A DNA stretch of 64,000 bases. Source: Escherichia phage slur16. The position numbers and the translations under genes are program-made. Positions 1 to 64,000 of the stretch are shown here, piece after piece; the stretch's first letter is position 1; each line of letters opens with the position of its first letter. The stretch lies in sequence record NC_028248.1. One strand, written 5' to 3'. The notes under the pieces are model-generated. The model was given only the letters and a program-made list of their open reading frames with translations. It ran no database searches and had not been told where the DNA came from.

Positions 1-789
1 GGGAAACTTACCCTTCATTTCACCAGTGTATACCTTCTCTGGGGCGTTGATGGCATCATAGAACCTTCTGTTCACTTCCTCTGCTTGTTTGTTGGTGGCG
101 CAAATTGTGAGAGCATCTGTTGGTACACCACCTTTGTAACAGCGAGCATTAAGTTCTGCTACAACCTCTTTTATGCGACGACCCTCACGAACACAGTTGA
201 GCATTGTGGCAAATCGAATAGACTCCTGTCGGAACTGATCTATTAGGGCTATGTTGTGGAGGTCAAGCTCTTTCCAAGATTCGGTATAGCAACACAGGTC
301 CGTATGGTAGAAGTTGAAATAGGCCTCCTTCTCCATAAAAGAGACAACAGGAGGAGCCTGGTAAAAATCGCCAAACAATATGACCTGTATGCCTCCGAAA
401 GGTTTGTCATTTTTTCGAAGGAAGCGGAGTTTCCTATCCATCTCTATAAACTTATCAGCACGGATCATAGAGATTTCATCGATAATTAGGATGGTAAATG
501 CCTTGCTTTTCAAAGGCTTTGCTGTTTTTGCCCTTATTGCGGTCCAGTCTGACTCCATGCTCACACCTGCTGCAAGATCGAAGGTTCGGTGTGCTGTTGC
601 TCCATTAACGTTTAAAGCGGCTACCCCTGTCGGGGCAACCGTTATGCAAGAGTCTCCATACATTGACTGGATCATGTTGATGAGGTACGTCTTCCCACAA
701 CCTGCGGGTCCTGAAACGAAGACATTCTCACCACTCATGATTGCAACGAGGGCAGCATCTGTGCCTACATCATACTGCCCTTTTTCCAT
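1..789 (-). CDS. SF1B helicase, Pif1/Dda/RecD-like (3' end beyond window start)
   Basis: Manual translation of minus strand from ATG at 789..787 gives Walker A GPAGCGKTY, Walker B IIDEISM and ILFGDFYQAPPV, typical of Pif1/Dda helicases. GGAGG RBS upstream; TAATG stop/start overlap with the upstream gene. No stop within window. Confidence 0.75.
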   Translation of the reverse strand, partial: MEKGQYDVGTDAALVAIMSGENVFVSGPAGCGKTYLINMIQSMYGDSCITVAPTGVAALNVNGATAHRTFDLAAGVSMESDWTAIRAKTAKPLKSKAFTILIIDEISMIRADKFIEMDRKLRFLRKNDKPFGGIQVILFGDFYQAPPVVSFMEKEAYFNFYHTDLCCYTESWKELDLHNIALIDQFRQESIRFATMLNCVREGRRIKEVVAELNARCYKGGVPTDALTICATNKQAEEVNRRFYDAINAPEKVYTGEMKGKFP

Positions 790-1994
790 TACGCCTCCTC
801 GTAAAGAATGTCGATAGTGTTACCGTCACGATCAACTACATATTCAATAGGGTCTCCATCTTTGCGTGCTTCCGGAGCTACCACAATCTCATAGCGGCAT
901 GCACGGCACTTAGCGCTATTGTGTTGGTATGGCACACTAACCACATCTGCAGGGTCAACCATAACAGTCATTACAGTGCCGTAGCTCTTTGCATACTCTT
1001 TGCTGGCGCAGTGTAAGCCATAGGAGCACGCAGCTTCAGGATCATCCTCTACAAAGTTACGAGGCATGGATACAAAAGCACCTTGGTATTGTGGGACTTT
1101 ACCACTGTGCCAATCCACCCACTTGCTGCCGTTAAACTGAACCCCTTTGTAGCAAATGATTCGACCATCTTCTGCAATCTGGATATCGTTGGCCTGCATA
1201 AAGTCGTAGAGCATGTTTACAGATTTTGCAGAAGGATTGCGTAGCAGGCGAACGAGGAATTTCACATAGCGGTCATCCAGTGTTCCGTCTGCATAATCTT
1301 TCTCAATTTTCTTTGCAATGGTGGATCGCATCTCTACACCGTAGTAGTAGAGCTTACCATCTTTCATGATCAGGTTGTCTGCAAGTGTGGTGAACTCATT
1401 CTTGCGTTCCAGCCAGACAAGGATTTCACCAATTGCCTCATCATATTCCTGAACAGAGATATGGTCGAAGACTTTCTGGTAAACTTCCTCACTTTCGCTG
1501 CGGCGAATTTCAAAAATGCCTTCGTTGCAGGTGATCTGGAGGAGTTCCCCGCAAATAACTACCAAAGGTTCGATGCTTCGAGTCTGTTGCTGAGACACAC
1601 TACTCACCACTTCCAGCACCGGATCTTTGACTTCTACTAAAGGTTCTTCTGACTTGATTGCTACTCCAGTGAACCCCACACCGTGAACAACACACAGTGG
1701 GTATACCACGCCCCAACGTTTAACGGAACCTTCGCCTAAATCTAAGATCATGGCGTACTTACCGTTATCTTCCAGACCGTATCGAAATAAACGGGCTTCT
1801 TCGCGGGTTTCAAAATCCTCACGGGTGTAGCAGACGCTGTCACGGTCAGGATCGAACAACTCTGGGGCACCCACTGCCAGTGTCCAGGTTGTGTCGCCTT
1901 TCTCAATAGTACATGTGAAACCCTTCTTCTCAAGTTCTGCACGGCGGTCGCGTGCTTCTTTACGAGTTTTGAAGTGTTCGTAGATGAAAATCAT
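789..1994 (-). CDS. hypothetical protein (~401 aa)
   Basis: ORF 789..2030; start moved to ATG at 1994 (MIFIYEHF) which has an AAGGAGA RBS and removes overlap with the upstream gene. No motif recognised. Confidence 0.55.
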   Translation of the reverse strand: MIFIYEHFKTRKEARDRRAELEKKGFTCTIEKGDTTWTLAVGAPELFDPDRDSVCYTREDFETREEARLFRYGLEDNGKYAMILDLGEGSVKRWGVVYPLCVVHGVGFTGVAIKSEEPLVEVKDPVLEVVSSVSQQQTRSIEPLVVICGELLQITCNEGIFEIRRSESEEVYQKVFDHISVQEYDEAIGEILVWLERKNEFTTLADNLIMKDGKLYYYGVEMRSTIAKKIEKDYADGTLDDRYVKFLVRLLRNPSAKSVNMLYDFMQANDIQIAEDGRIICYKGVQFNGSKWVDWHSGKVPQYQGAFVSMPRNFVEDDPEAACSYGLHCASKEYAKSYGTVMTVMVDPADVVSVPYQHNSAKCRACRYEIVVAPEARKDGDPIEYVVDRDGNTIDILYEEA

Positions 1995-2004
1995 AACTGT
2001 CTCC

Positions 2005-3987
2005 TTATTTGGTGTTATTCTTTGTATCAATCAGCTCACGGTATTCAATCATAGCAGGGGTGTCCCAATATTTCAAGCCTACATGCTTCAAAAGTGGATA
2101 TTTCTTTTCCAATCTTGCAATATAGGCCTTCCCGCATTTGACTCGGTTGGCGATTAAGATTTTGGCACGATGATTTAGCTCACTATGCTTCCACGCGGTG
2201 TTACCTTCCCACTTGTGGAAATGTGGCCGATAATTTCCAAAATCTTGCATGGGGATAATTTTCCCCAATTGTCTATACAGGCTGTCATATGAAGTTTCAT
2301 TTGCTGCGCGAGTCAGTAAGAATTTCCAAGCATCCTCTTTCAACAAATGTTCCACACTCTTCTCTGTAACATACTGGCAATCAGGATCAGTCCAAAGCAG
2401 ACGAGATTCTGATACCAGGTACAGATCTTCCCCTTCAGGAATCTGAAGTGCCGCACGCACACGGTCATAATTTTGCTGGTAGATGTTACTCAGCTGTCCC
2501 AGCCAACAACTTCCACGTTGGATATCACCCTCATAAGGGATGCAGTGTTTAATCTTCCGGAACTCTGCCTTAGTAATACGCTCACGGCGAAAGTAACCAT
2601 CCTTCTCAAGTTTTTTAACCCAATAACCTGGCTCATAACGAGTTTTTGTTTCACCTTTCTTGACAGGTCGGCGAGGGAGCTCTGATAACAATTTGACCGT
2701 ATCTGCAAAGAACGGGTGGTGTGCCGCTTCTTTAAACTCTTCCACCAGATCCGTGTTACGGCAATAGAAAACGTTGCGTCCGGTGATCTCGCTTAAGTAG
2801 TTACACTTATTTCGGTTATATTTGCCGTCTCCGTCGTTAAATACTAAATAGACTCCCCGCAAAAACTCTGACTTTCCATAACGAGCATAGCCTATGCGGC
2901 CTTTATTTAAGCCGCCAGCGAAAATTTCACAATCGCCTAAGTCTCCAAGTCCTGTTTCTTCCCAACGGTTCCACATAAAGTTTTTGCCGAAGATGTGTCC
3001 GAACACCCCACTATTCTTCATCATTTCACGTGCTTCTGCGGAGGTTTTTGCCGTCTCCAGTTCTGCAACAACTTCTGCCCCGCGAAGACGTATACCTTCT
3101 TTGACAAAGGCCTCCAGGCGATCCTGGAATCCACCGTCGTCATGGCCCTCTATGGTCCATTCACGCCCAGGGTTAATATTGCAATCCCCAATAGGAATTT
3201 CCACGCAGATTGCAGGGTAATCGGTCAATGTCTCCAGGAACTTAGAGCGGTAAGGTTGGTGACCCATCACAACACGGCTCTCATCAGAGCTGGTATAACC
3301 TTTCAGGATAGTCATTTTCCAACCATCTTTCTCGTAGCGATACTGCGCCTCAACCTTGTCACCTTCCAGCATCTTACTGGTCATAGGGTCGGTAACGGTA
3401 AACGGAAACTTTGCATAGCGTAGGCATGACGCAATAGCAGTGCGATATTTCAGAACATGCTCTTTCTTAACATGGAACTGAACTTTTACCCCGTTGTGCT
3501 CTTCAGTCTTCCGCTCGCGGATCTTGGTAACGTTTGGGATACCCTGATCCAAGAACAATAGATATGTGCTTTCAACACCGTTGTGCACACTGATCACATC
3601 GAAAGTGTCCACCATGCTGAACGGGGCCTTTGAACCTACACCTTTATTACCTACCAGAGCGTTGCTGTTGCGCTTGGTTGACTCCCCGAGGTTCATGAAA
3701 GTGTTGCGGACCATCTCTTCTGACATACCCAATCCAACGTCCTGCACAAAGAAGTATGGTTCAAGGTCTGTAGGGGAGTGAATGATGATCGGTACATCAC
3801 CCCGTCCAGACTCAACATGGGAGTCCACAGCATTGAAGATTGGTTCACGGCAGCTTGCCAGCACCTTATCTTCGTAAATCCCTTTAATGATTAGCCCAAA
3901 AGTCTCTTTGTTCAGAGAAATTGAGCCCCTGGTGACCTCCATATTTCCGGTTAGTACTGCTTTAGTTTCATTACTGTTTACAATCAT
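2005..3987 (-). CDS. GHKL (Bergerat-fold) ATPase-domain protein with large uncharacterised C-terminal region
   Basis: N-terminal motifs EPIFNAVDS (N box), DVGLGMS (G1, Hsp90/MutL-like DxGxG) and GNKGVGSKA (G2). No Toprim EGDSA motif, so not a GyrB-type topoisomerase subunit. C-terminal ~450 aa unassigned. Confidence 0.6.
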   Translation of the reverse strand: MIVNSNETKAVLTGNMEVTRGSISLNKETFGLIIKGIYEDKVLASCREPIFNAVDSHVESGRGDVPIIIHSPTDLEPYFFVQDVGLGMSEEMVRNTFMNLGESTKRNSNALVGNKGVGSKAPFSMVDTFDVISVHNGVESTYLLFLDQGIPNVTKIRERKTEEHNGVKVQFHVKKEHVLKYRTAIASCLRYAKFPFTVTDPMTSKMLEGDKVEAQYRYEKDGWKMTILKGYTSSDESRVVMGHQPYRSKFLETLTDYPAICVEIPIGDCNINPGREWTIEGHDDGGFQDRLEAFVKEGIRLRGAEVVAELETAKTSAEAREMMKNSGVFGHIFGKNFMWNRWEETGLGDLGDCEIFAGGLNKGRIGYARYGKSEFLRGVYLVFNDGDGKYNRNKCNYLSEITGRNVFYCRNTDLVEEFKEAAHHPFFADTVKLLSELPRRPVKKGETKTRYEPGYWVKKLEKDGYFRRERITKAEFRKIKHCIPYEGDIQRGSCWLGQLSNIYQQNYDRVRAALQIPEGEDLYLVSESRLLWTDPDCQYVTEKSVEHLLKEDAWKFLLTRAANETSYDSLYRQLGKIIPMQDFGNYRPHFHKWEGNTAWKHSELNHRAKILIANRVKCGKAYIARLEKKYPLLKHVGLKYWDTPAMIEYRELIDTKNNTK

Positions 3988-4484
3988 TTATTGCGCTCCT
4001 TGTAGTAGATATGACTCCCGAATTGAGCTGTCCTCTGCATCTTTTTTGCCCATTTCGGTCGTACTTTGGTTGTATGGTAGTGTGTTGCTCCACCTGTTAT
4101 GTCCATAGCCATGTATGCAACATGGTTGTTATTATAGACCTTTAGAAGCATCTTTGCAAGACTTTTAGCGTGATCCCATGAATCTTTTTCTGTCACCTTA
4201 AAAGTTTTGCCGTGGTTTGTCCACGAAAACTGGTTAGGTTGGTAGACAATCTTTCTTATAGTGTCTGGGTATTTGGGGTGAGATTTCCTGTTTAGTGTGG
4301 CAAATCCTGATGCCAGCATACCCATCGTGCCATCCCCTCTAGCCTCCCTGTAGATATTGCATGCCAGAATGTTTTCCTTAGTATCTGAGGGCTTGCAAGT
4401 ATGATATACTTTTTGTTTTGGTGCTGCAACAACAGGCAGCGATAAAAATGCGCTCAAAATAATAGCAAAGATCTTAATTTTCAC
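3984..4484 (-). CDS. secreted cell-wall hydrolase, SleB/CwlJ-like (Hydrolase_2 family)
   Basis: N-terminal signal peptide MKIKIFAIILSAFLSLPVVAAP followed by YREARGDG...LNR...YQPNQFSW, matching the EARGE / NR / QFS hallmarks of SleB-type hydrolases. Confidence 0.55.
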   Translation of the reverse strand: MKIKIFAIILSAFLSLPVVAAPKQKVYHTCKPSDTKENILACNIYREARGDGTMGMLASGFATLNRKSHPKYPDTIRKIVYQPNQFSWTNHGKTFKVTEKDSWDHAKSLAKMLLKVYNNNHVAYMAMDITGGATHYHTTKVRPKWAKKMQRTAQFGSHIYYKERNK

Positions 4485-4491
4485 AATAACT

Positions 4492-4520
4492 CCAAATAGA
4501 AAATCCCCGCCGAAGCGGGG
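4492..4520 (-). terminator. rho-independent terminator candidate
   Basis: Plus-strand CCCCGC-cgaa-GCGGGG hairpin (4505-4520); on the minus-strand transcript it is followed by a U-rich run (revcomp of 4492-4504). Lies between gene ends 4534 and 4484. Confidence 0.5.
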
Positions 4521-4533
4521 GAGGTCTTAGAAA

Positions 4534-4914
4534 TCAATCGTAGTGTGCCAAAATCTCTCCATCGTTGCAAGTTCCCTCTACAAAGTTATGAAGATTCATG
4601 CACTCATCTTGATAGAAGAATTTACCGCTTTTCAGCCGTAAGCCAAACAACTCCGCATCTCCACGATGGCAAGCCTCTACAAGTTCATAGATTTCATACG
4701 GCAACTCTCCGTCGTCATGGAAGAACCCAGCCTTATCGTTGACATAGATGAAGAAATAATCACTGCTATCGCAAGCGTCCAATATTTCAAACCAGATTTC
4801 ATCTACATCTTTTTCTCGGATATCGATCACGCAAGTGGAGCTGCATTCGTACTCCTTCTCCGGCTCTTCGGTCAATACTACCAGGTAGTTTCCCCGCTTA
4901 CCTACTTTAGCCAT
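4534..4914 (-). CDS. hypothetical acidic protein
   Basis: 126-aa ORF, compact spacing with neighbours, no motif recognised. Confidence 0.45.
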   Translation of the reverse strand: MAKVGKRGNYLVVLTEEPEKEYECSSTCVIDIREKDVDEIWFEILDACDSSDYFFIYVNDKAGFFHDDGELPYEIYELVEACHRGDAELFGLRLKSGKFFYQDECMNLHNFVEGTCNDGEILAHYD

Positions 4915-4923
4915 ACAACCTCC

Positions 4924-6108
4924 TCAAGCTTTAGCCAAAATGGCGCTAAACTCTTCACCAAACTCTTTTACAATCTTCATCAGGTTTGGGTATGCTTTAA
5001 TCAGCTGAGCAACAATCTTGTCACGCCCTTTACCGATAAGCAAGGCATTTCCTAAGGCATTAGGTTTCATCATCGCCATAAAGACTGAGAATACAAAATC
5101 TCGGTTCTCGTCCTTGAAATTTTCCCAAAGGAAATCGAGGAAGTTTGCCACACAGCTAACAAGATCTTCGTCGGAGATACTTGCATTTTCCATCATATTA
5201 CGAATAGCGATACAACCTTCAGACCCAAGAATCCACAAGATGTCTGGCTGTTTAGGACCTATGTATTCTTTGCAACCCCCTGCCATAATCCGACCGATTT
5301 CCGGTAAGTTGCGTTTCTTGGTGTGGTAGGTCCAGATCTCTACCGCTGCAGTGTGACCAATAGCACCTTGCAGAAGAACACGGGCCATAGCGTCAGAAAT
5401 AATACCGCTGTCAAAATCGTGCAAGATGTCAGATGCAGCAACCCAAGATCGCGGTGTGGCAAAAGATGGACAATTAATCTCAGCCATAGCCTCATAATTA
5501 TCGATAGCTGATGGAACTCTTTTCAGATACCCAATTACAGAGGAGTGCACCCCATTGAGGAATGCGTAGTCCTCAATAAACACCTCTGCATTGCTTGTAA
5601 CCTCTACAATGATAAAGCGGTTAGCCAGAGGAGCTTCGAGCGCCGAAAGAACAGCACCATCTGTAGAACGGTTACCCGCAGCCACAAAAACAGAGCCTTT
5701 AGGGAATGCATAGGTGCCGCACTTGTGGTCGAGCATAATCTGCATTGCAACCTTTTGCAGATAGTTATCTGCATGAGTAAGCTCATCCAGAAAGATAATT
5801 CCACCCCAGTTCGGATCTGCAGGCCAAAATTCTGGAATTGCAAACACTGTACGTGTAGTTCCATCAGCTTCTACAGGGATAGGTAGCCCAGATAAGTCGG
5901 CAGGATCTTTATCTGACAGCCGCACGTCAACCAGGTTGTCATCTCGCTCACCGAACATATTATCGGCGATCTGCTTCATCACCTGGCTCTTTCCCACGCC
6001 CATTGGTCCTAAAATCAGGACAGATCGGTTATGACGCTGGGCAAACTGAATGATAGCTGGCAACTCACGGACAGTGATTTGACCACTTTCAAATACGTTT
6101 CTTGACAT
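4924..6108 (-). CDS. AAA+ ATPase, MoxR/CobS-like
   Basis: Walker A LILGPMGVGKSQ, Walker B IIFLDELTHA, downstream sensor region VFVAAGNRS; size (~394 aa) typical of MoxR/CobS (AAA_5) proteins. Confidence 0.7.
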   Translation of the reverse strand: MSRNVFESGQITVRELPAIIQFAQRHNRSVLILGPMGVGKSQVMKQIADNMFGERDDNLVDVRLSDKDPADLSGLPIPVEADGTTRTVFAIPEFWPADPNWGGIIFLDELTHADNYLQKVAMQIMLDHKCGTYAFPKGSVFVAAGNRSTDGAVLSALEAPLANRFIIVEVTSNAEVFIEDYAFLNGVHSSVIGYLKRVPSAIDNYEAMAEINCPSFATPRSWVAASDILHDFDSGIISDAMARVLLQGAIGHTAAVEIWTYHTKKRNLPEIGRIMAGGCKEYIGPKQPDILWILGSEGCIAIRNMMENASISDEDLVSCVANFLDFLWENFKDENRDFVFSVFMAMMKPNALGNALLIGKGRDKIVAQLIKAYPNLMKIVKEFGEEFSAILAKA

Positions 6109-6416
6109 TAGTAAAAGTCCTCTACTTGTGTGTAAGTGTTTTCAAAGTTTTCCAAAACAGATGCCACATCGGATCTGTCAATATCGTACACAACTTCCCA
6201 GTTGTATGCAACCCTTTCTGCTGTTGCTTCTTCAGGACTTAGCCGTCTACTGGGGTGAAAGAATGTTGGGGTACACCTTCTTAGTTGTCTTCCGGTTTTC
6301 CCATAACAATATCTGTGGATAACTTTGTCAAAATTTAACTCTTTTTCTGCACAAAGTTCGTGTTTCTGGTATAACATGTTTATTACTCTTCTAAGCGGCA
6401 TCCCTGCCACCACCAC
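6108..6416 (-). CDS. hypothetical protein
   Basis: 102-aa ORF, start/stop abutting neighbours in an operon-like array. Confidence 0.4.
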   Translation of the reverse strand: MVVAGMPLRRVINMLYQKHELCAEKELNFDKVIHRYCYGKTGRQLRRCTPTFFHPSRRLSPEEATAERVAYNWEVVYDIDRSDVASVLENFENTYTQVEDFY

Positions 6417-6419
6417 CTG

Positions 6420-6800
6420 CTAGAATGCAGTTCGAATCCAGACAAGGTTCTTATCTGCCCAATCATAGAGGCAAGTCATTGCGCTATTGAATTGCTCACA
6501 CGGAGGATAATCTTCTTCCATCTGGCGCATAGCAGAGCCTTGTGGGTAAAGCTCCCGTGCTGCAAGCCACGCATCGTAGTCATCCACGGTATCGAAGTAG
6601 TATACAACATCCTCCAACTCAGGATCGAACTTTGAATTATCAGGATCCAGTTGTTCAGGGAACTTGGAGCGTAACTTGCCAGCCACAATGCTTGCCAACT
6701 CGCTAACATGCTTATTGTCCCACTCTACTAGTTTCCCGTCTTCAGCGATGCGTCCTAACCACTGATCATGAAGGTCAACTGTTGTCTTCCACCGGGCCAT
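6420..6800 (-). CDS. hypothetical protein
   Basis: 126-aa ORF in a co-directional tightly packed array. Confidence 0.45.
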   Translation of the reverse strand: MARWKTTVDLHDQWLGRIAEDGKLVEWDNKHVSELASIVAGKLRSKFPEQLDPDNSKFDPELEDVVYYFDTVDDYDAWLAARELYPQGSAMRQMEEDYPPCEQFNSAMTCLYDWADKNLVWIRTAF

Positions 6801-6802
6801 TA

Positions 6803-7060
6803 TCAGTCCACCTCTTCTTCTCGTTGCAGTTCAAGATACCCGTAGGTCTGGATATCTTCAAGGGTGTGGAAATCCCCATCTGCCGCTAAGGCACGAACAA
6901 CTTGGCACAAAACTTTATGAGGAACTTCATCCAGACCCAGATTCAGTGCAGGGAACACCTTATCTAAGTCAACAAAATAAACGAACTGTAGCTCACCAGC
7001 TTCAAAAGGTGTATCTTCAATAAACATCTTCTCGGCATTAGTCAAGATCTGCACTTTCAT
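6803..7060 (-). CDS. hypothetical protein
   Basis: 85-aa ORF, abuts neighbours. Confidence 0.4.
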   Translation of the reverse strand: MKVQILTNAEKMFIEDTPFEAGELQFVYFVDLDKVFPALNLGLDEVPHKVLCQVVRALAADGDFHTLEDIQTYGYLELQREEEVD

Positions 7061-7437
7061 TATTCTGCCTCCTCTTCTTTTTCTTCGGCGTTAGTTTCAG
7101 TGCTACCCCACTCTGGAGTTTCCACCTCGATAGTAAACTCACGCACTACACGGTAATTGCCCATGAAGCGCTCCACCTCGTCAAGGCTTATGGCGAGGCC
7201 ATTGGAAACCAGGTCTGCAGCACCCTCTTCTACCAGATAGTCCAGATTGGCTTCCAAAGCTTCAGGCTCGAACCCTGTCAATGCAATCAGATAACCTTTC
7301 CCTTCATCAGGTAGGACAATACAGCCCAACTGATTTTCTTTAAAAAGGCAGTGACCATCATTATTGATGGGGTGTTCATTGCAGTAAATAGCTGCACGAT
7401 AAGTAGCTTTAGACATCGGTAAGGCCTCCTTAGGCAA
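7060..7437 (-). CDS. hypothetical protein with acidic C-terminus
   Basis: 125-aa ORF ending in EEKEEEAE; overlaps neighbours by 1-8 nt. Confidence 0.4.
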   Translation of the reverse strand: MPKEALPMSKATYRAAIYCNEHPINNDGHCLFKENQLGCIVLPDEGKGYLIALTGFEPEALEANLDYLVEEGAADLVSNGLAISLDEVERFMGNYRVVREFTIEVETPEWGSTETNAEEKEEEAE

Positions 7438-7708
7438 TTGTCATTTTACATTCTTGAAATTTTAACACAAGACGGTGATTGTGTCTAGTGTCTAAAAAGA
7501 TTTTTTCAACCATCAGGCACACGGTATAACCGTCCATCTTGTTAACAACAAAATCTCCAGGGTGAGGGAGGATGTCCCCTGGATTGGGGAAACATAACCC
7601 GCTCAAGAAGGCATCATCGGTGGTGGACTTAATGGATTTCCACACATTGTCTGCCTGAACATTTTCACCCACATAGTATACACTACCACATGCCTTCATC
7701 ATAGTCAA
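7430..7708 (-). CDS. hypothetical protein
   Basis: 92-aa ORF, overlapping start/stop with neighbours. Confidence 0.4.
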   Translation of the reverse strand: MTMMKACGSVYYVGENVQADNVWKSIKSTTDDAFLSGLCFPNPGDILPHPGDFVVNKMDGYTVCLMVEKIFLDTRHNHRLVLKFQECKMTIA

Positions 7709-8604
7709 ATCTCCGCGTAAATTAAACTGGAATCAGTATACTTCTTTAACGGGTAAATATCCTGTCCATAGATGCCGTCATTAAACACCTCATCTACCCA
7801 AAGGCTACACTTATATCCCATCATTTCTAAAACGCCCATCTCTTCTTCGGTGAACTTATCACCGCTCTTGCAAGATGTCAATACCTCATTCTGTACTCTT
7901 GCTACCTCGAAGCGGTTATTGGCAATATCACTATTGGCAATCAAATACTCACCTAAAGGGTGTGCAGCATTAAAGATGCACAGTGGACGGTTGACGTAAT
8001 AGTCTCCCGGTGTATAAAAATTGTTGAGATCCTTCACCAGAACATTCTTATCAGTCACTTCATTTATAACATCATGCATATCACACATCTTTATATGTTT
8101 GAGGATTCCATCCCCCATCACAAAATAAAAACTTGCTGAGACACTCTCGGCATAGATCTTACTAGATCCGTTGTAGTTGTATTTTACGCGAATGCTTACA
8201 GGGGTTTTGCCTGTCGCGTTAGCCATCATCCAAAGGAACGGAAGTTCAAACCTCTCCTCTGAGGAAACAAAAGGTGAAGTTGCCAGAGATCGGAAACCTC
8301 CAGAAAAGTTGAAAGTTACAGAGCCGCTCCGGCGGTATGATACCGCGTATTCTACTTTTATATCGACGTACCCATTGGAATAGGTGTGTCCTTCATTATC
8401 TAAATATGTCCACTTATCAGACCCAGATACCAATCTACGCTCAATAACCTTCATCACTACAGGAATTAGTGGGTTGGTACAAACCGCTTTTGAAGTAGCT
8501 TTATCATCTAAAGCCTCGTAAATTGCAGAAAGGATGTCCCCAGCTGAAAGATTGGTTGTTATGTCCTGTTTCCACCGCGTACTAAAACTGTTAAGATTTG
8601 CCAT
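7705..8604 (-). CDS. hypothetical protein, first gene of the leftward block
   Basis: 299-aa ORF; AGGAG RBS upstream of ATG at 8604; promoter candidate immediately upstream. Confidence 0.5.
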   Translation of the reverse strand: MANLNSFSTRWKQDITTNLSAGDILSAIYEALDDKATSKAVCTNPLIPVVMKVIERRLVSGSDKWTYLDNEGHTYSNGYVDIKVEYAVSYRRSGSVTFNFSGGFRSLATSPFVSSEERFELPFLWMMANATGKTPVSIRVKYNYNGSSKIYAESVSASFYFVMGDGILKHIKMCDMHDVINEVTDKNVLVKDLNNFYTPGDYYVNRPLCIFNAAHPLGEYLIANSDIANNRFEVARVQNEVLTSCKSGDKFTEEEMGVLEMMGYKCSLWVDEVFNDGIYGQDIYPLKKYTDSSLIYAEI

Positions 8605-8644
8605 AAGTAAGTGCTCCTATGTTAGTTTTCTTTCGAATGGGTGC

Positions 8645-8673
8645 ACTATATTGTGGAGTTAGAGTAAAGTCAA
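8645..8673 (-). promoter_or_regulatory. sigma70-like promoter for the leftward block
   Basis: On the minus strand: -35 TTGACT (8673..8668), 17-nt spacer, -10 TATAGT (8650..8645); ~40 nt upstream of the ATG at 8604. Confidence 0.5.
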
Positions 8674-8683
8674 CACGTTTTTG

Positions 8684-9724
8684 ATGTTGACATCTGTTGA
8701 GACAATTGATACGATTTCTTCACTTACAGAGCACGAGAGACGACTCATGAATCTTGAAAAATATTATACACCAGAAGAGTTAGAGCGCTTGCTCAAAAAA
8801 TATAGACGCAAACAGAATAACGCACGGAAACGAGATATAGAGTTCGACCTGTCATGGGAAGAATACCTCCTATTTGGTAAAAAACTTTTAGGGGAGGGGG
8901 TATGCGACTACACCCTTATACCTTTCGACATGCACACAGATGAAAACGGACTGGGAAATCCTTTCTACCCATCTCTGGAGCGGATAGATGATGAAGGTCC
9001 TTACGCAATTGATAATTGTTGTGTGGTAGGGTTGAGGTGCAATGCTCTGAAAGACTGTCTGGTAGATAAAAAGACTGCAATCCTGATTAAAGACAAAACT
9101 GATCGAAAAATTGTCCAGCAGATGATGCTCCACCTGAGCGAAGAGCGTATGGAGAAATTGAAAGGTGATTATACTTTTGAAGATTTCATCTTGCAATACG
9201 GGACAGAAGAAGATAAACTAGCACTATTTGACGAAGAGGAGGAAGATATGTCACCAATGCAGGACTTTAAAAATTTCATGGCTGATCGTGCAGCCAACAA
9301 ACACATTTCAGACATCGTAAACGAGACTGTGGCAGAAGAAATTGAAGAACAGAACTCTGAAGAGGAAAAAGATCCTCAGGAGGTCGAAGAGGAGATTGCA
9401 GAAGAAGTTCCTGCACTGCCTGATGATGTTGAGATTGCTAAGGCTTACACTTTCTATTGTCAAACGTTCTACGATGCAGGTATGAAAGTTGATCTGTCGT
9501 TCAGCCAATTTAAGAGTTCGTATATTCGCAAATGCTGTGCTTTAACTGGTGAACGTCTCGGAGCTGGACTTAAACCACTGTTGGTGACCGACTGGAATAA
9601 AGGTTTCACTAAAGGAAACTTTATGGTAGTATCTCCAATTATGGAGAAAGCTATGACAGATCTTATGAAGACCACCCGCATGACAATGACCGAGTTGGCA
9701 GGTATTTTCAAACACGTTAAATAA
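8684..9724 (+). CDS. hypothetical protein with acidic region
   Basis: ORF 8681..9724 (track start is TTG; first ATG at 8684; alternative start at 8747 downstream of the candidate promoter). Contains a Glu-rich stretch. Confidence 0.5.
   Translation: MLTSVETIDTISSLTEHERRLMNLEKYYTPEELERLLKKYRRKQNNARKRDIEFDLSWEEYLLFGKKLLGEGVCDYTLIPFDMHTDENGLGNPFYPSLERIDDEGPYAIDNCCVVGLRCNALKDCLVDKKTAILIKDKTDRKIVQQMMLHLSEERMEKLKGDYTFEDFILQYGTEEDKLALFDEEEEDMSPMQDFKNFMADRAANKHISDIVNETVAEEIEEQNSEEEKDPQEVEEEIAEEVPALPDDVEIAKAYTFYCQTFYDAGMKVDLSFSQFKSSYIRKCCALTGERLGAGLKPLLVTDWNKGFTKGNFMVVSPIMEKAMTDLMKTTRMTMTELAGIFKHVK
8687..8715 (+). promoter_or_regulatory. sigma70-like promoter candidate for the rightward block
   Basis: -35 TTGACA (8687-8692), 17-nt spacer, -10 TACGAT (8710-8715). 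It lies inside the called N-terminus of the next ORF, so the true start may be the ATG at 8747. Confidence 0.35.
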
Positions 9725-9736
9725 TGACAGGGGCCA

Positions 9737-11218
9737 ATGGCCCCTTCTGGAGTTTTAATGGATAGCAGAAGTTCAGAAATCATTGCCTCACAGAAAGATG
9801 ATGCCCTGAGAATGTTGCAGGCTGCACGTATGTATCTCCTTGAAAAGCTGCCGTTTTATGGCACACTGCTGTCAGGGTTGCAGTTCGTAGAAAACCACAC
9901 ATGGTGCTCCACCATGGCAACCGACCATAAACGCATTTATTACAGCCCTGAGTTCATTATGGGATTGGCTGATGAACGCAAGGCTATTCTTAAGGCTTCT
10001 CTAACTGACGAGCAGTTTGAGATGGCTGAAGTTTTCTATTCCCCAAAATCTGTGAAAGAGGTGGCCTTCCTTCTGTCACATGAGGTGGGGCATATTATCT
10101 GTGATCACCTGGTCCGTGGTAAAAGCTTTGAGCCGGAACTGTTCAATATTGCTTGTGATCACGTTATCAACACAGGTCTTGTGGTTGACTTTAGCAAGCC
10201 TCCTTGTGTTTTCTTCCCGAAGGGGAAAAGCACTACGTTCGTGAAAGGCAAGCCTTTTGGCTTCTTAGCTAACTGCTACTGCGACATGAAGTTTCATGGA
10301 TGGATTGCTGAGAACGTCTATGCAGTTCTTGATAAGCAAAGAGATCAGAATAACGGTAAAAGTAAGAGCGGTAAAGGTGAGAACTCTCAAGGAGATAAGC
10401 GACAAACCGATGATCACATGAGTGGGAACGGTGGCACCAGTGATGATCTTGGAAAGGCTATGGGGTATGATCAGCCACAACCTGTAATCAGCCAATCTGA
10501 TAAAGATCAGGCCATGCAGGACTCTGGCGATATGCTGGAGGCAGCAATGCAAGCGTCCGGAGGTCGTTGCCCTGAGGCGGTTCGTGAGTTTGTCAAGAAT
10601 AGAGGTAAGCCTGTAATCAATTATATAGACATCATCAAGCAGCGTATGTTGTCTAAAAGAAAGGCCGAACTGACCTACAGAAAACCTGGTCGCCGATCTG
10701 GGTCTTTGACCAGCACAATGCGAAAAGTCGGAGCTATAAACAAGAACCAGCACGTTATTGTTCCTGGTCGTAATCCGGAAAACACTATAGATATTGTGGT
10801 GGCTTTAGACGTTTCTGGCTCGATCTCTCAAAGAACTTTAAAGAAAATGTTCAATGAAATCACCGGATTGTGCAATCTGTATAAAGAATTTAAGGTTACA
10901 ATGTTCTGTTGGTCAACTGAGGTTGGAGAGGTTAAAGTATACACTCGCGGCAACATAGACGAAATGATCAACTATGAGGTCCACTCAACATGGGGAACAA
11001 CAGCTGCTTGCGTGTTCGAGTATCTGGATGCCAACATACCAAATGCAAAAGATGTCATCGTCCTGACCGACCTATACTTTGAGCATAACTTTGAACAAAA
11101 GGCTGTTGACAACAAGTGGAAAAAGTACGATACTTTATGGGTTCTAACCGAAGGGTATAATAAAAATTATATCCCTAGCTTTGGTAAAACTGTGGAATTA
11201 ATCGAGTACGCTAAGTAA
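9737..11218 (+). CDS. VWA-domain protein with N-terminal HExxH metallopeptidase-like motif
   Basis: HEVGHIICDH (HExxH) in the N-terminal half; VALDVSGS (DxSGS MIDAS motif) in the C-terminal half. Alternative in-frame start at 9758 with GGAG RBS. Confidence 0.65.
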   Translation: MAPSGVLMDSRSSEIIASQKDDALRMLQAARMYLLEKLPFYGTLLSGLQFVENHTWCSTMATDHKRIYYSPEFIMGLADERKAILKASLTDEQFEMAEVFYSPKSVKEVAFLLSHEVGHIICDHLVRGKSFEPELFNIACDHVINTGLVVDFSKPPCVFFPKGKSTTFVKGKPFGFLANCYCDMKFHGWIAENVYAVLDKQRDQNNGKSKSGKGENSQGDKRQTDDHMSGNGGTSDDLGKAMGYDQPQPVISQSDKDQAMQDSGDMLEAAMQASGGRCPEAVREFVKNRGKPVINYIDIIKQRMLSKRKAELTYRKPGRRSGSLTSTMRKVGAINKNQHVIVPGRNPENTIDIVVALDVSGSISQRTLKKMFNEITGLCNLYKEFKVTMFCWSTEVGEVKVYTRGNIDEMINYEVHSTWGTTAACVFEYLDANIPNAKDVIVLTDLYFEHNFEQKAVDNKWKKYDTLWVLTEGYNKNYIPSFGKTVELIEYAK

Positions 11219-11224
11219 GAGAGG

Positions 11225-11491
11225 ATGTTATTTATGGCAACAGAGGTAGTAATTAAAGCTGAACGCCCAGTTAAAAAAGCTATCAACACGTTCCCTGTGG
11301 GAACCATTGTGAGCATGATCACAGAGTCAGGTCGTGTATCTACGCTGCTGATTGTGAAATCTGCATGTTCTTCTTGTGTGTGGGCTTACGATCTGGACGA
11401 GAAAGAACTAAAAGATTTTGTTGGGGAGCTGAAAGCAACCGAGCTCGATGCTCGTATCGAAGTATTTGGTGAAACTATGGAGGAAGAGTAA
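11225..11491 (+). CDS. small hypothetical protein, paralog 1 of a tandem trio
   Basis: 88 aa; shares an F-x-x-G-x-[IV]-V ... C pattern with the next two ORFs. Confidence 0.45.
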   Translation: MLFMATEVVIKAERPVKKAINTFPVGTIVSMITESGRVSTLLIVKSACSSCVWAYDLDEKELKDFVGELKATELDARIEVFGETMEEE

Positions 11492-11754
11492 TGACCACGA
11501 AAATCACTATTGCAGAACCGAAAGCTAACACTCAACCCATCGAAAAGTTTAAATGCGGTGAGGTGGTAACATTTACGCCAGATAATGAAGATGCTAAGAT
11601 TTTCGCCATGGTCACAGCTGAGTGGATGTGTGACAACACCACACAGGTTCTGCGTTTTGACACCTACCTTACAGATGAAATCAGGAACGATAAGATCGTG
11701 ACTGGTGTAGATACTGAAATTATTTTCTACAAGAGCTTTTTAGAGGGTTTCTAA
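11491..11754 (+). CDS. small hypothetical protein, paralog 2
   Basis: 87 aa; ATGA overlap with the upstream gene; KFKCGEVVTF motif. Confidence 0.45.
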   Translation: MTTKITIAEPKANTQPIEKFKCGEVVTFTPDNEDAKIFAMVTAEWMCDNTTQVLRFDTYLTDEIRNDKIVTGVDTEIIFYKSFLEGF

Positions 11755-11755
11755 T

Positions 11756-11992
11756 ATGGCGAAAATTCGTAAATTATCCAACAATCAGGTTGTTAAAGAT
11801 TTTGAACCCGGGGAGATTCTGTATGTTCGTGATGCAGATGACGAAGGAGAAGATCTTGTTATGCTGCTAGGACACGCTGCTGAGGACGGATGCATCCAGG
11901 CTGTTTTTCTTGAAACAGCTATGGTGCACTGGATAGAGCTGGACATGAAAGCACGAAAACCTAAAGCAGAAATCCTGATTTACGAAGATTAA
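11756..11992 (+). CDS. small hypothetical protein, paralog 3
   Basis: 78 aa; DFEPGEILYV motif. Confidence 0.45.
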   Translation: MAKIRKLSNNQVVKDFEPGEILYVRDADDEGEDLVMLLGHAAEDGCIQAVFLETAMVHWIELDMKARKPKAEILIYED

Positions 11993-12008
11993 CAAAAAGG
12001 AGAGAGCC

Positions 12009-12458
12009 GTGTTGAGCAAACGTGAATGCGACAGCATTAGCCTGAATTCTTATAAGAAACAATGGTTTGGGGTAGAAGTTTGCCGACTGCGGCTAGGCTC
12101 CTACCTGAACTTCGTTTATTACGAGAGCGACAGTCGTATCGTTTCTTATGAAGTGTTCTACACTAAGAACACATTCGAACTGCGCCGTAAAGTAGAGGGA
12201 GGGAGAACTACCACCCAGAATAATTGGGAAACTATTCTGCCTCCAGATGTTATAGGAAGTCCCCTGAATGTATCTGAAGATGAAAATCTTATGGTTCATG
12301 CTATGATGGGACTTGACAGCTTAGAGCTGGCGATCTATGATATGTCCATCGAAGCAGTTAAGCTGGACTACATCGAAAACACTTTAGAGGAAGGTATCAA
12401 GAAGTTTCTCAGTGAGAAATTAAAAGATCACTTTCATAAGGAGCTATACCTGTTATGA
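12009..12458 (+). CDS. hypothetical protein
   Basis: 149-aa ORF, GTG start with AGGAGAG RBS. Confidence 0.4.
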   Translation: MLSKRECDSISLNSYKKQWFGVEVCRLRLGSYLNFVYYESDSRIVSYEVFYTKNTFELRRKVEGGRTTTQNNWETILPPDVIGSPLNVSEDENLMVHAMMGLDSLELAIYDMSIEAVKLDYIENTLEEGIKKFLSEKLKDHFHKELYLL

Positions 12459-12700
12459 AGACCCGTAAAGAACGTAACAAAATTTTACCTGGGGCTCTCG
12501 AACACCTGATGAAGTGCAGATCTATTTGGCACTCTGCCAAGGAAGGGCAGAAGGTGGTTGTGGTTAGTGACAATACCAACCCGTTTGGAGATTATACCAC
12601 CATGATGGCCCCATATGTCCGTGATGGCGTTGTGGAAGTGGTCCCTTACAACGGTCTGCATGAACGTCACTTTGAAAGCACTTTGCTAGTGGAGCTATAG
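12455..12700 (+). CDS. hypothetical protein
   Basis: 81-aa ORF, 4-nt overlap with the upstream gene. Confidence 0.4.
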   Translation: MKTRKERNKILPGALEHLMKCRSIWHSAKEGQKVVVVSDNTNPFGDYTTMMAPYVRDGVVEVVPYNGLHERHFESTLLVEL

Positions 12701-12702
12701 TC

Positions 12703-13269
12703 ATGGCGGTCAATGTGGCTTACAACACAGGAAAGCTTGACAGAGACATTGGGTGTCTTGTCCTTTCAGATACAGAAGAGTATTGGGGTCATGGGTTGCT
12801 GTCAGACCCACACCCGAGCAACCTTGTATCAACAGTGCTATACCGCTACGACCCTGTGCCAACGGTACACGACAAAGACATTCACGACCTTCGGATCAAG
12901 TGTCTGGAAGATCTGCTGAACAATGGTTGCAACGATCTGCGGGTAGCCAAAGAGAAGCTTACAAACATTCACAAAGAGGAAGTGATGAGCACCATCAGTA
13001 AGAGATCAGTGCACAAAAAGATGATGCTGAACTTTGCAATGGGTATCTACATGGACGGGTATAAGGGGGGTGATCCGATTCTCAAGCTTCGCTGCCCAAC
13101 ACTGTGGGAAAGAGTGGTTGACAGTAAGGACGGCACTGCCCTGCTCGAACTCCACACCGCAGGTTGGATTTGGCGGTATGTAGACGGATACCCTCTGTGG
13201 GCATGTGGACCTGGGGAATTTGTTGACAGACCTAGCGCGGTAGTGGACTTGCTATTACAGTTTGAATAA
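12703..13269 (+). CDS. hypothetical protein
   Basis: 188-aa ORF. Confidence 0.45.
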   Translation: MAVNVAYNTGKLDRDIGCLVLSDTEEYWGHGLLSDPHPSNLVSTVLYRYDPVPTVHDKDIHDLRIKCLEDLLNNGCNDLRVAKEKLTNIHKEEVMSTISKRSVHKKMMLNFAMGIYMDGYKGGDPILKLRCPTLWERVVDSKDGTALLELHTAGWIWRYVDGYPLWACGPGEFVDRPSAVVDLLLQFE

Positions 13270-13328
13270 AAGGTGAGTTATAAGGTATTCATGCACCTAC
13301 CAACAACAATACAACAGGAGAGACTGAG

Positions 13329-13604
13329 ATGACGAAAGAAGAGGCCGACGTATTAGATTTTGCACTAGAGGCTACGCAGGAGGCTTTGGTGTTAGCTTGG
13401 AAAATGAACCAGCGTGCTGCAGAATGCAACCGCCGCATCAATGAGATTCTGGGCATGTCTATGTATGATTTTACCATGCATGCCGGAGAGATTCCTGAAT
13501 TAACTGCAGAGATGAATGATCTTGACAATAAAATTAATATCATTCTGAAGACAGCAGAAACAACTCACCAAACCGCCCGTAAATTTATCAACGAGAAGGT
13601 GTGA
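13329..13604 (+). CDS. hypothetical protein
   Basis: 91-aa ORF, helical-looking composition. Confidence 0.4.
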   Translation: MTKEEADVLDFALEATQEALVLAWKMNQRAAECNRRINEILGMSMYDFTMHAGEIPELTAEMNDLDNKINIILKTAETTHQTARKFINEKV

Positions 13605-14071
13605 ATATGGACTACAGCTACTGCGGGGAAGAAGTTCCTTTTAACTACAGCAATCTTACCACGAGCAATCCATATGAGACTCGCCACGGCACGCACATCA
13701 TCGCCATTGACTTTGATGGAACGTTTAATGCGAGCCCTTTCATCTTCTCCCGCCTGATCAGGGATCTGAAGAAAGAGGGGTGGACAGTCTACCTTGTGAC
13801 TTTCCGATTCATTACTCAAGACAATGTAGACATCGAGTATTGGCGCAAGGAGCTCAATGTTGGTGTGTTTTATACTGGTGGTGTTCAGAAGGCAGCCTAT
13901 CTGGCGCAGTTTGATATCTACCCAGATATCTGGATTGATGATTCTCCGGCATGTATTCCGGCTAAGAATCAGTTAGAGTTTGCAATGAAGGAGATCGAGT
14001 ATAAGTCTGAGGCTAAGCGGAACGGATGGCCCTTTATTATTGAAGATTACCCAGATCCTGAACCGGAGTAA
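13601..14071 (+). CDS. HAD-superfamily phosphatase-like protein
   Basis: HIIAIDFDGTF matches HAD motif I (hhhhDxDGT); size ~156 aa. Confidence 0.45.
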   Translation: MNMDYSYCGEEVPFNYSNLTTSNPYETRHGTHIIAIDFDGTFNASPFIFSRLIRDLKKEGWTVYLVTFRFITQDNVDIEYWRKELNVGVFYTGGVQKAAYLAQFDIYPDIWIDDSPACIPAKNQLEFAMKEIEYKSEAKRNGWPFIIEDYPDPEPE

Positions 14072-14076
14072 GAGCC

Positions 14077-14247
14077 ATGAGGCGAAGATATCATTACCTG
14101 ATGTGGAAGTTATATCAAAATGCTGCCAAAGCCTATCATACCATGTTTGGCAATGACGATCACTACATCATGCTACATCTCACCGCTATTGAGCATCACA
14201 ATGAGTGGATTCATGCAATCGTGGCAGGTGATAAAGACTTTAAGTAA
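14077..14247 (+). CDS. small ORF (56 aa) absent from the ORF track
   Basis: ATG at 14077 preceded by GGAG 8 nt upstream; translates to MRRRYHYLMWKLYQNAAKAYHTMFGNDDHYIMLHLTAIEHHNEWIHAIVAGDKDFK; stop at 14245-14247. Confidence 0.35.
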   Translation: MRRRYHYLMWKLYQNAAKAYHTMFGNDDHYIMLHLTAIEHHNEWIHAIVAGDKDFK

Positions 14248-14374
14248 GATATGACTTAAAACGCAACAGGAGCCCCTGCAGCGCACTTAACTCACCGCAG
14301 GTATAAGATTGCATTGCTAGGTAGTTTTGTGCGTCATTTTTAGTTACATAGCTTTCTAGACGGAGACTGATTAA

Positions 14375-14755
14375 ATGTGCAAGTGTAAATCCTATAATTG
14401 GAAAGTGAAAGGTGCCAAGCATCCAAATGTTATCGTTGATGTGCCTAAAAAGCTCCGTGACGGCAAAAAACGTGTGTGCCTTGATAAGTGCATGGTTAAG
14501 CCTATTATGAGTCTATGGGCAGCAGGATTGAAAACTCTAAACTGCTGCTGTGGTCACAACAAAGATGTTCCAAGCATCATTATCCCAGAAGATGCAGACC
14601 CTAAAGCTTATGCCAAAATACTGACCCGCTACCCAAGCACCTTTCTGATCGGAAAATGGTGTCACGATGAACTTCAATGGTGGATAGCGTACGGTAGTGT
14701 AGGTGCTGCTTTTGGCTTCCCAGCTTTGTCAGAGCGCTACGTCAAAGCGTCATAA
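14375..14755 (+). CDS. Cys-rich hypothetical protein
   Basis: 126 aa with MCKCK...C..C...CCCGH clusters suggesting metal binding. Confidence 0.4.
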   Translation: MCKCKSYNWKVKGAKHPNVIVDVPKKLRDGKKRVCLDKCMVKPIMSLWAAGLKTLNCCCGHNKDVPSIIIPEDADPKAYAKILTRYPSTFLIGKWCHDELQWWIAYGSVGAAFGFPALSERYVKAS

Positions 14756-14764
14756 TCTGTTTTA

Positions 14765-14782
14765 AGGCCTCAAACGAGGCCT
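14765..14782 (+). terminator. hairpin (possible attenuator/terminator)
   Basis: AGGCCTC-aaac-GAGGCCT perfect 7-bp stem directly after the stop at 14755; no clear U-tract. Confidence 0.3.
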
Positions 14783-14860
14783 GTGCCTTCATAAATTGCC
14801 CTACCTTATGTGATTACCCTCCTGAACAAAATACCTCCCCAAAATCGTTTAAAATTAAGC

Positions 14861-14889
14861 TTGACCCCAACATCAGATCTATGTATGAT
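14861..14889 (+). promoter_or_regulatory. sigma70-like promoter candidate
   Basis: -35 TTGACC (14861-14866), 17-nt spacer, -10 TATGAT (14884-14889); overlaps the track start (14881) of the next ORF. Confidence 0.4.
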
Positions 14890-14919
14890 TATCTCACCAA
14901 CCAAACAGGGGAGATCGTC

Positions 14920-15327
14920 ATGGATAATCTTGCAAATGTGAACGTCGAAATTGTTAAACTAAAGTTTTTGGGATTTCGAGACCCTAATTCTTTAACAGCC
15001 ATACTAATGGATACCCACTTCACGCCAGGGAAAGAGTACACTGCCTTCCGTTATATTTGCGGAGATCACGAATCAGCTTACAGTGTGAATACAAACCTCG
15101 GCGAGGGATATTTCATCAGAGATATCACAGATCACTTGTGGGGTATGTGGGAGTTGGTGGAGGAAGAGAATAAATCCCTTCCTAAAGAGATTTGGGTGCA
15201 CACCTTCCACACAGGTAAGTTTGGAGGTACGGAACATAAGTCTATCCACTATGATGAAGAAAGTGCCATCAAACAACAAGCTGTGCTTGGTGGATCTATA
15301 GAAAAATTTGTTAAATGCGAGGACTGA
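14920..15327 (+). CDS. hypothetical protein
   Basis: ORF 14881..15327, start moved to ATG at 14920 which follows the promoter candidate and an AGGGGAGA RBS. Confidence 0.45.
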   Translation: MDNLANVNVEIVKLKFLGFRDPNSLTAILMDTHFTPGKEYTAFRYICGDHESAYSVNTNLGEGYFIRDITDHLWGMWELVEEENKSLPKEIWVHTFHTGKFGGTEHKSIHYDEESAIKQQAVLGGSIEKFVKCED

Positions 15328-15330
15328 GAA

Positions 15331-15531
15331 ATGGCTGATTTTTGTAAAGATTGCTCTGAAGAGTTGTTTGGCTTTGACTGCAAAGATTTGGAAGGTCTGA
15401 TCACTGAGGATCAGTGGAAGGAAGGCTATGCAGCACCTGTTATTTGTGAAGGTTGTGGCTATACCTATGTTGACCATAAAGGTAAGCGCGTCAAGCCGTC
15501 TGAAGATGGGGCATGTTGGGAGTATTACTAA
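15331..15531 (+). CDS. small zinc-ribbon-like protein
   Basis: 66 aa with CKDC...C...CEGC spacing typical of a CxxC..CxxC zinc ribbon. Confidence 0.4.
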   Translation: MADFCKDCSEELFGFDCKDLEGLITEDQWKEGYAAPVICEGCGYTYVDHKGKRVKPSEDGACWEYY

Positions 15532-15541
15532 CTATAAAAAG

Positions 15542-15563
15542 AAAGGGGCCGTTTGGCCCCTTT
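15542..15563. terminator. bidirectional rho-independent terminator
   Basis: AAAGGGGCC-gttt-GGCCCCTTT hairpin with T-runs on both sides, between the convergent genes ending at 15531 (+) and 15579 (-). Confidence 0.65.
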
Positions 15564-15578
15564 TTATTTACCCCCTTG

Positions 15579-18500
15579 TTAACGAGAAAAGGTTGCGTAG
15601 GCTTCTAGACGATACTGCTGGTCACCAGGGAACATAACACCTATAGAGGCTGTCCCTAGAATCCTGCCTTCCTTTCCAGACTCCATTCTGAACCCTACCC
15701 ATCCTGAACTCCTTGCAGCCTCGATGTTGTCGCTATACCCGAAAGTGGCAAGATCGTCAACACCAGCCCCAAACAGCAACTGAAGCTGACTTCTCGGAAG
15801 CCCTATAATTTCAGGAATATACGCACCAAAGTACACCATCTGCCCTACCTTAGGACCGCTGCCGTACTCCATCGGTTTGCTTGTAGAGAAAGTCTTCATA
15901 CCAGAAGTACCTGCCGGATTAGGGTATGCCCCGTTTGTTGCTGTACCTATCCACATTCTCCACTGTGGTGCCATCTGTTTGACAGTAAAAGATGTTGAAG
16001 ACGTTTTGCGCCCTGCATCATCTGTAACTACAAACTTTATGGTGACATTCCCAGTAGCTTTAAATGTTACCAGTCCTGTGGTGGCATCCACTGTTGCAAT
16101 GTTGGTATTACTACTTTCCCAAGTCTTTCTAATCCCGGATACGTTGGAAGGGGTAATAGAAGGTTCCTGCATCTGCAGTTTACCACCCACAATCCCTATG
16201 CCGTTGCCCGGATTATACAGCACACCAACCTCGTCTATAATGTTCCCTGCTTTGAGACTATACTTCCTTGAGAAGTTGTAGGTTCCGTTATAAGTGTGTG
16301 TCCCTGAGAAGGTGACATCTGCCTTCCCGTAAGAGATGCAAACCAAAGCATACTTCCTGTCAGGCAACGTTTCTCCAGTCTCTGGGTGAGTTTTACCTAC
16401 CTGGAACACACTCGGGTCAGTAGAGTCGTGACTATCACTAACGGAGCTTGGACCGCCCATCAACTGTGACAAACAATTCCTTACCCATGTCCAGTTATTA
16501 TCGCTGGAGAAGTCCACAGTCAAATCAAACACAACCCACTCATTTGGCTTCCACACAGGTGTTGTAATGGACTTGCCTACACCACCTCCTTGGAGTGTTG
16601 CCGACTGTTCAGTGATCAGGGCCGCATAGGCCAGAGTTCCTAAACTCAAAGTCTGGCTTGCTGTCCTCACTACCTTAGAATCAGCATCTGTGAAGTTGTT
16701 GATGATCTGGAATGTGCCATAAGTGTTTTTACAGGTAATTCTGGCGTTCAGCGTGTCAATCTTCCTCACATCTGCCATAGCAGTGTTAGACACAGAGAAG
16801 TCAGAAGCTTTAGCTGAGTTTGCCGCAACAGCAGGATCAACGTTAAGAGTTGCGTTGAACTGACAGGCAGGGGTAACCAGCAGCTTGTTATCACCTATTT
16901 GCTTCCATGAAATACTTTGGACAGGTAGATTCCATTTAATGCCTGAGAAAACTTTAGCAACCCGTGGCCCCAAAGCTCCAGTCCTGTTGTCTTTACAGCA
17001 CATAGACATGGTGATCGTTGACGGAGTTGCCTGACCAAATAATTGCTGTGCTTTTGCAGAGGACATAGTGTAGAAATTGTCCTTAACAAACTCATCAGCA
17101 GCTAAAGATCCATCAGCTCTCCACCACTGAACCTGGTACCCTGTTTTGTCCCAACCACCGACCTGCTTCAAGTCCTCCCAGGAGATTTCTAGATCCCCAG
17201 TGGTAGGGTTGATTGCAGCAGTTCCCGGTGTTCCGGGTGACCACAATGGAATATCGAACCACGCTGGTTTAACCGACTGCACTGCGCTGGGACCTATTGC
17301 GGCAGCAAGTTGCTGGCCCATCAATACGCGAGCATCTTTCACCAGACCCCACTCGATCATAGACCCAGAGTAACCTTCTTTCTTGTAGGCTGAGGATCCG
17401 TTCAAATGGATGAGTCGGCTTGTGCCAAAGTTATGTGCTCCACCACCGTTGTCGTCTGCAAAATTGGTTATGATTCTATCCCTGATATTTTTCCATGCCC
17501 TGCCCCCAATCTCATAGTCATGGTCATAACATCTTTGCAGTGTTGTCCAGCAAATGATCGCCATCCTTCTACCATCGCTGAATCCAAAGGCCTGATCGTT
17601 AAGCTCTCTCCACAAGTAGCAGTTAGTGGTCCACATGGCCCTATGAATGTTAAACCAGTTTATAGATTTGGCTGAGTTGTCCCACTGAGTCCCAGGTAAT
17701 TCAGGCCATACTGCATTAACCAGCATGTCTTCTGTTCCTGCATCAACCAAGAACCCTCTTACCTTCTTACCCATGCCTACCCTATCTTTTGCAATCCAAC
17801 TGCCAAACAATCTCAGTTTTGGACCATAGACAACATCTTCCGGATGCTCAAAAGAAATATATTTTAGGTATATTGTAGGGTCACCATAGGTGCCATCACA
17901 AACAGCTTTGTGCATGTTCTCGCCAAGGTCTAGACGAAGTCCTGTTACAACTTTAGATGTGTCGGTGAATTTGTCTGTTAAATCAAACTCATACCACCAC
18001 CAACCTGCACCCAACAATACTTTCTTACAACGCTGTGCATCTGTATCAGATATTCTCTTATCACCTGCAAAAGGCGAGTCAGCAAACTGATAGTGCAGAG
18101 CAATCTCAAAAGGATGTGTGGATGTCCCGTTTTCTGCAAGAACTTGTTTACCTATTAAGTCGCACTTAATGATCATCACAACACGTTTGTACCCGTTTGT
18201 TACCGGAATTTGCATAGACATGGATGTCCCGTCCATGTTTGATCTCAGTGCAGTCATGATGATATAAGGGTCAACGGCATTGCCCAGAGTCTCAGGACCG
18301 GGGATTATCTTATACTTCTTGACCTGCCCCATGATGTAGTCACTGGCGTAAGTTGCCTCATTCAAGCAAGATCCTCCACCAGGTAACTCACCAGGTCCCC
18401 AGAAAAATGCGCCGTAACAGTTGTAGAACCACTTGTTAGGATCGTATTTATTCTTGAAGGTCTGAACCTCGTTGGCCTGTTTTGTCAAGAAAACCTGCGT

Positions 18501-21215
18501 ATCTGTGAAGATTGCAGGGTTTACTCTCGCCTGACGTGGAGGGTATCCTGTTGATTGGTTAAACCACTGATTACAAGAGTAATCCCTCATATAGTCATAA
18601 TCAGAGTATTTGTTTGCATCCTCGTTCCAACACATGTTCAGGTTGGTACCACCCATGCATACAATATATTCTGCGACATACTTATCACTTCTGGTAGGAA
18701 TACCTATGAACCATCTGTTAACAGGTTCATCCCAAGCTGTGCGCTCATCTTTAACGCAGATAGCAATCCAGTCATGTGTTCCTGTTTTCTTGCACACATC
18801 TCGCTTCATACCATAGTAGAACTCTTTAGTATTCGGCTCAGGTGCATTTATCAGGTAACTCCATGCCTGATTTGCATAAGTTCCATTGGTGCGTGGATCA
18901 TGATCAAAGGCATACATGATGATCCTTTCCCCACCAAGATGTTCGCCAAGAGTAACTTTGACATTCACATCGCCGTAACCATTGCGAACAACATCCATAT
19001 TATCAATAGAGATACCTCTGGGCGTGTAGGCAATTTTCAGCGAGTTATCTTCACTAGTGCCGCCAAGTGTAATCCCTATGTTGTTTGTTGTCCCGTCGAC
19101 ATATCTTACTGTAGCTTCCCAACGTATTCCGAAATATCCTGCATCATGGCTGACAATTTTCAGTGTACGAGCCCCAGAGTTAGGTTTTCCAGGATCAGGC
19201 CAAGGATCTGGATGTTCATGGACAGTCAACGATGTTCCGTTTTGCTCGTTGACCTGCAACATTTTACCGCCTCTGCCGTTAGGGTTGAACTCCCACAAGG
19301 CTTGTGTTTTCACAACATTGTCATACGTGGTACGTCTCTGATCGTAGATCTCTTGAGTCACATCGTAGGTTACAGACCCGGCATCCATTCTATGGAGTCG
19401 TACCATATACGATGTATCGCCTTCTACAACAGGTTGAGCTGCGTTAAGCCCGAAGTATACAGTATCGTTGACATGGAACTGTTTGTTTCTACCGACAGTA
19501 TGCCACTTGCCGTTGGACGGATACGCAGGAACTATGGTGTTCCAGTTCAAAGTTCTTGTCGTATGGGTTCTGCCTGTGCCATGCTTGTCATGATAGGTTA
19601 TTTTTACAGAGTACAGGCCACGTCTGTTAACATTTCTGTTATACTGGGTAACAACAACTTCGTTGGCCCCACCGTGGTTCCAGTTGGTGGAGAATTGGTA
19701 ATTTGCATCTGTAACAACCGTACCTGCAGCATTTACCAACTCAATCTTGTCAATAATGAACGTAGCCCCCTCTGGCTGAGGCTTCAATTTCATCTTGACC
19801 GTGTCACCAATGTAGATATTGCTAACACTACTAACACCATTAACGTCGAAAATATCATCAACGCCCCAACTGTCTACTGGGACATTTTTATACCAATTCT
19901 CAGGAACCTCTGTGAACCCCTGACTATTAAGTCTGCCGCCAAACAGGTTATTAGAGCCTGCAAAACTTCCCCTTGGGATGCCTGACCACCAAAGTTTGCC
20001 ATTAACAACAGTAAAGGTCCCTAAGAAACCTTCTCTGTGGATACCCTGGAAATAAACACTTTCTGTCCAGCTTACTGGCATCCGTTGCTCGACGTATTTA
20101 GCCGTAGCCAGAGCCTGATAGTGAATAAAATTAGCCCTAGGACTGTTGTTTGCAGATTGTGCACCAATATCATTGCACAGATTGCGAGAGAAGCCACGAT
20201 ACTGTTTGGTGCCATTATTGAAGAAAATGCCACTTGTGCCGTATCCACGAGCCATTATCACCTCATGGGTGTAGGTGATATTTAAGGAACGCCATGTGTC
20301 ATCTCCCCAGACGTCTTGCCCGTAGAATACGTTAACAAGCTGTTGGTCATCAGGTTTGTGCATCCTTTCTGTGGCTATAATTGCACCATTAGGTCCACAC
20401 ATAAACCCTTTCCACTCCTCATCTGCAGGAATGCCCCTCAAATCGTTACGAGTAATCTGCACAGGAGGCCAAACAAGGTCGTTTCTACTGTTATTTCTCA
20501 GAAAGTCGTATCCAGCAATCCAGAAACCTCTAGGACCACCGAAAATAACAGAGTTGTCATGCACCTCGCAGTTGATGCTTGGGTTTTTCCAAGGACCTGT
20601 TTCAGGATTTTCCGATGTCTCACCAATCTTTACAGGGGTTGCATGCTGATTTTTGTCAACATGAAGAGAGCCGTAAGTATTATTGCCAGAGCCGTACAGG
20701 TGAAGCATACCATCAGCCTCTGGTGCAGCAATTACCCACACTGTATTGTTTACGCCACCCATTACTTCAACAAGTCTCTCAGGATGGGTGTCCAAATGCA
20801 ACCCTGTTACGATCTGTTCCGGCAAAGGTGTCCACTCTCTGACACAAACATCGTTTCCACCTGCTGCCTCCGATCCGATAAGACCAGCTGTGCAACCAAT
20901 ATAGAAAAATTTATTATCGAATGTGCGGATTACAAATGCACGGTCAGCTCTCCAAACATGGTCTACGTTCCAAGCTGCCTCATTAGGATAGTTTATTGTA
21001 TCAAGATCTCCAGTCCGACACTCTCCGAACCTATTATAGCCAGTAATATTAAGCTGACCATCATCAAAAAGTATAGCTAAGCTATTTACATAGGATACTG
21101 TGTTGCTTGTACCATCACTGTTGTCTATTGGGTATGACAGAACAGCAAGTTCCTTAATTCCACCCCTCTTATCGAGGAAATGACGACCAAGTTTTAGCAA
21201 AGGGATTGGAAGCAT
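15579..21215 (-). CDS. giant virion-associated protein (1878 aa) with Big_2-like Ig domain; probable fibre/adhesin
   Basis: Uninterrupted 5.6-kb ORF. C-terminal segment TWESSNTNIATVDATTGLVTFKATGNVTIKFVVTDDAGRKTSSTSFTV resembles bacterial Ig-like group 2. N-terminus has RCC1/beta-propeller-like Gly-rich repeats. Sits at the distal end of the tail-fibre cluster. Confidence 0.6.
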   Translation of the reverse strand: MLPIPLLKLGRHFLDKRGGIKELAVLSYPIDNSDGTSNTVSYVNSLAILFDDGQLNITGYNRFGECRTGDLDTINYPNEAAWNVDHVWRADRAFVIRTFDNKFFYIGCTAGLIGSEAAGGNDVCVREWTPLPEQIVTGLHLDTHPERLVEVMGGVNNTVWVIAAPEADGMLHLYGSGNNTYGSLHVDKNQHATPVKIGETSENPETGPWKNPSINCEVHDNSVIFGGPRGFWIAGYDFLRNNSRNDLVWPPVQITRNDLRGIPADEEWKGFMCGPNGAIIATERMHKPDDQQLVNVFYGQDVWGDDTWRSLNITYTHEVIMARGYGTSGIFFNNGTKQYRGFSRNLCNDIGAQSANNSPRANFIHYQALATAKYVEQRMPVSWTESVYFQGIHREGFLGTFTVVNGKLWWSGIPRGSFAGSNNLFGGRLNSQGFTEVPENWYKNVPVDSWGVDDIFDVNGVSSVSNIYIGDTVKMKLKPQPEGATFIIDKIELVNAAGTVVTDANYQFSTNWNHGGANEVVVTQYNRNVNRRGLYSVKITYHDKHGTGRTHTTRTLNWNTIVPAYPSNGKWHTVGRNKQFHVNDTVYFGLNAAQPVVEGDTSYMVRLHRMDAGSVTYDVTQEIYDQRRTTYDNVVKTQALWEFNPNGRGGKMLQVNEQNGTSLTVHEHPDPWPDPGKPNSGARTLKIVSHDAGYFGIRWEATVRYVDGTTNNIGITLGGTSEDNSLKIAYTPRGISIDNMDVVRNGYGDVNVKVTLGEHLGGERIIMYAFDHDPRTNGTYANQAWSYLINAPEPNTKEFYYGMKRDVCKKTGTHDWIAICVKDERTAWDEPVNRWFIGIPTRSDKYVAEYIVCMGGTNLNMCWNEDANKYSDYDYMRDYSCNQWFNQSTGYPPRQARVNPAIFTDTQVFLTKQANEVQTFKNKYDPNKWFYNCYGAFFWGPGELPGGGSCLNEATYASDYIMGQVKKYKIIPGPETLGNAVDPYIIMTALRSNMDGTSMSMQIPVTNGYKRVVMIIKCDLIGKQVLAENGTSTHPFEIALHYQFADSPFAGDKRISDTDAQRCKKVLLGAGWWWYEFDLTDKFTDTSKVVTGLRLDLGENMHKAVCDGTYGDPTIYLKYISFEHPEDVVYGPKLRLFGSWIAKDRVGMGKKVRGFLVDAGTEDMLVNAVWPELPGTQWDNSAKSINWFNIHRAMWTTNCYLWRELNDQAFGFSDGRRMAIICWTTLQRCYDHDYEIGGRAWKNIRDRIITNFADDNGGGAHNFGTSRLIHLNGSSAYKKEGYSGSMIEWGLVKDARVLMGQQLAAAIGPSAVQSVKPAWFDIPLWSPGTPGTAAINPTTGDLEISWEDLKQVGGWDKTGYQVQWWRADGSLAADEFVKDNFYTMSSAKAQQLFGQATPSTITMSMCCKDNRTGALGPRVAKVFSGIKWNLPVQSISWKQIGDNKLLVTPACQFNATLNVDPAVAANSAKASDFSVSNTAMADVRKIDTLNARITCKNTYGTFQIINNFTDADSKVVRTASQTLSLGTLAYAALITEQSATLQGGGVGKSITTPVWKPNEWVVFDLTVDFSSDNNWTWVRNCLSQLMGGPSSVSDSHDSTDPSVFQVGKTHPETGETLPDRKYALVCISYGKADVTFSGTHTYNGTYNFSRKYSLKAGNIIDEVGVLYNPGNGIGIVGGKLQMQEPSITPSNVSGIRKTWESSNTNIATVDATTGLVTFKATGNVTIKFVVTDDAGRKTSSTSFTVKQMAPQWRMWIGTATNGAYPNPAGTSGMKTFSTSKPMEYGSGPKVGQMVYFGAYIPEIIGLPRSQLQLLFGAGVDDLATFGYSDNIEAARSSGWVGFRMESGKEGRILGTASIGVMFPGDQQYRLEAYATFSR

Positions 21216-21223
21216 TGTGTTCT

Positions 21224-21256
21224 CCAGATAAGAAAACCGCCCCGTCAGGAGCGGTT
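21224..21256 (-). terminator. rho-independent terminator candidate
   Basis: AACCGC...GCGGTT hairpin, followed on the minus transcript by UUUUCUU; between genes ending at 21266 and starting at 21215. Confidence 0.45.
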
Positions 21257-21265
21257 AGATATATA

Positions 21266-23011
21266 TTAACGTTGTGCAATTACTACGTCTACGATATCAC
21301 CAACACCACAATATGTTAATTGCAGCAAGGTAACACTATTAGCCTTGTTATTAATAACAGGCGTTGCCGACAGGATAGCATACTTATCGTGCAAAGTCAC
21401 GTTGTGACCTACAGCATCCTGAATGACATAGATAACCGCAGTGAATGGATAAGGTTTATCTTCCGCTGATGTACCAGGCCATTGTCCTATTGTAAAATCC
21501 CCTTTCGCGTGGACAACATACATACTGGCCTGCCCGTTAGGTGTCCATGTCCCACTGGACGCGTCAACCTCCTCTAAATCAAAATCTACCTTTCCTGCGT
21601 GGAAAGTAGGGGCAGTAATGGTTTTACCCGCCTCAATTTCTTGAGAGGTGGTTATCTTGCCACTGGAGTTAATGCCATTACAAACAAAGTTGACATTAGA
21701 GAAGTCTGGCAGCCACCCAGTCACTGTGCCGGATATTTCAAGGTTGTGAAGGTAGGTGGTGCCCGTCCCTGCTGCGTTTAAACTAACATCTCCATTTACC
21801 TGCAAGTTTCTGGTAACGTTGCAGTTTTCAGAGTTTGCAGTTGTTGCAGTTAAAGTAGTGGTTGTCAGCTCGGTAATTACACCTTTGTTGGCTGTAAGCC
21901 CTTCCCCTTCAAAAGTTGCACGCTCATTGACTCTTAGGGTATTCAGAGCTATGTTTTGGATAGAGGCTGTACCTCGAACAACTACAGATCCGCCAACTTC
22001 TAAATCACCATTTATTAATGCGTCCCCCGTGCTTTCAATATAGCTAGGGTAAATCATGGTGCCATCGACAGAGTAGGTTATCCCTGTAACAGTGCCTGTC
22101 ACCTCAAGGTTCTTAACCCTGGTGGTTCCATCTACCTGCAATGTCGGTTCGGTTGCTGCCTTCATGGCATTACCACGAATGTACACGTAGTCAAAAAAGT
22201 TATTACCTAGACCATCAAAATGCACATCGTTATTATTAGCCACTGGTTTCCCAGAAGTTATAGTGTCAGCTATAACCCTGTGGGTGGACACTTCATGAGG
22301 TTGCAGCTCTGTGCTTCTCCAGTCTGCATGCTTAGGATCACTCCACGCAAAAGTAAGTGTAGAAGTATTTGCCGTGAGGATTAGGTTCCTGAAGCGTGCA
22401 GTAGAATCTGCTCCATTAACAGGCCCATGTAAGGTGAGTGTGCCACCAACTATAGTGTTAGCAAGTTCTGTAAGACCTTTTACCACCAAAGACCCTACAG
22501 TAACTTTCATTCCCTCCATGGCTTCAAATATGCTATCCACATAGTCAACAACAAACTCTGTGTTTGCTATAGACTCGGATTTGTCGTCCATTGGAGGCGT
22601 AGGTACTCGCGGGTCACCTTCGAACCTCGGACTGTTAAGTTTTGCGTAGTATTTTGCCATTACTGCAGAGTCGGTATATAATCTCCAGTTTGGAGATTGT
22701 GAAGGATCTGCTGGCATTCTAACCGGGTTAGATTTTGATGCTGCGGGAGCGTACCACCACTGAGGGCCTGTGTCCCCTTTAAACTCGTACAGCTGGTTAA
22801 AAACTGTTGTGGATGCACCATACGCCCAAGGGATCGGTGGCGTTTTAAAATAAAGGTTGTCAAGCATGGCTTTTCGTACCGTAGGGATGGTGGTCCCATC
22901 CTCTACGACAACTTCATCCACAGCGTTACCGTTGACAACCAAGTGCAAACGTTCAGAATCAACAATTACTTGATCTACCGCCTGCTCAAAGCTTGTCATG
23001 TCTTGCGCCAT
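21266..23011 (-). CDS. putative tail fibre protein
   Basis: 581-aa ORF rich in Thr/Gly/Asn beta-type repeats (TGTVTGITYSVDGT, LTANKGVITELTTTTLTATTANS), within the fibre cluster. Confidence 0.5.
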   Translation of the reverse strand: MAQDMTSFEQAVDQVIVDSERLHLVVNGNAVDEVVVEDGTTIPTVRKAMLDNLYFKTPPIPWAYGASTTVFNQLYEFKGDTGPQWWYAPAASKSNPVRMPADPSQSPNWRLYTDSAVMAKYYAKLNSPRFEGDPRVPTPPMDDKSESIANTEFVVDYVDSIFEAMEGMKVTVGSLVVKGLTELANTIVGGTLTLHGPVNGADSTARFRNLILTANTSTLTFAWSDPKHADWRSTELQPHEVSTHRVIADTITSGKPVANNNDVHFDGLGNNFFDYVYIRGNAMKAATEPTLQVDGTTRVKNLEVTGTVTGITYSVDGTMIYPSYIESTGDALINGDLEVGGSVVVRGTASIQNIALNTLRVNERATFEGEGLTANKGVITELTTTTLTATTANSENCNVTRNLQVNGDVSLNAAGTGTTYLHNLEISGTVTGWLPDFSNVNFVCNGINSSGKITTSQEIEAGKTITAPTFHAGKVDFDLEEVDASSGTWTPNGQASMYVVHAKGDFTIGQWPGTSAEDKPYPFTAVIYVIQDAVGHNVTLHDKYAILSATPVINNKANSVTLLQLTYCGVGDIVDVVIAQR

Positions 23012-23020
23012 GATTTCTCC

Positions 23021-23287
23021 TTAAGCTTTTTGCTCTTCGTTTTTAACGTGGTCAGGGTGCTGGCAACCCCACCGGAGCGAGATGAATTTGCTAATAAGCT
23101 GGGGGCAAGCTACTGAAGGCGCGTATATCCACGCATACCATTCAGGAAGCGTATCATTATACCCCATATGAATAAACACCCCAGTCATCACCGCCATGCC
23201 TATGTTTGACCATAGCTTAGATTGGGACACTTTCGTAGGGTCATCAGATGCCGCAACCAGTCCCCATAAAAACTGAGTTAGTTTCAT
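23021..23287 (-). CDS. small membrane protein (holin-like candidate)
   Basis: 88 aa with two or three hydrophobic helices (FLWGLVAA, WSNIGMAVMTGVFIHMG, WYAWIYAPSVA) and a charged C-terminus. Confidence 0.35.
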   Translation of the reverse strand: MKLTQFLWGLVAASDDPTKVSQSKLWSNIGMAVMTGVFIHMGYNDTLPEWYAWIYAPSVACPQLISKFISLRWGCQHPDHVKNEEQKA

Positions 23288-23298
23288 TTACCCTCTTT

Positions 23299-24345
23299 TT
23301 AAGCATAAGATATAGTGATCCATTGACCATTTACAAGTTTTTGGATAGCACCTGTCCAGTAATCACCTTGATAAGGGTGTTTATAAGCGTAGTTACCAGA
23401 GCACATCACATGTCCAGGGTAGACTCTTGACTCTCTGTAGGTGGTTTTAAAACGGTTTGCTATCCTTACATCATCAACCCCTCTGCTAGGCATAGGGATA
23501 GTAAGGTTACCGCTACTGTCTGCGCCGTTACCATTTACCCTGCGGACCACGTTTCTTCCACCAACTGTTGCATATTGGCCCCTGACGGTTTCATCGTTAC
23601 AATCAACTCTTCCACCTATTTGAGCGCTTCCGCAGGATTGTTGTCCATTAACAGTGGCTCTTGGTATCGTGACCGCATTGGCATTTGCAGAGGAACTTTT
23701 TGCATCGTTGCATTCAAGATTTCCTTGGATAGCCAGTCTTGCACGGTTGGCAGTTATAGCATTGAGCTTCATAGCTGAAAACACAGGCTGCCCACCAGAA
23801 GGTTGAAATCTCCAACGGAACCCATCTATTTGGTGAGAAGGATCATCAAGGTCTGTGCCGTCAGCACCACCGATGTTGTCCATAATCCAGAAATCCATCG
23901 TCGTCTTGTCTGGAGTTATGGTGGTATATATTGCCGCACTGTCTGTTGACGCAGATGCAAACTCGATTCTTTGAAGACCTAAAGTTTGAGTCTGAGTCAT
24001 TATGTCTCCAGACTTGTCAACATATAGATCGTCCATTTCTTCAGGTGAGTATACATTGAGAACTTGACGTGCAGCAGCTTTGTCTGGAACGTCTGCTAGA
24101 TTATTAGTGACCCTTAAGAATCTATTATCCCATCCTGGGACAACATCTTCTGTTAAATGCTTCAACCACGCAGAAAGCATGTGAAGTTCAAAGTTAACAA
24201 CTTCACATGCCATTCTTTGTGTCATATCCCAACCTTTCAATCTCTCTTCTTTTTTTGGTTGAGATTTATTCAACTCTCCCGTATTTTCAAGCACAACATC
24301 CTGATTGGCCCAAATATCAAGAGGGATAACTGGTTTAGTCATCAC
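23299..24345 (-). CDS. tail fibre protein, paralog A
   Basis: 348 aa; N-terminus MMTKPVIPLDIWANQDVVLENTGE and C-terminus QKLVNGQWITISYA are homologous to 25357..26397. Confidence 0.55.
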   Translation of the reverse strand: MMTKPVIPLDIWANQDVVLENTGELNKSQPKKEERLKGWDMTQRMACEVVNFELHMLSAWLKHLTEDVVPGWDNRFLRVTNNLADVPDKAAARQVLNVYSPEEMDDLYVDKSGDIMTQTQTLGLQRIEFASASTDSAAIYTTITPDKTTMDFWIMDNIGGADGTDLDDPSHQIDGFRWRFQPSGGQPVFSAMKLNAITANRARLAIQGNLECNDAKSSSANANAVTIPRATVNGQQSCGSAQIGGRVDCNDETVRGQYATVGGRNVVRRVNGNGADSSGNLTIPMPSRGVDDVRIANRFKTTYRESRVYPGHVMCSGNYAYKHPYQGDYWTGAIQKLVNGQWITISYA

Positions 24346-24431
24346 GTTCTCCTGAGAAAATTCCTTAGGACTATTTTAACACTTTAGAGAACAAAATGCA
24401 AGAACGGAGTCCTTTCCGTTCTGACCTTTGT

Positions 24432-24746
24432 TTACCTTTTACTATGCTCTACGAGCATGTGCAAAATCTTTTGTACATCAGCTCGGATGCCGGAGACATC
24501 TGTCCTGACATCCTGCTTAAGGTCGTTAATATCGGCCTCTAGCTTGCTTAACCGAGTCTCGATAACGGAATCAAGTCTATCTTTTGTAACCATACTGTTT
24601 TTCACTAAGATGAGGTCTTTCTCCAGCTCATCCAACCTCTTGGAAATGCCTTTCCATTTGGTGTGCCACTGGTTGAAAGCCCATACACAGATCGGGACAA
24701 CGGTACCCATGCAGATACCGTACAATGCCGCCAAATCCAACTCCAC
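24432..24746 (-). CDS. membrane-anchored coiled-coil protein
   Basis: 104 aa; N-terminal hydrophobic helix (LAALYGICMGTVVPICVWAF) then a heptad-like charged region. Confidence 0.35.
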   Translation of the reverse strand: MELDLAALYGICMGTVVPICVWAFNQWHTKWKGISKRLDELEKDLILVKNSMVTKDRLDSVIETRLSKLEADINDLKQDVRTDVSGIRADVQKILHMLVEHSKR

Positions 24747-24757
24747 AACACCTCCTC

Positions 24758-25342
24758 TTAGAGGGTAGGTCGCTCCGGGAAGAAAATGTCAGGGGCTTTA
24801 GATGTATCTATTTCAAGAAGTTTTACCCTGTACATTTTCAAATCTCTGATGTTACGTTTCTGGTCATCAGTAAGATCATATTCAAGGTCAATCATGTCTT
24901 GATAGGCACCAATTCTAGCAGTAGCCCAAGCAAGTTCTGTCTCTATGACACCCTCTGCCTGTTGAACAAAGAATTCATTGTCTGTGACAAATCCATCACC
25001 AACTAAACGCAAAGCGTCGTGGTGAAGCATAATGTTTTCTGGTACCTCTTCTTTTTTGGCGATAACCACACGAAGACCTGGAGCAGGCCATAAGGCATCA
25101 GGTTCTTCTGTAGATGTCTTAAGAATTCCCTTCTCGTCAACAAGCAGGAAGATACAACCTGGATTTTCTTGTCGTAATGTTCGTGACTGCACATACCAAT
25201 CGCCATCATCATTACGTAAAAAATACCCGGTGTATGCGGTGTAATCCTCAACCTCTTGAGGGGTCAGCTCTTTGGTTTCCTTGTTGGCGTGGTATTCGCC
25301 AGATCCCGGTTGGTAAAGTTTAAACTCTTGAAGTATTTTCAT
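24758..25342 (-). CDS. tail fibre assembly chaperone (Tfa-like)
   Basis: 194 aa; C-terminal DDQKRNIRDLKMYRVKLLEIDTSKAPDIFFPERP resembles the conserved C-terminal motif of Tfa/gpG-type chaperones; sits directly downstream of a fibre gene. Confidence 0.5.
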   Translation of the reverse strand: MKILQEFKLYQPGSGEYHANKETKELTPQEVEDYTAYTGYFLRNDDGDWYVQSRTLRQENPGCIFLLVDEKGILKTSTEEPDALWPAPGLRVVIAKKEEVPENIMLHHDALRLVGDGFVTDNEFFVQQAEGVIETELAWATARIGAYQDMIDLEYDLTDDQKRNIRDLKMYRVKLLEIDTSKAPDIFFPERPTL

Positions 25343-25356
25343 GCTAGTCCTCCGAT

Positions 25357-26397
25357 CTATGCATAATTAACAGTGATCCATTGACCATTTACAAGTTTTT
25401 GTAAAGGTCCTGCCCAGTAGGTTGAACCACGCATCTCTTTTTTGTCACCGAAATGCCAGCCTGTGACAACGTAGCCGTTGCGGATTGGAGATTCAGAAAC
25501 GCCGTCCACAAGTCTTGCACCGATTCTGATGTCTTGCACACCTGTCTGCGGGATAGTGATCGTTACATCACCGTTACCGTTAGCCGTCACTCCGTTCACA
25601 GAGCGAACCACATTTCTGTTACCTACAACACAGTGCTGGCTTCTTACAACCATACTGTCACAACTTGCACCACCATTAACATATACTGACCCAGCCGTCA
25701 ACTGACTGGCCACATTACAGTTGGTGAATGTTGCGGTATTGCTGATAGTAAGGTTATTGCACCTCATGTTATCGACAACTTCAACATTGCCTACCACTTT
25801 CAACAGCGCACGGTTAGCCGTGATCGCGTTAAGGTACATCAAAGTGAACTCCGGATTAATATCCGGCTGAGTTGGCTGGAATCTCCAACGAAACGCATCT
25901 ATTGTAGATGTGCCACCATCATCAAACGCCCCAGTATTATCACTTAACCCAAAGTCGAGAGTTGTCTTATCTGGGCCAATAGTTGTCTCTATCCAAGCCT
26001 TATCTGTCTCGGCAGCTTTAAAGTTGATACGTTGCAAACCCAATGGGCCTGTCATTGTATCACCTGTAACTTTTACATACCTGGCGTCTGCCTCTTCCTT
26101 AGTAATAATCCCAAGGTTTCTACGGGCAACAGGAATGTTCAAAAGATCACTCAAGTTATTATCACGTACCAGATAACGGCCTTCTTGAGCGGGGATCTGC
26201 TCGTCAGCAATGTATTTTGCCCAAGTTCCGAGCATATTGAAAATATAGTTAAGTTCTTCACATGAGGGCTTTTGACCAAGATCCCAACCTTTTCTCCACA
26301 AATCATCAATCGGGCGTAGCCTGTTCTGTCTGTGGGTGTTAGGCAGAACCTGATCCTCCTCTGCCCAAATCTCTAATGGAAAACTAGGTTTTGACAT
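25357..26397 (-). CDS. tail fibre protein, paralog B
   Basis: 346 aa; N-terminus MSKPSFPLEIWAEEDQVLPNT and C-terminus QKLVNGQWITVNYA; last ~29 nt of coding sequence identical to paralog A. Confidence 0.55.
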   Translation of the reverse strand: MSKPSFPLEIWAEEDQVLPNTHRQNRLRPIDDLWRKGWDLGQKPSCEELNYIFNMLGTWAKYIADEQIPAQEGRYLVRDNNLSDLLNIPVARRNLGIITKEEADARYVKVTGDTMTGPLGLQRINFKAAETDKAWIETTIGPDKTTLDFGLSDNTGAFDDGGTSTIDAFRWRFQPTQPDINPEFTLMYLNAITANRALLKVVGNVEVVDNMRCNNLTISNTATFTNCNVASQLTAGSVYVNGGASCDSMVVRSQHCVVGNRNVVRSVNGVTANGNGDVTITIPQTGVQDIRIGARLVDGVSESPIRNGYVVTGWHFGDKKEMRGSTYWAGPLQKLVNGQWITVNYA

Positions 26398-26409
26398 TTT
26401 ATCTCCTGA

Positions 26410-28482
26410 TTATGAGAAGTCTGGCGGGACAACATCTTCTACATACCCTTTCAGAGCAACCTGCCCCATATGAAGCACGGTAGAATCTCTAGCGGTAACA
26501 GTGATGCTGTCAGACATTACTTGCGGATATGCCCATACATACTGTTTTACCTCAGGGTATCTATACTCTATAGTTGCCATGTTTCCGCAAATACATCTCC
26601 ATAAAAATTCTTGGTAATTCCTAGTTGGGTCGTAGCCATATACCGGAGCAAGCTCTTTACTAGGAACGAACCCTGCAAGGTATTGTATTTCAGACGGTTG
26701 CCAACCTAACTTAACGATAGGTATGTTTACAGACTCTTTTGCCTTTTCAATACCTCCCTGCATCACCCAATCGTAGCACTCAGTACAGAAGAAATCAAGA
26801 GCACCTGCTTCCTTTTTATATTGGTCAGCAAGGTTCAGCTTTTGCGTAAGCTCGGTTTCCATAATGGTTGGGAAAAACAGCAAAGCTGTCATCTGAGCTG
26901 ATGCAGCGTGTGCCTTTACTGCCTTTGAAATAGCCGCAATACGAGCGCCAAGCTTACCACGACAAAATGCTACATACTTGTCGTAAACACCGCCAGTTTT
27001 AGGATCGTCAATAGTCCCAATATCTAATGCATACTCACCTGTCTCATCATAAAACGCCTGCTTTGTAGGGTAATCATAAATACAAGGTCTACGAGTATCG
27101 GTATTGTACCACCACCACGGTTCACCAACCTGCATAATCACTGGCAGGTTGTTTCTCATAGCGGCTGATGCAAAATTCTTAAATACTGCAGTAAGGAAAT
27201 TCATACCCTCTTCAATGGTTGGAGACAGGAGGTAGCTACAAGGTGTATACCCTGTTTTAGCGTAGTTATCGTTCCAGTCTCTTTGGGTCCATTCCAACGG
27301 GCAGGCATCGCTGAAAAGCTCAAAACTTACAGATTGCATAACGTCGAAGTTATGTCGTTTGGCATTGTACATAAAATCATCATGCCATTTATAAGCTGCA
27401 GCGTTTAGCGCTCCTGTTCTGTTTATAGACCATTGAGTTCCTGACCATGTGTAGTCATAATAATGACTCATACCAACATAATGGTTTATGGTTCCGGTAT
27501 AGCCCAGACGCTTGATATTGTTCAACACCCTTAAAGGAGACACGTTCCACATATCGTCATATGCTGTGCAGATCCCAACGTCGTGTTCTTTCACCTGAAT
27601 ATTGTTAAGTTGCATCATTTTCCAGCCTGTGTCTGGCTGAAGCAGATCTAGGCGCAACTCACACTCTACATTTTCCGTTCTTGGGTTTGTGCTATTGCTT
27701 ACCCAATCTTTAGGCATAAGCGGTATTAAAATCCTTCTCACCTGTCGAGGATCAACACCCATCATATTGTTGTTCTGGTCCATCCCGACGCAGTCCTCGA
27801 AATCAATATGAATTTCTGCAACATTCTTATCCTCTGAGATGCTGACAGCATATTGAGCTAAAGGAACATAGATGATTGTGCCATCAACAAGGTCTACAGT
27901 CATAATCATCTTTTCAGGAGTGGAGAAGTTGCTGGCGTTGGTTATTGACATTCTGAACCAAAGCTTGGTATTTCTCATCTCATAATGATCATCAAACCCA
28001 ATACCGAAATGGTCATACTTGTCAACTGTTTCCCAAATGCACCCAGCCATACCTCCATATGTTCTTGACACTAAACGGTTAATACAACAGTTATTATCTG
28101 CAACAATACAGGTGCTTTCAGTCTGCTGGGTAGTTGTAACCCAATATCTTGGGTGAAACATTCTCTCCTCGACAGTATCCCAAGATATCCTGTCAAGATT
28201 CTCATCTGAAACTATTGTACATTTCGCCCTTTGTGTTCCAATCATCACCCCTTGAGATTTTGATGAAAACTCCATAAAGAAGCTTCTTGGCAACCTGTTG
28301 GGTAATTTGTCAACAATTTCCACTGGGATCTCAATACTGGTTGCCCCAATTGGGATAGTTACATCACCCTCAACATGATTATAATCCCTACCAGGAACGG
28401 CAGTATCCTGAACTGTGCGGTAATGAAACCGTGCAGCCATTGTAGAGTAATCACGGTAAGGTTTAAAAATAGCTGTTGCCAT
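26410..28482 (-). CDS. putative tail fibre/spike protein
   Basis: 690-aa ORF in the fibre cluster; N-terminal GRDYNHVEGDVTIPIGATSIEIPVEIVDK is Calx-beta-like; remainder unassigned. Confidence 0.45.
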   Translation of the reverse strand: MATAIFKPYRDYSTMAARFHYRTVQDTAVPGRDYNHVEGDVTIPIGATSIEIPVEIVDKLPNRLPRSFFMEFSSKSQGVMIGTQRAKCTIVSDENLDRISWDTVEERMFHPRYWVTTTQQTESTCIVADNNCCINRLVSRTYGGMAGCIWETVDKYDHFGIGFDDHYEMRNTKLWFRMSITNASNFSTPEKMIMTVDLVDGTIIYVPLAQYAVSISEDKNVAEIHIDFEDCVGMDQNNNMMGVDPRQVRRILIPLMPKDWVSNSTNPRTENVECELRLDLLQPDTGWKMMQLNNIQVKEHDVGICTAYDDMWNVSPLRVLNNIKRLGYTGTINHYVGMSHYYDYTWSGTQWSINRTGALNAAAYKWHDDFMYNAKRHNFDVMQSVSFELFSDACPLEWTQRDWNDNYAKTGYTPCSYLLSPTIEEGMNFLTAVFKNFASAAMRNNLPVIMQVGEPWWWYNTDTRRPCIYDYPTKQAFYDETGEYALDIGTIDDPKTGGVYDKYVAFCRGKLGARIAAISKAVKAHAASAQMTALLFFPTIMETELTQKLNLADQYKKEAGALDFFCTECYDWVMQGGIEKAKESVNIPIVKLGWQPSEIQYLAGFVPSKELAPVYGYDPTRNYQEFLWRCICGNMATIEYRYPEVKQYVWAYPQVMSDSITVTARDSTVLHMGQVALKGYVEDVVPPDFS

Positions 28483-29168
28483 TAACCCTCCTGTCTAGTT
28501 GCGTTTACTGTAATACTTTCACAATAAATGGTTGTGGTGTCCCAATCAGGTCTTACGTCAGGAACATACAGCAAAGTAGCCAGCCCACCAACTCCGAATT
28601 GGTTTTCTTCCCACACTGATCCGAAGCCAAGAGCTGTATGGTCCCCTTCAAAACCAAAAGCTTGCCCTTGCGATTCTGTAAGACGCAAATGACAAGGCAA
28701 TGGTAGCATATCTAAGATCTGATCGATAGACTGCAATATGTCAAAGCAAGTTTTTCTAATATTTATGTCAAACCTGAAGTTGTCTCCTTTCCACGTATCG
28801 AAATTGTTTCTTCCGAACAATTGTCGCAAGGTGGAGATGACATCTTCGCGAGTCCCGCCCCTTGATGCTGCGGCCTGCTGAATAATTAGTGTGGCACGAA
28901 AATCAGCATCTGAAAGTCCATTCCTAAGAATACCAAGTTGATTACCAACTTCGTCAAGGTATCTTCCGCTGGCATTGTTAAGCAATCTTCCTTCAGCCAA
29001 ACCTACCAGCATCTTATCAACATCCTCCAACCTTTTAAGGTACACGGTTAAGAATGTGACCAAATTAACCTTCTCAGCCAGAAAATCTCCAGGCAGGTAG
29101 TCAAGACCTCCCTGAACAAAATCTGGCAGAGTGTGGATGTGGTTAACATCCGACTTAATCTCTGCCAT
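28482..29168 (-). CDS. putative baseplate/tail protein
   Basis: 228-aa ORF, start overlaps the stop of the upstream gene; position only. Confidence 0.4.
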   Translation of the reverse strand: MAEIKSDVNHIHTLPDFVQGGLDYLPGDFLAEKVNLVTFLTVYLKRLEDVDKMLVGLAEGRLLNNASGRYLDEVGNQLGILRNGLSDADFRATLIIQQAAASRGGTREDVISTLRQLFGRNNFDTWKGDNFRFDINIRKTCFDILQSIDQILDMLPLPCHLRLTESQGQAFGFEGDHTALGFGSVWEENQFGVGGLATLLYVPDVRPDWDTTTIYCESITVNATRQEG

Positions 29169-29179
29169 ATCTCGCCGCC

Positions 29180-30670
29180 TTAAATAGTTTGTTGGAAAGT
29201 TATATTACTTTCGTCGAGGTCAAACACCTCGGTCATGTTCGCAACAATATCGTTTGTAGTGTAAGCTTCATCAGAAGCTCCTACTGGTTTAACTTGAATT
29301 ACCAGTCTATTAAATCTGCCTATTGATACAGCAGCAGATGCAGCGCCGACCAATTGGATATTATACAACGTATCTGCAACATCCAGTCCGTTAACAACCT
29401 GCAAAAGAGCCTCTACAATGGCATCTTTTTCGGTTGTGGAAAGTGCGGCACCGGAGTAGGTAATTCTTACATCTAGGCGGTAGGTATTTGCCTTGGAGTA
29501 ATAAATTCTTTCAGTTTGACCATCAGATGTAGTGACATCGTAGAAAATATTACCATAAGTCCTGTTAGTACAGGCTATAGTTTGGTAAAGTGCTTGGCAA
29601 ATGTCCTCCGTTGCACCACCAAACACAACCACTTGGAACTTGTAAGGAGGTATACCTTTAGCATCAGTTTTATCGGTGTTGTTGGAGAACACCCTCACTT
29701 TCTCAACACCTTTCACCTCGCTTACAGCGCTAAGGATTGCAGGACGGGTAGCCTTAGATGTTAACTGTTTTGTGCTGGAAGCTCTTAAGCGATACTCTGA
29801 GTCTTTCTCAACATCCCTGCCCTCATTGAATCTTTCTCGGTTGGTAAGCTTGATAAATCCACTGGGAGTAGGTGACATTGTTGTCACGGTTTCTGCCTCT
29901 CTTGACAGCTCACCAGCCTCGTTAGCGATAACATCCAGGGTGATAGTTCTTTCCCCTACAATCGGGGATACTCTGAAATCTACTCTACTATTAAGTCCAA
30001 CTTGATCAAGATTCGAATTGTACCCTATCCACAACGTTCCTGTCAACATATCGACCTGAATCAAATCGTCGTTCAACAGGGTTGTATTATCGACAATGAA
30101 TTGCTTAATCTCTCCGTAAAAGCTTGGCAAATCAGAAGAGTCCAGAGACTTATCTGTTAAAACCAGACTTTTTGTTTTGATACTTCCATCTGTCTGGTTG
30201 GTAATTTGAAAGTTGTATTTACCAATCCTTAGGTCTGGAGCATTTATTCTGTGAGCAATAAGATTCCCTGCTACTTGCACATCGTTGCTAAGAACAAAGT
30301 TGCCACTGTCCAGCGTATAAGTTTTGGAATCATAAATCATATTGTACGGCACAGTTGTGTTGATTGTCAACTGGCAGGTACCTGATGATTTAGAACGGCC
30401 TCTTCGGTAAATACCCTGTCTTCCAAGAAGCTCATCCAGGTAAATACCTTCTGCCCCATACAGCGTCTGTGATGCGTATACAGATGCTGCCATAAGAATA
30501 AGTTGATACTCTCGCTCGTTGAAGATAGTGGTCAGCTTATCTGCAACGGAGTTACTCTGTACGTTGAAGTTTTCGCCAAAAGCACGGATCAGGCTTTGCT
30601 TAGTTTCAACGATTAGGTCATTTAGGGTTGGTATAACGAAACCAGCCTCTGTCAATCCATACTTAGCCAC
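29180..30670 (-). CDS. putative baseplate wedge-type protein
   Basis: 496-aa ORF, first gene after a promoter candidate; GGAGG RBS. Function from position and size only. Confidence 0.4.
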   Translation of the reverse strand: MAKYGLTEAGFVIPTLNDLIVETKQSLIRAFGENFNVQSNSVADKLTTIFNEREYQLILMAASVYASQTLYGAEGIYLDELLGRQGIYRRGRSKSSGTCQLTINTTVPYNMIYDSKTYTLDSGNFVLSNDVQVAGNLIAHRINAPDLRIGKYNFQITNQTDGSIKTKSLVLTDKSLDSSDLPSFYGEIKQFIVDNTTLLNDDLIQVDMLTGTLWIGYNSNLDQVGLNSRVDFRVSPIVGERTITLDVIANEAGELSREAETVTTMSPTPSGFIKLTNRERFNEGRDVEKDSEYRLRASSTKQLTSKATRPAILSAVSEVKGVEKVRVFSNNTDKTDAKGIPPYKFQVVVFGGATEDICQALYQTIACTNRTYGNIFYDVTTSDGQTERIYYSKANTYRLDVRITYSGAALSTTEKDAIVEALLQVVNGLDVADTLYNIQLVGAASAAVSIGRFNRLVIQVKPVGASDEAYTTNDIVANMTEVFDLDESNITFQQTI

Positions 30671-30703
30671 GTCACTCCTCCGGTATGAAAATCTCTACAA
30701 GGT

Positions 30704-30732
30704 ATTTTACCAAATTTTGTAACAATAGTCAA
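30704..30732 (-). promoter_or_regulatory. sigma70-like promoter with extended -10
   Basis: Minus strand: -35 TTGACT (30732..30727), 17-nt spacer ending in TGG, -10 TAAAAT (30709..30704); 34 nt upstream of the ATG at 30670. Confidence 0.55.
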
Positions 30733-30740
30733 TCTGAGCA

Positions 30741-30766
30741 TAAAAATAAACCCCGCCGAAGCGGGG
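30741..30766 (-). terminator. rho-independent terminator
   Basis: CCCCGC-cgaa-GCGGGG hairpin, followed on the minus transcript by UUUAUUUUU; directly downstream of the 1279-aa gene. Confidence 0.6.
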
Positions 30767-30775
30767 CTTTAAAGG

Positions 30776-33700
30776 TTAGTCGTGAGACTCGTTCCAAGGT
30801 CCTTGGAAACTAGAGTTAGAACGGCTTACCACAACAGTAGGACAGGATATTGCGACCCCTGTTACAGAAGACGTTGACCATGGTGTGTAGATTTCAACAA
30901 CAATATCTATGGTTTGTTCACCAAGACCCGTTATCCCTACCGCACACATGCCGTTGTTGTCGTTTCCGTACTTCTTACCTGCAAGGATTTGATGTCCGGC
31001 TATCCAAACGTTAAGCTGGGAGCTGGCAAGAGTACCATTCAGTTTAAAGAAGAATGTTACGTTCTTACCCTGACCTGAAACGTTATCTACGTATCTCCAC
31101 CTCCAACGGCAAACCCTTTGCTGGGAGTTATATACTGGAGCACAATCTCCGTAAGTCCTGTGTGCAACAATTGCACCTTCGAACTGGTTAGCGCGGATAA
31201 CAGAAGCTTCTACACGACCACGGAAGGTACCTCCGGTTGCATCTATGGTGCCTCTAAAGCTACCATTATTGGCATAAACATCCCCACGGAAGGTACCACT
31301 AGTGGCGTTAACTGCCCCTGTGAAGTTACCAGAACTGGCGTTGATGTTGCCTTTCACCCACACATCCATAAATTGGGCGTGCCCGTTCTTGTTAATATAC
31401 CAACCGTATTTATGGTACCCGTTGCCATCGTAGTTGTTTGACGAAATTTCTTGTGCAATCTTGGCAGAGGAGATCGTGCCATTCTCTATAAAAGCGTCTT
31501 TCAAGAACGCTTGGTTGTTCTTGATTGCGAAAGCAAGGGTTGCTGTTCCATTGCCAGGGTTGTATACCGCAAAATTGTTTGCGCTAACCATGAAGTAGGA
31601 TTGAACTTGGCCTCCAGACCCTTCCATCCCCAACTGAATACCTGCAACATATTTATTCCCTGCGGAGTCTACCTGTATTTTTGTGCCCCATTGAGCATTT
31701 ACTTTACCCTCTAAGTCGGTTACAGCCTTAGATGTTGTAGCTACTGCAGCCCTGATCTCAGACACATCCCCAACATCATCAATGATCTCCTGCTTAGCAA
31801 CAGCAAGTTCTTGACGAATAGCTGACGCTGTGCCGTTGATAAGGTCCACAGTGGCTTTATTGGTATCGGAAATTGTAGCATCCAGCGCTGTTTTTGTGGA
31901 GGTCAGTTTTCCATCCAAAGCATCAATCGCTTGCTTGTTGGTAGAAATCTCCCCACGTGCAGAAGTTATCTGCTCTGACAGTGCAGATGTTTTCTGATTC
32001 AACAAGTCAGTGGTGGCCTTGTTGGTATTGGCAATCAAGGTGTTGAGGTCAGTTTTTGCGGTAGTTATCTTGCCGTCAAGGGTGGTATAGTTTTTAGATA
32101 CCGTCGCGTTTGTCTGACTAATCTTTTGATCCAGAGTTTCAGATGTCCTGTTCAAAAGATCCACAGTGGCCTGGTTAGTGCTCAAGATGCTTGCGTCAAG
32201 TTCTGTTCTCTGAGTATTGATCTTACCATCCAGAGTTTTATCTCCGGCTAAATACCCGCTCTCAACTCCCTCTATCTGCTCTACCAGCTCACCTTTGGCG
32301 GCAACCAATTTCTCATCTAAAGCCTCTGTCTTTTTGTTCAGAAGATCAGTAGTTGCTTTATTGGTTGTCTCAATCAGGGATGCCAATCTTCCACTTTCAG
32401 TGTTCAGATCGTTGGTGAACTTGTTCTGTGCAGCAACAAGTTTCCTATCCAGCGCTGTGATATTGCCATTGACATCCTCAAACTTCTGAGTTGTCTCTGT
32501 AACTACCGCACCTATTCTGTCTCCAAGTTGCTGGAATGCCTCATCTACCCTACCATCCATGTACCTGTTAAGTTCTGTGACACGATTTTCAACCTCTTCA
32601 ATAGAGGAATCCAAAGTGCTCATCAACTCTTTATAAGTTTCTGTCTTTTTGAATTCAGCATCTATCTGAGGCATCAAATCCTCAATAGAGGTGTAGCAGC
32701 GTGCAGCGCATTCTACAAACTGAGAACTACCAAAAGCGTTTGTGGTTCGAATATACCAATAATAAACCTTATCGTTCTGCAGACCTTCAGATGTCCAAGT
32801 TGAACCAACACCCATACGGGTGGCGTTTGAAGTAACGGTTGCATCACTGGTGTCGGGCAACCTTGTCATACCGGATGTCCAAAAGTCATACTGGGTGCTA
32901 ACACTTGCTAAATCCCTACTATGCGGAATCAAGGTGATAGCAAAGTATCCTTGCTTAACCTCTACAGAAACCGGAGCTTCAGGTGCCTGAATGTTAAACT
33001 CACAATACGCTTCTGGAGATACACCACCTTTATAAGATGTTGCAACAACAGTGGCTGTGTAGGAACCTTTAGTCAGACCTTCAACACGGACAAACTGCTC
33101 AACTGTCTGTGCTGTCCAAACAATCTCTCCGTTCTTTCTTACCTGCACAATATTTTGAGCGTAAGTCCCAACGTTGTCCCAGGCCAAAACACCGTGAGTT
33201 ACTTCCCCAGCTTGGAGAACGGAGTATCTGAAGTTTTGCGGCTGAGCTACACCGGACGGGGATATCGGAATATCTACATCGCCGGAATCCGGAAGTTGCC
33301 CTGTGGCATCATTCCACTCTTTAGCATCTTGACGAAGTTTTACCTTGACACCGCCCTTTTTGGTGAACTCCCATTCAAGAACCCTCATTTCTTGGCCCAC
33401 GATACCAATACTTGGGAGGTCCATTGTAACATAACGGCCAGGCTTAAATTTAAAACCTCGCATATTGCAGGTGACTTCAATAATCCTGCCAGCTCTAGCA
33501 CGTCTTAGGAAGATTGCAGAAACACGCTGAGCTTGATAAGGACTGGTAACAAAGCGATAATCTATATCGATTATCTTTCTTTCTCCATCCTTCTCTATCC
33601 ACTCTGGGACAAACACTGATGGAAAATCTGTTTCAGAATACCCTTTGGTCGGGCTAGTGAATCTGCCAGTTATTGTGTTGGATCTTTTGTCAAATGAGGC

Positions 33701-34615
33701 TTCCGGATAGATCTTAACCTCACCACAGACACAGTCCTCACTAAGTGTCATTGTTGCTGGGCCATAGTATGCACCAACCAGCAAACCATACTTACCAGCA
33801 ACATAACTAAGATCTGCACCGCAAGCTTTCAGCATTTCTGCCATAATACTTGCTGGGGCCTCATCCATGTCAAACTCACCGTTAATGGTGTAACGGCGCT
33901 CACTGGTTCCGTCTGCGTTTTTTACCGCCTCGTCGCATATGTTGGCAGCCTCCTTGAAGGACTCCCAGTTGATGGTTTCGTCAGGACATTTAAGGTACGT
34001 TCTTAAATAGTCTAGGATCACCAAGGCAGCGTTATTGGTGTACACCTCTTTACTGATACGAGGATCATAGCATTTTTTACCAATCTTGACGAGTGTAACG
34101 TTTGGCAACCCAAAAGGAAACTTGTTAGGGTCAAACCTGAAGCTGGCACGTAGCCAACTGATCCCTCTACCTATCATGTCAGGTGACCATGATGGGCAGT
34201 GTGTACCCATGAAAGGATCAGATGTTTTTCTGTCGTTATGTAGCTCCCACGATACCAGATCTCCATACGAGGAAATAGGATTACCGTCGATAAGTATATC
34301 TTCTATACCTTCCAGAGGGTGATTGGCAAGAACAATAGCACAATGGAGGGTTCTGTCGCTATCCTGCTCCAAAAACGCAAGCAATCCAGATGTGCGTGTC
34401 TTTCCATACACTACAGAGCAAGGTGCAGCAGAAGATCTGAGAAGCTTTTGTCTATCTTGCTGACTTCTGTAAGATTTGTTGCCCTCAAAAATCTTATCCA
34501 AAGTTCTGGTGGTCACAGTGTTCAGGCTGTCAGCCAGAGCTGCCTTGGATGCGTTCCAGTCATAACTTGAAGATCTTGCAGAAGCAACGATGTTATCAAT
34601 CATTGCAATTGGCAT
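30776..34615 (-). CDS. tail fibre / host-specificity-type protein with coiled-coil tandem repeats
   Basis: 1279 aa; N-terminal region followed by a fibronectin-III-like segment, then tandem ~50-60-aa repeats (TNKATTDLLN / TNQATVDLLN / TNKATVDLIN), then a Gly-rich C-terminal domain. Confidence 0.6.
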   Translation of the reverse strand: MPIAMIDNIVASARSSSYDWNASKAALADSLNTVTTRTLDKIFEGNKSYRSQQDRQKLLRSSAAPCSVVYGKTRTSGLLAFLEQDSDRTLHCAIVLANHPLEGIEDILIDGNPISSYGDLVSWELHNDRKTSDPFMGTHCPSWSPDMIGRGISWLRASFRFDPNKFPFGLPNVTLVKIGKKCYDPRISKEVYTNNAALVILDYLRTYLKCPDETINWESFKEAANICDEAVKNADGTSERRYTINGEFDMDEAPASIMAEMLKACGADLSYVAGKYGLLVGAYYGPATMTLSEDCVCGEVKIYPEASFDKRSNTITGRFTSPTKGYSETDFPSVFVPEWIEKDGERKIIDIDYRFVTSPYQAQRVSAIFLRRARAGRIIEVTCNMRGFKFKPGRYVTMDLPSIGIVGQEMRVLEWEFTKKGGVKVKLRQDAKEWNDATGQLPDSGDVDIPISPSGVAQPQNFRYSVLQAGEVTHGVLAWDNVGTYAQNIVQVRKNGEIVWTAQTVEQFVRVEGLTKGSYTATVVATSYKGGVSPEAYCEFNIQAPEAPVSVEVKQGYFAITLIPHSRDLASVSTQYDFWTSGMTRLPDTSDATVTSNATRMGVGSTWTSEGLQNDKVYYWYIRTTNAFGSSQFVECAARCYTSIEDLMPQIDAEFKKTETYKELMSTLDSSIEEVENRVTELNRYMDGRVDEAFQQLGDRIGAVVTETTQKFEDVNGNITALDRKLVAAQNKFTNDLNTESGRLASLIETTNKATTDLLNKKTEALDEKLVAAKGELVEQIEGVESGYLAGDKTLDGKINTQRTELDASILSTNQATVDLLNRTSETLDQKISQTNATVSKNYTTLDGKITTAKTDLNTLIANTNKATTDLLNQKTSALSEQITSARGEISTNKQAIDALDGKLTSTKTALDATISDTNKATVDLINGTASAIRQELAVAKQEIIDDVGDVSEIRAAVATTSKAVTDLEGKVNAQWGTKIQVDSAGNKYVAGIQLGMEGSGGQVQSYFMVSANNFAVYNPGNGTATLAFAIKNNQAFLKDAFIENGTISSAKIAQEISSNNYDGNGYHKYGWYINKNGHAQFMDVWVKGNINASSGNFTGAVNATSGTFRGDVYANNGSFRGTIDATGGTFRGRVEASVIRANQFEGAIVAHRTYGDCAPVYNSQQRVCRWRWRYVDNVSGQGKNVTFFFKLNGTLASSQLNVWIAGHQILAGKKYGNDNNGMCAVGITGLGEQTIDIVVEIYTPWSTSSVTGVAISCPTVVVSRSNSSFQGPWNESHD
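31840..32360 (-). repeat. imperfect in-frame tandem repeats (~155-185 bp period) within the fibre gene
   Basis: Plus-strand motif cagtggc(c/t)tt(g/a)ttggt recurs near 31851, 32011, 32161 and 32341, matching the repeated peptide motif. Confidence 0.5.
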
Positions 34616-35052
34616 TAATACCTCCAGACATCAACAACGATAGAATCTTTCATGTCGAACATAAAGACCCCTTTATCACCTTTCGCCCAAATCTGGTTGT
34701 TCCAGAACACACCAGCGGTGAGCCCGTTCAGACCTTCGAAAATAACAATATCGCCACGCTGAACCTGTTTAGGAGTATCCAGTCGAGTCATAAAGAGATC
34801 AAAAATAGTAGGCAGGTGTGTAGTTTTGAAACGAAGCATGCACCATCTTTTGCTTTCCAACTCTGTTTTATACGTTCCTTCGAAGTTGGAAAGAAAATCT
34901 GTTCCGTATTGGGCATCAACACACTTAGCCGCAAAGGTGCAACAATCGTGGAATCCCCATTCAAAAGGTATGGTGGCCTCTTCGTCAAACACTTTCCACA
35001 ATCTTTCTTGCCAATCCACTAAACGAGGGTGTGTGCTCATTAAACCTCCCAA
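34615..35052 (-). CDS. tail-associated protein, possible NlpC/P60-like cysteine peptidase fold
   Basis: 145 aa; FHDCCTFAAKCV and RGDIVIFEG loosely resemble the Cys and downstream elements of NlpC/P60 domains; stop overlaps the start of the downstream fibre gene. Confidence 0.3.
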   Translation of the reverse strand: MGGLMSTHPRLVDWQERLWKVFDEEATIPFEWGFHDCCTFAAKCVDAQYGTDFLSNFEGTYKTELESKRWCMLRFKTTHLPTIFDLFMTRLDTPKQVQRGDIVIFEGLNGLTAGVFWNNQIWAKGDKGVFMFDMKDSIVVDVWRY

Positions 35053-35606
35053 ATGATCGGGCGGCTCGCCACCTGATCCACATATTTAAAAAATCTGTCA
35101 TTATCGTTTCTTGAGCTGTGGCTTTCCTCCGTGTACCGATAAGGAAAACCTCTTAACCAACTGTTGAAGATGGAAGAGATGGATATGGACAGAGCACTGT
35201 TCTCACCTGTCTGAATAGCCATATCTGTTATAAGGCCGTCAAACAAGCCATTAGTTGTAACAGGCAGACCATTCTCCATAGCGGTAATATACAACGTGGC
35301 ACGACAACCAGAATACTCCGTCTTCAGTAGATCACCAACATACTTAGGATCAAACCCGTTCAATGTTGCTACCACAGATCCGAAGTTGGTGGCATCTTTC
35401 TCAGACACAGCAGTTAATGTTGCTGATCCACCTATCCCTATAAAATGTTGCCCCTCAATTACTACAACACCAGTGCCTGAGCACACCCTGACAGTTCCTG
35501 TCGGTAGCTCCAGCTTTGCAGCAATTAAGATCTCAACACCATCAAGCTCCAGCTTTTCAAGAAATAAATTATCTAATGGCGCTCTGATCATCTTAGAAAT
35601 CCTCAA
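35040..35606 (-). CDS. putative tail/baseplate protein
   Basis: 188-aa ORF overlapping both neighbours. Confidence 0.4.
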   Translation of the reverse strand: MRISKMIRAPLDNLFLEKLELDGVEILIAAKLELPTGTVRVCSGTGVVVIEGQHFIGIGGSATLTAVSEKDATNFGSVVATLNGFDPKYVGDLLKTEYSGCRATLYITAMENGLPVTTNGLFDGLITDMAIQTGENSALSISISSIFNSWLRGFPYRYTEESHSSRNDNDRFFKYVDQVASRPIIWEV

Positions 35607-36183
35607 AGAAGTTGATAACTATATTATCACCTTTTTGCATAGCATCGACTTTTTGCTTAATTTTATAAATATCTCTGATATGAAACCTACCCTTCGGGGA
35701 TTGAGTTATTATCTTCATAGTGTCCCCTGCGGCAATAGGTTTTCTAAGTCTTGGAGATATGCTTATAACAGCAGACCCAACACCATCGCTACGCACTGGA
35801 GCTGTTACCACTTTCAATTCATCATTGACAGATATTTTATCCCCAGCTCTAGCTATATCCCTGTTCGGCTCCCAACCAACCGTCTTCAAAAAATCGTCGT
35901 TACCAGTAGGCCCAAGGGCGATTGGCTCATTAGCTGTAACTGAGTGACCGTAAGTTTTAATAAGAAAGATGTTTCCATCTTTATACACCTGATCAACAAA
36001 GCTCTTAAGCTCTAGCAACTGTGACTCGCTGATATTGGAAACCGTCAAAGTGCCTTTCCAGTTAGGTGTGGCATAGGTTACTTTTTGCGTTTTACCTGTA
36101 AACGGACTTTTAAACGTAACAATATCTGCCAGCAGCTCCAATCTAATATCTGGAAGGTATCTAGGCCTTTCCCATAAAAACAT
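35593..36183 (-). CDS. putative tail/baseplate protein
   Basis: 196-aa ORF with GGAGG RBS, first gene after a promoter candidate. Confidence 0.4.
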   Translation of the reverse strand: MFLWERPRYLPDIRLELLADIVTFKSPFTGKTQKVTYATPNWKGTLTVSNISESQLLELKSFVDQVYKDGNIFLIKTYGHSVTANEPIALGPTGNDDFLKTVGWEPNRDIARAGDKISVNDELKVVTAPVRSDGVGSAVISISPRLRKPIAAGDTMKIITQSPKGRFHIRDIYKIKQKVDAMQKGDNIVINFFEDF

Positions 36184-36214
36184 TGTGCCTCCAGGTTAAA
36201 CAATCATGATAGCT

Positions 36215-36243
36215 ATTTTACCAGATTTTGAGTTAATACGCAA
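36215..36243 (-). promoter_or_regulatory. sigma70-like promoter with extended -10
   Basis: Minus strand: -35 TTGCGT (36243..36238), 17-nt spacer ending in TGG, -10 TAAAAT (36220..36215). Confidence 0.5.
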
Positions 36244-36245
36244 TA

Positions 36246-36275
36246 CAAACAAAAAGCCCCCGCCGAAGCGAGGGC
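36246..36275 (-). terminator. rho-independent terminator
   Basis: GC-rich hairpin GCCCCCGCCGAAGCGAGGGC with one mismatch, followed on the minus transcript by UUUUUGUUUG. Confidence 0.5.
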
Positions 36276-36282
36276 AGAACAG

Positions 36283-39200
36283 TTACTTCAGTTTCTCTTG
36301 CAATCCAGTAACAACCTCTGTCAATTTTTTAACCTGCTCCTCAAGGGCGGTTATTTTATCGTCCTGTTCCCTGCAAACCTGGACAAGCAAGCCTGTTACA
36401 GCTGCGTAGTCAACGTTATAGAACCTTTCCTCGGTCATCAGAGGAATACCGTCTTGAGTAGGACCTTCTATTTCCTTCCTTTTCACGAAAGATCCTACTG
36501 CCTCTGGCAATGCTTCCATAACCTCTTGAGCAATCACGCCTGCATAAGGCATACCATTCTCTTTCAAGGTGTAGGTATAGCCTTTCATCTTTCTAATTGC
36601 TTCCAGAGCGTTAGGTATGACCTCTATATTATCCTTCAGGTCTCTATCGGAACTTTGGCTAACAGTGGTACATTCTACCGTGCCGTTGACAGCAAAATAT
36701 CTTGATTTAGCCTCATCTGTCTTAGCTCCGCAGTGGAATACCCAGCTGGCGGCTGTTGAGTTATCACTTATCTGAAACTCAAGCACATTCTTCCTATCAG
36801 CGCCATTACCCCAATAGTACAACCTGCCTGTATTAGAAGGCATGTTCGAAGTGTTGGTAACATCAGCACCACCACCTGTGTGTATTGTGAACTCAGGTTC
36901 AAGATTGGACCCTTGAGTTTTTAAAGTGATACCCTTACCGCCAAGCTGCTGCCAATGGCCCCATGTGAAAACACCACCTATCGTTGTTCCATAACGCAGG
37001 AATTTTTCTCCAAGATATGTTGTATATTCCTGTACGCAACTCTCTGGAACGTTGGCATAGTTTCTATAGACAAGGAGAGTACCTGCCTGAGAGCATGGGT
37101 AGTTTCTATCAAGTGCGGCTTGAGCATTGGTCTCCTGATGATAAAAACCCTCTCTATCTCCTTTGTAGTCGTTAAGGTCATTAGTTCCCAACCCTTGACC
37201 ACGGTGCTGAATAACTTTGTTCCACGCTCTGTGGTTTCCCTGCTCTATGGAACGAGTGTACAGCTGGTCTAAACGACCTGCCATCTGGAAAGCGTAGTTT
37301 CCAGAAAAACCAACCGACAACCCTGCTACAACCATGGAACCTTCAGGTCCGTTGACGTTACCAGCCATTATTTTAGAAGGGTTGTTATTCCCGAACTGGT
37401 TGTTCCAGTCTGCACCTGTGTGGCATACAAAACCACCAGGAGCTGAGAAAGTGCCATCTTTGTTGAAGTTGTAGAATCTGTGAGCAGAACCTACAACATC
37501 ACGAACAATAACTTGACCAGCCTCTGGAGTAGATCTGAACTCTGCCTGACCTTTGAGACCAGCACCATTACCGCATTTAGAGGTAAACGTACCGTTAGTC
37601 AGATCCTCTGTCCCATCTGATGCACACTGGAAGCCTGCATTAGAGAATAACGCCTTTCTAGGACTGCCGTAGCACAAATAGTCAAGACCGTCTGCCCATA
37701 GCTCGACTTTTGGCATATTCATTTTGCTCATCACAGCATAGCGTTCAGCAGTGCCTATATAGTGCCACTGTGTGCCGCCACCAGTGTAGAACCCTGAAGT
37801 ACCTTTGAAGTCAACAATAGGTCTGGTATTGGTGTTATTATCTCCAAGAATAGCAAGATTCAAATCTGCTGACTGAAGAGGTGCAACGAACTTAACCCCA
37901 TCCTGATTGTCTGTTACAGCCCCAACCTGGTAATCTTGCTCTCTGGTAAACACTTCGACAACATTTCTACTTGCGTATATGCTGACAGGGAAAGCACGAG
38001 CCTCCACATAGAAAGCAACATACTCTTGTTTACCCCTTGTTGGAGCAATCATCCCAAGAAGTGCTTTTTCATTCTGGTAGAAATTTACTACCCCGTAGAA
38101 AGAGTCTCCCCTGTCCGTCCAGCCGCCAGTTCTATAGTGACACTGCAGGGTGGCACAGTTCATAGGGTCATTTCCAGATGAAGACCTGGTGACTATAGTA
38201 ATATCTGTACCTGTCGAAGGGGCGTAATACGGATCTGTTCTAACGATGATTGGGTAGTATTTCCCATCTTCCATCCCTGCGGTTCTTGGTAGTGTTAAGA
38301 AGTCTTTTACACCTGCTGCTATAGGAACTTTGAACAGATTCTGAGCATCTGCTAAAGTTGTAGCCCCGGTGCCACCTGCGGCTTGAGGTAGAGGTTCCCA
38401 CTTGGCCTTCCGGTTGTTATAAACACCCCATTCCAGAGTGCCGTTACCGGATTCGTCCATCCCACCATCCCAGATAACCATCTTGGCGGCTTTCTTGGAC
38501 CCCCAGAAGCCTCTTTCTGCTCCTGAACTACGAATCCACTCTCCAAGTCCCCAGTTTGTCAGCTGACCAGTAAGATCCCCAACCTGCATGTATTTAGGGC
38601 AGTCTAACACGCCGTCTTCGCGGAAACCTAAATATCTATGGGTTTCAGATCCTTTTGCACCTTTGTGCAGGTGGATTGTCAACCAAGCCTTATTGTCGTT
38701 TCTTACCTCAGAGTAGATCCTATATCCATGCTCAAGGACACCGTCAGCGCTGTATTTGTCCCCGTTAACAATACCTGATGCTGACTTAACATCAGCAGAA
38801 CTTTGAGACAGGTAAAGGTGCCCGAAGGTAGGGGAGTTTCTAGACCCGAGACCGATGTGCGATCTAAAGGTATCATCGTTACGAGGTCTGACCATTGGCT
38901 GCCATGCAGTCCACTGGTTTGTGTTGGCCTGATAGGTTCTCAAATACCAAACATCCACGTTAGAGAATGGATAGTATTCCTGACGACAACCTGTACCGCC
39001 GTTAGCATTGTTCTGCCAAACAATCAAGTGACCAGCACCAGAACCTGCAGGGTAACCATTTGCCTCAGTTGCATAAGCAGTCATCGGCTGGTAGTATACA
39101 CCATCCTGATTACCAGTCAAGTTATTGATATTGAAATTTGGCTCAAGGGCTGCACGTTGCTTATAGAAAGCCCCGATATTGATACGGACTCCAGCGGCAT

Positions 39201-40083
39201 CTCTGGCCCCCGTACCGCCTTGCTCTATAGCAAGAGGTTGCCACGAGGCTGTTTGTTGGTTCCACATGCCCCAACGGCCTGTTGCGTCAAGCTGCAAGTA
39301 CCCTGCCGTGTTTAAATCATCTCCAGCACGGATAACTGTTCTTGTTGGGTTGTTTGCCTCCAGGCGTTTAAATTCATCACGAAGTGCTATTCTTTTTGTT
39401 GTTGCTACACCGTTGGTTACTGCGATGGTATACATGGCTCCGGATGTAGCGCCACGGAAAATACCATCAACAGTTGTAGTATCACGACGAGATACCACAC
39501 CGTTCAGAAATTTTTCACCAGCTGCTACAGAAGGGTAGTTGGTGGTTCTTCCCTCTTCAATAACTGCAGGACCCACAAAGTTATCAAGGTGAATAACATC
39601 ACCTACAGTGTGCACCGTACCAAAATCTACACGCTGTGCAAGTGCTTTAGCATCGTTAGCTGTCTGAACAGTAACATCCATTACATCCTGGACAGACTGC
39701 CCTTCGGCTGTCATGATCATAGATGCGCCAATGGTAGATTCCAGCTCCTCCCTTAGGGACGGGTCAGTATATACCATCCATGCAGCGTCAGTAATCCCAC
39801 CATCGGAGTACGGTGAAGATAGTGCAGGAACAGTGTGTGGAAATTCGCCTTTCCAACGCAGGTAGAGATCTTCCTCTTCGAAATAGGCAAAATCCATTGG
39901 GCCGTTTAACTTACCACCTTCCTTAAAGGAGATTACATGAGAAACAGTCCCATCCACATGGACAACATCGCCAATTTTTACACGACGGGTCAGGTCTGGT
40001 TGTTGAACAACCAGGTAATCATCCTCTGTCACTGCGGTAGTGGCAGGAAGAGATTCAATTCTGACAACTTTAATATCAGCCAT
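36283..40083 (-). CDS. large tail fibre/tailspike protein (1266 aa)
   Basis: N-terminal ~90 aa (DYLVVQQPDLTRRVKIGDVVHV...FKEGGKL...DFAYFEE) homologous to the stand-alone 222-aa protein at 42718..43386; long Gly/Asn/Thr-rich body. Confidence 0.6.
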   Translation of the reverse strand: MADIKVVRIESLPATTAVTEDDYLVVQQPDLTRRVKIGDVVHVDGTVSHVISFKEGGKLNGPMDFAYFEEEDLYLRWKGEFPHTVPALSSPYSDGGITDAAWMVYTDPSLREELESTIGASMIMTAEGQSVQDVMDVTVQTANDAKALAQRVDFGTVHTVGDVIHLDNFVGPAVIEEGRTTNYPSVAAGEKFLNGVVSRRDTTTVDGIFRGATSGAMYTIAVTNGVATTKRIALRDEFKRLEANNPTRTVIRAGDDLNTAGYLQLDATGRWGMWNQQTASWQPLAIEQGGTGARDAAGVRINIGAFYKQRAALEPNFNINNLTGNQDGVYYQPMTAYATEANGYPAGSGAGHLIVWQNNANGGTGCRQEYYPFSNVDVWYLRTYQANTNQWTAWQPMVRPRNDDTFRSHIGLGSRNSPTFGHLYLSQSSADVKSASGIVNGDKYSADGVLEHGYRIYSEVRNDNKAWLTIHLHKGAKGSETHRYLGFREDGVLDCPKYMQVGDLTGQLTNWGLGEWIRSSGAERGFWGSKKAAKMVIWDGGMDESGNGTLEWGVYNNRKAKWEPLPQAAGGTGATTLADAQNLFKVPIAAGVKDFLTLPRTAGMEDGKYYPIIVRTDPYYAPSTGTDITIVTRSSSGNDPMNCATLQCHYRTGGWTDRGDSFYGVVNFYQNEKALLGMIAPTRGKQEYVAFYVEARAFPVSIYASRNVVEVFTREQDYQVGAVTDNQDGVKFVAPLQSADLNLAILGDNNTNTRPIVDFKGTSGFYTGGGTQWHYIGTAERYAVMSKMNMPKVELWADGLDYLCYGSPRKALFSNAGFQCASDGTEDLTNGTFTSKCGNGAGLKGQAEFRSTPEAGQVIVRDVVGSAHRFYNFNKDGTFSAPGGFVCHTGADWNNQFGNNNPSKIMAGNVNGPEGSMVVAGLSVGFSGNYAFQMAGRLDQLYTRSIEQGNHRAWNKVIQHRGQGLGTNDLNDYKGDREGFYHQETNAQAALDRNYPCSQAGTLLVYRNYANVPESCVQEYTTYLGEKFLRYGTTIGGVFTWGHWQQLGGKGITLKTQGSNLEPEFTIHTGGGADVTNTSNMPSNTGRLYYWGNGADRKNVLEFQISDNSTAASWVFHCGAKTDEAKSRYFAVNGTVECTTVSQSSDRDLKDNIEVIPNALEAIRKMKGYTYTLKENGMPYAGVIAQEVMEALPEAVGSFVKRKEIEGPTQDGIPLMTEERFYNVDYAAVTGLLVQVCREQDDKITALEEQVKKLTEVVTGLQEKLK

Positions 40084-40118
40084 TCTTTCTCCTGAAAGGG
40101 GGCAAACAGCCCCCTATG

Positions 40119-42716
40119 TTAAAGGTACAATCCACGGTATTGAGCATAAAGGCCCAGACCGCGAAGGATTTCGCCAGAGTGATAGCCCACCGGATCAGAA
40201 ACTGCCCAGCAGCCGTTTAAAACATTATCCCCATTGATGAAGTGGTGCTTTTGCAGTAGCTTCATACAGGCTTCTACAACAATGTCTATTTGAGGTATTG
40301 TCTCTGAATACCCGCACAGACCTAGCCAGCAGCAACCTGCAAGCCATTCACCTACCACCCACATCCTGTCCCCCCTGTCTTGATAAGAATATCCCCCAGA
40401 GGTGTTAAAGTCTGTAGGCAGATTTCCTGAATGAGATGACTGGAATCTGTTGAGGAACCATGCCCATTTCTGGCAGAACAGGAATAATCTTTCATCAACA
40501 GGTTCTTTATGTTTCTTGAGCTCATAGATTGTGCGGCACGCAGCAACAAAAGATCTTGACTGGAGCTTAGAGTTATCTACCATCTCCCACCAACCAGTCA
40601 GCCCTTCATTACCTCTCTGCCATACATAACGCGAGGCAACTGGACCCTCTGTCTTAAATGTATTATTATACCAGACTTGAGCGTCATACAGAAAGCCTAT
40701 TGTATTTGACAATCTATGGCGATCTATGTTTTCTGCACCCATGCAGTATACTGCTGGGTATTGCATGCCAGGGTAGGGCCAATTTGGCTTTTCCTCTAAG
40801 AGATAGTTTTCCTTATCTATCACCTTTCCGGCAGGGAACACACCTGGTGTGTGCCTGTATGCACCTTGCTTGTAGTTTCTGACATAGCAATCACCAACCT
40901 TAGCGGTTGATTCTGTCTTGCTTGCCATCCATACGCTAAACCATATTAGATAAGCATCCCTATCTGCAATATAGAACTGCGGCAGCGTGTTTACGCAGTA
41001 CAGATCAAACAAGCCATTACCTATCTGCCTGTCGCTTAGGCTGAAATCTACAGAGGTGAGCCCCTTAGGATTAGCAAAGAAAGGTTTAATCTCTTCTTCG
41101 GTGTGATGAGGTTGTGTCGGATCTAGTTTGAAATCTCCTAGAGTAAGAGTTTCTGTTATCCATTGTCCATTAGTGGCATATAGATCAGCATACCATAACC
41201 ACCTATCTTTGTCAAGAAATTTGACCCTTACCATCTCATCATCTGATCGATAAGTTACTGAGTTTAAAGAAATCTCTCTCCCAAAATTGAAAGTTACTTT
41301 ACCTCTTGCTATATTACAACGGGTGAAGTTGTCAGAGTGGTTGTAAATGTCGGTATCATACTGCATACTAACACTAGCGCCACCGCTTACGACAATGTTT
41401 TCCTCTTTAGGTAAGAGATACGGATTACCGTCTTTACCAACTACCTCTACGAAATCAGTAACCTTGGCAACTATTTCTGTTACCTCTGCCCCTCCAAAAG
41501 GAACCCCTATCCTGTACTGTTTTTTGTTATTGTTGCCATCATTAAGGATGAAATGTGGCTGGAACAGAACCCCTTCTCCTCCGAAATTCATAACAATTTC
41601 AGCATCTCTGCCTATTTTGTATGTAGTCCCTTTTTGAATTATTTCGCAAGGCTGGCGTGCGTTCATTCTAAAATTGATATACCCGTCACTGTCCCTGCTC
41701 ATGGCAGGAACTGTTCCTGCAACAAGGCAAGTACCATCTGTAAACGGTGCCTTAATCAACGTGGTCTTCCTAAACAGTTTGTCGTAGGCGTTTATATCAC
41801 TGAAATTAAGCAATTTGTTGTAAGACTGTTTAAACGCGGTGTAATACTTTTCCTCACCTGTCAAGGTGTAGAGTTGATAACAAGCGTCACACCACATTTC
41901 TTCCCCGTCCAACTCTGGGGCCTGATTATCTGCAACCACGTTTATAGGATTTACAATTACAGGGGATCCTGCAGGTATCACCGATCCGCCCTGCTCTTGA
42001 GGTAATCTTACACAATAGGTCACCTTGTGGCTGCCTGTAACACCCTTATCTTGTAATTGGATTGTGCCGAACTCTACAGACGTATGACCACTGTCGGCTA
42101 TGCTACCGTTAGCCCAATAGCGGTTACCATCCCATGCTATGTACCACTCAACCCACCAACTTAATCCGGATGTTGTCCAATCTGGGTTAGCATCTGTGCC
42201 ACCGTAAACATCAGAGTCTACAGTGTTTCTTCCTAACACACCGTTATACGCTTGGAATGCCTTGTCAAGGTATTCTCCCCATGTCGGAGATCCAGCTGGG
42301 ATTTTTCCTCTACCGTTGGTAAAAGACACCACCACATCTTTAAACCCACCATGTGATGGAACCCCATCTGTGGATAGGGGGTAGTGGGACAATCTTTGCA
42401 TTTTACTTTCTACTGCATATGCACCCAGAAGATGGCTATTGTAAGCTTCCCAAGCATCTTTTGCCCTACCCAGATAGAAATCGCTTTTCGATGCCCTGTA
42501 TGCTTCAATGTATCCCAGAATCAACACAGCTTGGGACTCATGCATTGCCCAATCATTATTTATCTTATTACCTGCCCACCCTGCAGCTATAAGACCATCA
42601 GGGTTTACTAGCTTATTTTGTGTAGGGGTGTTGGTAATACCTGTGTTGTTATCGAGGCACTTCCTGTGCCCCTCAATCATCTGAAATACGTTATCAATGT
42701 TATGTTGAATACGCAT
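40119..42716 (-). CDS. putative tailspike catalytic/receptor-binding protein
   Basis: 865 aa, Trp/Tyr-rich, glycosidase-like composition; starts 2 nt after the stop of the anchor-domain protein with its own AGGAG RBS. Confidence 0.45.
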   Translation of the reverse strand: MRIQHNIDNVFQMIEGHRKCLDNNTGITNTPTQNKLVNPDGLIAAGWAGNKINNDWAMHESQAVLILGYIEAYRASKSDFYLGRAKDAWEAYNSHLLGAYAVESKMQRLSHYPLSTDGVPSHGGFKDVVVSFTNGRGKIPAGSPTWGEYLDKAFQAYNGVLGRNTVDSDVYGGTDANPDWTTSGLSWWVEWYIAWDGNRYWANGSIADSGHTSVEFGTIQLQDKGVTGSHKVTYCVRLPQEQGGSVIPAGSPVIVNPINVVADNQAPELDGEEMWCDACYQLYTLTGEEKYYTAFKQSYNKLLNFSDINAYDKLFRKTTLIKAPFTDGTCLVAGTVPAMSRDSDGYINFRMNARQPCEIIQKGTTYKIGRDAEIVMNFGGEGVLFQPHFILNDGNNNKKQYRIGVPFGGAEVTEIVAKVTDFVEVVGKDGNPYLLPKEENIVVSGGASVSMQYDTDIYNHSDNFTRCNIARGKVTFNFGREISLNSVTYRSDDEMVRVKFLDKDRWLWYADLYATNGQWITETLTLGDFKLDPTQPHHTEEEIKPFFANPKGLTSVDFSLSDRQIGNGLFDLYCVNTLPQFYIADRDAYLIWFSVWMASKTESTAKVGDCYVRNYKQGAYRHTPGVFPAGKVIDKENYLLEEKPNWPYPGMQYPAVYCMGAENIDRHRLSNTIGFLYDAQVWYNNTFKTEGPVASRYVWQRGNEGLTGWWEMVDNSKLQSRSFVAACRTIYELKKHKEPVDERLFLFCQKWAWFLNRFQSSHSGNLPTDFNTSGGYSYQDRGDRMWVVGEWLAGCCWLGLCGYSETIPQIDIVVEACMKLLQKHHFINGDNVLNGCWAVSDPVGYHSGEILRGLGLYAQYRGLYL

Positions 42717-42717
42717 C

Positions 42718-43386
42718 TTAGATAGCTCCTGCGATAATCAGTGCCCCGTACCAAGTTAACCCGTTGTCGTAGGTTTCCAACTTGAAAATATCTGTTGCAC
42801 CAGCTGTAAATGTTAGGATAGGATCTCTTCCGTAGGACCATTTAACATTACCAGGCCAATAGACTTTGTTGCCGCCAGAGGTCTGAGTAATGCATACGGT
42901 TATAGTTCTCGCCACTCCTTCAAGACCTTCTGTTTGATTTTCAAAAGAGATTGTGGTATTTGAAGTTAGTCGAACCTTAAAGGTATCCGCAACTTCAAGA
43001 TCCATATCAAGCTGACCACCGATAGATCCGTAATCAACTATTCTGCCAGAAGAAGTTGCAGCAAGCTCACCAAAAACAGACCAGGCATTTGCAGACACAC
43101 CCCCAGCACCCTCTACAGTGGAGTCTGGGAGGATTATTTTAGGATAATCCCCGTTCCACGTGTAGTAGCGCTTAGTTTCTGGGTCATAAGCAAAGTCCTT
43201 CTTGCTCTTAAGATAACCACCCTCTGTGAAATAGACTATCTTAGTAATGCTAAGATCGTTGACAACATCGTCAATCTTAGCCTTTCTTGTCCCATCAGTC
43301 TGGTTGACAACCAAGAAGTCATCACTCAAGACTGTTTCTGCATCTTCAAGATCTGGAATTGGTATTGTAGGATAAGCTACAGCCAT
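42718..43386 (-). CDS. tail fibre N-terminal anchor-domain protein (stand-alone)
   Basis: 222 aa; motif DFLVVNQTDGTRKAKIDDVVN...FTEGGYLKSKKDFAYDPE parallels the N-terminus of the 1266-aa fibre. Confidence 0.5.
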   Translation of the reverse strand: MAVAYPTIPIPDLEDAETVLSDDFLVVNQTDGTRKAKIDDVVNDLSITKIVYFTEGGYLKSKKDFAYDPETKRYYTWNGDYPKIILPDSTVEGAGGVSANAWSVFGELAATSSGRIVDYGSIGGQLDMDLEVADTFKVRLTSNTTISFENQTEGLEGVARTITVCITQTSGGNKVYWPGNVKWSYGRDPILTFTAGATDIFKLETYDNGLTWYGALIIAGAI

Positions 43387-43395
43387 GATTTCTCC

Positions 43396-44112
43396 TTAGT
43401 TAACATCAATAGCACGACCAGACTGGTTGGCAATAGCCTCATCATTGGAGGTAGCAATAACACCAGAGTATTCGCGCTCATCTGGAGCAAGCGTCCAGGT
43501 ATTGCGGTTAATGGTTTGTTCTGCCTCAGTCATCAGCAGATCTTTATCCTGAGTCAACAGAGAGCCTACAGGGATCGGGTTTTCCATCTCAGGGCCAGCA
43601 TACTGGTTCCACCATGTGGCATCTCCTGTTCTAGGCAATCTGAAGTTGATCAGATAGTACAGTTTATTAGCCCACTTAATCCAACCCTCATCATCACAGA
43701 GAGAGGTTGTCCCAGAATCAGGCTGTGGGTAGGTGAACTGATCAAGACCTACGAAAGCCAGCCTTACAATCTCGTTCTCTTTGGTAACAACCTCGAAGAA
43801 CGCTTGGTATGTTCTCGATCTTCGGTCCATGGTAGACTGGAAGTTTATGATGTTTAGCACATCCGGCTCTTGTCTTGCCACTTCCATGATCTTGTTATCA
43901 AGAACAGTCTTCATGACCTTCTTGCTGAGAAAGTCCATATAAGGGAAGCCAAACAGCTCGTCAAAGTACCAGCTCCCCTTCCACGTATTAAACCTCATCC
44001 ACAAGCGCTGGCGCAGACTTACCTGGTTTGAATCTATCAACTCAAGACCTTTGTCTATCGCCAAATCGCCTGTCTGTGGGTCCATCAATATATCACTATA
44101 AAGCGTAGCCAT
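43396..44112 (-). CDS. putative baseplate protein
   Basis: 238-aa ORF immediately downstream of the spike gene. Confidence 0.4.
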   Translation of the reverse strand: MATLYSDILMDPQTGDLAIDKGLELIDSNQVSLRQRLWMRFNTWKGSWYFDELFGFPYMDFLSKKVMKTVLDNKIMEVARQEPDVLNIINFQSTMDRRSRTYQAFFEVVTKENEIVRLAFVGLDQFTYPQPDSGTTSLCDDEGWIKWANKLYYLINFRLPRTGDATWWNQYAGPEMENPIPVGSLLTQDKDLLMTEAEQTINRNTWTLAPDEREYSGVIATSNDEAIANQSGRAIDVN

Positions 44113-44124
44113 GAAAGCCCTCTA

Positions 44125-44802
44125 TTAGTGCGGTCCACTTGTCTCGCCATCAGGGCAAGAGTGGGTATGACCTTTATATTCTGCATAGAATGAATCCAAA
44201 TCCACGCCAGCAGCAGTTATAATTCTACCAGATGGGTCTATTGTAGCACCATTCATTCTGATATTCCCATCCACAGCAGCTCGCAAATTGGCAGCCCCGT
44301 TAGTGAAAGAAAACTCCCCGCTGCTGTCGCACCGTAATGTCCCACCAGGTGTTTGAAGCTCAAAATCGCCAGAAGGTGTCAGTTTAAAATAAACCCTATC
44401 ATTCCATAACTCTACGTTATCAGGATCGATCTGTAAGGCGTTTGAGTCTGAATGAACAGAGGTGATTGCCCACCCCGGAAACAGGCCGTGAGTTTGTTGA
44501 TCGTCGTTATTGTTTTCATTTCTCTCTGAAAACTGCAATCCTACAACATCTCCAGCCTTAATAGGGAGTGTTAACCTTGCCTTTCCGCTGTTTGCAGACA
44601 TCACCTGAATTGGAACGTCATAGATAAGAGGGTATCTCTCCACATCTCCGTCATCAAACGTAGTTTCAGCTATTGGCTGCACGGCTGCAGAAGGTATACT
44701 GTAGTCTACACTGACAACTCTGGCCCTGATACTGGTGTGGTAGTCCCTCATTATTTTTTCTATAAAAGATCTTACAGCAGCATCTTTCCTATTTATTGCC
44801 AT
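44125..44802 (-). CDS. baseplate central spike protein (gpV/gp5-like)
   Basis: 225 aa; C-terminal YKGHTHSCPDGETSGPH (HxH apex motif); position in the baseplate block. Confidence 0.5.
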   Translation of the reverse strand: MAINRKDAAVRSFIEKIMRDYHTSIRARVVSVDYSIPSAAVQPIAETTFDDGDVERYPLIYDVPIQVMSANSGKARLTLPIKAGDVVGLQFSERNENNNDDQQTHGLFPGWAITSVHSDSNALQIDPDNVELWNDRVYFKLTPSGDFELQTPGGTLRCDSSGEFSFTNGAANLRAAVDGNIRMNGATIDPSGRIITAAGVDLDSFYAEYKGHTHSCPDGETSGPH

Positions 44803-45806
44803 TATACCTCCTCAGTTTTGTCAACAACTCCACCCACTGTTTCCCCAAGGCCAAGCTCTGTAGTGTAATCACCACCTTCTATGGTGCCCTTATGATGCAC
44901 CGTGATCACCTTATAGAAGCCTGTATATTGCTTGCTTTTAAGATAAATAGTGGACTCTGGGAGGATAGCTCCGTTAAGGCATGTGGTTACAGTAAGGCCA
45001 ACATCCTCTCTCGGGTTTTTCTTTTTCTTTTTAGATGTCGAACCACCTTTGGCAGCAGCTTTAGCTTTTCGTTTTTTAGCAGGTTCTGGGTTTTTAGGGG
45101 TAGGAGATCCGTGCATCCCAGACTCTGCACTTATTTCAAACACAGAGTCTTTGAACCTTTTTCCAACCTTGGTCCAATACAAAGCCCCATCCTGAACGCT
45201 AAATGTTGAGTTGGTCAGCCTTGCAAACCTGCGGAGGTTCTCTGCAGTGTTTCCAGAGAAAGCCATAGAGTATTGCAAAGTCTGGTTTCCAAAACCAACA
45301 ACCCTACCTTTTGGCAAGTTCATATCCTTCAGTAGGTCATTAAGCACAGAGTTCAGAGGTGTACCTTTCTGATAAGATCTTGTGCTTTGGCACTTAATGA
45401 TGTTCTCAGTGCCATCCCCAAAGATGAACTTAGTTTTTCTGGTCGGACCTTCCCACCTGTCTTCAACAAACTCCACAGTTCCGGAGAATATCAACTGGTT
45501 CTCATTATCATAGCCAGCTTCAAACATAACTGCAAGGGCATCAGCCTGATGCATATCCAGATAGTTAACTGTATCGTCAGACAGGTTGTAAACTGTCACA
45601 TAACCTTTGTTTGGCTCTTTGGTATTGTCCTTTTGTATGTCAAACTCTATATTGGCAGCACCAGTGTCTGAGCTAACTTCATAAACTCCGGAATCACTCT
45701 CCCCTTTCTTTTCAACAGATTTTGGGATATTGGTTTTTGATTTACCGCCATGTTCTACAGGACGACCAAACAATAATCGCCATGTTCTACGTCTGTACTC
45801 TGCCAT
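44802..45806 (-). CDS. putative baseplate hub protein
   Basis: 334-aa ORF with a Lys-rich low-complexity segment, directly upstream of the spike gene. Confidence 0.35.
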   Translation of the reverse strand: MAEYRRRTWRLLFGRPVEHGGKSKTNIPKSVEKKGESDSGVYEVSSDTGAANIEFDIQKDNTKEPNKGYVTVYNLSDDTVNYLDMHQADALAVMFEAGYDNENQLIFSGTVEFVEDRWEGPTRKTKFIFGDGTENIIKCQSTRSYQKGTPLNSVLNDLLKDMNLPKGRVVGFGNQTLQYSMAFSGNTAENLRRFARLTNSTFSVQDGALYWTKVGKRFKDSVFEISAESGMHGSPTPKNPEPAKKRKAKAAAKGGSTSKKKKKNPREDVGLTVTTCLNGAILPESTIYLKSKQYTGFYKVITVHHKGTIEGGDYTTELGLGETVGGVVDKTEEV

Positions 45807-46186
45807 TATTCTAACCCTTGCTGTTCCTTGTAAAGATCAACCGGGGTGCCGTATACAAGTTGTAGCTCAGATCTCGCCCCAAGGTTATATCTTCCAACCC
45901 TGCCCCAATATTGATCGTCTTTAAACGACAGCGCCATCAATCTACCTTTCGGTAAATCGTCTCTGTAATGCAGTCCGTCTAAAATATCTTGACAAGCTGT
46001 TACTTTTCTGGTTACTAAAGGGCTGTCACCTACCGGACCAAGAGATAACCACCAGGACTCATCCCTCTCATTCCATTGCATACGCATTTCATACGTCTCA
46101 TTGTCTAAAACAACACGCATGGTTTGATCAGGAAAGCCGTCAATGTCCCACACAAAGGTGATTATGCACCAATCTTTAAGTTCCAT
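45806..46186 (-). CDS. putative tail protein
   Basis: 126-aa ORF, ATGA-type overlap with the downstream gene. Confidence 0.35.
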   Translation of the reverse strand: MELKDWCIITFVWDIDGFPDQTMRVVLDNETYEMRMQWNERDESWWLSLGPVGDSPLVTRKVTACQDILDGLHYRDDLPKGRLMALSFKDDQYWGRVGRYNLGARSELQLVYGTPVDLYKEQQGLE

Positions 46187-46198
46187 TACACGCTCCCC

Positions 46199-47110
46199 TT
46201 ATTTTCCGTTAACTTTGTTGTAGTTTCCCTGCTCAGATGGGACTATGGTAGAAGGTCTTCCATATTCCTGATAATACCAATCCGCAGCAGATTGAGTAAC
46301 ACCGTTTTCATCCGTCCACATCATAGATTTGTAGGGCTGCCACTCTTCTGCGGCATTTGTTGATGCAGTGTCTGCAAATGCCCCTGTGTCCCTCTTGTTA
46401 CCTACGTTACTGCCATTCTTACAGTCGTTGACAGCACCTTTTTGCTGGGTCTTGCCTACTTTCTTAGGGTTGCTGTATACAGTTGCATTAACAACCTTGT
46501 TCAAGTAGAATGTGCGGAACTCTGTAAGTTCTACATCAAACACCATCGCAGCACCTTCACCAACAGACTTGTTGGCAGAAAGGCTGGTTATGATGTAGTT
46601 CTCAAGGAGTCTCTCCTCGGTAACCAAAGAAACCAACTGGCGCTTATTAATGATCTCAGTCAAAGCCTCCAGTGCAGCGCCTGGTCGCATAGACGCTGCA
46701 GGGTTTTTAGAGTCAGTATTCCTGTCAATGTAGTTTTGCTCATAGATTATATGTGGTGATGTATTTACCCTACCAGTAAAAGAAAATACACCATCTTTAA
46801 TTACAGCGTGGTCTGACAGGGTAGATTTATCTTCCACCGCAAACCCAGTCTTATCAACAGAATGTTTGAAAGAGTAATTCTCAACCTGATCGAAGATGAT
46901 GGCAAGATCGTTAGTAAAGTTTTTACCCTTCATCTCCGTATTGCGACCACCATAGTTAAGACCGCTGACAAACATAGTGTACTTTACATCGCTTTCAGTT
47001 TGCTGTTCTGCCTTTTCAGCCTTTGGAGATTTAACCTCTTGAGGCTTGTACAGGTCTTTTTCATCAACTATATTGCTTGGCATAACCTCTCCAGGACACT
47101 CCGATACCAT
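46199..47110 (-). CDS. putative tail protein
   Basis: 303-aa ORF; an internal ATG at 47083 has a better RBS (GGAGAGG) and may be the true start. Confidence 0.4.
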   Translation of the reverse strand: MVSECPGEVMPSNIVDEKDLYKPQEVKSPKAEKAEQQTESDVKYTMFVSGLNYGGRNTEMKGKNFTNDLAIIFDQVENYSFKHSVDKTGFAVEDKSTLSDHAVIKDGVFSFTGRVNTSPHIIYEQNYIDRNTDSKNPAASMRPGAALEALTEIINKRQLVSLVTEERLLENYIITSLSANKSVGEGAAMVFDVELTEFRTFYLNKVVNATVYSNPKKVGKTQQKGAVNDCKNGSNVGNKRDTGAFADTASTNAAEEWQPYKSMMWTDENGVTQSAADWYYQEYGRPSTIVPSEQGNYNKVNGK

Positions 47111-47116
47111 CTAAAT

Positions 47117-47145
47117 ATTGTATCATAAAATAGCCGTTTTTACAA
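47117..47145 (-). promoter_or_regulatory. sigma70-like promoter candidate
   Basis: Minus strand: -35 TTGTAA (47145..47140), 17-nt spacer, -10 TACAAT (47122..47117); follows the terminator downstream of the tape measure gene. Confidence 0.35.
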
Positions 47146-47149
47146 CACC

Positions 47150-47176
47150 GATAAAATAAAGGGGGCCGGAGCCCCC
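47150..47176 (-). terminator. rho-independent terminator
   Basis: GGGGGC-cgga-GCCCCC hairpin, followed on the minus transcript by UUUAUUUUAU; 14 nt downstream of the tape measure stop. Confidence 0.6.
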
Positions 47177-47189
47177 TATGTGCTGTTTA

Positions 47190-49526
47190 TTACCAAAGAT
47201 CTGTTGACATAAAGTTAATATCTTTGTTATTCTCCCACTCAAGTTTTGCATCAAGTATTTTGCTAAACTCACCCTCATCTATTGAAATCGTGATTTTCCC
47301 ATCACTAATCTCTAAAGGTAGCATTTCCATAGTTCTTAATTGAGAAGCAAAACCAGGGCCACCTGGCAACGGAAGAGTACCGCCCGGTAAGGTGTCCAAA
47401 GGATTAACAAATCCGTTACCTCCCGATATGATATCTTTGCGAATCATATCGCTGATAGTATCCAGCTGCTGATTTCTTTCACTTAGTGGGTTGTAACGGT
47501 CATTAAATAATTCCCCGGCGCTTAGTATTGTACCGATAATACCCAGCTTACCGAGCAGACCAACTTTGCCACCAGGTGTCTTGAGGCCACCTCCCCCTTT
47601 TCCTGCCGGAGCGCCACCACCAGATCCTTCTGTAGTAGCGGCACCTGCTACTCCAGCTGCACCCCTTAGAGAGCTAAGGAATTTAAAGGTTTTTACAAGC
47701 ATAGATGCCATGACAAAACCTTTTGTTAGGGCGTTGACGACCAGCATGATGGCAGCAGCAAACCCTGCCCATTTAGCATAGCTAAAGGTGTCATGGAGCT
47801 CTTCAGAATATTCCTTCGTCTTAGCTGTTATGAACCCCCATTTAATCCCCCATTCAAGGAAAAACATGCGGATCTTGACTATAGTGTTGTTCAGTTCACC
47901 AACTACCCAGTTAAGGCCTCTCACAAACCCGCTAACAAAATCACCAGAGGCATCCCACACAAATTGCAGAGTCTCACCAGTGCGGATTAGTGTATAATAG
48001 AACTCTGTTAGTTCGTCAGACCAACGGGTGAACAGTTTCTGACGAGTCAGTTCGATAAAGGTTTTCAGTCTGTTTTCTGCCAGCACGTTAGACTTCTGCA
48101 TTCTTTCATAACCAGCTGCAGATGCCTCGTTCATGTACTTAGCCACATACTTCATGATCTTGGCTGTTTTAACCTCACCTTTCTTCATCATGTCCATGAA
48201 CTGATCCATGGAGAGTTCAGAAAGACCAAAAGCCTCTTTGGTGGCCTTGATAAAAGGTTCGTATGCACCAGGCAATGCTTCAGCAAGTTGTTGCTTCAGT
48301 TCTTCGGACATTACCTGTCCTTTCCCGAGCATCTGTTGGATTGCCATAATACCGCGCTGGTATTTTACCTCATCGGCACCATAAGCAGCAGCATACTGGG
48401 AGTATGCAGAAAACAGCTCATGCACTTCCTGATTTGTCATCTGGTTTTTGGCGTTTACCGACATCTGGGCGTAACCTTGAAGACCAGATTTGAGATCAAA
48501 ACCAAGACGCATAGCCTCTTGCTGGACAAACGCAACCTCACTGTTGGCTTTGTTTGGATCTCCAGTAACAGCAGTAAGAGCAGCACTTGCCCCCTCCATC
48601 ATGTGACCGGATCTGTTAACCGCAGCAAATCCAGAAAAAGCTGTATACGCAGCTGTTGCATTAATAACAGATCTACGTAAGTCTCTCATGGCATCGCCTA
48701 GTGTAAGCGTTTGGCTGGTGGCGCTTTTAAACCCAGACTGCAGCGCTGACAGGTGGGCGTTAAAGGTTGACTTCTTCATCTCCCCGCGAGCAAACCTGGA
48801 CTCTAACTCTGAGTATCCTGGCAAGCTTCCACGGAATCCGGCCCCATACTTGGCAGAAAGTCTTATCGCGGAGTTGTAGAGGTGGGTTCTCCTTGCCTCA
48901 CGATCCGACATAAGCCTATTATCCATACCAGCTTTACTGTCTCTTCTTAGCTGTCTATGATAACGATTCATAGCGGCTGTCTGAGCTTTCACAAGGTTAG
49001 GGTCGGAAGCCACACCACCCATATTAGGGTTACCGGGGATATATTTGAAAGATTTGGCATTAGCCAAAACTCTTGCCTTAGGTGCCTTATAACCACCGTA
49101 AGACACTGGTGCAGATTTGGCAGCCTTTTTGGCCTCTTTAGCTTGCTGCTGGTAGAACTTACGCATCCTAGCCATTTCTGGATTTTTAGCGGTAAGATTA
49201 CCTACAGCTTGTTTACGTCTCGCATTCTCCCTACGTTCTATTGCAGCCCTTACTGCAGCCTCTTTCTTGGCCTGTGCTACGCTCTCTCTGTGCAGTTTAG
49301 CATTTGCCTGAGATTGCTGTCTGGCAACCCTCTGCATTGTCTGCTGGGTTTTAACAGCTACCGCCTGCCATCTACTCATTGGGTTGGCTGAGTTAAAATC
49401 CTCGCCCAGTTTCCTGAACTCCCTCCCAATACTGCGAATTTTCTCTACAGCTTTTTTGTAGGAGGAGTTCTCTATCTCAAAGCCAATCTTGTTGACTGTT
49501 GTGGCAACTATTTTGTTTGTAGCCAT
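47190..49526 (-). CDS. tail tape measure protein
   Basis: 778 aa, Ala/Gln/Lys-rich with long helical segments and a Gly-rich stretch (GAAGVAGAATTEGSGGGAPAGKGGGG); downstream of tube and chaperone-like genes. Confidence 0.6.
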   Translation of the reverse strand: MATNKIVATTVNKIGFEIENSSYKKAVEKIRSIGREFRKLGEDFNSANPMSRWQAVAVKTQQTMQRVARQQSQANAKLHRESVAQAKKEAAVRAAIERRENARRKQAVGNLTAKNPEMARMRKFYQQQAKEAKKAAKSAPVSYGGYKAPKARVLANAKSFKYIPGNPNMGGVASDPNLVKAQTAAMNRYHRQLRRDSKAGMDNRLMSDREARRTHLYNSAIRLSAKYGAGFRGSLPGYSELESRFARGEMKKSTFNAHLSALQSGFKSATSQTLTLGDAMRDLRRSVINATAAYTAFSGFAAVNRSGHMMEGASAALTAVTGDPNKANSEVAFVQQEAMRLGFDLKSGLQGYAQMSVNAKNQMTNQEVHELFSAYSQYAAAYGADEVKYQRGIMAIQQMLGKGQVMSEELKQQLAEALPGAYEPFIKATKEAFGLSELSMDQFMDMMKKGEVKTAKIMKYVAKYMNEASAAGYERMQKSNVLAENRLKTFIELTRQKLFTRWSDELTEFYYTLIRTGETLQFVWDASGDFVSGFVRGLNWVVGELNNTIVKIRMFFLEWGIKWGFITAKTKEYSEELHDTFSYAKWAGFAAAIMLVVNALTKGFVMASMLVKTFKFLSSLRGAAGVAGAATTEGSGGGAPAGKGGGGLKTPGGKVGLLGKLGIIGTILSAGELFNDRYNPLSERNQQLDTISDMIRKDIISGGNGFVNPLDTLPGGTLPLPGGPGFASQLRTMEMLPLEISDGKITISIDEGEFSKILDAKLEWENNKDINFMSTDLW

Positions 49527-49535
49527 GGTTTCCTC

Positions 49536-49575
49536 ATAATAAAAAGGGCCAGATCCCAGAAAAGGAATCCGGCCC
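49536..49575 (-). terminator. hairpin plus U-tract (attenuator/terminator candidate)
   Basis: Imperfect GGGCC...GGCCC hairpin, followed on the minus transcript by UUUUUAUUAUG just before the tape measure RBS. Confidence 0.35.
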
Positions 49576-49580
49576 TTAGA

Positions 49581-49829
49581 TTATCCTCTCCTGCGCTTAG
49601 CTTTCGCAGCAGCTGCGGCAGCCTTCTGCTCCCGCTCCATTTCCCTGTTTTGGACGGTATCTAGGAATTCTTCGATATCAAGATACTCACAGAGCTTCAG
49701 GAAATACGCCATATCTGCAAGATTTAGCGATTCAAAATTTTCCCCTTTGAAATTCTTGAGCACCCTGCACCAAAGAAAGTCGAACCAATTGAGTGAACTG
49801 TTCTTGGCTGCCCACTCACTGGCCCTCAC
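49581..49829 (-). CDS. small protein, possible tail assembly chaperone
   Basis: 82 aa, GTG start; between tube and tape measure genes. Confidence 0.35.
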   Translation of the reverse strand: MRASEWAAKNSSLNWFDFLWCRVLKNFKGENFESLNLADMAYFLKLCEYLDIEEFLDTVQNREMEREQKAAAAAAKAKRRRG

Positions 49830-49840
49830 AACAACCTTGC

Positions 49841-50314
49841 TTATTCCTGCTCTTCCGGAGTCTGATCCAGATTGTTCACCTGCTGAATCATACCCATCTG
49901 CTGTAACATCTCCAGAAGGCTTCCTAAACCGTCTTGTGTGAAAAAACAGCCGTAGTTAACCTCCAGAACCTTACCTGCCAGCTTAATCATCTCCAGCAGA
50001 TGCCCTGCAAACACAACATCCGGGTTAAGCCTATCCACACCATCTACGGTAATATCTTCGAACAAGATTTTAAATAGCTCTTCAATGGAGTTATCATCAA
50101 GTTCTTGGAACAGGTAAGCCAGGGCTGTAGGAAGGACCTCTGCCATATTCTGACCACCTGAGAGAATAGATCCACCGATAGCACCTAGCGGGACAGCCAC
50201 AATCTTACCGATTTTAGGCATGTTTTTCATTGCTTTCATCGGCCCCCAGTGGGTGATCACAAAGTTGTGCCCTGCTAAATCAATCTCTGTTGTAGGTCTA
50301 AAGTTTACAGCCAT
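49841..50314 (-). CDS. putative tail assembly chaperone
   Basis: 157 aa, acidic C-terminus; tube-to-tape-measure position. Confidence 0.4.
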   Translation of the reverse strand: MAVNFRPTTEIDLAGHNFVITHWGPMKAMKNMPKIGKIVAVPLGAIGGSILSGGQNMAEVLPTALAYLFQELDDNSIEELFKILFEDITVDGVDRLNPDVVFAGHLLEMIKLAGKVLEVNYGCFFTQDGLGSLLEMLQQMGMIQQVNNLDQTPEEQE

Positions 50315-50341
50315 TTTATAGCATCCTTATTAGTCATGTTG

Positions 50342-50386
50342 TGCACCATATTTGTGTATTTTACCATGATTATGGTGCATTGTCAA
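50342..50386 (-). promoter_or_regulatory. sigma70-like extended -10 promoter flanked by a 9-bp inverted repeat
   Basis: Minus strand: -35 TTGACA (50386..50381), 17-nt spacer ending in TGG, -10 TAAAAT (50363..50358). Inverted repeat TGCACCATA (50342-50350) / TATGGTGCA (50371-50379) is centred on the -10. Confidence 0.55.
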
Positions 50387-50426
50387 TTTAACCTTTCAAG
50401 CAATTCAAGAACGTGTGTCAAAACCA

Positions 50427-50460
50427 TAAAAGCAAAAAGCCCCACCCGAAGGTGAGGCTT
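50427..50460 (-). terminator. rho-independent terminator candidate
   Basis: AGCCCCACC-cgaa-GGTGAGGCT hairpin with internal bubble, followed on the minus transcript by UUUUUGCUUUU; downstream of the tube gene. Confidence 0.45.
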
Positions 50461-50476
50461 ATGCTAAAGTGTGCCC

Positions 50477-50950
50477 TTAGATAATACCTGCAAGACCTGC
50501 GAGGCCAGTAAGAGCACCAGTGATGTTATCACGGTTGAGCCATGCATCCAGAATACCGATATCCCAGTCCAGCTGACCTACTTCGGTTCCGTAAGTCAGG
50601 TCAGGCTGTTTCTGGATCCAACCAATTGTGGAAATACCAGGGCCCTGGCTACCTTCCAGCAGAACCGGGAAGAATACCAGGCCAGTAATCGATGCCTGTT
50701 TCTGCCAGTCAGAAAGGTAAGCGTTCCATACAGAAGTGTTCTGCAAAGATACAGTCATAACACCAGATTGGTTACGAGACAGGGCAGCAGACATTTCGCC
50801 ATCCACACCAACGTGAGGGTAGATGTTGTCTTCGTTTCTTGAAACAACGATCTTGGTGTCAGCAGCGAAGCCAGTGACACGCTGCTGCATCAGATACAGT
50901 TTGACCTTTTTAGGATCATAAGCATAAGGAGTTAAAATTTGAGTTTCCAT
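50477..50950 (-). CDS. putative tail tube protein
   Basis: 157 aa, immediately downstream of the sheath-like gene and upstream of chaperones and tape measure. Confidence 0.5.
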   Translation of the reverse strand: METQILTPYAYDPKKVKLYLMQQRVTGFAADTKIVVSRNEDNIYPHVGVDGEMSAALSRNQSGVMTVSLQNTSVWNAYLSDWQKQASITGLVFFPVLLEGSQGPGISTIGWIQKQPDLTYGTEVGQLDWDIGILDAWLNRDNITGALTGLAGLAGII

Positions 50951-50960
50951 CTAGTCTTCC

Positions 50961-52337
50961 TTATTCAGTCATTGCAACAGCATTGGTGGATTTAGAACCA
51001 ACTTTGTCCAGAAGGACGTTGATCCGGATACGAACGAAGTGCAGGGCGTTGTTATACACCAGTTCTACTTTCACACCTTCCAGAACACGAGCAGCCAACT
51101 GATTGGTTGGAATCTCTGCACGTTTAGGAACTGTGATGATCGGGTCGTAGAACACATTGTTGTCTTCGTCAAAACCTGTCAGGATCGCACCATTCTTAAT
51201 GCCAGTGTTGATTGGGTTGTTCATCAGGACAGACTTGATAACCGGAAGATCATCATCAGACATCTTCATGCTTAAACCCATGTTGGAGCGACGATGCATG
51301 TACCCAAACATAGATTCTTCAGATCTGAACTTGATCCAGTGTGCAAAACGAATAGCGTCTGCATACTGACCTGAAGCACACTTACCTTCCCAGAAAGCGC
51401 CAACACCGTTAATCATTCTGTAGAAGTTAACGTGGTTTTCCCAAATAGCCATACGCTGAGTTAAAGTCAGAGACGGTGCAATCACACCTGGCATCTGTTT
51501 TAAGTGCAAGCTGTCGCCGTAGGACGGATCGTTGGATGCCATAGCACCTATGATACCACCCTCCGGGAAGTCCTTATCTGCACGAGGATCGTACATGCCA
51601 ACACTGTCATATTGTGCAGCTTTCAGTTTGGTAGCGATGTTACTATCTTTGCCAGTCACATCTTCTGCAGTAGAGTAGACGTGCAGCTTGTAGTTGGCCT
51701 GAGCCCACTTAGCACATGCTTCAATGTCGGTGTGGTCTTCATGGCACAGGAAGTACCAATTGTCCCGCTCAGCATTGATCTTATCAACTACTGTAGAAGG
51801 TTTTTCAGCATTGGCGATATTTTTAATTGTATAGTTACCAGTATGATAACCTACAGTGCAGTCACCAGTGATGGTGATAACACCGTCTTCAGCCGCTACA
51901 GTGATATCGTCCAAGTTATCATCTGCTTCGATTTTAGTCTTCATGGACTCTGCGATCTGAGTTGCAGCTGTCCCACCAGAGATAGGAACTATCAAAGAGG
52001 TATTGTAGCCACCTTTTGCAATAGTCATTACTACATCGGTATCAGCTGCGGCAGCAATACCTTTAAAATCTACAGTGGTTTTTTCTTTGGCCTGTCTGCC
52101 GATCATAACATATTGTGGAGGGAATACACCACCAAAAGCTTTTGCTGCAAACTCATACGCTGCAGAGCCTTGTGCGAAACCATCTTCCACCATCTGATCC
52201 AGCTCCGCATATACGCGAGCTCGCTCAGTAAAGTTGTTGTGGATAGCGATGAACAGGGGAGTTTCGAAACCTACAGTGTCAATAGGTTGGGTTCCGAGGT
52301 TAACTGTAACATCTACCACTTTATCTAAATATGGCAT
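50961..52337 (-). CDS. putative tail sheath protein
   Basis: 458 aa, first gene of the tail block directly upstream of the tube gene; assignment from gene order and size. Confidence 0.45.
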   Translation of the reverse strand: MPYLDKVVDVTVNLGTQPIDTVGFETPLFIAIHNNFTERARVYAELDQMVEDGFAQGSAAYEFAAKAFGGVFPPQYVMIGRQAKEKTTVDFKGIAAAADTDVVMTIAKGGYNTSLIVPISGGTAATQIAESMKTKIEADDNLDDITVAAEDGVITITGDCTVGYHTGNYTIKNIANAEKPSTVVDKINAERDNWYFLCHEDHTDIEACAKWAQANYKLHVYSTAEDVTGKDSNIATKLKAAQYDSVGMYDPRADKDFPEGGIIGAMASNDPSYGDSLHLKQMPGVIAPSLTLTQRMAIWENHVNFYRMINGVGAFWEGKCASGQYADAIRFAHWIKFRSEESMFGYMHRRSNMGLSMKMSDDDLPVIKSVLMNNPINTGIKNGAILTGFDEDNNVFYDPIITVPKRAEIPTNQLAARVLEGVKVELVYNNALHFVRIRINVLLDKVGSKSTNAVAMTE

Positions 52338-52377
52338 TTGTTTCCTCTTAATATCTGTGCACGGATATCAAACACGC

Positions 52378-52405
52378 AGTGTAATCATTACACTACACAA
52401 TTATA
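52378..52405 (-). promoter_or_regulatory. consensus -10 (TATAAT) with adjacent 17-bp palindrome upstream of the sheath gene
   Basis: Minus strand -10 TATAAT at 52405..52400 with no good -35; perfect palindrome AGTGTAAT-c-ATTACACT at 52378-52394 covers the expected transcription start. Confidence 0.4.
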
Positions 52406-52409
52406 ACGA

Positions 52410-52961
52410 TTACTGACCACTGTCTGTAACCGATTTATCAGAATTGGGTGAAGGGAAGTGTGTGGTTATTTCAGCCTTAATTCCCTGAAGATCCTCAAAA
52501 GCCCCAATGTCTGTCTCAACAAACCTTACGTTAAATGTCAGCATTACCGTGGCTCTATTTTCATACGTCTGCTTATTCAACGGCACTCTTTGAGGTGAGA
52601 TTGTTGAATTGTTAGAGTAGGCAAAGCACGATCCCAGAGGGAAATACTTGTCATAAAACATTGGAAGGTTTATTGCTTGCAATACTCTGCTAAGTGCAGC
52701 ATATGCCCTGCCGCGATAAGCTGTTAACAGATAAGTAACAGTGTAACTGTGGGTGACGTAAGCATTACCTTCCGCATCTTGAAACTCATTATCTTCCCAA
52801 GTGGTGGGATTGATCGCCAGGGTTTGCAAAAGTACAAACTCACCTTCCGGCTTCGGTATGGTAGAGCTTTCTGCCAGAACTACAGTTCTTCCTGTGGCAA
52901 CCTTGACAAGCTTAGCGATGGTTGTTTCAAGATCAGAAAAAACTTTTTCGAAAGCTTCCAT
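52410..52961 (-). CDS. putative neck/tail completion protein
   Basis: 183-aa ORF between capsid and tail genes. Confidence 0.4.
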   Translation of the reverse strand: MEAFEKVFSDLETTIAKLVKVATGRTVVLAESSTIPKPEGEFVLLQTLAINPTTWEDNEFQDAEGNAYVTHSYTVTYLLTAYRGRAYAALSRVLQAINLPMFYDKYFPLGSCFAYSNNSTISPQRVPLNKQTYENRATVMLTFNVRFVETDIGAFEDLQGIKAEITTHFPSPNSDKSVTDSGQ

Positions 52962-53386
52962 CAGTTTTCTCCTTCAGGCTCTTCTACCACAAAAAATCTA
53001 TATCTTCCACCACCAGACGTGACATAAGCATCACATTTTAAAACGGTAAACCACTTCAGGTCACCACGGATGTCAGGCAGTTGAATTTGATCAGCCATTG
53101 CATATGTTCCTTCGTCTGGACTATACAACTTGGTTGAGGAGTAAACTGTAAAAGCCTCGTACTGTCTGTCACCCTCAGGATTTATCTGGGAGGAGTAATC
53201 TTTAGCTGCCCTTCCTGTCAACGGCTGCACAACACACTCTAAGACATCAAACTCTTCATACTCAAGTTCTAACCCCTCGTTGGCAAAAGGGCCACCAACT
53301 GTTTTGTTATACACTCTGTGGCGACCTTTGAATGTTTTACGAGGTATTAGTCTGTTCTTTCCTATCAGCTTATAACCTGCTGCCAC
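52961..53386 (-). CDS. putative head-tail connector protein
   Basis: 141-aa ORF, ATGA-type overlap with the downstream gene. Confidence 0.4.
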   Translation of the reverse strand: MAAGYKLIGKNRLIPRKTFKGRHRVYNKTVGGPFANEGLELEYEEFDVLECVVQPLTGRAAKDYSSQINPEGDRQYEAFTVYSSTKLYSPDEGTYAMADQIQLPDIRGDLKWFTVLKCDAYVTSGGGRYRFFVVEEPEGEN

Positions 53387-53402
53387 TCAACCCCCCTTAT
53401 TT

Positions 53403-53873
53403 TTACTGTCCGATTTTAAAGGTTGCAGATTCAAGCAGCACATCGTAATGCCGCATAGCCTCGTTGAAGCCTTTCTCTTGTGCCCACTGCTCGCTAACAG
53501 TAGGATTACTAAACTGCCCAGCCTCAATAACAAACTGGATAGCTTTGGCCCCTGTGTCCCCCATCTGCTTAAGAATAGCCTCTGCACTCGATCCCCTAGC
53601 CATAGCTCTCAACAATTTTTCTGTCAAGGTCTGTAGTTGAGTACTATGAAATGCAAAAGCTGTCTCCATGAAATTGCGAACAGGCAGCCCGTTCCAACCG
53701 AAGTTGTGAATGGCTGCCAATGTTGCCATATTTAAGCCTGACGGGTGAGGTTCGTCATAAAAGCCGTAGGTTATTGTTTTACTTTCAAGTCTCACAAGCT
53801 CTTTGTAGAAGCGATCTAAACGCTTTAGGTTGAACCTTGTTTGACATTTAACCTTTAGCATTATATCCCTCAC
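53403..53873 (-). CDS. putative head-tail connector protein
   Basis: 156-aa ORF in the neck block. Confidence 0.4.
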   Translation of the reverse strand: MRDIMLKVKCQTRFNLKRLDRFYKELVRLESKTITYGFYDEPHPSGLNMATLAAIHNFGWNGLPVRNFMETAFAFHSTQLQTLTEKLLRAMARGSSAEAILKQMGDTGAKAIQFVIEAGQFSNPTVSEQWAQEKGFNEAMRHYDVLLESATFKIGQ

Positions 53874-53914
53874 TAATGTATTTTACCACAAAGATGCATC
53901 AAAAGCAACAATTT

Positions 53915-54592
53915 TTAAAAACTGCGTTTGCGTCTTGGGTGGCGAGGAGGTTGGTTATTTAGACCACTGATAGGTGTAATCCCCTGGACATCGAACGGTC
54001 CGTTGCTGTTTTCATTAAATTTAACCCGAATTCCTTCGTCTACACGAACACCACCAATGATAATCATTCTGCTGTAAGCATCTAACTCAGAATCTACATA
54101 GTCTGGGTGTGCCAGCAGCCAATCAAGAAAATCCTTCCATTGGGCGTAGGAAGATCCACCACGAATCTCTATGGTCTCATCACCTATTTTTTCCAGACGG
54201 GAAGTTATACTTGCATTACCACTGGACACTTCCTGCATCATCAGCCACCGCACAAGTTGCACAAGAACATTGTACTTAAGCAGCGGTAGCTTATCAGGAT
54301 CTGCCGGATAATTTAGTTTCAACTTCTCCATGTCAAGGAATGTTTTAATTACCTCATCAGGGAGAGTTTCCTCATCAACATTGCCAAGCAATAACCTCAT
54401 AATATCAATAAGAGGTTGGTCTGGATCAGGTTCCGGAGGCACAGGATCTTCTTTTGGTGGTTCTTCTGGGGTATCGACTACACCATCATGGTTAGGCGGT
54501 GACGGGATAATCTCTTCATCTTCATACCATGCCATTTGAAAATACCTCGTAAAAATAAAGCCCCATTCCTGATTTGGAAGGGGCCTTAACAA
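53915..54592 (-). CDS. hypothetical structural protein with Pro/Glu-rich segment
   Basis: 225-aa ORF with PEEPPKEDPVPPEPDPDQP low-complexity linker. Confidence 0.4.
   Translation of the reverse strand: MLRPLPNQEWGFIFTRYFQMAWYEDEEIIPSPPNHDGVVDTPEEPPKEDPVPPEPDPDQPLIDIMRLLLGNVDEETLPDEVIKTFLDMEKLKLNYPADPDKLPLLKYNVLVQLVRWLMMQEVSSGNASITSRLEKIGDETIEIRGGSSYAQWKDFLDWLLAHPDYVDSELDAYSRMIIIGGVRVDEGIRVKFNENSNGPFDVQGITPISGLNNQPPRHPRRKRSF
54547..54584 (-). terminator. hairpin plus U-tract
   Basis: GCCCC...GGGGC stem with inner TTCC/GGAA pairing, followed on the minus transcript by UUUAUUUUUAC. Confidence 0.4.
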
Positions 54593-54594
54593 AA

Positions 54595-55422
54595 TTATGC
54601 CAGTGCAGCCTCAAAATCTTTCATCATATTTTGGAAAGTTTTTGCCTTACTTAAGGTAACACCGTACTCTTTAGCGAAGGTTTGGAGTGCATCTTTTGAA
54701 CCACTTTTGTCATCTTCGTTGTTAAGAGCTGCGGCCTGTTTAAGGATTTCATCCTTATTCTCAACGGCTACAAATGAGGAAGAGGATACAGTCACATCTT
54801 GCGGATCTGCTACAGTAACTTCACCGTCACCACCAGGTTCAGTAGGACCTACAGGTGGCTCCGGCTCTGGTTCAGGCGGTGGAGCTATCGTAGAGACCAG
54901 TCCAAGATTTACAACCTGAGAACGTTTCTTAGGCCACTCAATGGTGAAAGTTTGGGTATCTTCTTCATAAACAATGTTGCATTGCTCATCGTTTATGGTC
55001 ACTTTTTTAGGCATCCCTACAGGGTCCCATAGATGGCCCTCTGCCACGGAAACTTGGAAAGCCGCATCTACCTCTTTAAACACTGACGGGGTGAGTGTGA
55101 TATTGACATCCCCGCTTTGCAGTGTTAAAGTGCTTTCATCAAGGTTCTCTGTGAAGAACAGAAGAATAACACCCATACGGATAGTTGAAATACCAGTATC
55201 AATTGGCAGGCCTGTGTGTTTTGCAATCTTCTCGAAGAAGTCTACAATCGTTCTGCACGGATAGTGAACACTGCCAATAACGAATTCTGTTGGTGGCAGC
55301 AGGGCTGATAAACCAACATTGATTTCTGGATTGTATTGTGATAAAAATTGATAAAAACTTAACTGATTGTTGAAAACTCTTAATAGAGGATCATACTCGA
55401 CTGGATATACAGCTCTCTTCAC
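54595..55422 (-). CDS. hypothetical structural protein
   Basis: 275 aa, GTG start with AGGAG RBS; PPPEPEPEPPVGPTEPGG linker; first gene after the capsid terminator. Confidence 0.4.
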   Translation of the reverse strand: MKRAVYPVEYDPLLRVFNNQLSFYQFLSQYNPEINVGLSALLPPTEFVIGSVHYPCRTIVDFFEKIAKHTGLPIDTGISTIRMGVILLFFTENLDESTLTLQSGDVNITLTPSVFKEVDAAFQVSVAEGHLWDPVGMPKKVTINDEQCNIVYEEDTQTFTIEWPKKRSQVVNLGLVSTIAPPPEPEPEPPVGPTEPGGDGEVTVADPQDVTVSSSSFVAVENKDEILKQAAALNNEDDKSGSKDALQTFAKEYGVTLSKAKTFQNMMKDFEAALA

Positions 55423-55442
55423 GGGACACTCCTGTTAAACCC

Positions 55443-55478
55443 TAATAAATAAAAAGGGGAGGGGAGAACCCCCTCCCC
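55443..55478 (-). terminator. strong rho-independent terminator after the capsid gene
   Basis: GGGGAGGGG-agaa-CCCCTCCCC hairpin, followed on the minus transcript by UUUUUAUUUAUU; 25 nt downstream of the capsid stop. Confidence 0.7.
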
Positions 55479-55502
55479 ATATGGGATGAATCACCTTAGT
55501 GA

Positions 55503-56510
55503 TTATTCACTTTTCAGAGTTACTTTAACAACCAGCTCTGGACGGGTGTTAACTGCCAGCATAGAAGTTTCAGATTCAATCTTCTCTTCACGCAGGTATG
55601 CAGAGTGTTTATACCACATGTACAGTTCCTGTGCTGGAGTGTTTGCTTCGTTAACATCGTCTGCCGGAGCAAAGTGCAGCTGGAACATCTGATCAATACC
55701 CATCGGCAGAATGCGAGCTTCTTTCTTAGGAATATTGCCAGAGATATCTTCGATAAAGGTGATACCTTTATGCTCAAACACACGGTATACGCTGTCTTGA
55801 CCGCCAGCACCCAGACGGCGACGCAGAGGTTCCTGAGCAGAGCCGTAATAGGTGTATGCCAGTTCTACCAGCGGGTGATGAGTAACAGCACTGAAGAACT
55901 CCGGTGAGCACAGGGCTACAATGCGATAGCCAGCTGCGTTATCACCAGCTTGCAGTGCGATGTGCAGACGAGCTTCTTCCAGAACCTCCATAGGATCCTG
56001 ATCTGCTTTTGCAGGGTCGATCTCAACAGACTTCTGAGACACACCCCACAGAGTGTAGTAATCATACTGGCAGGTAGCGTCACCAGGTGCATAGGATTTA
56101 CCCAGAATAGCCTGGAACAGCGCTTTCTCACGCAGTGCTTCATGGGAAACACGGATACGGCGAACAACGCGGGTCACTACGTCCTGAACAGTTTTCGGAG
56201 CATCAGGGGTGAAGTAACGACGGAAGTTCTGGACATCTGCAGCAGTGATGCCTTTATCCAGAGGGAAGAACGGGATGTTCAGGTTTTTAACCTGAGCACG
56301 TTCATTACCAACGTAGTTACGCTCACCACCACGACGGCGTGCTGGAATGTCGGTTACAACTTCATCAACACGCTCAATCTGAGCAATTGTTGAGGTGCCG
56401 AGACGAGTTTCGAACAGATCCATACCGGTAATCAGGCGAAATTGACGCGGAACAAGGTCCAGAGTAGCACCTAAATCGACAATGCCAAATTCATCTTTAC
56501 GAGTAATCAT
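55503..56510 (-). CDS. major capsid protein
   Basis: 335 aa, downstream of the scaffold and decoration-like genes and followed by a strong terminator; order and size typical of HK97-fold capsid genes. Confidence 0.65.
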   Translation of the reverse strand: MITRKDEFGIVDLGATLDLVPRQFRLITGMDLFETRLGTSTIAQIERVDEVVTDIPARRRGGERNYVGNERAQVKNLNIPFFPLDKGITAADVQNFRRYFTPDAPKTVQDVVTRVVRRIRVSHEALREKALFQAILGKSYAPGDATCQYDYYTLWGVSQKSVEIDPAKADQDPMEVLEEARLHIALQAGDNAAGYRIVALCSPEFFSAVTHHPLVELAYTYYGSAQEPLRRRLGAGGQDSVYRVFEHKGITFIEDISGNIPKKEARILPMGIDQMFQLHFAPADDVNEANTPAQELYMWYKHSAYLREEKIESETSMLAVNTRPELVVKVTLKSE

Positions 56511-56562
56511 TTATTTCTCCAAAGTAAAACTTAAATATTTTTCCCGAACAATTTAGGGCTTA

Positions 56563-56949
56563 TTATTCACCAATAGTCTGGACGTGAACTTTGTTACCTA
56601 AAGCTTCCAACTTATCCAGAATTCTTTGGTCTGCTTTAGCTCCATCTGCACCTAACAGCATGTCTTTTGCAAAGGTGACACCATGGACGGCAACAACCAG
56701 GTTATAGGATTGTCCTACTTCTAACGGTTTTGCAAGATGAACCGTACCAGCATCTTTGACAAGAGCACGGTCAACAAGAACGCCGTACACATCAGAACCG
56801 TCTGCGTTAGCGATGGTCCCGGTTTTTGTTACAACAGTGCCAGCGTGGTGATGCTCTGTCAGTGTTACCTTAATCTCTTTAAAATTGTAGCCAGCATCGC
56901 TAGAATCAACTTTGCCGAGCACGATATCAGAATATTGAGCGGTAATCAT
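56563..56949 (-). CDS. putative head decoration / capsid accessory protein
   Basis: 128 aa, Gly/Val/Ala-rich, between scaffold and capsid genes. Confidence 0.4.
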   Translation of the reverse strand: MITAQYSDIVLGKVDSSDAGYNFKEIKVTLTEHHHAGTVVTKTGTIANADGSDVYGVLVDRALVKDAGTVHLAKPLEVGQSYNLVVAVHGVTFAKDMLLGADGAKADQRILDKLEALGNKVHVQTIGE

Positions 56950-56969
56950 TTATTTCCCCCGTTAATGTC

Positions 56970-57947
56970 TTATTTGTTAGATTCTGCACGTGCACGAGCA
57001 AGTGCTTTTGCAACGTTTTCAGCAAGAATTTCTTCTGCGGATTTTGCAATATCATCCACAACAGGTTCGCCATCATTACCATGTTCAGTGGTGGCAAACT
57101 CTTCTTTGGTTTTATGCACCTCTGCTTCCAGCTCTTCAATTTTTGCTTGAGCTTTCTCCAGCATAGCTACGATAGGTTCGTTAGCTTTTTCCAGCATGAA
57201 GTCAACTAGGGTTGCATGATCTTCTTCACCAACAAAGCTTAAAGCTTGAGCCTTAGTCAGCATTTTAGCTTTTTCAACTTCAACCTGGGCCTTGATGATT
57301 TCTTCAGCTTTACTCTGGGTTGCTTTCAGCTCTTCTACTTGCTTCAGCAGATCCAGATACTCTTTAGTTTTGGTTACGTCCACCGGATTCTCCTCGGTAT
57401 TTGCGGATTTTGCAACATCATCCACCTCGGCAGTTTTATCCACCTCAGCAGGTTCCTGTACCGCCTTGATCAGGTTCCCTTCTTTATCGAAGAGATCAGC
57501 GGTTACTTGTTCAAAAATCTGTTGTGTTTTTAACAGGCTGTACTGATCTACCACGCTAAGCTGCTTACCTTCTTTTGCAGCTTTATGAATGGTCACGTTA
57601 TCACAACGCTCTTCCAGCCATGCAATACAAGACTCTGCGTCAGCTTGCGCCCATTCCCAATCAGGATGCTCTTTGGCCCAAGCCTCCTCTTCAATCTCAA
57701 AACCAAGCATGTGTGCAAGTGCTTTAGCATCATCATACCACATATCGAAGAAACGACGCAGGTATTCTTCAAAACTAAGCTCCACAGTAACTTGGCGAAG
57801 TGCCTTAACAATATCGTCTGTTAACTGCTCAGGCTTAAGATCACTCTTCATCAAAAGAGATACAGGTCTGTTGTTAGCGCTATAGCCTTGCGCCTTATGG
57901 CACAGGGCAATCCCCTTCTCTTTAATAGTAATCGTTTTTTCAGACAT
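56970..57947 (-). CDS. putative scaffolding protein
   Basis: 325 aa, Glu/Lys/Ala-rich with predicted long helices (e.g. KAQALSFVGEEDHATLVDFMLEKANEPIVAMLEKAQAKIEELEAEV); between portal/protease and capsid. Confidence 0.55.
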   Translation of the reverse strand: MSEKTITIKEKGIALCHKAQGYSANNRPVSLLMKSDLKPEQLTDDIVKALRQVTVELSFEEYLRRFFDMWYDDAKALAHMLGFEIEEEAWAKEHPDWEWAQADAESCIAWLEERCDNVTIHKAAKEGKQLSVVDQYSLLKTQQIFEQVTADLFDKEGNLIKAVQEPAEVDKTAEVDDVAKSANTEENPVDVTKTKEYLDLLKQVEELKATQSKAEEIIKAQVEVEKAKMLTKAQALSFVGEEDHATLVDFMLEKANEPIVAMLEKAQAKIEELEAEVHKTKEEFATTEHGNDGEPVVDDIAKSAEEILAENVAKALARARAESNK

Positions 57948-58522
57948 TATTCATTGCCCTCTTCTACAACACTGATCCCGAAGTTTACGTTGGTAATTTC
58001 ACCAGTTTCTTCATCAACATTACCTGTTGCCTGAATGCTTAGGCCACCAACAATGCCAGCCTTCTTAGCTTCCCATAATTCAGGATTATTGTATTTAACT
58101 TTAGCAACCCAAGAGCCAGCCTTGATGACCTGCTCAGTGCCAATTACTACAACATCAAACTCTTCTTGAATCCACGTCTTTTCAATAGTGAAAGCATCTG
58201 TAGAGGTCAAGTGAAAAAGGTTTTCAGAAACTAGGCCTGCGGCGTATGCTGCGTCCCAGTTATCTTTAGCCTTTTTGATGGTGTCTTTACTCATCCACTC
58301 ACCGTGAGCATCTTTAGTGTCAGGCTCGTAGATGATTTCGTAGGAAATCATTTCTTCCTGTGGCATCTTATTCCCCATGTGGATTATTTTATCACGCCAA
58401 AGGAGGTTTTGCAACCCCCTGTGTTGATAATTTTTAATTTTCCATGTTGGATATGGAATTATCTCTGGTTGATGACATCTTAGAAGTGCCGTTGCCAGTG
58501 GATCCTGCAGCCATTCCATCAC
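57947..58522 (-). CDS. putative prohead protease or head maturation protein
   Basis: 191-aa ORF between portal and scaffold, overlapping the portal 3' end; no catalytic motif recognised. Confidence 0.3.
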   Translation of the reverse strand: MMEWLQDPLATALLRCHQPEIIPYPTWKIKNYQHRGLQNLLWRDKIIHMGNKMPQEEMISYEIIYEPDTKDAHGEWMSKDTIKKAKDNWDAAYAAGLVSENLFHLTSTDAFTIEKTWIQEEFDVVVIGTEQVIKAGSWVAKVKYNNPELWEAKKAGIVGGLSIQATGNVDEETGEITNVNFGISVVEEGNE

Positions 58523-59990
58523 CAGCCCTACTAATGTCCTGGCCCAAGAGCTTCATCAGCTCTTCCTGATCCATGTCCTCGTCAAATCTTTCATCAAACC
58601 CGCCTACTTCAAGAATCTTATTAATTACTGCAGGAGTTTTTGGCAAGTAACCTACAGCACCGATCCTCTGGACAAACTTGGAGAAGCTCTCCATATCCAC
58701 TTCTTCAATCAGACCAGGTTTCAGTTTAGGCATATCATCATCTTCAAGGATGATACCATTCAATGCCAGAAGCTGCGGAATAAGATCTTTATTGAAGGCC
58801 TCAGTGATAATATCTATATCACGCTGAACAAAATGACCATGGATAGACTGTTTTGACTCAGACAGAGAGAAGGACCCAACGTTATCGTTACCGAGGTTAA
58901 TAAAGCCAGCACCGAAACGGTCAAGAATCGCCTTCTTACGGGCATCAATCAAATCTTTAGTGGAATACTGCTTACCCATACCGTCAACCCCCTTCAGGGT
59001 CATGGAGTAAAGCTCTTTACCAGACTTATCTCTATCAGACGGAAGTATAAAGAAACTTTGCTCACCACTATGGGCGTTTGCTGCGTCAAGCATAAGGTCT
59101 GCAACCATTCTCCCTTCCATTGAATTCGGGTCAATGCTGGCCTTGTTCAAAATATTGGAAGGAATTTTCAGCTCAAGCACACCACCAAGGTCTTTGGAAC
59201 AGCCAACAACCTCAAGGTTTTCAATCAGAACTTTCTCACGGAAAGATCTGTAGCAACCTATCATCGGTGACACACCTGCAGGGTTAGATTCTGTTCCTGA
59301 CAGGGTCATGAGCATAAGCTTTTTAGCAGGGATGAAAATTTCAGGCTCATTAAAGCCTTTTGAAGGCATTGCAGCAAGAGGTCCAGCCCAGCGTGCATTC
59401 TGAGTGTTTAGAAATGCATTAGGTGATTGATAAATACCTGTCAGTGTTCTACTATTCTTGTCAAAGACAAACGGCTCTGATCTGGACAAACTGGCCTGAG
59501 GTCGGAATGCAATTTTATCAATAAGAAGCATCCCGGCATATTTACCTTCTTTCTCTCTGCGGTATACTTTCTCAAACAGTGAAAAACCATACTCGTTAAA
59601 GGTAGCTGCACTTCTTGCAATATCTCGAAGAGTTTGTTGGTTTGCCAAATTACGCAAAGAATACTCTATAAGCTCGGCAGCTTTCTTAGAGTCTTCACTT
59701 TTAACATTATAAAGGATCTTAAAATCATTAAATGCTTTCGTGATGAAAACATATTTTGTATCTAAGGCAGTAGCAACTGTGGAATCACATTTCATAGTCT
59801 CCACTGTAGCAATCAGCTGAGGCCAACGCAATTCCTCAACCATCATAGATTGCGATTCTGCCATAATTTGGGAAAGTGCGCCAGAACCGATCTCACTCAT
59901 ACGAACATTATGAGTTGGTGCGCCTGCGTTCCCAGATTTATTCACAGTTTTGGCTGTGGCGTTGTGTTTCCTGCGGTTCTTTTTGGACAC
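58434..59990 (-). CDS. portal protein
   Basis: 518 aa immediately downstream of the terminase; GTG start with GAGGGG RBS; acidic C-terminus. Confidence 0.6.
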   Translation of the reverse strand: MSKKNRRKHNATAKTVNKSGNAGAPTHNVRMSEIGSGALSQIMAESQSMMVEELRWPQLIATVETMKCDSTVATALDTKYVFITKAFNDFKILYNVKSEDSKKAAELIEYSLRNLANQQTLRDIARSAATFNEYGFSLFEKVYRREKEGKYAGMLLIDKIAFRPQASLSRSEPFVFDKNSRTLTGIYQSPNAFLNTQNARWAGPLAAMPSKGFNEPEIFIPAKKLMLMTLSGTESNPAGVSPMIGCYRSFREKVLIENLEVVGCSKDLGGVLELKIPSNILNKASIDPNSMEGRMVADLMLDAANAHSGEQSFFILPSDRDKSGKELYSMTLKGVDGMGKQYSTKDLIDARKKAILDRFGAGFINLGNDNVGSFSLSESKQSIHGHFVQRDIDIITEAFNKDLIPQLLALNGIILEDDDMPKLKPGLIEEVDMESFSKFVQRIGAVGYLPKTPAVINKILEVGGFDERFDEDMDQEELMKLLGQDISRAGDGMAAGSTGNGTSKMSSTRDNSISNMEN

Positions 59991-60009
59991 AAGCTTTACC
60001 CCTCAAAAC

Positions 60010-60043
60010 AGTATAACAAAATAGCCCTCGTGTTAGAGGGCTA
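60010..60043 (-). terminator. hairpin plus U-tract after the terminase
   Basis: TAGCCCTC-gtgtta-GAGGGCTA hairpin, followed on the minus transcript by UUUUGUUAUACUGUUUUG. Confidence 0.45.
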
Positions 60044-60092
60044 GTATCTCCGATTACTCTATTCTACCACATCTAATTAAGATTGGCAACAC

Positions 60093-61214
60093 TTAGATAA
60101 AACGCTTGAACATAGAAGGTGATGAGATTGATGGAATCACACAAGGAAGTGCTACTTCCTCTTTCTCCAGGAAATTAATAGCAGAAGCTACACAGTCAGC
60201 CCAGTCGTCTTTTCTGTTAAATGTTGATCTTTCCCCGTTGAATTTTTCAAGTTCAGTCAGAAATGCTTCCAGAGTATCAGGATGGAAACTGGATTTTACA
60301 ATCCTCACCATTCCTTGTTGGGCAAGATTGGCAAAAGGTGAGAACCTTGTCAGTTTAGATTTGTTGGAAGGCATTGGGTCTTCTTCAACCCTAAACCCTT
60401 CGGCAAGCAAGGATCTGGAGGAGGTTAAGAACTCACTCTTACCTGCCTGACCGGGGTCCACAGAGAATACGATTATACAATCATCACCATCAAACTGCGC
60501 CTGTTTCCTGATGATCACATCTCGTTCACCAGCCTTTTTACAGAACTTGCCTTCTAGACCTGTGGAATACCTCCCGTCATCCACGTTCTCAGGACAATAA
60601 TCACCGGACAGGTAATAAAAGCCGTCGCTATCTTTACTTACCTTAACACTGGCGGTAAAGTCAGGAAATTTATTACCGGAAGTTCTCTCGGTTCCTGCCT
60701 TATCCCATGCCCTGCAAGATACTGATCCAAGGGGTACTCTATCGGCATCACGAAGGAAAGATCTTTGAAAATAGTTTGCGCCCTCAGGCTTTGCAAACCA
60801 GTTACCATGAAGAAGCTGAGCTTTTTCCAGTTCCGGCAGACCTTCAAGGAAAGCAAGGTATTCTGGGTTGTCTCTTAAGCAAACAGGATTATCGAATATT
60901 GTTGCGCCTATAAACGAGAATGACAACGGTCTTGGCTTGATCTCCACACCAAGTCCGTTAACCGTGGTGTATTTCTCTATCAACTCTTCTTTAGAGTCCC
61001 CCCAGATAAATTCACCGTCGCGTCGGATAAAATATCTTTTCTTACCGCATTTCTCCGGATCTGGATACCCTTCATCGTCCAACCACCACCTAACCAGTTT
61101 GGCAAGCATGTGTTCTGAATCGGGGTTACAGCTGATAACCATTCTTGATGGATACTTTGACTGAGATCGCAGACGAGACATCAGATAGTCTATCTGCTCC
61201 CATTCGAATTGTGT
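60093..61214 (-). CDS. terL: terminase large subunit, C-terminal (nuclease) part; putative exon 2
   Basis: ORF 60093..61181 extended upstream in-frame to 61214 (TQFEWEQIDYLMSRLRS...). Continues the ATPase domain and carries the nuclease region (IIVFSVDPGQAGKSE...). Confidence 0.6.
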   Translation of the reverse strand, partial: TQFEWEQIDYLMSRLRSQSKYPSRMVISCNPDSEHMLAKLVRWWLDDEGYPDPEKCGKKRYFIRRDGEFIWGDSKEELIEKYTTVNGLGVEIKPRPLSFSFIGATIFDNPVCLRDNPEYLAFLEGLPELEKAQLLHGNWFAKPEGANYFQRSFLRDADRVPLGSVSCRAWDKAGTERTSGNKFPDFTASVKVSKDSDGFYYLSGDYCPENVDDGRYSTGLEGKFCKKAGERDVIIRKQAQFDGDDCIIVFSVDPGQAGKSEFLTSSRSLLAEGFRVEEDPMPSNKSKLTRFSPFANLAQQGMVRIVKSSFHPDTLEAFLTELEKFNGERSTFNRKDDWADCVASAINFLEKEEVALPCVIPSISSPSMFKRFI

Positions 61215-61533
61215 CGTTTATGTTCGGGCAAGGTCGCTAGTCTTGCCCCGCCATTTTCAGGCAGCTGCATGTCTCCATGCAGACCAGACTATATCTTATA
61301 AGCGACAACAACCGCTTATCCTCCCGTTTCGAATCGCTTGATTCTACGTCTTTCGACTAGTCGTTGAACGTTCATCCTCTCGGATGCTTCGCTGCGGATT
61401 ATCTAAATTAACACACTGTTACCATACCTTCGATCTCTCTTCGAAGCCTCTATCATGTTACCATGACAGGTTGGTGGTATTAATAGTAAAGATTTCCCCG
61501 CAATTAGGGAGGTTTTACGAGAGCTACAAATTA
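61215..61533 (-). other. ~319-nt non-coding intervening sequence splitting terL; candidate self-splicing group I intron
   Basis: Exon 1 frame hits TAA right after the Walker B codons (..TGC TTC GAT GAG GGT | TAA); no ORF in the insert; hairpin-rich sequence. Proposed 5' splice after U at 61534 and 3' splice after G at 61215 restore the frame (..VCFDEG|TQFEWEQ..). Confidence 0.5.
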
Positions 61534-61959
61534 ACCCTCATCGAAGCAAACCATGGTGTACTCAAGCCCTTGATGGTTAAGCTTATCTTGTACATACTCC
61601 ATGTGGCAGTATTTTACAACAGCTCCCTTTTTGCTTCTATCCCACTTGCCAGTGTTCGGATCAAACCGTGGAAAAATGAACTTATGATCCTTCTCTCTGA
61701 ACTTTGGCTTAATGTTTTCAGGCAGATCACTATAAATAGCTACCGCTTTAGGCCATAGTCCACCCTCACCTTCCAACTGCGGGGTTGTTCTTCGGAACAT
61801 AACCACAGAGCTGTGGGGGTCATCAATAATTTTAAGTGGCATCAATTGCAAGAGGAACGACTTGCCAGACCCTGCGGCACCGCCGATTACCAAAATATCT
61901 GCATCGTTTTCGAGGATCATCTTCTGCTTTTCAGAACACGGTCCGTAAATCTTAGACAT
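61534..61959 (-). CDS. terL: terminase large subunit, N-terminal ATPase part; putative exon 1
   Basis: Walker A VIGGAAGSGKSFL and Walker B TMVCFDE, with a stop immediately after the DE(G). Confidence 0.65.
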
Positions 61960-62246
61960 TAACCGCTCTCCTTTGGAAACAGTGTTCTAATATAGTCTTG
62001 CAAAATGATCAATTTAGCTCTATCATTGCTACAAGACAGATTATTATCCCTCATAATGCCAGAATTCACTGCATCTGGCGCACCTTTCTTCAAAGGCATA
62101 GCTTTAGCAGGTGGTTTCATGGCACCTTCCGGGGGTTTAACAATCAACCTTCCTACATCCGGAGGGTCAATCTTGTATTCTCTCTCAACGTTGGTTGCAC
62201 ACCCACATAATAACAAGCACACAATAAACAGTGTAGCAACTCTCAT
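61959..62246 (-). CDS. outer-membrane spanin (Rz1-like lipoprotein) candidate
   Basis: 95 aa; N-terminal signal with lipobox-like LLLCGC; Pro-rich mature part; 4-nt overlap with the upstream i-spanin candidate. Confidence 0.45.
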   Translation of the reverse strand: MRVATLFIVCLLLCGCATNVEREYKIDPPDVGRLIVKPPEGAMKPPAKAMPLKKGAPDAVNSGIMRDNNLSCSNDRAKLIILQDYIRTLFPKESG

Positions 62247-62641
62247 CGATCCTCCTGATTGATACTCTCATTATAAATATCTATAAGCTGATCAGGGAGT
62301 GTTGACTTCTTGCCTTCAGGTGACTGGAGGTAGATAATCTGCTTTTCTTTACCTGCCTTCTCAGCCATATTTAATTTATCCTGCAGATCAGAAAGGGATT
62401 TTTCAAGGTTTTTAACCTCCTCTGCGTGGCCCATTTTAATTTTGTCGGCCTGCTTTTGTTGCTGATCAAGGATCCGTTCCCACTTTAACTCTGTTGCTGA
62501 CACACCCTCTTGGTAGGCTTCATTAAGCTTAAAGTTAAACCAATATACGGCTCCAAGATAAGCTGTACCTAGCGCAGCTGCAAAAACTAAACCTTTTATG
62601 ATCCCTCTATACCTACTCAGCCATGTTAAAACTGAAATCAT
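62243..62641 (-). CDS. inner-membrane spanin (Rz-like) candidate
   Basis: 132 aa; N-terminal transmembrane helix (GIIKGLVFAAALGTAYLGAVYWF) followed by a charged coiled-coil region. Confidence 0.45.
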   Translation of the reverse strand: MISVLTWLSRYRGIIKGLVFAAALGTAYLGAVYWFNFKLNEAYQEGVSATELKWERILDQQQKQADKIKMGHAEEVKNLEKSLSDLQDKLNMAEKAGKEKQIIYLQSPEGKKSTLPDQLIDIYNESINQEDR

Positions 62642-62654
62642 TTTAAGGCTCCAG

Positions 62655-62690
62655 AAACGAAAAAACCCCGCAGCTATACAGCTAACGGGG
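62655..62690 (-). terminator. hairpin plus U-tract
   Basis: CCCCG...CGGGG hairpin, followed on the minus transcript by UUUUUUCGUUUC; between 62747 and 62641. Confidence 0.4.
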
Positions 62691-62746
62691 CGGGTTAAAA
62701 TTGAGTAACCTAAATAGATCGAAACTAACTAAAAGGAGACTAATAC

Positions 62747-63016
62747 TTATCGAGGCACTCGGTGGATGATTCTAACAGTAACTGCATTTTCATTCATCAA
62801 GTATGCATCTACATCTCTGTAAATATAAAACTTCTGCTCACTATCAACAACACAAGCTACCGCCCCTTCAGAGTTGTCTTCAAAAAAGACCACCACTGCA
62901 TCGCAGCTGAGTTCATGATATGACTCTCGAAGATTTACAGCCAGAGGATTGAAATCGTCACGAAAATCTACGGTATGGGTTGGATTTACACGCTCTACAA
63001 TTTTAAGTGTATACAT
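62747..63016 (-). CDS. hypothetical protein (possible small terminase subunit by position)
   Basis: ORF 62747..63106 trimmed to ATG at 63016 because the longer N-terminus overlaps tRNA-Pro; 89 aa. Confidence 0.3.
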   Translation of the reverse strand: MYTLKIVERVNPTHTVDFRDDFNPLAVNLRESYHELSCDAVVVFFEDNSEGAVACVVDSEQKFYIYRDVDAYLMNENAVTVRIIHRVPR

Positions 63017-63062
63017 TTTAAAGGTTCCTTTTGTTTGTATATGTTTAAAGTATAACTGAAAG

Positions 63063-63139
63063 TGGTCTCCACGGAGTGATTCGAACACTCGACCTCCTGA
63101 TCCCAAATCAGGCGCTCTACCAAGCTGAGCTACGCGGAG
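63063..63139 (-). tRNA. tRNA-Pro (anticodon UGG)
   Basis: Hand-folded cloverleaf: acceptor CTCCGCG/CGTGGAG, anticodon loop TTTGGGA, T-loop TTCGAAT, encoded CCA. Confidence 0.8.
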
Positions 63140-63150
63140 TATTTATTATT

Positions 63151-63225
63151 TGGTGGCCCTGGGTGGAATTGAACCACCGTCTGGCGATTATGAGTCGCTT
63201 GCTTGAACCTTCCAGCTACAGGGCC
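63151..63225 (-). tRNA. tRNA-Met (anticodon CAU; elongator or Ile2-type not distinguished)
   Basis: Acceptor GGCCCTG/CAGGGCC, anticodon loop CTCATAA, T-arm GGTGG-TTCAATT-CCACC, encoded CCA. Confidence 0.75.
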
Positions 63226-63226
63226 A

Positions 63227-63302
63227 TGGTGCTGATGGCAGGACTTGAACCTGCAACCTATTGATTACAAATCAATTGCACTACCAATTGTGCTACATCA
63301 GC
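63227..63302 (-). tRNA. tRNA-Thr (anticodon UGU)
   Basis: Acceptor GCTGATG/CATCAGC, D-stem GCAC/GTGC, anticodon arm ATTGA-TTTGTAA-TCAAT, T-arm GCAGG-TTCAAGT-CCTGC, encoded CCA. Confidence 0.8.
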
Positions 63303-63308
63303 AAAAAA

Positions 63309-63407
63309 GGTGCTAGGTGATGGAATCGAACCACCTATGTATTCAACGACTACCTCGTCTATTTTCAGGATTAAAAATCCTCGCCCTTGCCAAAGGGCTT
63401 ACCTAGC
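63309..63407 (-). tRNA. atypical 99-nt tRNA-like gene (anticodon candidate UUU, oversized ~30-nt variable region)
   Basis: Perfect 7-bp acceptor GCTAGGT/ACCTAGC, D-arm GCCC-TTTGGCAA-GGGC, T-arm GGTGG-TTCGATT-CCATC; anticodon arm only 4 bp (AGGA/TCCT) around loop TTTTTAA; 30 nt between anticodon and T arms; 3' end ACC-U, so CCA not fully encoded. Confidence 0.45.
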
Positions 63408-63505
63408 TCAGTATGTTGACCATGTTGCTAGTCGGCGATGACGACTGTAACATTTGATAATCCGGTTCTGCTTCCGGCTTTCGCTTAATTACAAGGTCAA
63501 CAATA

Positions 63506-63596
63506 TGGCTGAGGGTAATGGAATCGAACCATCATCGAGTCATCCTCAACGGGACGGTTTTCAAGACCGCTTGAGCACCATTGCTCCCTACCCTCA
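63506..63596 (-). tRNA. tRNA-Ser (anticodon UGA), type II
   Basis: Acceptor TGAGGGT/ACCCTCA, anticodon arm GCGGT-CTTGAAA-ACCGT, ~19-nt variable arm, T-arm GATGG-TTCGATT-CCATT, encoded CCA; 91 nt. Confidence 0.75.
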
Positions 63597-63710
63597 TTTA
63601 TAAACAATACTGATAATGACACTGATTTTCGAGCAGTTAGTGACTAGTATAAACGACGATAAATATCAATGCCATTATCTGTATGATTTATGCATTTAAA
63701 ACTATAAATT

Positions 63711-63797
63711 TGGTGGGGAGTGGTGGAGTCGAACCACCCGAGTCGTAATGACAATAGATTTACAGTCTACACCGCTACCTCTACGGGATAACTCCCC
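63711..63797 (-). tRNA. tRNA-Tyr (anticodon GUA), type II
   Basis: Acceptor GGGGAGT/ACTCCCC, anticodon arm GTAGA-CTGTAAA-TCTAT, long variable arm, T-arm GGTGG-TTCGACT-CCACC, encoded CCA; 87 nt. Confidence 0.75.
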
Positions 63798-63801
63798 AAT
63801 T

Positions 63802-63876
63802 TGGCACCCCGTACTGGACTCGAACCAGTGTCAACGGCTTAGAAGGCCGCTGCTTTATCCACTAAGCTAACAGGGC
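63802..63876 (-). tRNA. tRNA-Arg (anticodon UCU)
   Basis: Acceptor GCCCTGT/ACGGGGT with two G-U pairs, anticodon arm GCGGC-CTTCTAA-GCCGT, T-arm ACTGG-TTCGAGT-CCAGT, encoded CCA. Confidence 0.7.
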
Positions 63877-63934
63877 ACTGGGTGGCTTTCTTTTACACCT
63901 TAGCCGCCAGAAAAGGTGGGAGACCATGTTTACA

Positions 63935-63963
63935 ATATTACACTGTTAAGCAAAGTTTGTCAA
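63935..63963 (-). promoter_or_regulatory. sigma70-like promoter upstream of the tRNA cluster
   Basis: Minus strand: -35 TTGACA (63963..63958), 17-nt spacer, -10 TAATAT (63940..63935); ~55 nt upstream of tRNA-Arg. Confidence 0.5.
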
Positions 63964-64000
63964 GAAAATATTTTAGCTATTGCTAACAGGTTGTATTTCT

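Follow-up and report, generated by a model that had tools for sequence, protein, structure and literature searches.

Three adjacent small genes in the genome of Escherichia phage slur16, here called A, B and C, are evidently paralogs: the similarity between their products is weak, with about 20% identity, but real, and chance resemblance is effectively excluded. An initial annotation of the region had proposed that one small gene has been multiplied locally, and this view is borne out, both by the statistics of the paralogy and by the number of copies, which goes from 0 over 1 and 3 to 4 at one and the same site in related phages. The window, by which we mean the whole analysed stretch of 64,000 nucleotides (sequence record NC_028248.1), belongs to an rV5-like Vequintavirus and contains the state with three copies. 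We consider it moderately probable that A, B and C arose long ago by tandem duplication and that their products are small, acidic and non-enzymatic binders with an SH3/Tudor-like fold, acting as accessory host-interaction factors.

The three genes and their operon

The trio was first described as three consecutive open reading frames of 88, 87 and 78 aa, and these are indeed present on the + strand, the first of them running from 11225 and the other two as given in Table 1. At the A/B junction, TAATG, the A stop codon TAA (11489-11491) shares one base with the ATG of B at 11491, and at the B/C junction, TAA-T-ATG, a single base separates the B stop codon (11752-11754) from the C ATG at 11756. 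A GAGG-type Shine-Dalgarno sequence lies 5' of all three starts. The translational coupling that had been suggested for the trio fits this arrangement, with its 1-base stop/start overlap, its 1-nt gap and a Shine-Dalgarno sequence at each start.

For A, two start codons have to be considered. The ATG at 11225 touches the Shine-Dalgarno sequence AAGAGAGG without any gap, while the ATG at 11234 lies 9 nt from it and is the annotated start in most relatives, where the protein begins with MATE. Because of this spacing and this annotation, the true start of A is most likely 11234, which would give a protein of 85 aa with the N-terminus MATEVV.

Table 1. The array and its surroundings; positions are those of the window.
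Feature	Position	Strand	Evidence and correspondence
Srd-like anti-sigma factor, first gene of the operon	8681..9724	+	PHROG matches to Srd / decoy-of-sigma70 families; orthologue rV5 gp11
DUF2201 zincin-like metallopeptidase + VWA protein, 5' boundary	9737..11218	+	Pfam PF13203 3e-28, PF09967 4e-11; orthologue bas54_0055
Shine-Dalgarno sequence AAGAGAGG for the A start	11217..11224	+	Read from the sequence; 9 nt to ATG 11234, 0 nt to ATG 11225
Gene A, 85 aa from the most likely start (88-aa form from 11225)	11234..11491	+	phrog_10698; orthologue rV5 ORF14, bas54_0054; modelled as SH3/Tudor-like beta-barrel
Swappable cassette, body of A	11249..11478	+	Replaced in 44 of 116 records by two tandem A-type genes
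Gene B, 87 aa	11491..11754	+	phrog_12861; orthologue rV5 ORF15, bas54_0053
Gene C, 78 aa	11756..11992	+	phrog_12046; orthologue rV5 ORF16, bas54_0052
149-aa gene, 3' boundary	12009..12458	+	In Seunavirus-like and Mydovirus phages, BLASTP match (5e-11 to 1e-5) to the gene that follows DUF2201

The region 10500-13500 is 100% identical to that of phage slur12 (LN881735) and 90-99% identical to that of 115 other records. The correspondence of A, B and C to rV5 ORF14-16 in Table 1 is by position, and Bas54 is the BASEL phage MaxBurger. Each of the three proteins matches the HMM of its own PHROG over the full length (A, 10698, E = 6e-48; B, 12861, E = 9e-62; C, 12046, E = 3e-54), all with functions not assigned in PHROGs, and B in addition matches the PHROG of A over the full length, weakly, with E = 0.08. 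No family of Pfam, NCBIfam or PADLOC is matched by A, B or C. All are acidic, with pI 4.2-5.0 and net charge -4 to -9, no member contains hydrophobic segments, and the three proteins are devoid of catalytic motif, metal site, signal peptide and membrane segment.

In rV5, genes 11-26 constitute one transcription unit, which is read from bidirectional sigma70-type promoters, and gp11 has been identified as an Srd-like anti-sigma factor (PMC3606486). Since A, B and C belong to this unit with its sigma70-type promoters and its Srd-like first gene, an early, host-directed role for them is plausible, the timing being read from the operon context. A scan for promoters and terminators from 7.5 to 16.5 kb gave no enrichment over shuffled sequences and nothing inside the array. 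The possibility that the three are structural proteins of the virion was rejected, since the late genes, 27-66, are remote from the 11-26 unit to which A, B and C belong, and since all three tolerate insertions.

Common descent of A, B and C

When the proteins are compared in pairs by BLASTP, B and C match with E = 4e-5, A and C with E = 0.33, and A and B not at all, and the B-C match is fragile in the sense that it is lost with the near-identical orthologues of phage nimi. In Smith-Waterman comparison against 2000 shuffles, B-C reaches z = 6.9 and A-B reaches z = 3.5. With A represented by a profile of 12 sequences, hhalign aligns A to B with a probability of 92% (P = 7e-7), and A to C with a probability of 67% (P = 5e-5) over 68 of 78 residues. 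Against column-shuffled decoys (n = 60 for each pair), the A-B score is 38.2 versus 10.4 ± 2.3 and the A-C score 28.6 versus 10.0 ± 2.0, so that 0 of 60 decoys reach either of them, and reversed alignments score 13-16 in the same test. Three unrelated families of small proteins from the same operon, used as controls, give hhalign P values of 0.13-0.48. The B-C profile-profile comparison taken alone is marginal, with P = 0.007, and is matched by 1 of 60 decoys. The pairwise and profile alignments that had been proposed as a check on the trio thus find a similarity that exceeds composition and lies above column-shuffled decoys.

When the family HMMs are run against the 545 six-frame open reading frames of the window, the best non-self match always falls within the trio: A finds B with E = 0.001, B finds C and then A, and C finds B. 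The families are furthermore bridged by P0040, the single member of the family in a divergent relative, which matches all three by plain BLASTP, with E = 2e-9 to A, 5e-4 to B and 1e-3 to C. It is on the profile-profile comparisons against shuffled decoys, on the reciprocal best ranks among the window's reading frames and on this intermediate that the paralogy is based.

According to the opposite reading, three unrelated small beta-rich reading frames, without common origin, have become alike by composition or by chance. It would account for the pairwise identity of ~20%, for the lack of an A-B match in BLASTP and the disappearance of the B-C match for the nimi orthologues, as well as for the fact that PHROGs and pVOGs keep the three families separate. 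It is opposed by the order-dependent profile scores, which lie far above both the column-shuffled and the reversed decoys, by the reciprocal top ranks among 545 reading frames and the bridging P0040, and by the equal length, register and adjacency of the three genes together with the existence of a relative that has one copy at this site. We therefore regard a lack of common origin as very improbable.

The core pattern that had been pointed out as common to the trio, F-x-x-G-x-(I/V)-(V/L), is confirmed. Neither F20 nor G23 varies among the three families, and this applies to 17 of 17 aligned sequences in one co-linear register. The conserved Cys that was said to follow the core, on the other hand, does not withstand alignment: Cys occupies two alignment columns in A, but just the first of these in B and just the second in C, and it is absent from several other A-type members and from one C variant. 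A role of Cys in a metal or redox site is ruled out, since the residue is not conserved within the families. The hydropathy of the three families correlates in register with r of 0.45-0.53, compared with 77-86 circular shifts none of which lies above 0.25, where it should be noted that the hydropathy and profile comparisons are both made on an alignment optimised for similarity.

The A family was widened by exhaustive profile search of 1.84 billion cluster representatives, which gave 5 matches, namely 4 A-type subfamilies and the repeat protein P0039. The latter was rejected as a member of the family, its match being a partial one of beta-meander type with E = 1e-4 over three repeats. Rejected was also a reading frame of ~86 aa with an F-x-x-G motif, which lies 5' of the DUF2201 gene in other genera and was considered as a displaced member; its hhalign P of 0.008-0.03 is too weak, the controls giving 0.13-0.48. 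Word-indexed homologue searches returned near-identical sequences only, and IMG/VR returned two loci only.

Copy number and exchange at one site

The site of the array in relatives is always located between the DUF2201 gene, which is conserved across Vequintavirinae, N4-like and jumbo phages, and the 149-aa gene. The state with zero copies is found in five other lineages of Vequintavirinae (Seunavirus, Mydovirus, Henunavirus, Certrevirus and a phage provisionally placed with the phi92-like group), six genomes in all, in which no gene like A, B or C occurs between DUF2201 and the next annotated gene. BLASTP recognises this next gene as an orthologue of the 149-aa gene in three of the six, and in the other three, with no BLASTP match to the 149-aa gene, it corresponds by position alone. 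The state with one copy is found in a divergent rV5-like phage, known as a 123-kb metagenomic contig (L011), which has P0040 at the array site, flanked by proteins that are 47-66% identical to those of the window; for the 149-aa gene the identity is 47%. A nearby gene of 188 aa is also duplicated in this contig.

Within Vequintavirus, there are three genes (A, B, C) in 72 of 116 records and four genes (A1, A2, B, C) in 44, where A1 and A2 share ~40% identity with A and likewise with one another. A tblastn search with each of the proteins gave matches in the 116 Vequintavirus records only, the same ones that match at 10500-13500, and as judged from all these searches the A/B/C family is confined to the rV5-like phage group.

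To see how the two types differ, consider the nucleotide sequences of slur12-type and nimi-type genomes. Their identity is 94-97% up to position 11248, i.e., to codon 5 of A, it returns with 88-95% at position 11479, the B start being 12 nt further on, and from 11249 to 11478 there is no nucleotide match between them. Because identity breaks exactly at 11248 and 11479, the body of A is a sharply bounded cassette. The three-gene and the four-gene type both occur in one species, Vequintavirus murica. In another relative (L020) a solitary A-type gene, 62% identical to A, is present at a different locus, without B or C.

Local triplication had initially been associated with diversifying selection, and on this point the data speak otherwise. 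Within the genus, on 4-11 genomes per gene, A has a dN/dS of 0.07, B one of 0.03 and C one of 0.11, in the same range as the neighbouring genes with 0.04-0.10. From dN/dS values of 0.03-0.11 it follows that A, B and C are real and constrained coding genes, with strong purifying selection on all copies, and that recent diversifying selection is unsupported. The variation at A consists of replacement of the whole cassette, not of point substitution, and for B the identity does not fall below 95% in 115 of 116 records. In a further divergent relative (L021), no other genes of the region are as conserved as B and C, with 96.6% and 94.8% identity, respectively, when the flanking proteins have 37-82%; B and C have dN of 0.02 and dS of ~0.7, while the synonymous sites of the flanks are mostly saturated. 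It follows from this contrast in dN and dS between the pair and its flanks that B and C were exchanged together between lineages after the flanks had diverged, and that their protein sequences were held near constant.

The array may be compared with known systems of two kinds. Like T4 modA/modB and the tandem short-tail-fibre paralogs of Vequintavirus (BASEL paper), it combines local duplication and deep divergence with retention of the copies, and as in tandem phage paralog families generally the copies are under purifying selection and their number varies among relatives. It departs from families of the modA/modB type in that identity goes down to ~20% and in that databases treat the members as three unrelated families. 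The A slot in particular is similar to anti-CRISPR-type cassettes, being precisely bounded, having conserved junctions and accommodating distantly related small genes within one species. In contrast to such cassettes, the alternatives in the A slot all belong to one family, and there is no conditional phenotype in one strain (CFE311).

Predicted fold, dispensability and possible functions

From an alignment of 11 A-family sequences, AlphaFold2 predicts an all-beta structure for A (pLDDT 84.3, pTM 0.70), with strands at residues 2-16, 25-29, 35-44, 48-53, 58-63 and 67-78. In the model, ~50 residues form the core that distinguishes SH3-like folds, an antiparallel barrel of five strands that is strongly bent, and A is confidently predicted to be a small beta-barrel of SH3/Tudor type with long N- and C-terminal strands. 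For B, a prediction made from B and C sequences only, as an independent test of the fold, gave an unusable model with pLDDT 39, and we infer that B and C share the fold of A, on the basis of their profile alignments and of the hydropathy in register.

The closest known fold is that of the Tudor/SH3-like barrels (SMN, PHF Tudor, PWWP, KOW, uL2, EF-P and the UvrD/PcrA C-terminal domain). A, B and C differ from these in that they fall outside their Pfam families, in that they are stand-alone acidic proteins rather than domains of larger ones, and in the long terminal strands added in the A model. When the A model is searched against PDB with Foldseek, nothing is found below E = 0.1, and the matches are to the same classes and to WYL domains. 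Against BFVD, the significant matches are A-family proteins only, and after these come many uncharacterised phage proteins of 70-90 aa, including N4 Gp21, which are like A in size and predicted fold (TM 0.5-0.67) at Foldseek E values of 2e-3 to 5e-2 and identities of 6-21%. Several of them are from N4-like phages, another group in which the DUF2201 gene is present; none is functionally characterised, and they therefore indicate no mechanism. Because F20 is the only aromatic residue that is invariant across A, B and C, a conserved aromatic cage of 3-4 Tyr/Phe/Trp about the ligand pocket, as in the Tudor 'royal family' readers of methylated Lys/Arg, is unlikely.

Given such a fold, A, B and C could be regulators docking to the machinery of transcription or of translation, as Tudor-like and KOW domains do, and thereby complement the Srd-like anti-sigma factor, with the UvrD/PcrA C-terminal domain, the CarD/Mfd RID and the NusG/Spt5 KOW as models. 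They share the operon with the Srd-like gene, and there is a weak, non-significant sequence match to the Spt5 KOW chain 2do3_A (E = 0.22). However, neither KOW (PF00467) nor CarD_CdnL_TRCF (PF02559) is matched in Pfam by A, B or C, even at E<=1, the fold matches are no better than those to dozens of other SH3-like barrels, and the genes are non-essential. What suggests a role at RNA polymerase or the ribosome is the generic neighbours of the modelled fold. Docking of this kind is a special case of the explanation that we prefer, without separate support, and we think it quite improbable.

The dispensability of the genes is known from saturating transposon mutagenesis of Bas54, by which bas54_0054, bas54_0053 and bas54_0052 were found non-essential in K-12 (HIDEN-SEQ preprint 10.1101/2025.11.20.689424), with insertions in 17 of 17 TA sites of A, 13 of 15 of B and 12 of 12 of C. 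In competition on the clinical isolate CFE311, the log2FC was +0.46 for A (bas54_0054, p = 0.33), +0.33 for B (bas54_0053, p = 0.64) and -1.32 for C (bas54_0052, p = 0.13, q = 0.68) (10.1101/2025.11.20.689424). In the same competition the DUF2201 gene (bas54_0055) was depleted with a log2FC of -2.20 (q = 0.009), the 149-aa gene (bas54_0051) had -2.28 (q = 0.195), the MoxR ATPase gene (bas54_0063) -7.23 and bas54_0140 -5.48, the last two with q reported as 0.00000 (values <1e-5 being rounded), and the MoxR gene and bas54_0140 have been validated as required against a predicted defence system, DS-28 (10.1101/2025.11.20.689424). The deposited sheet 'K-12 vs CFE303' duplicates the CFE311 run, which makes CFE311 alone the informative non-laboratory host. 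All these data are for single insertions, the phenotypes of which could be masked by redundancy among the paralogs. Genetic tools now exist for Bas54, which is of the three-gene type, and for Bas57, of the four-gene type.

The junctions, at which stop and start codons overlap or abut, would be expected if A, B and C were subunits of one hetero-oligomeric complex, possibly together with the pair of DUF2201-VWA and MoxR proteins, and if coupling served to ensure their stoichiometry. Tandem paralogs often form hetero-oligomers, the long terminal beta-strands of the A model could pair between subunits, and B and C travel as one conserved module. In 11 genomes, however, A is swapped for one or two genes of ~40% identity without any visible matching change in the identity of B and C. 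A single copy is present in one relative (L011), an A-type gene occurs without B or C in another (L020), and the insertions depleted on CFE311 are those in DUF2201 and MoxR, not those in A or B. We judge joint assembly unlikely.

The same polymorphism of slot A, with its exact cassette borders within one species, would be natural in an anti-defence array, a sharpened form of what the initial annotation had suggested. Every paralog would then disarm a bacterial immune system of its own, and exchange of the A cassette would follow the defences that local hosts possess, as with anti-CRISPRs and loci of a similar kind. The genes are small, acidic, genus-restricted accessory genes, non-essential in K-12, an A-type gene is found alone at another locus in a further relative, and, of the genes nearby, DUF2201 and MoxR are conditionally required on CFE311, MoxR with validation against DS-28. 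Against this stand the insertions in A and B that are not depleted on CFE311, the effect in C that is not significant, the low dN/dS, and the near-invariance of B in 116 genomes, a constancy that arms-race genes do not usually show. No known anti-defence protein is matched in Pfam, PHROGs, PDB or BFVD, and A, B and C are not mentioned in two further papers on Vequintavirinae and defence. An anti-defence array is accordingly a possibility to which we attach rather little weight. The same can be said, as a matter of speculation, of a wider modular locus for counter-defence or host range, in which copies of an SH3-like binder each inactivate a different host factor, slot A is a swappable specificity cassette and B-C a mobile module; redundancy of the copies would then explain why single insertions have no phenotype.

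The explanation that we prefer, i.e., that of ancient tandem duplicates encoding accessory binders, may be put as follows. One small gene in the rV5-like lineage would have been tandemly duplicated long ago and have given rise to A, B and C. The product of each would be a soluble, acidic, single-domain protein of ~80 residues, most likely an SH3/Tudor-like barrel, which acts not as an enzyme but as a stoichiometric binder of another macromolecule. The three would be co-transcribed and translationally coupled in an operon that is driven by host promoters and opened by the Srd-like anti-sigma factor. Every paralog would have a partner of its own, and all of them are dispensable on the laboratory host but retained by selection in nature, with slot A as an exchangeable cassette and B-C as a conserved unit with a history of transfer between diverged lineages. 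That the function is one of binding rather than catalysis, and that the target belongs to the host, is what we infer; purifying selection without laboratory phenotype also fits a role unrelated to the host, such as the fine-tuning of a phage process.

In more than 100 genomes of E. coli phages that are candidates for therapy, the annotation treats A, B and C as hypothetical proteins without relation to each other. Three orphan families are now united as one and a fold is proposed for A, which is a small but concrete cut in the dark matter of phage genomes, and the series of zero, one, three and four copies, together with the bounded and swappable slot, singles out the cassette and the B-C pair. 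A phage specialist will not be surprised by small accessory genes that have been duplicated in tandem and whose fold is very common, unless a target in defence or host takeover emerges. If it is true that the A cassette or the B-C module sets host-specific or defence-specific infectivity, the array would be of greater interest.

Gene content of the operon in related phages

L011, a divergent rV5-like metagenomic contig, is a relative with only one A-type gene (A, B and C being the three small paralogs of the window), and in the same contig the 188-aa gene of the window is represented by two tandem paralogs, 26-29% identical. Tandem duplication is thus recurrent in this operon. L011 also has an insertion immediately upstream of its anti-sigma-like gene, a TnpB-like gene (OrfB_IS605 / Cas12f1-like_TNB) that is absent from the window. 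In L021, another divergent relative, no orthologue of the 81-aa gene is called between the 149-aa and 188-aa genes, and only a gap of 247 bp is left at its position.

In four loci from other Vequintavirinae genera (L003-L006), an ORF of about 86 amino acids with the motif F/I-x-V/I-G-D/E is found just upstream of DUF2201. When it was aligned by hhalign with the A/B/C profile, P values of 0.008-0.03 were obtained in the same register, compared with 0.13-0.48 for controls. The ORF is at most a possible, very distant relative.

Coordinates of the features discussed
Feature	Location	Strand	Remark
MoxR-like AAA ATPase	window 4924-6108	-	weak Pfam AAA_14 match; bas54_0063 orthologue by position
Promoter-like site	window 8687-8715		TTGACA-17-TACGAT, extended-10 TG
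DUF2201 metallopeptidase-VWA gene	window 9737-11218	+	bas54_0055 orthologue by position
149-aa gene	window 12009-12458	+	bas54_0051 orthologue
81-aa gene	window 12455-12700
188-aa gene	window 12703-13269
TnpB-like gene	L011 1119-2258
188-aa gene paralogs	L011 5938-6531, 6577-7128
Gap at 81-aa gene position	L021 5224-5471
DUF2201 gene, two pieces	L027 1-1228		rV5, DQ832317
~86-aa ORF	L003 2168-2428		other genus
~86-aa ORF	L004 2178-2435		other genus
~86-aa ORF	L005 2197-2457		other genus
~86-aa ORF	L006 2187-2453		other genus

Gene starts, product names and data labels

If the Srd-like gene is read as a long ORF from a TTG start, the promoter-like site falls within its coding sequence (region 8681-8753). 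This favours the shorter start at about 8747, which is the one annotated in Bas54, Bas57 and Pr121LW.

In several public records the name 'tail protein' (phrog_6790) is attached to the 149-aa gene, and 'HNH endonuclease' (phrog_1314) to the DUF2201 gene; both labels look wrong. The orthologue of the former, bas54_0051, is a non-essential gene (30/33 TA sites) of the accessory operon. Pfam assigns metallopeptidase and VWA domains to the latter. In the window the DUF2201 gene is a single ORF of 493 amino acids; in the original rV5 record it occurs as two overlapping pieces, ORF12 and ORF13, probably because of a frameshift in rV5 or an artefact of its annotation.

Sixteen 'Campylobacter phage' records (MG0656xx, e.g., H8, H9 and H18-H20) share about 97% identity with rV5-like phages of E. 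coli over this region. Their host field reads C. jejuni in 15 cases and merely 'Campylobacter' in one, and these host labels are probably mistaken. In Extended Data Table 8 of the HIDEN-SEQ preprint, sheet Data S6 ('resampling K-12 vs CFE303', Bas54) contains the CFE311 run: its console line gives 311 files and its values are identical to those of sheet S7, so that the Bas54 result for CFE303 is missing from that table.

A candidate MoxR-VWA pair

The MoxR-like ATPase gene and the DUF2201-VWA gene are separated by a divergent promoter region. In the HIDEN-SEQ preprint (10.1101/2025.11.20.689424), validation showed that bas54_0063, the positional orthologue of the former, is needed against the predicted defence system DS-28, and on the clinical isolate CFE311 both bas54_0063 (q reported as 0.00000) and bas54_0055 (q 0.009) were depleted. 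Taken together, the requirement and the depletions suggest that the two genes form a candidate MoxR-VWA counter-defence pair.

Follow-up and report, generated by a model that had tools for sequence, protein, structure and literature searches.

Paired short tail fibres of Escherichia phage slur16 and a 30-nt block common to the 3' ends of their genes

Genes and signals of the fibre locus

The window analyzed here, a 64-kb stretch of Escherichia phage slur16 DNA, is 100% identical to slur12, a Vequintavirus (rV5-like). Its list of open reading frames includes two on the minus strand, at 23299-24345 and 25357-26397, that encode products of 346-348 aa. An earlier interpretation made from the letters alone (the sequence-only reading) had taken these for paralogous tail-fibre genes accompanied by a Tfa chaperone, and this identification is borne out. 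Aligned from end to end, the two products have 43% identity (E=7e-95), and the minus-strand gene at 24758-25342 matches Pfam Caudo_TAP (PF02413, E=9e-12) and phrog_136 (E=1e-35). We refer to the proteins as fibre A (23299-24342, minus strand; rV5 gp30 orthologue) and fibre B (25357-26397, minus strand; rV5 gp33 orthologue). The GTG at 24345 that had been proposed as the start of fibre A is displaced by the annotated start, an ATG at 24342, one codon inside. Gene order, gp33-gp32-gp31-gp30-gp29, is the same as in rV5, whose map from gp29 to gp34 matches.

Both fibres match phrog_4465, 'tail fiber protein', with the profile covered from position 1 to 342 of 342 (E=2e-166 for A and 2e-171 for B). 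In sequence searches of the PDB, the short tail fibre of phage phiTE (9CUY) was matched by residues 1-108 of fibre B (E=1e-19) and by residues 1-83 of fibre A (E=1e-9). Residues 286-343 of fibre B also matched residues 440-501 of Mu gpS (5YVQ chain A; E=1.9e-6 for the whole sequence and an i-Evalue of 0.0065 for this stretch), and the same search returned no Mu gpS match for fibre A. An AF2 model of fibre A, computed from an alignment of A plus B only, was unusable (mean pLDDT 28, pTM 0.16). The BASEL annotation of fibre B is 'short tail fiber protein', and in BASEL phages the locus is annotated as two short tail fibres plus a chaperone.

The Caudo_TAP gene, the orthologue of rV5 gp32 and the only Tfa gene of the cassette, lies directly downstream of fibre B and two genes upstream of fibre A. 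A sequence search of its product against the PDB gave nothing meaningful, and the Tfa assignment therefore rests on Pfam and PHROG. The gene that follows (24432-24746, minus strand; rV5 gp31, phrog_5345) codes for 104 aa, with a transmembrane helix at the N-terminus (hydropathy peak, residues 3-24) and a coiled coil. It has homologues in Av-05 and GAP31 (tblastn, E=1e-16 to 5e-18) and comes after Tfa in every Vequintavirinae genus examined. Fibre A is preceded by a gap of 89 nt, which contains a terminator-like hairpin with a T-rich tract (24401-24422, minus strand) and a late-promoter-like motif, TGTTAAAATA (24372-24381, minus strand), which matches P030, a putative late promoter of rV5 listed in Table S4 of PMC3606486. 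The motif TGKTAAAATA occurs five times in the window, always on the minus strand, versus 0.34 occurrences expected. The late-promoter-like motif would give fibre A a transcription start of its own.

On the far side of fibre A lies an 88-aa gene (23021-23287, minus strand; rV5 gp29) that is annotated as encoding a membrane protein and matches phrog_1322, 'membrane protein' (E=3e-32); its product is 50-52% identical to homologues in Av-05 and GAP31. The sequence-only reading had assigned a Tfa-like chaperone gene to one fibre and a small membrane protein to the other as downstream neighbours. Both neighbours are present, but the hydropathy of the 88-aa protein is weak (best 17-aa Kyte-Doolittle mean 1.27). 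By sequence comparison, this gene is one of the conserved small genes found after Tfa in other genera rather than a partner specific to fibre A.

Together these genes make up the short-tail-fibre module of a Vequintavirus. In the literature, rV5 gp30 and gp33 are identified as short tail fibres and gp32 as Tfa (Kropinski et al. 2013, PMC3606486), and the paralogue pair is described again for the BASEL collection (Maffei et al. 2021, PMC8594841). Paired fibres are thus already on record for rV5-like phages of E. coli, and finding them here is ordinary; the slur16 genes are orthologous to rV5 gp30, gp33, and gp32 without essential difference. The sequence-only reading would have been undercut if only one fibre were incorporated into virions. 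According to PMC3606486, mass spectrometry found both proteins in rV5 virions, and the virion proteome includes gp32 as well as gp30 and gp33.

Relationship of the two fibres

It had been proposed that the two genes are alike at their ends and different in the middle, and the alignment shows otherwise. Overall nucleotide identity is 52%. In windows of 30 aa, amino acid identity is 30-50% at the N-terminal end, rises to a maximum of 53-70% in alignment columns 106-165, and is still 47-53% up to column 225; it is down to 23% in columns 211-255 and 27-33% in columns 301-345. At the very end similarity is restored, with 17 of the final 22 residues identical versus 45% for residues 286-346 of fibre B, those 22 included.

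Synteny with Av-05, GAP31, R7, and KB57 makes fibre B the positional orthologue of the lone short tail fibre in other Vequintavirinae genera. In these four phages and in 24-2-1, a single short fibre gene is followed in turn by Tfa, the 104-aa gene, a 157-aa membrane-protein gene, and a gene of ~88 aa. A tblastn search with homologues from other genera found no 157-aa gene in the 64-kb window, and fibre A appears to have taken the place that this gene holds elsewhere. The N-terminus of fibre B is 59-66% identical to its counterparts in Av-05, R7, and GAP31, versus 40% to fibre A; for the C-terminus the values are 54-57% (Av-05, R7, EmilieFrey, and rivia) versus 45%. Fibre A is at most 39% identical to anything outside the genus, versus 43% to fibre B.

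Fibre B, placed after the baseplate genes and a 690-aa fibre gene and with the Tfa chaperone gene directly next, would therefore be the ancestral short fibre by position, and fibre A probably a paralogue confined to the genus that diverged faster. Fibre A may instead have been acquired horizontally from an unsampled lineage rather than duplicated in this one, since the distance of its N-terminal 125 aa to fibre B is no smaller than that to outgroup fibres. Both proteins carry an N-terminal baseplate-docking domain like that of the phiTE short fibre. A putative C-terminal domain of the Mu gpS type is detectable by sequence in fibre B, and fibre A seems to keep only the terminal motif.

That motif is part of a C-terminal peptide common to A and B, YW-G--QKLVNGQWIT--YA. 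The pattern Q-[KY]-x-[IV]-N-G-x-W is present in both slur16 fibres, in Mu gpS (terminal motif QKNINGTW), in the phiTE fibre (QKKVNGVW), and in the fibres of Av-05, R7, GAP31, EmilieFrey, rivia, and 24-2-1. Four of these phages (Av-05, R7, EmilieFrey, and rivia) have the form QY[LY][IV]NG.W, each with a Tfa-like gene next. By protein comparison, what A and B have here is the local variant of a motif that occurs in Mu-S-type fibres encoded beside a Tfa gene. The motif appears to be old as a protein sequence but not as a nucleotide sequence, since other genera keeping the peptide match the slur16 sequence at only 14-24 of 30 nt. It may have been kept for folding and trimerisation aided by the single common Tfa, a role suggested by co-occurrence and by the literature on Mu Tfa (PMC9608196).

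A 30-nt block of identity and its origin

The sequence-only reading had pointed to ~29 identical nucleotides in the two genes. The window indeed contains this plus-strand 29-mer twice, at 23314-23342 and 25372-25400, without a mismatch; no further copy with up to three mismatches exists in the window, and none arose in 100 shuffles. An exact-repeat comparison extends the run to 30 nt, at 23314-23343 in fibre A and 25372-25401 in fibre B, both on the minus strand. The coding strand reads CAAAAACTTGTAAATGGTCAATGGATCACT and encodes QKLVNGQWIT. The block was said to comprise the last coding nucleotides, whereas 12 sense nt still separate it from the stop codon, and these last codons differ between A and B. 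Around it extends a 62-nt region of raised similarity (23300-23361, with its partner at 25358-25419; repeat family D1) that is 84% identical versus 52% gene-wide.

The two copies are direct repeats 2058 nt apart, and no inverted copy occurs in the window with up to three mismatches allowed. The block loosely resembles hix/gix half-sites. A Gin/gix-like invertase site was nevertheless rejected, since the repeats are direct, sit right at the 3' end, and have no inverted counterpart. Two further candidates were set aside. Inspection of CAAAAAC for -1 frameshifting showed that the zero frame, CAA AAA CTT, is not an X XXY YYZ heptamer, and an overlapping plus-strand reading frame that might constrain the sequence lies opposite copy A only (23248-23430), with no counterpart at B.

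Identical termini flanking divergent centres were the basis for proposing recombinational domain shuffling, in which conserved ends serve as recombination handles and the centre is swapped between copies or phages, yielding two independent host-range determinants. There is one block only, at the extreme 3' end, with no 5' counterpart; the next-longest exact runs between A and B are 12, 11, and 9 nt. A crossover in the block would swap no more than the 4 terminal codons, and it is in the centre that the two genes are most alike. Some observations favour the proposal: in genome L005, divergence from slur12 drops from ~13% to 0% at ~23362, where the 62-nt region has its 5' edge, and YN3 has a mosaic fibre A that combines two orthologous alleles. 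However, the block does not interrupt the divergent A allele of the JEP1 type, which has differences at 23344, 23337, and 23329. The locus is 94.5-100% identical across >100 genomes (98-100% in rV5-type genomes), and PMC8594841, in its accessible portion, reports no allelic variation.

Dual receptor recognition is a legitimate idea, and recognition of two LPS chemotypes was proposed for rV5 in PMC3606486. Against two host-range determinants stands the receptor itself, as Vequintavirus, with two fibres, and Justusliebigvirus, with one, reportedly share GlcI of the LPS outer core as terminal receptor, which has been mapped genetically. We consider the shuffling model as a whole to be quite improbable.

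The identity of the block exceeds what the protein sequence demands. All 9 degenerate codons inside it are the same in both genes, for which the product of per-codon match probabilities is 1.3e-4. Outside the block the same codon is used at 45 of 135 identical degenerate residues versus 51 expected under independent choice, and synonymous sites elsewhere in the genes are therefore saturated. When codons were resampled on the fixed protein alignment, a run of at least 30 nt had a probability of 4e-4, a significance that is inflated because the statistic was chosen post hoc; a looser hand estimate for run length is ~0.01.

This inflation lends some weight to coincidence, whereby a strongly conserved decapeptide was encoded alike by chance under common codon preferences. 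Several block codons are frequent in the phage's late genes (AAA 0.60, CAA 0.48, AAT 0.42, and GGT 0.38), and Av-05, although of a different genus, has 24 of 30 nt the same and 5 of 7 degenerate codons at common residues. Both probability estimates and the independent codon choice in the rest of the gene speak against chance, as does the identity of the last 22 residues relative to the region that contains them. On balance, coincidence is unlikely but deserves to be taken seriously.

Comparison across related phages bears on the age of the block. The population analysis covered GenBank phage records, with IMG/VR contributing 5 related loci only, and changes between the A and B copies were compared in 11 other genomes. 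In JEP1, WM, EI-SP-GF, YN3, L005, and L006, the two block copies of the same genome differ at 1-4 positions. Every one of these changes affects a single copy, either A or B, and most are synonymous. A total of 171 exact copies were found in 106 phage records, so that two exact copies are present in only ~65 records. Because changes are independent in A and B and not all of the 106 records retain two exact copies, there is no ongoing homogenisation. The consensus block is found in both A and B genus-wide, including copy A of L005, the most divergent genome, and its identity is accordingly dated to the ancestor of the genus.

Among orthologues, third positions are somewhat less variable inside the block than across the gene (4/20 versus 45%; binomial p = 0.019), which would also fit a weak constraint at the nucleotide level. 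This observation, the statistical excess of identity, and the location of both copies 27-56 nt upstream of the next gene's start codon could indicate a selected nucleic-acid element, for instance an internal promoter or a translation signal serving the downstream gene, a structured RNA, or a sequence recognized by a recombinase or a DNA-binding protein. Yet a scan revealed no sigma-70-like promoter on the coding strand of either copy, the rV5 late-promoter motif is absent from the block, and Rfam gave no match at E <= 1. The two contexts differ in their RNA folds, neither of which improves on shuffled sequence (z = -0.26 and -1.38). The downstream genes, for Tfa and the 88-aa protein, are mutually unrelated, other genera with the same peptide have not kept the nucleotides, and synonymous changes accumulate freely in either copy. 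Such an element is very improbable. We give the least credence of all to the idea that the block is held identical, or nearly so, at the nucleic-acid level, either as a 3' mRNA signal that times translation or chaperone recruitment or as a preferred site of paralogue conversion that keeps the tips compatible with the single Tfa.

The block is best explained as a decaying trace, neither a maintained DNA or RNA element nor a handle for cassette shuffling. A single short event of gene conversion or patch recombination between the paralogues in the genus ancestor would have made the copies identical, and the A and B copies would since have drifted independently. This conversion is inferred and not observed, the polarity of donor and recipient is not established, and a tract of 30 nt is very short. 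We assign a probability of roughly 60% to the account as a whole, namely an rV5-like fibre module in which the block is an old conversion footprint over a peptide constrained by folding and the chaperone.

For the biology of these phages this adds little beyond bookkeeping, since paired fibres with a common chaperone are already in the literature. Neither the 30-nt block nor the replacement of the 157-aa gene is mentioned in the accessible portions of PMC3606486 and PMC8594841. The additions are the location of the second fibre gene, with its own late-promoter-like motif, at the position of the 157-aa membrane-protein gene of other genera, and, at the extreme 3' ends, what is probably an old micro-conversion covering a motif associated with the chaperone. 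Neither alters understanding of the system. There may be some use in engineering these therapeutically popular phages, as a guide to the C-terminal residues to retain in tip swaps so that the single Tfa works.

Comparison with known fibre systems

Phage Mu offers a parallel for the fibre tip. The C-terminus of fibre B aligns with that of gpS in the gpS/gpU structure (5YVQ), QK-x-[IV]NG-x-W included, and a Caudo_TAP gene is directly downstream. The Mu chaperone remains in the virion (PMC9608196), and rV5 gp32 was likewise detected in virions (PMC3606486). Unlike Mu, the slur16 locus has no invertible G segment or inverted repeats, its repeats being direct; no site-specific invertase gene is annotated in the 20-kb neighbourhood of the locus in BASEL phage RudolfGeigy. 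The slur16 fibres are also shorter (346 aa versus 504 aa for gpS) and have an N-terminus of the Vequintavirinae type, and fibre A has no sequence match to gpS.

At the other end of the protein, the N-terminal ~100 aa of the short tail fibre of the Certrevirus phiTE are homologous to those of A and B. Residues 3-92 of phiTE were modelled, and its N-terminus forms the joint to the baseplate wedge (PMC11972413). The phiTE fibre differs in its length of 554 aa, its predicted coiled coil and Ig-like domains, and its flagella binding (PMC11972413). Likeness to the slur16 fibres is limited to the N-terminus and the last ~20 aa.

The T-even gp37/gp38 genes likewise have short conserved islands within otherwise diverged fibre genes. 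Tétart and colleagues reportedly described in 1998 that such conserved motifs (His boxes and glycine-rich motifs) mediate recombination. The T-even genes have several motifs around hypervariable segments and form a highly mosaic population, whereas here there is one 3'-terminal block and little allelic variation.

HHpred similarity to T4 gp12 is reported for rV5 gp30 and gp33 in PMC3606486. In our PDB search gp12 gave no sequence match to A or B, and we regard it as a functional analogue, a baseplate-bound trimer with the LPS core as its terminal receptor. The chaperone of T4 gp12 is gp57A and not Tfa.

The short-tail-fibre module

The locus corresponds to the short-tail-fibre module gp33-gp32-gp31-gp30 already known from rV5-like phages. 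An 8-kb query around it matches slur12 (LN881735) at 100% identity and over 100 further Vequintavirus (rV5-like) genomes at 94-99%. Among GenBank records, 16-21 of the MG0656xx series titled “Campylobacter phage” (e.g., MG065644), with C. jejuni as the stated host and some of them marked UNVERIFIED, are 98-99% identical to E. coli Vequintavirus at this locus; they probably represent mislabelled entries or assemblies of a contaminant.

Every gene in the region lies on the minus strand. In transcription order, and with orthologue numbers (gp27 to gp35) taken from the rV5 record, the genes encode a Baseplate-J protein (29180-30670), a 228-aa baseplate protein (gp35, 28482-29168), a 690-aa fibre with an N4-gp65-like TIM barrel (gp34, 26410-28482), fibre B (gp33, 25357-26397), the tail fibre assembly chaperone Tfa (gp32, 24758-25342), a 104-aa transmembrane/coiled-coil protein (gp31, 24432-24746), fibre A (gp30, 23299-24342), an 88-aa protein (gp29, 23021-23287), a 581-aa fibre (gp28, 21266-23011) and a 1878-aa Ig-domain fibre (gp27, 15579-21215). 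The chaperone proposed from the sequence alone is indeed Tfa (Caudo_TAP, E=9e-12; phrog_136 match). The small membrane protein proposed alongside it, the 88-aa product, has the support of its family annotation, but its hydropathy is weak.

According to Kropinski et al. (2013; PMC3606486), gp30 and gp33 of rV5 are both 347 aa long, share 42.3% identity and resemble T4 gp12. Genetic screens have identified GlcI of the LPS outer core as the terminal receptor for Vequintavirus and Justusliebigvirus alike. Because of this receptor genetics and the earlier rV5 descriptions (the paired proteins and the putative late promoter P030; Kropinski et al. 2013), the cassette must be considered already known. 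The idea that paired short fibres may serve two receptors is an old proposal. The neighbouring 690-aa fibre (26410-28482) matches the TIM-barrel and N-terminal domains of the N4 gp65 “non-contractile tail sheath” and also Calx-beta, in agreement with the NGR/ECA glycan recognition ascribed to this protein in published work (including PMC8594841).

Relationship and origin of the two fibres

The fibre A and B proteins align over their full length (43% identity, E=7e-95; 52% overall at the nucleotide level), and both match phrog_4465 end to end in a PHROG profile search. Amino-acid identity is patchy, peaking at 53-70% in alignment columns 106-165 versus 23% in columns 211-255. The sequence-only reading, in which the ends are shared and the middle differs, is thus contradicted by a maximum that lies mid-gene.

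In a PDB sequence search, the N-termini of both fibres match the short tail fibre of phiTE in baseplate structure 9CUY, where the model covers residues 3-92 and the N-terminus provides the joint attaching to the wedge (PMC11972413). At its C-terminus, fibre B aligns with gpS of Mu (5YVQ); the aligned part includes a terminal QK-x-[IV]NG-x-W motif, with which the phiTE fibre also ends. No similarity between fibre A and gpS was detectable by this search, although fibre A keeps the terminal motif. Tfa-dependent fibres of the Mu-S type have a motif in common, of which the C-terminal peptide shared by A and B is the local version. Judging from the co-occurrence of motif and Tfa and from what is known of Mu Tfa (PMC9608196), the peptide would most likely be kept for folding or trimerisation with one shared chaperone.

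Avunavirus (Av-05, 24-2-1), Seunavirus (GAP31, R7) and Mydovirus (KB57) carry one short fibre. There the order is short fibre, Tfa, a 104-aa gene, a gene for a 157-aa polytopic membrane protein (by hydropathy) and an ~88-aa gene. The 157-aa gene lies between the 104-aa and ~88-aa genes at 4449-4922 of the Av-05 locus, 4461-4934 of GAP31 and 4346-4819 of KB57. The window retains the 104-aa and 88-aa genes, has no counterpart of the 157-aa gene anywhere in its 64 kb, and carries fibre A in that place (23299-24432). The short-fibre frame of Klebsiella phage KB57 (2501-3546 of its locus) is apparently broken: the N-terminal ~45 aa and the annotated CDS (start 2617) are in different frames, owing to a frameshift or else to a sequencing error.

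By position, fibre B is the orthologue of the single-copy fibre, and the short fibres that other phages have in single copy are nearer to it than to fibre A. The N-terminus of fibre B is 59-66% identical to those of Av-05, R7 and GAP31 versus 40% to fibre A, and its C-terminus is 54-57% identical to those of Av-05, R7, EmilieFrey and even the unrelated Rosemountvirus rivia versus 45% to fibre A. The likeness between A and B exceeds that to outgroups only mid-gene (58%) and in the last 22 residues (17/22 identical). From these comparisons we infer that fibre A arose by duplication within the lineage and then diverged faster. It could also have been acquired from an unsampled relative; its best match outside the genus reaches 39%, and none is closer than fibre B.

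In Salmonella phage rivia, an unrelated 52-kb myovirus (Rosemountvirus; 1484-3744 of its locus), the last ~60 aa of a fibre are 54-59% identical to fibre B. This tip is nearer to fibre B than fibre A is, and two tandem Tfa-like genes come next. C-terminal tip and chaperone thus act as a module exchanged across phage families.

A 30-nt identity between the paralogues

The identical 29-mer reported from the sequence alone was confirmed as two exact copies with 0 mismatches, and no further copies were found in the window at up to 3 mismatches or in shuffles. The exact run is 30 nt long (23314-23343 and 25372-25401; coding strand CAAAAACTTGTAAATGGTCAATGGATCACT) and encodes QKLVNGQWIT. Rather than forming the last coding nucleotides, this block stops 12 sense nt short of the stop codon, and the final codons differ between the fibres. 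A 5' counterpart is absent, because the next longest exact runs between A and B are only 12, 11 and 9 nt.

Outside the block, the same codon is used at 45 of 135 identical degenerate residues, where independent choice expects 51; synonymous change between the paralogues has therefore reached saturation. Inside it, 9 of 9 degenerate codons are identical. With the late-gene codon usage of the phage, the product of per-residue match probabilities is 1.3e-4, and when codons are resampled on the fixed protein alignment, a run of 30 nt or more has P = 4e-4, although the statistic was picked after the fact and a looser calculation by hand gives ~0.01. This makes the block a genuine outlier, if not an overwhelming one, and chance is a minor alternative.

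Among 11 other Vequintavirus loci, the block copies diverge in several lineages, and each change is restricted to one paralogue. Copy A is changed (TTT and/or AAC and/or ACC) in JEP1, WM, EI-SP-GF and locus L006, and copy B (CAG and/or AAG) in loci L005 and L006. A phage collection search returned 171 exact 30-mer copies over 106 records, which means that only ~65 genomes have two exact copies and ~40 have one. Across the whole genus, A and B have the consensus block in common, and even copy A of L005, the most divergent genome, carries it; the identity thus dates from the genus ancestor and has decayed since. Other genera keep the peptide but not the nucleotides (14-24 of 30 identical).

The most economical explanation of the 30-nt identity would be one short gene conversion in that ancestor, whose trace has drifted since. 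Weak constraint on the nucleotides themselves is a minor alternative, of which a weak hint may be seen in third positions that vary somewhat less among orthologues within the block than in the gene on average (4/20 versus 45%, p = 0.019). There is no sigma-70-like promoter on the coding strand at either copy, and the late-promoter motif is found at other positions, not within the block. The RNA folds predicted for the two block contexts are unlike each other and do not improve on those of shuffled sequences, and an Rfam search of the block gave no match at E <= 1. An invertase-type switch is excluded because the repeats are direct.

The proposal that conserved ends flank a shuffled centre is not supported: there is one block without a 5' partner, the centre is where the fibres are most alike, and a crossover at the block would swap four codons only. 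Breakpoints do occur in related phages. Divergence of the L005 fibre A falls from ~13% to 0% at ~23362, i.e., over the last 62 nt, and fibre A of YN3 is a mosaic of two alleles, its 5' half being of the slur12 type and its 3' half of the JEP1 type; both are ordinary recombination between orthologues. The JEP1-type divergent allele of A, however, continues across the block, differing at 23344, 23337 and 23329, which means that the block is no general breakpoint.

Transcription signals upstream of fibre A

The sole sizeable intergenic gap in the operon is the 89 nt upstream of fibre A (24343-24431, minus strand). It contains a terminator-like hairpin (24401-24422, minus) and then the motif TGTTAAAATA (24372-24381, minus), exactly the sequence listed for the putative late promoter P030 of rV5 in Table S4 of Kropinski et al. 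(PMC3606486). Given this arrangement, fibre A may be transcribed late together with the genes after it, as a unit of its own. The degenerate motif TGKTAAAATA occurs 5 times in the window versus 0.34 expected (24372-24381, 30703-30712, 36214-36223, 50357-50366 and 53879-53888, all minus), always on the late-gene coding strand, and agrees with the rV5 late-promoter-like consensus TggTAaAAtA (PMC3606486).

Follow-up and report, generated by a model that had tools for sequence, protein, structure and literature searches.

Site 1, the junction at 30704-30766, is probably an intrinsic terminator coupled to a sigma-70 extended -10 promoter that restarts transcription, and one of at least eight copies of this module in the late unit. 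Terminator-promoter pairs within phage late operons are routine. The junction is an ordinary one and had already been published as a prediction in 2013. We analyzed its anatomy, its recurrence along the genome, its conservation in related phages, and the promoter class to which it may belong. The eight sites provide exact targets if the transcripts of a Vequintavirus are to be mapped for the first time; phages of this group are applied in therapy and to type E. coli O157. A search of the literature for transcriptomes or transcription start site maps of Vequintavirinae found nothing relevant.

Anatomy of the junction and recurrence of the motif

The window, that is, the whole 64,000-nt stretch of DNA analyzed, corresponds to positions 45771-109770 of the slur12 record (LN881735.1; Vequintavirus, rV5-like) in reverse complement, and window positions 29000-33000 were 100% identical to it. 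Gene calls were taken from this identical record and from the rV5 annotation. The late (structural) genes are encoded by the (-) strand, on which the sites were therefore read. The coordinates are summarized in Table 1.

Table 1 Features of the terminator-promoter junctions and further motif members in the window.
Feature	Coordinates	Strand	Remarks
Upstream gene, large tail-fibre protein (rV5 gp37 homologue)	30776..34615	(-)	slur12/rV5 annotation
Site 1 intrinsic terminator, 9-bp stem and UUCG tetraloop, AAGCCCCGC-UUCG-GCGGGGUUU	30748..30769	(-)	
Site 1 terminator U-tract UUUAUUUUUAU	30737..30747	(-)	about -50 to -40 of the downstream promoter, own count
Site 1 -35 hexamer TTGACT, 5/6 to consensus, 17-bp spacer	30727..30732	(-)	
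Site 1 extended -10, TGG+TAAAAT (TG at -15/-14), then A at -6 (30703)	30704..30712	(-)	
Site 1 transcription start, predicted, 6-8 nt past -10	30696..30698	(-)	inferred
Shine-Dalgarno GGAGGAG of the baseplate-J gene	30675..30681	(-)	sequence
Downstream gene, baseplate J-like protein (rV5 gp36 homologue), GTG start at 30670	29180..30670	(-)	slur12/rV5 annotation
Site 2 intrinsic terminator (rV5 t041), -16.9 kcal/mol, then UUUUUGUUUG	36256..36275	(-)	
Site 2 promoter TTGCGT-N14-TGGTAAAAT (rV5 P040)	36215..36243	(-)	gene start 36183
Site 3 intrinsic terminator (rV5 t052), -21.4 kcal/mol, z = -5.9, then U-tract	50437..50460	(-)	
Site 3 promoter TTGACA-N14-TGGTAAAAT (rV5 P051)	50358..50386	(-)	gene start 50314
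Further member TTGCAT-N14-TGTTAAAAT (rV5 P030)	24373..24401	(-)	
Further member TTGTAA-N14-TGATACAAT	47117..47145	(-)	just past terminator 47160-47177 (rV5 t049), -16.0 kcal/mol
Further member TTGCTT-N14-TGGTAAAAT (rV5 P056)	53880..53908	(-)	no preceding terminator
Further member TTGCAA-N14-TGATAAAAT	58386..58414	(-)	weak hairpin overlapping -35
Further member TTGCCA-N14-TGGTAGAAT (rV5 P064)	60061..60089	(-)	

At site 1, the terminator stem begins 6 nt after the stop codon of the tail-fibre gene. Its stem-loop has a folding energy of -16.5 kcal/mol (z = -3.4 vs shuffles) and is also annotated as a terminator in the record of the related phage HdK5. The promoter in full reads TTGACT-N14-TGGTAAAAT (30732-30704, (-) strand), and its hexamer TAAAAT matches TATAAT at 5/6 positions. 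In slur12, the base 7 nt past this -10 is T, preceded by G and followed by A. A strong terminator directly before a promoter at 30704-30766 had been claimed in the original prediction, and the UUCG hairpin with its U-tract agrees with it. The near-consensus -35 and extended -10 described there ahead of the next tail gene were likewise found, as TTGACT, a 17-bp spacer, and TGG+TAAAAT before the GTG of the baseplate-J gene.

The predicted recurrence of the element at 36215-36243 and 50358-50386, each past a hairpin, was confirmed for both sites. The site 2 terminator is annotated in the HdK5 record as well, and the -35 of this site, TTGCGT, matches the consensus at merely 4/6 positions. The site 3 promoter lies about 50 nt downstream of its hairpin. 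All three sites have a GC-rich stem-loop followed by a U-rich tract past the stop codon, as in intrinsic terminators, with at least 8 U within the next 11 nt; the distance from stop codon to stem is 6-7 nt at sites 1 and 2 and 16 nt at site 3. The promoter elements have TG at -15/-14 and a hexamer with T-12, A-11, and T-7, as in sigma-70 extended -10 promoters, and the -35, for which a spacing of 16-18 bp is expected, stands at 17 bp from the -10 at sites 1, 2, and 3.

The -10 of site 3 is also bracketed by a perfect 9-bp inverted repeat (TGCACCATA at 50342-50350 and TATGGTGCA at 50371-50379, 20 nt apart). The repeat is operator-like and may have arisen by chance; nothing similar was seen at sites 1 and 2.

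We searched for the composite pattern TTG-N17-TGNTANAAT (TTG-N17-TGnTAnAAT). The window contained 8 matches against 0.26 expected, an enrichment of about 30-fold, and none of 100 shuffled sequences reached 8. TG and TTG are present at all 8 window sites, both being part of the search pattern. All 8 matches lie on the (-) strand and fall between genes; only about 5-7% of the late region is intergenic. A start codon follows each match at 20-45 nt. The search of the whole 136.9-kb genome, which had been proposed as a check, returned 10 matches against 0.8 expected, all of them on the strand that encodes the genes and 9 within the late unit. Thus, three instances were an underestimate, as the window alone holds eight. 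The idea of a repeated operon-boundary architecture in the tail module was supported with respect to boundary, orientation, enrichment, and conservation, and its restriction to the tail module was not, as the head/packaging part of the late unit carries the element too.

Of the eight members, five follow a clear terminator hairpin and one a weak hairpin; another has no hairpin, and the remaining member precedes one. A hairpin at 24401-24422 (-12.8 kcal/mol) abuts the -35 of the member at 24373-24401. The member at 47117-47145 is located downstream of the gene called tape measure in a related phage, and the orthologous junction is present in Hena1 and F2M1E; an orthologous site of 58386-58414 was found in Hena1. 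At least five more terminator-like hairpins of the late unit have no promoter after them, and the pairing of terminator and promoter is therefore frequent but not obligatory.

The order is reversed at 60061-60089, ahead of the gene that follows the terminase, where a hairpin (60022-60043, -14 kcal/mol) and a U-tract lie about 18 nt downstream of the element. Located in the 5' leader, this hairpin could act as an attenuator or stabilise the 5' end of the mRNA; alternatively, it could be the upstream gene's terminator, in overlap with the promoter.

A generic sigma-70 scan of 20 kb (25-45 kb) gave 32 matches against 34 expected; a generic sigma-70/terminator scan is uninformative alone, as it was not enriched over shuffles. 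An Rfam scan of the junctions matched no RNA family at any of them. TTGACA-type promoters with a variable -10 are concentrated in the early/middle units (51 sense vs 3 antisense), and those in intergenic positions of the structural region are limited to sites 1 and 3. A fifth exact TGGTAAAAT on the (-) strand is present at 13468-13476, within the (+) early gene block. It lacks both a TTG at -35 and a downstream gene and has most likely arisen by chance.

The rV5 genome, about 98-99% identical to that of slur12, has been analyzed for promoters previously. Kropinski et al. (2013, Virol J 10:76, Table S4; PMC3606486) listed P036, P040, and P051 as predicted rV5 promoters at the same positions, with P036 and P051 in the sigma-70 list and all three among eight 'putative late promoters'. 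The late motif was given as 'TggTAaAAtA', with eight copies upstream of late genes 27-66, and the terminator list includes t041 and t052 (PMC3606486). The 46-nt P036 of the table is identical to window positions 30697-30742. P051, which is annotated in the rV5 GenBank record, is identical over the listed sequence, and P040 shows 2 differing bases, neither of them within the motif. The table does not contain the site 1 terminator or the 58386 site, and the better match, TTGTAA-N14-TGATACAAT, lies a few bases downstream of its P048. Conservation across genera, motif counts, and statistics are added to the rV5 prediction here. In the Certrevirus literature, subfamily-wide conservation is not described for the late genes.

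Conservation of the junction in Vequintavirinae

Homologues of the baseplate-J protein with 50-60% identity were found in Mydovirus (KpS8), Seunavirus (GEC_vB_MG), Henunavirus (Hena1), and Certrevirus (F2M1E). In all four genera, the 90-110-nt spacer ahead of the baseplate-J gene consists of a GC-rich hairpin, a T-tract, and then TGnTAAAATA. With Vequintavirus included, the junction at this gene is common to five genera. The late region of Hena1 contains about 8 such elements, several of them directly past terminators.

We searched IMG/VR with an alignment of baseplate-J proteins, which returned 37 loci. The element was carried by 13 distinct lineages with 50-99% protein identity. The 13-lineage alignment was anchored on the element. 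T-15, G-14, T-12, A-11, and T-7 were prescribed by the search pattern. Among the bases left free, A-8 was present in 13/13 lineages, A-10, A-9, and A-6 in 12/13 each, and T-17 in 11/13. A stands 7 nt past the -10 hexamer, at the expected start, in 11 of the 13 lineages. TT at -35/-34 was kept in 13/13 and 12/13, respectively, and G-33 in 7/13. The spacer and leader sequences showed no conservation among the 13 lineages.

A hairpin of -11 to -20 kcal/mol with a T-tract ending 20-59 nt upstream of TG was found in 12 of the 13 lineages. The stems are built from different sequences (CCCCGC/GCGGGG, CACCC/GGGTG, GGGGC/GCCCC, GGGAGCC/GGCTCCC, and others), indicating that the hairpin structure is kept while its sequence turns over. 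In Henunavirus, Certrevirus, and one other lineage (L008, L009, L023, and L028-L036), the stem ends 20-25 nt from TG. The terminator T-tract thus occupies the -35 position, so that some bases belong to both signals. In several genera, the T-tract overlaps with -35/-34, and the conservation of TT there may partly be a by-product of the terminator.

The orthologue of site 3 in Henunavirus and Certrevirus keeps the terminator and has no clear TGnTAAAAT, and the site 3 promoter is therefore not conserved at the subfamily level. The baseplate-J junction was absent from Aeromonas Plateaulakevirus, phAPEC8-like Phapecoctavirus, and Felix O1-like phages. In these distant relatives, the baseplate-J gene is packed tightly against its neighbour or is preceded by a different spacer.

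Promoter class, proposed mechanism, and alternatives

In sigma-70, region 3.0 reads TG at -15/-14 and T-17, and region 2 reads T-12, A-11, and T-7. The extended -10 class is marked by TG together with T at -17 and depends little on the -35, in agreement with the elements described here (PMC3950348). The E. coli sigma-70 extended -10 consensus (TRTGnTATAAT; Mitchell et al. 2003, as cited in PMC3950348) shares with them TG, T-17, T-12/A-11/T-7, a 17-bp spacer, a -35 that varies, and, as predicted for the phage, a start about 7 nt further on, and differs from them in the hexamer, which is TAAAAT in the phage instead of TATAAT, and in the conserved A at -6. As a start site, the conserved A 7 nt past the -10 is only suggestive. 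To our knowledge, A at -6 is not a recognised sigma-70 determinant, and it counts against the sigma-70 reading. A further point against this reading is that an unmodified host polymerase acting on near-consensus promoters would leave late expression unexplained.

From the anatomy, enrichment, placement, and deep conservation observed above, we infer initiation, termination, the form of the polymerase, and late timing as follows. The intrinsic terminator would end or attenuate transcripts from the upstream tail-fibre gene. About 15 bp on, the extended -10 promoter would restart transcription, approximately 25-28 nt ahead of the baseplate-J gene. The reader is most likely the host sigma-70 RNA polymerase, with sigma region 2 and region 3.0 contacting TGnTAAAAT and with a -35 that would be helpful, not essential. 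The late unit would be split into sub-operons whose expression is independent of upstream read-through, and each structural-gene block may have its own expression level.

The authors of the rV5 study likened the late motif to the T4 late promoter TATAAATA and not to the extended -10 class (PMC3606486). As they suggested from this likeness, TGGTAAAATA could be a phage-specific late promoter, read by the host core polymerase with a phage sigma-like or co-activator protein, as in the case of T4 gp55/gp33/gp45, and its resemblance to sigma-70 promoters would be partial or coincidental. T4 late promoters (TATAAATA; gp55, gp33, and gp45) are similar in having an AT-rich, -10-like element upstream of structural genes with the core AAATA. 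The near-complete confinement of the motif to the late unit, the conservation of A at -6 beyond the needs of sigma-70, the degenerate -35 in several genera, and the lack of a known function for most early phage proteins all favour such a promoter. However, T4 late promoters need neither TG nor a -35, unlike the motif here. TTG stands at the exact 17-bp spacing at 8/8 sites, with the qualification that TTG is in the search pattern, and the invariant TG and T-17 are hallmarks of recognition by sigma-70 region 3.0. T4 gp55 is without sigma region 3.0. A search with T4 gp55 (AF158101) by phmmer and tblastn against all slur12 reading frames found no homologue (best E = 1.4-2.4), at a level where a very remote homologue is possible. 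Homologues of gp33 and gp45 are absent too according to the rV5 paper (PMC3606486). Neither a sigma factor nor a transcription factor appears in the gene table of rV5. TATAAATA gave 3 matches against 2.1 expected in slur12, all on the (+) strand, opposite the late genes. Conservation throughout the subfamily also argues for the sigma-70 extended -10 class over T4-like late promoters, and we consider a phage-specific late promoter rather improbable. A T4-type late system proper was rejected, with TATAAATA at chance level and on the wrong strand and a gp55 homologue not detected.

The element might not be a promoter at all and could instead be a binding site for a regulatory protein or a processing or stability signal in a read-through transcript. 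The perfect 9-bp inverted repeat around the site 3 element would fit a protein-binding site, and the member at 60061-60089 precedes its hairpin instead of following it. However, the inverted repeat is found at site 3 only, the conserved positions are those that define a -10 with a TG extension, and the start codon follows at a short, variable distance that includes the Shine-Dalgarno sequence. Such a function is very unlikely in our view. It could also be argued that AT-rich intergenic spacers past U-tracts resemble promoters by chance, in line with generic sigma-70 matches being no commoner than in shuffled sequence. The roughly 30-fold enrichment of the specific motif, with its complete bias in strand and position, speaks against this, and the persistence of the element across genera with flanks diverged beyond alignment contradicts it; a chance origin is thus hardly credible.

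For late timing under the sigma-70 extended -10 reading, the closest mechanistic precedent is the Thermus phage P23-45. In this phage, the middle and late promoters are of the extended -10 type, and gp39 displaces sigma region 4, shutting off -10/-35 promoters (PMC3950348). P23-45 gp39 also suppresses intrinsic termination (PMC3351154), a feature with no evident counterpart in slur12. P23-45 resembles the slur12 phage in being a lytic phage without its own late sigma factor whose late genes are on extended -10 promoters. The host promoters are of the -10/-35 class, as are the early promoters of the slur12 phage, and a contrast between early and late promoter classes is seen in the slur12 phage too. 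Unlike in P23-45, no gp39-like or AsiA-like protein was identified in rV5-like phages, and the late promoters here retain a recognisable TTG at -35.

A broader scheme can be imagined for Vequintavirinae as a whole. The structural genes would be on a -35-independent TGnTAAAATA class fused to intrinsic terminators, with the terminator T-tract at the -35/UP position, and the early genes on consensus TTGACA promoters, and the switch between them would be made by a phage protein that disables sigma-70 region 4, like T4 AsiA or P23-45 gp39. We regard this scheme as unlikely, albeit conceivable. If true, rV5-like coliphages would allow a switch of promoter class that needs no phage sigma factor to be studied in a tractable E. 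coli model. Independently of this scheme, assignment to the extended -10 class reframes the question of late-gene timing in phages that have no recognisable transcription factor.

Ten early proteins were scanned against Pfam and PHROG in search of a transcription factor, which yielded an Srd-like protein only. This protein, the homologue of rV5 gp11 (8681-9724, (+) strand), had its best PHROG match in a family labelled 'HNH endonuclease' and no match in Pfam. It also matched the PHROG families 'Srd anti-sigma factor' (4.7e-9) and 'decoy of host sigma70' (1.5e-14). Judged by these profile matches, the putative Srd-like gp11 homologue would be the only takeover-type candidate in the window.

Other features of the window and related records

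A group I catalytic intron (Rfam RF00028, 84 bits, E = 5.5e-20) was detected at 61265-61543 (-). It is located in the 388-nt gap between two slur12 coding sequences, both annotated as 'Terminase-like family protein', and a self-splicing intron therefore probably interrupts the gene for the terminase large subunit. A sequence of similar appearance is present in a 543-nt gap of Aeromonas phage phiA009 (L010 151-693).

In slur12, the 314 nt at 49527-49840 (-), which separate the tape-measure gene from the gene that follows site 3, are unannotated. The rV5 counterpart is ORF50, which overlaps ORF51, an arrangement typical of a tail-assembly chaperone produced by programmed frameshifting.

Among the GenBank records with about 98-99% identity over 4 kb were 18 named 'Campylobacter phage' (host C. 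jejuni; e.g. MG065647.1 and MG065646.1), which suggests that these records are mislabelled or contaminated.

Six tRNA genes are clustered at 63066-63876 (-), at the upstream end of the late unit. The one at 63311-63407 is unusually long and low-scoring and is given as 'tRNA-???' in slur12.

Follow-up and report, generated by a model that had tools for sequence, protein, structure and literature searches.

The window analysed is the whole 64,000-nucleotide stretch of the genome of Escherichia phage slur16 (NC_028248.1), an rV5-like Vequintavirus which is 100% identical to phage slur12 across the region of interest. The three ORFs of 222, 865 and 1266 aa that had been described at this locus are present on the minus strand and correspond to rV5 gp43, gp42 and gp41 respectively (Table 1). 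They are the last genes of an eight-gene unit that lies between two terminator-like hairpins, one just downstream of the 1266-aa gene, which was graded strong and intrinsic-terminator-like, and one at 47160-47177. A GC-rich hairpin, found between the 865-aa and 1266-aa genes, was not among the terminator-like sites detected by a scan of the stretch and is a possible attenuator or RNA-stability element. All three proteins have been described before, and the N-terminus shared by two of them already carries an annotation.

The 865-aa gene was previously said to start 2 nt after the 222-aa gene, in another frame and with its own ribosome binding site. The change of frame and the binding site were borne out, as AGGAG is located 9 nt 5' of the 865-aa ATG, inside the end of the 222-aa gene. 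The spacer, however, is one base rather than two because the junction reads TAA-G-ATG, with the stop codon at 42718-42720 and the start codon at 42714-42716. Tight or overlapping stop and start codons were also seen in the 10 other cassettes of this gene pair for which the junctions were read. Judged from the sequence, the 222-aa and 865-aa genes are clearly arranged for translational coupling.

Table 1. Positions of genes, protein parts and hairpins at the locus, numbered as in the window
Feature	Position	Strand	Basis or remarks
Terminator-like hairpin	36256..36275	-	just 3' of the 1266-aa gene; 8 pairs, 7 GC, then T-run
1266-aa lateral tail fibre (rV5 gp41)	36283..40083	-	PF18668, PF13884, phrog_6578
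Peptidase_S74 intramolecular chaperone, 1266-aa fibre aa 1145-1196	36496..36651	-	PF13884
Anchor of 1266-aa fibre, aa 1-107	39763..40083	-	same N-terminal module as 222-aa protein
GC-rich hairpin GGGGGC-TGTTT-GCCCCC, then TTT	40098..40114	-	between 865-aa and 1266-aa genes; sequence reading
865-aa protein (rV5 gp42)	40119..42716	-	predicted (alpha/alpha)6 glycoside-hydrolase-like barrel, beta-sandwich domains interrupting; no anchor
C-terminal part of (alpha/alpha)6 barrel, aa 654-864	40125..40757	-	
Inserted beta-sandwich domains, CBM-like, aa 329-613	40878..41732	-	model; Foldseek; phrog_23426
Barrel hairpin 2, aa 269-305	41802..41912	-	nearly invariant D270, E272; motif NA.DAE.WF
First inserted beta domain, aa ~100-260	41937..42419	-	model secondary structure
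Barrel hairpin 1, aa 59-95	42432..42542	-	nearly invariant E60, Q62; motif TTEGQS; model helices
N-terminal segment of 865-aa protein, aa 1-58	42543..42716	-	helix 2-23, then lower-confidence stretch
222-aa protein (rV5 gp43)	42718..43386	-	
C-terminal domain (CTD) of 222-aa protein, aa ~118-222	42721..43035	-	conserved ~105-residue domain; proposed docking for 865-aa protein
Shine-Dalgarno GCAGGAG of 865-aa gene	42726..42732	-	within last codons of 222-aa gene; sequence reading
Anchor module of 222-aa protein, aa 1-107	43066..43386	-	PF18668 and homology to 1266-aa fibre

Two domains in the 222-aa protein

The N-terminal homology between the 222-aa protein and the 1266-aa fibre, which the preliminary description had proposed, was confirmed by BLASTP (38% identity over 99 residues, 8-105 against 7-105, E 3e-18). 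Tail_spike_N (PF18668) was recognised in both proteins, at 41.0 bits in the former (aa 51-105) and 40.9 bits in the latter (aa 46-103), where the Pfam gathering cut-off is 25 bits. Residues 1-107 of the 222-aa protein consist of a short N-terminal motif followed by this domain, and when every ORF of 80 aa or more from the window was scanned with phmmer, the module was found in these two proteins only. Its sequence matches in the PDB are TSP3 and TSP4 of phage CBA120 and related spikes. A paralogous anchor pair is also carried by PVP-SE1 (g51/g49, E 1e-32). In the 1266-aa fibre a variable distal body lies between the anchor and the C-terminal Peptidase_S74 chaperone, which scored 55.4 bits against a curated cut-off of 22.

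The homology to the fibre does not, however, extend beyond the first ~107 residues; the remainder, from ~118 to 222, is another conserved domain, which the 1266-aa fibre lacks. This CTD is common to PHROGs 7760, 9017, 32568, 22179, 24774, 27998, 34656 and 19200, has 13 invariant columns in its alignment (A3), and occurs in proteins which are all short (86-270 aa). As a family it had no PDB or Pfam match. It ends in a single Asp-box-like motif, TYDNGLTW, and matches to BNR were weak, being obtained for three of nine CTDs with a best E of 0.052. A sialidase of the BNR type would be recognised by several Asp-box repeats, a beta-propeller and a family match, whereas the CTD has the one motif and the 222-aa protein of the window had no sialidase family match in Pfam; in the BASEL collection the pair is annotated as 'sialidase domain protein' and 'lateral tail fiber protein with glycosidase domains'. 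An anchor is only one half of the 222-aa protein; it is the CTD whose link to the large protein is constant.

Predicted fold of the 865-aa protein

Composition, from which this protein had been called glycosidase-like, gives no basis for the name, but a glycosidase-type fold is supported by structure prediction: the model contains a complete (alpha/alpha)6 six-hairpin glycosidase fold that matches known members. The closest folds belong to clan GH-M, namely GH8 (e.g. E. coli BcsZ) and GH48 (e.g. predicted in Erwinia phage S6 gp094). E60, D270 and E272 are nearly invariant and are placed at helix starts in the model, with a resemblance to BcsZ at the level of motifs. Hairpin 1 resembles 'TTSEGQS' of BcsZ, a stretch that no alignment tool paired with it, and the best local alignments of hairpin 2 were to 'SASDGDVWM' of BcsZ and 'NAPDAE' of S6 gp094, neither of them significant. 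No Pfam GH family was reached by the 865-aa protein; in particular, no match to Glyco_hydro_8 or Glyco_hydro_48 of clan GH-M was obtained up to E 10 with six family members, and single-target comparisons yielded E 0.37 with BcsZ (hmmsearch) and E 0.016 at a probability of 2.9% with S6 gp094 (hhalign). Since no Pfam GH family is reached and the GH8 and GH48 motif resemblances are either unaligned or non-significant, catalysis by this protein is only putative. A beta-linked glycan such as cellulose may be guessed as the substrate from the closest folds of the model.

The inserted beta-sandwich domains (aa 329-613) matched Vip3 C-terminal domains, CBM51 and CIA30-like folds in Foldseek, and residues 459-579 also form the distal domain of a separate fibre of phage phiEa104 (gp71 C-terminus, 30% identity, E 1e-13). 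The N-terminal segment has the family consensus A..L..GH..FL.RNTG.T.D...D.YV.N..GVL.NNRHF and a pLDDT of 64-89 in the monomer model, and is a candidate contact region for the adaptor proposed below.

Distribution and exchange of the gene pair

Out of 50,697 phage records, the CTD was detected by tblastn in 522 and the large protein in 523, with near-identical taxon breakdowns that span contractile, long non-contractile and short-tailed phages. In each of the 12 loci inspected, the CTD gene directly precedes that of the large protein; the loci are those of WalterGehring, a near-identical relative of the window, and of 11 other phages and prophages (phAPEC8, the phi92-like JohannJBalmer, PVP-SE1, ZCSE2, the jumbo phage SPFM22, phiEa104, Vibrio D504, siphovirus PSA28, podoviruses Kaonashi and GAP52, and a Pseudomonas lini prophage). 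When the cassettes were compared in 55 pairs, both the CTD and the large protein were homologous in every pair, whereas N-terminal similarity of the small protein was confined to related phages. Identity of the large protein was correlated with similarity of the CTD (rho 0.39, p 0.003) but not with that of the N-terminus (rho 0.04). The small-protein N-terminus is a T7 fibre N-domain (PF03906) in the T7-like podovirus Kaonashi, a siphoviral fibre N-terminus in PSA28, and paralogous to that of the neighbouring fibre in PVP-SE1 and phiEa104. The small protein always begins with the fibre anchor of the phage in which it resides. At the level of gene comparison, this pattern demonstrates two genes that move between unrelated phages as one cassette, in which only the anchor module is exchanged, to suit each tail type.

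No recognisable anchor was found among 92 representatives of the large protein, all of which start with the conserved N-terminal segment, and unexplained extensions were present in only four of the 92. In a few metagenomic homologues the N-terminal extensions are roughly 270-380 residues long and have only an Asp-box-like motif in common with the CTD (E 2e-4 at best for four sequences; hhalign probability 3.6%). Identity within the large-protein family is only 23-35%; this glycosidase-type family, so far uncharacterised, has members in over 500 phage genomes. Within the genus the cassette hardly varies, while the 1266-aa fibre is much more variable.

An adaptor-cargo interpretation and its alternatives

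The interpretation favoured here, with a probability of about 0.6, is that gp43 is an adaptor which holds gp42 on the tail, and that the complex binds and probably cleaves a surface polysaccharide. Residues 1-107 of gp43 would be the tail or baseplate anchor and, as this is common to the neighbouring 1266-aa fibre, both proteins probably fit a socket of one kind. Residues ~118-222 would hold the product of the next gene, gp42, which has no anchor of its own and is predicted to be an (alpha/alpha)6 glycoside-hydrolase-type protein with carbohydrate-binding-like beta-sandwiches. On the virion the complex would most likely bind, and probably cleave, a conserved surface polysaccharide at adsorption; the target is probably a conserved glycan, given how little the cassette varies within the genus, and the contrast with the variable 1266-aa fibre fits this. 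Two features expected of such a system were found, a virion-binding N-terminal domain by homology (Tail_spike_N, T7 fibre N-domain and other fibre N-termini) and a cargo without its own virion anchor. The two-component tailspike of the preliminary description, an anchor plus an enzyme, is supported by gene pairing, predicted fold and the detection of gp41, gp42 and gp43 in rV5 virions by mass spectrometry (PMC3606486), but its bare anchor would be replaced by an adaptor.

Podoviral counterparts are the gp37 adaptor and tailspikes of K1-5, K1E and SP6 and the Klebsiella KP32-type anchor/branch receptor-binding proteins (Latka et al. 2019, PMC6872550), in which a small protein with a tail-binding N-terminus (T7-gp17-type or other) bears a separately encoded, enzymatic receptor-binding protein that is itself anchorless; the Kaonashi cassette even uses the T7 fibre N-domain. 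Unlike in those systems, the proposed docking domain belongs to a distinct family of ~105 residues, the putative cargo is predicted to be an (alpha/alpha)6 barrel and not a trimeric beta-helix, and one cassette serves myo-, sipho- and podoviruses. Tail_spike_N is also N-terminal in the branched tailspikes of CBA120 (TSP1-4) and G7C (gp66/gp63.1), but there the enzymes themselves bear N-terminal domains and bind each other, whereas the 865-aa protein has none and, on the adaptor reading, would depend on a dedicated adaptor.

Several points count against adaptor and cargo, including the missing Pfam GH match of gp42 described above. Another concerns stoichiometry, as anchors of this type are trimeric, whereas enzymes with an (alpha/alpha)6 barrel usually occur as monomers. 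Two proteins that merely cooperate would also be expected to be adjacent and co-inherited. Finally, the pair has direct homologues in phi92, gp140 and gp141, whose genes occupy the corresponding genomic position, directly following that of the sheath initiator, although gp140 contains no more than the first ~45 anchor residues; neither gp140 nor gp141 was assigned any density in the 2026 cryo-EM structure, in which fibre II and much of fibre I were left unassigned (PMC13450770). A review table lists gp141 as a glycosidase (PMC5380687), and treatment of gp140 and gp141 as a pair was not found in the literature examined on the 'Swiss army knife' baseplates of the phi92 type, which are shared by phi92, rV5 and PVP-SE1 (Schwarzer et al. 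2012; Maffei et al. 2021, PMC8594841; Chen et al. 2026, PMC13450770).

The 222-aa protein could instead be a short receptor-binding fibre with the CTD as its knob, with the 865-aa protein attached through another partner and a shared target keeping the genes together. The CTD is compact and lies at the C-terminus of a fibre-type protein, which is normally the distal end, and phi92 gp140 has been listed as a fibre-like candidate from AF3 models. This is nevertheless considered unlikely, as no anchor can be recognised on the large protein whatever the tail type, the genes are tightly coupled, and only the N-terminus of the small protein is exchanged among myo-, sipho- and podoviruses, so that independent attachment would have to be re-invented for each tail type. 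If the adaptor is accepted, its cargo may still be a non-catalytic, lectin-like binder on a glycosidase scaffold; this appears distinctly improbable given that acidic residues at typical active-site positions of the barrel are nearly invariant despite the low family identity, and that hydrolases are the best fold matches of the model. A role for the small protein as an assembly chaperone, with no lasting structural partnership, would agree with the coupling of the genes and with the frequency of chaperones among small genes beside fibre genes, but is very improbable: gp43 was detected in virions (PMC3606486), a virion-anchor domain that varies with tail type would be superfluous in a chaperone, and most fibre chaperones are encoded downstream of their partners, not upstream. 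A recent split of one former tailspike gene into the 222-aa and 865-aa ORFs, also suggested previously, agrees with the one-base spacer and the metagenomic extensions but is rejected, as the split arrangement is ancient and universal (12/12 loci, with about 520 records from very distant phages implying the same), those extensions share only the one motif with the CTD, whose proteins are all short, and no clear fused form was found.

The rV5-like and phi92-like phages are among the coliphages with the broadest host ranges, and even the 2026 phi92 structure does not match every tail fibre with a gene product. The gp43/gp42 pair (phi92 gp140/gp141), as an adaptor-cargo unit, would be a concrete candidate for the unassigned baseplate density. 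Much more tentatively, and in our view doubtful as a whole, the CTD and the (alpha/alpha)6 protein may be a universal plug-in receptor-binding unit, pairing a single docking domain with an enzyme from a new clan-GH-M-like hydrolase family, which all three tail morphotypes acquire by swapping the anchor, whose target is a glycan conserved across gamma-proteobacteria (e.g. cellulose or a related beta-glycan), and which makes up some of the fibre density without an assignment (fibre II or the fibre I arm) in phi92- and rV5-type baseplates. A conserved-glycan target would bear on host-range prediction, and the proposed docking domain might allow native or other cargo to be grafted onto different phage tails.

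The locus and its common N-terminal anchor

All genes of this region are on the minus strand, and they are given in the order of transcription in the table below. The correspondence of the last three genes of the unit to rV5 gp43, gp42 and gp41 was taken from the PVP-SE1 annotation. Two strong terminator-like hairpins bound this unit of eight genes. Over 36283-43386 the sequence equals that of Escherichia phage slur12 (100% identity), and approximately 120 rV5-like Vequintavirus genomes match it at 91-99.7% identity. Around 23 GenBank 'Campylobacter phage' records, MG0656xx (e.g. MG065676.1, MG065650.1 and MG065646.1; stated host C. jejuni), are 96-100% identical here to rV5-like or phAPEC8-like phages of E. 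coli, and their hosts were probably mis-assigned or the phages carried over.

Features of the region, with positions in the window
Feature	Position	Strand	Remark
Tape measure	47190-49526	-	
Terminator-like hairpin	47160-47177		strong; boundary of the eight-gene unit
Tube initiator, plug, hub, central spike, sheath initiator	43396-47110	-	
222-aa gene	42718-43386	-	rV5 gp43
Asp-box-like motif	42721-42760		C-terminus of the 222-aa protein, which contains TYDNGLTW
Shine-Dalgarno of the 865-aa gene	42726-42732		GCAGGAG
865-aa gene	40119-42716	-	rV5 gp42
Beta-sandwich, aa 459-579	40980-41342		within the 865-aa gene
GC-rich hairpin	40098-40114	-	GGGGGC-TGTTT-GCCCCC + TTT
1266-aa gene	36283-40083	-	rV5 gp41
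Terminator-like hairpin	36256-36275		strong; other boundary of the unit
Dit-like protein	35593-36183	-	
phrog_2048 tail protein	35040-35606	-	
DUF6950	34615-35052	-	
Lambda-J-like protein, 1279 aa	30776-34615	-	Phage_Tail_Tip and Ig_J domains

The GC-rich hairpin is located between the stop codon of the 865-aa gene and the Shine-Dalgarno sequence of the 1266-aa gene; the terminator scan calls for a longer T tail than it has, and the hairpin could influence read-through towards the fibre gene. Siphovirus-type tail-tip genes (30776-36183) are present within the baseplate cluster of this contractile-tail phage.

The preliminary description held the 222-aa protein to be homologous to the N-terminus of the 1266-aa fibre, and the alignment bears this out, with residues 8-105 of the former matching residues 7-105 of the latter at 38% identity (E 3e-18) and both proteins passing Pfam Tail_spike_N. 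An ORF scan of the window detected the module in no further ORF. This common N-terminus was already known before our analysis. Gene 49 in the PVP-SE1 record is annotated as a 'putative fusion protein' with N-terminal similarity to rV5 gp43, and HHpred has been reported to match the N-terminus of gp43 with that of the P22 tailspike (PMC3606486). At its C-terminal end the 1266-aa fibre has a Peptidase_S74 chaperone domain. Some of its distal region is similar to fibres of siphoviruses, T5-like ones among them, and Seunavirus 'colanic acid degradation' proteins also begin with its N-terminal 134 residues.

A mobile two-gene cassette

The 222-aa protein consists of two modules, the anchor and a C-terminal conserved domain (CTD, aa ~118-222). 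In PHROG scans the latter matched the C-terminal ends of eight small 'tail fiber' families with differing N-termini, all CTD proteins are short (86-270 aa), and the CTD profile had no match in a PDB sequence search. The domain ends in a single Asp-box-like motif (family form S/T-x-D-x-G-x-T-W), which is probably the origin of the database label 'sialidase domain protein'. No sign of a sialidase beyond this motif was found, and the label was rejected as a function of the 222-aa protein as it is based on one Asp-box only.

When 50,697 phage records were searched with tblastn, the CTD was detected in 522 and the 865-aa protein in 523, with almost identical taxon breakdowns (by genus in the record name, CTD and 865-aa protein respectively: Escherichia, 238 and 241; Salmonella, 101 and 101; Vibrio, 58 and 62; Erwinia, 33 and 33; Cronobacter, 12 and 12). 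The CTD-bearing gene is directly upstream of the large-protein gene in every locus inspected (12/12), and the stop and start codons usually overlap or abut. These loci are from WalterGehring (a near-identical relative of the window), phAPEC8, the phi92-like JohannJBalmer, PVP-SE1, the 54-kb myovirus ZCSE2, the jumbo phage SPFM22, phiEa104 (Ounavirinae), a 157-kb Vibrio phage, the siphovirus PSA28 (where the cassette comes after gpJ), the T7-like podovirus Kaonashi, the 7-11-like podovirus GAP52 and a Pseudomonas lini prophage.

In the window, the two genes are in different frames and the second has a separate ribosome-binding site, as first described, but the spacer is one base rather than 2 nt (TAA-G-ATG, with AGGAG in the final codons of the gene before it). 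In rV5-, PVP-SE1-, phAPEC8- and phi92-like phages (the window and loci L002, L010 and L011), the codons for Ala-Gly-Ala/Val at the end of the small gene also make up the Shine-Dalgarno sequence GCAGGAG of the large gene, so that the stretch is constrained both as protein and as translation signal.

Every one of 55 cassette pairs has homologous CTDs (32-82% identity) and homologous large proteins (29-83% identity), whereas N-terminal similarity of the small proteins is limited to related phages. Identity of the large proteins is correlated with similarity of the CTDs (rho 0.39, p 0.003) but not with that of the N-terminal parts (rho 0.04), which places the recombination boundary inside the small gene and not between the genes. 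The N-terminal part is always the fibre anchor of the resident phage: it is the T7 fibre N-domain (Pfam PF03906) in Kaonashi, in PSA28 it is of the siphoviral fibre type, and in PVP-SE1 (E 1e-32), phiEa104 (E 3e-12) and the window it is paralogous to the N-terminus of the adjacent fibre.

We favour an adaptor-cargo model, to which we assign a probability of roughly 0.6. The N-terminal module of gp43, homologous to fibre modules of the Tail_spike_N type here and of the T7 type in Kaonashi, would belong to an adaptor that is a trimer and holds gp42 by its CTD, and gp42 is predicted to be an (alpha/alpha)6 protein of the glycosidase type that carries binding modules. The pair is a mobile cassette, fitted to any tail by anchor exchange, and on the virion it would bind, and probably cut, a conserved surface polysaccharide. 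The adjacency and joint inheritance could also be read as those of independent but cooperating parts, which we consider unlikely, although it is the strongest of the alternatives.

Predicted fold of the 865-aa protein

The first structure model, built from 6 sequences, was poor (pLDDT 64) and was replaced by a confident one from 48 family members (pLDDT 89, pTM 0.84). This predicts an (alpha/alpha)6 barrel made of helices 59-95, 269-305 and 654-864. Beta domains interrupt the barrel (~100-260 and 329-613), and in the model these have a likeness to carbohydrate-binding modules (CBMs). The fold assignment is solid for a prediction, and the names listed with it are GH105, YteR, cellobiose 2-epimerase, GH76 and GH88. 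Foldseek against the PDB gave low-TM multi-domain matches, which indicate CBM-like domains and alpha/alpha toroids and little more. The protein reached no Pfam or NCBIfam family and, searched alone, had no match in the PDB sequence search; its profile gave only weak hairpin matches there, to cellobiose 2-epimerase and GH76.

Residues E60, D270 and E272 are nearly invariant and are placed at helix starts, based on family conservation and the model. By eye only, the E60 motif resembles 'TTSEGQS' of BcsZ (GH8); that of D270/E272 resembles 'SDGD' of BcsZ and 'NAPDAE' of Erwinia phage S6 gp094 (GH48), with alignments that are not significant. Membership of GH8 or GH48 by sequence was rejected, as the family profile gave no significant match to BcsZ or S6 gp094. 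A cargo that only binds appears less likely again than independent parts.

The beta-sandwich at aa 459-579 is homologous to the C-terminal domain of phiEa104 gp71 (30% identity, E 1e-13), a separate 502-aa fibre (locus L006, 2991-4499) whose N-terminus is paralogous to the phiEa104 adaptor gp72. As it recurs as the distal domain of gp71, this domain also moves on its own.

Virion presence, alternatives and known systems

As to whether the 865-aa protein is absent from virions, one of the refuting conditions named in the preliminary description, gp42 was detected in rV5 virions by mass spectrometry together with gp41 and gp43 (PMC3606486). A chaperone in place of an adaptor is very improbable. 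Within the genus the cassette hardly varies: the small protein is at 99% identity or more in 95 records and the large protein in 85. Variation is far greater in the 1266-aa fibre, which shares the anchor: only 7 records reach 99% and 55 are at 80-90%. The pattern is consistent with a cassette whose target is conserved and a fibre that determines host range. The N4-glycan-receptor-binding fibre known in these phages is another protein, of the phi92 gp142 type.

Only 92 relatives of the 865-aa protein came out of an exhaustive search among 1.84 billion representative proteins. The same conserved N-terminal segment begins all close and distant relatives, with no anchor, and four of the 92 (metagenomic P0028, P0035, P0040 and P0067) have unexplained N-terminal extensions of roughly 270-380 residues. 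These four were not accepted as fused adaptor-enzyme proteins because their likeness to the CTD is limited to the Asp-box-like motif. The split state of the cassette is ancient and general. The two-component reading of the preliminary description is well supported indirectly and sharpened, and its alternative, a recently split gene, is rejected and scarcely credible, given the anchorless large protein and the uniformly short CTD proteins. One metagenomic protein, P0070 (293 aa), has a large-protein homologue in its first ~195 residues followed by a CTD, which reverses the normal order; either a rearrangement of the cassette or a chimera of the assembly may account for it.

In its proposed logic the cassette follows established adaptor-tailspike systems, namely K1-5/SP6 gp37, anchor and branch of the KP32 type, G7C gp66/gp63.1 and the CBA120 tailspike complex. 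Unlike these, the proposed docking domain has no Pfam or PDB match, the predicted cargo is an (alpha/alpha)6 barrel and not a beta-helix, and one cassette serves all three tail morphotypes. A literature search on the cassette or on six-hairpin tail proteins found nothing specific. The phi92 counterparts gp140 and gp141 were not found described as a unit, and Schwarzer et al. 2012, outside this search, may mention some of this; in the 2026 phi92 structure, fibre II and the greater part of fibre I are without assignment, and gp141 is not considered. As the cassette genes themselves are already known and annotated, what the analysis adds is a variation on an established principle.

In ZCSE2, GAP52 and the Pseudomonas lini prophage (loci L003, L009 and L013), the cassette comes after head-morphogenesis and not baseplate genes, and the attachment site may therefore be other than the baseplate in some lineages.
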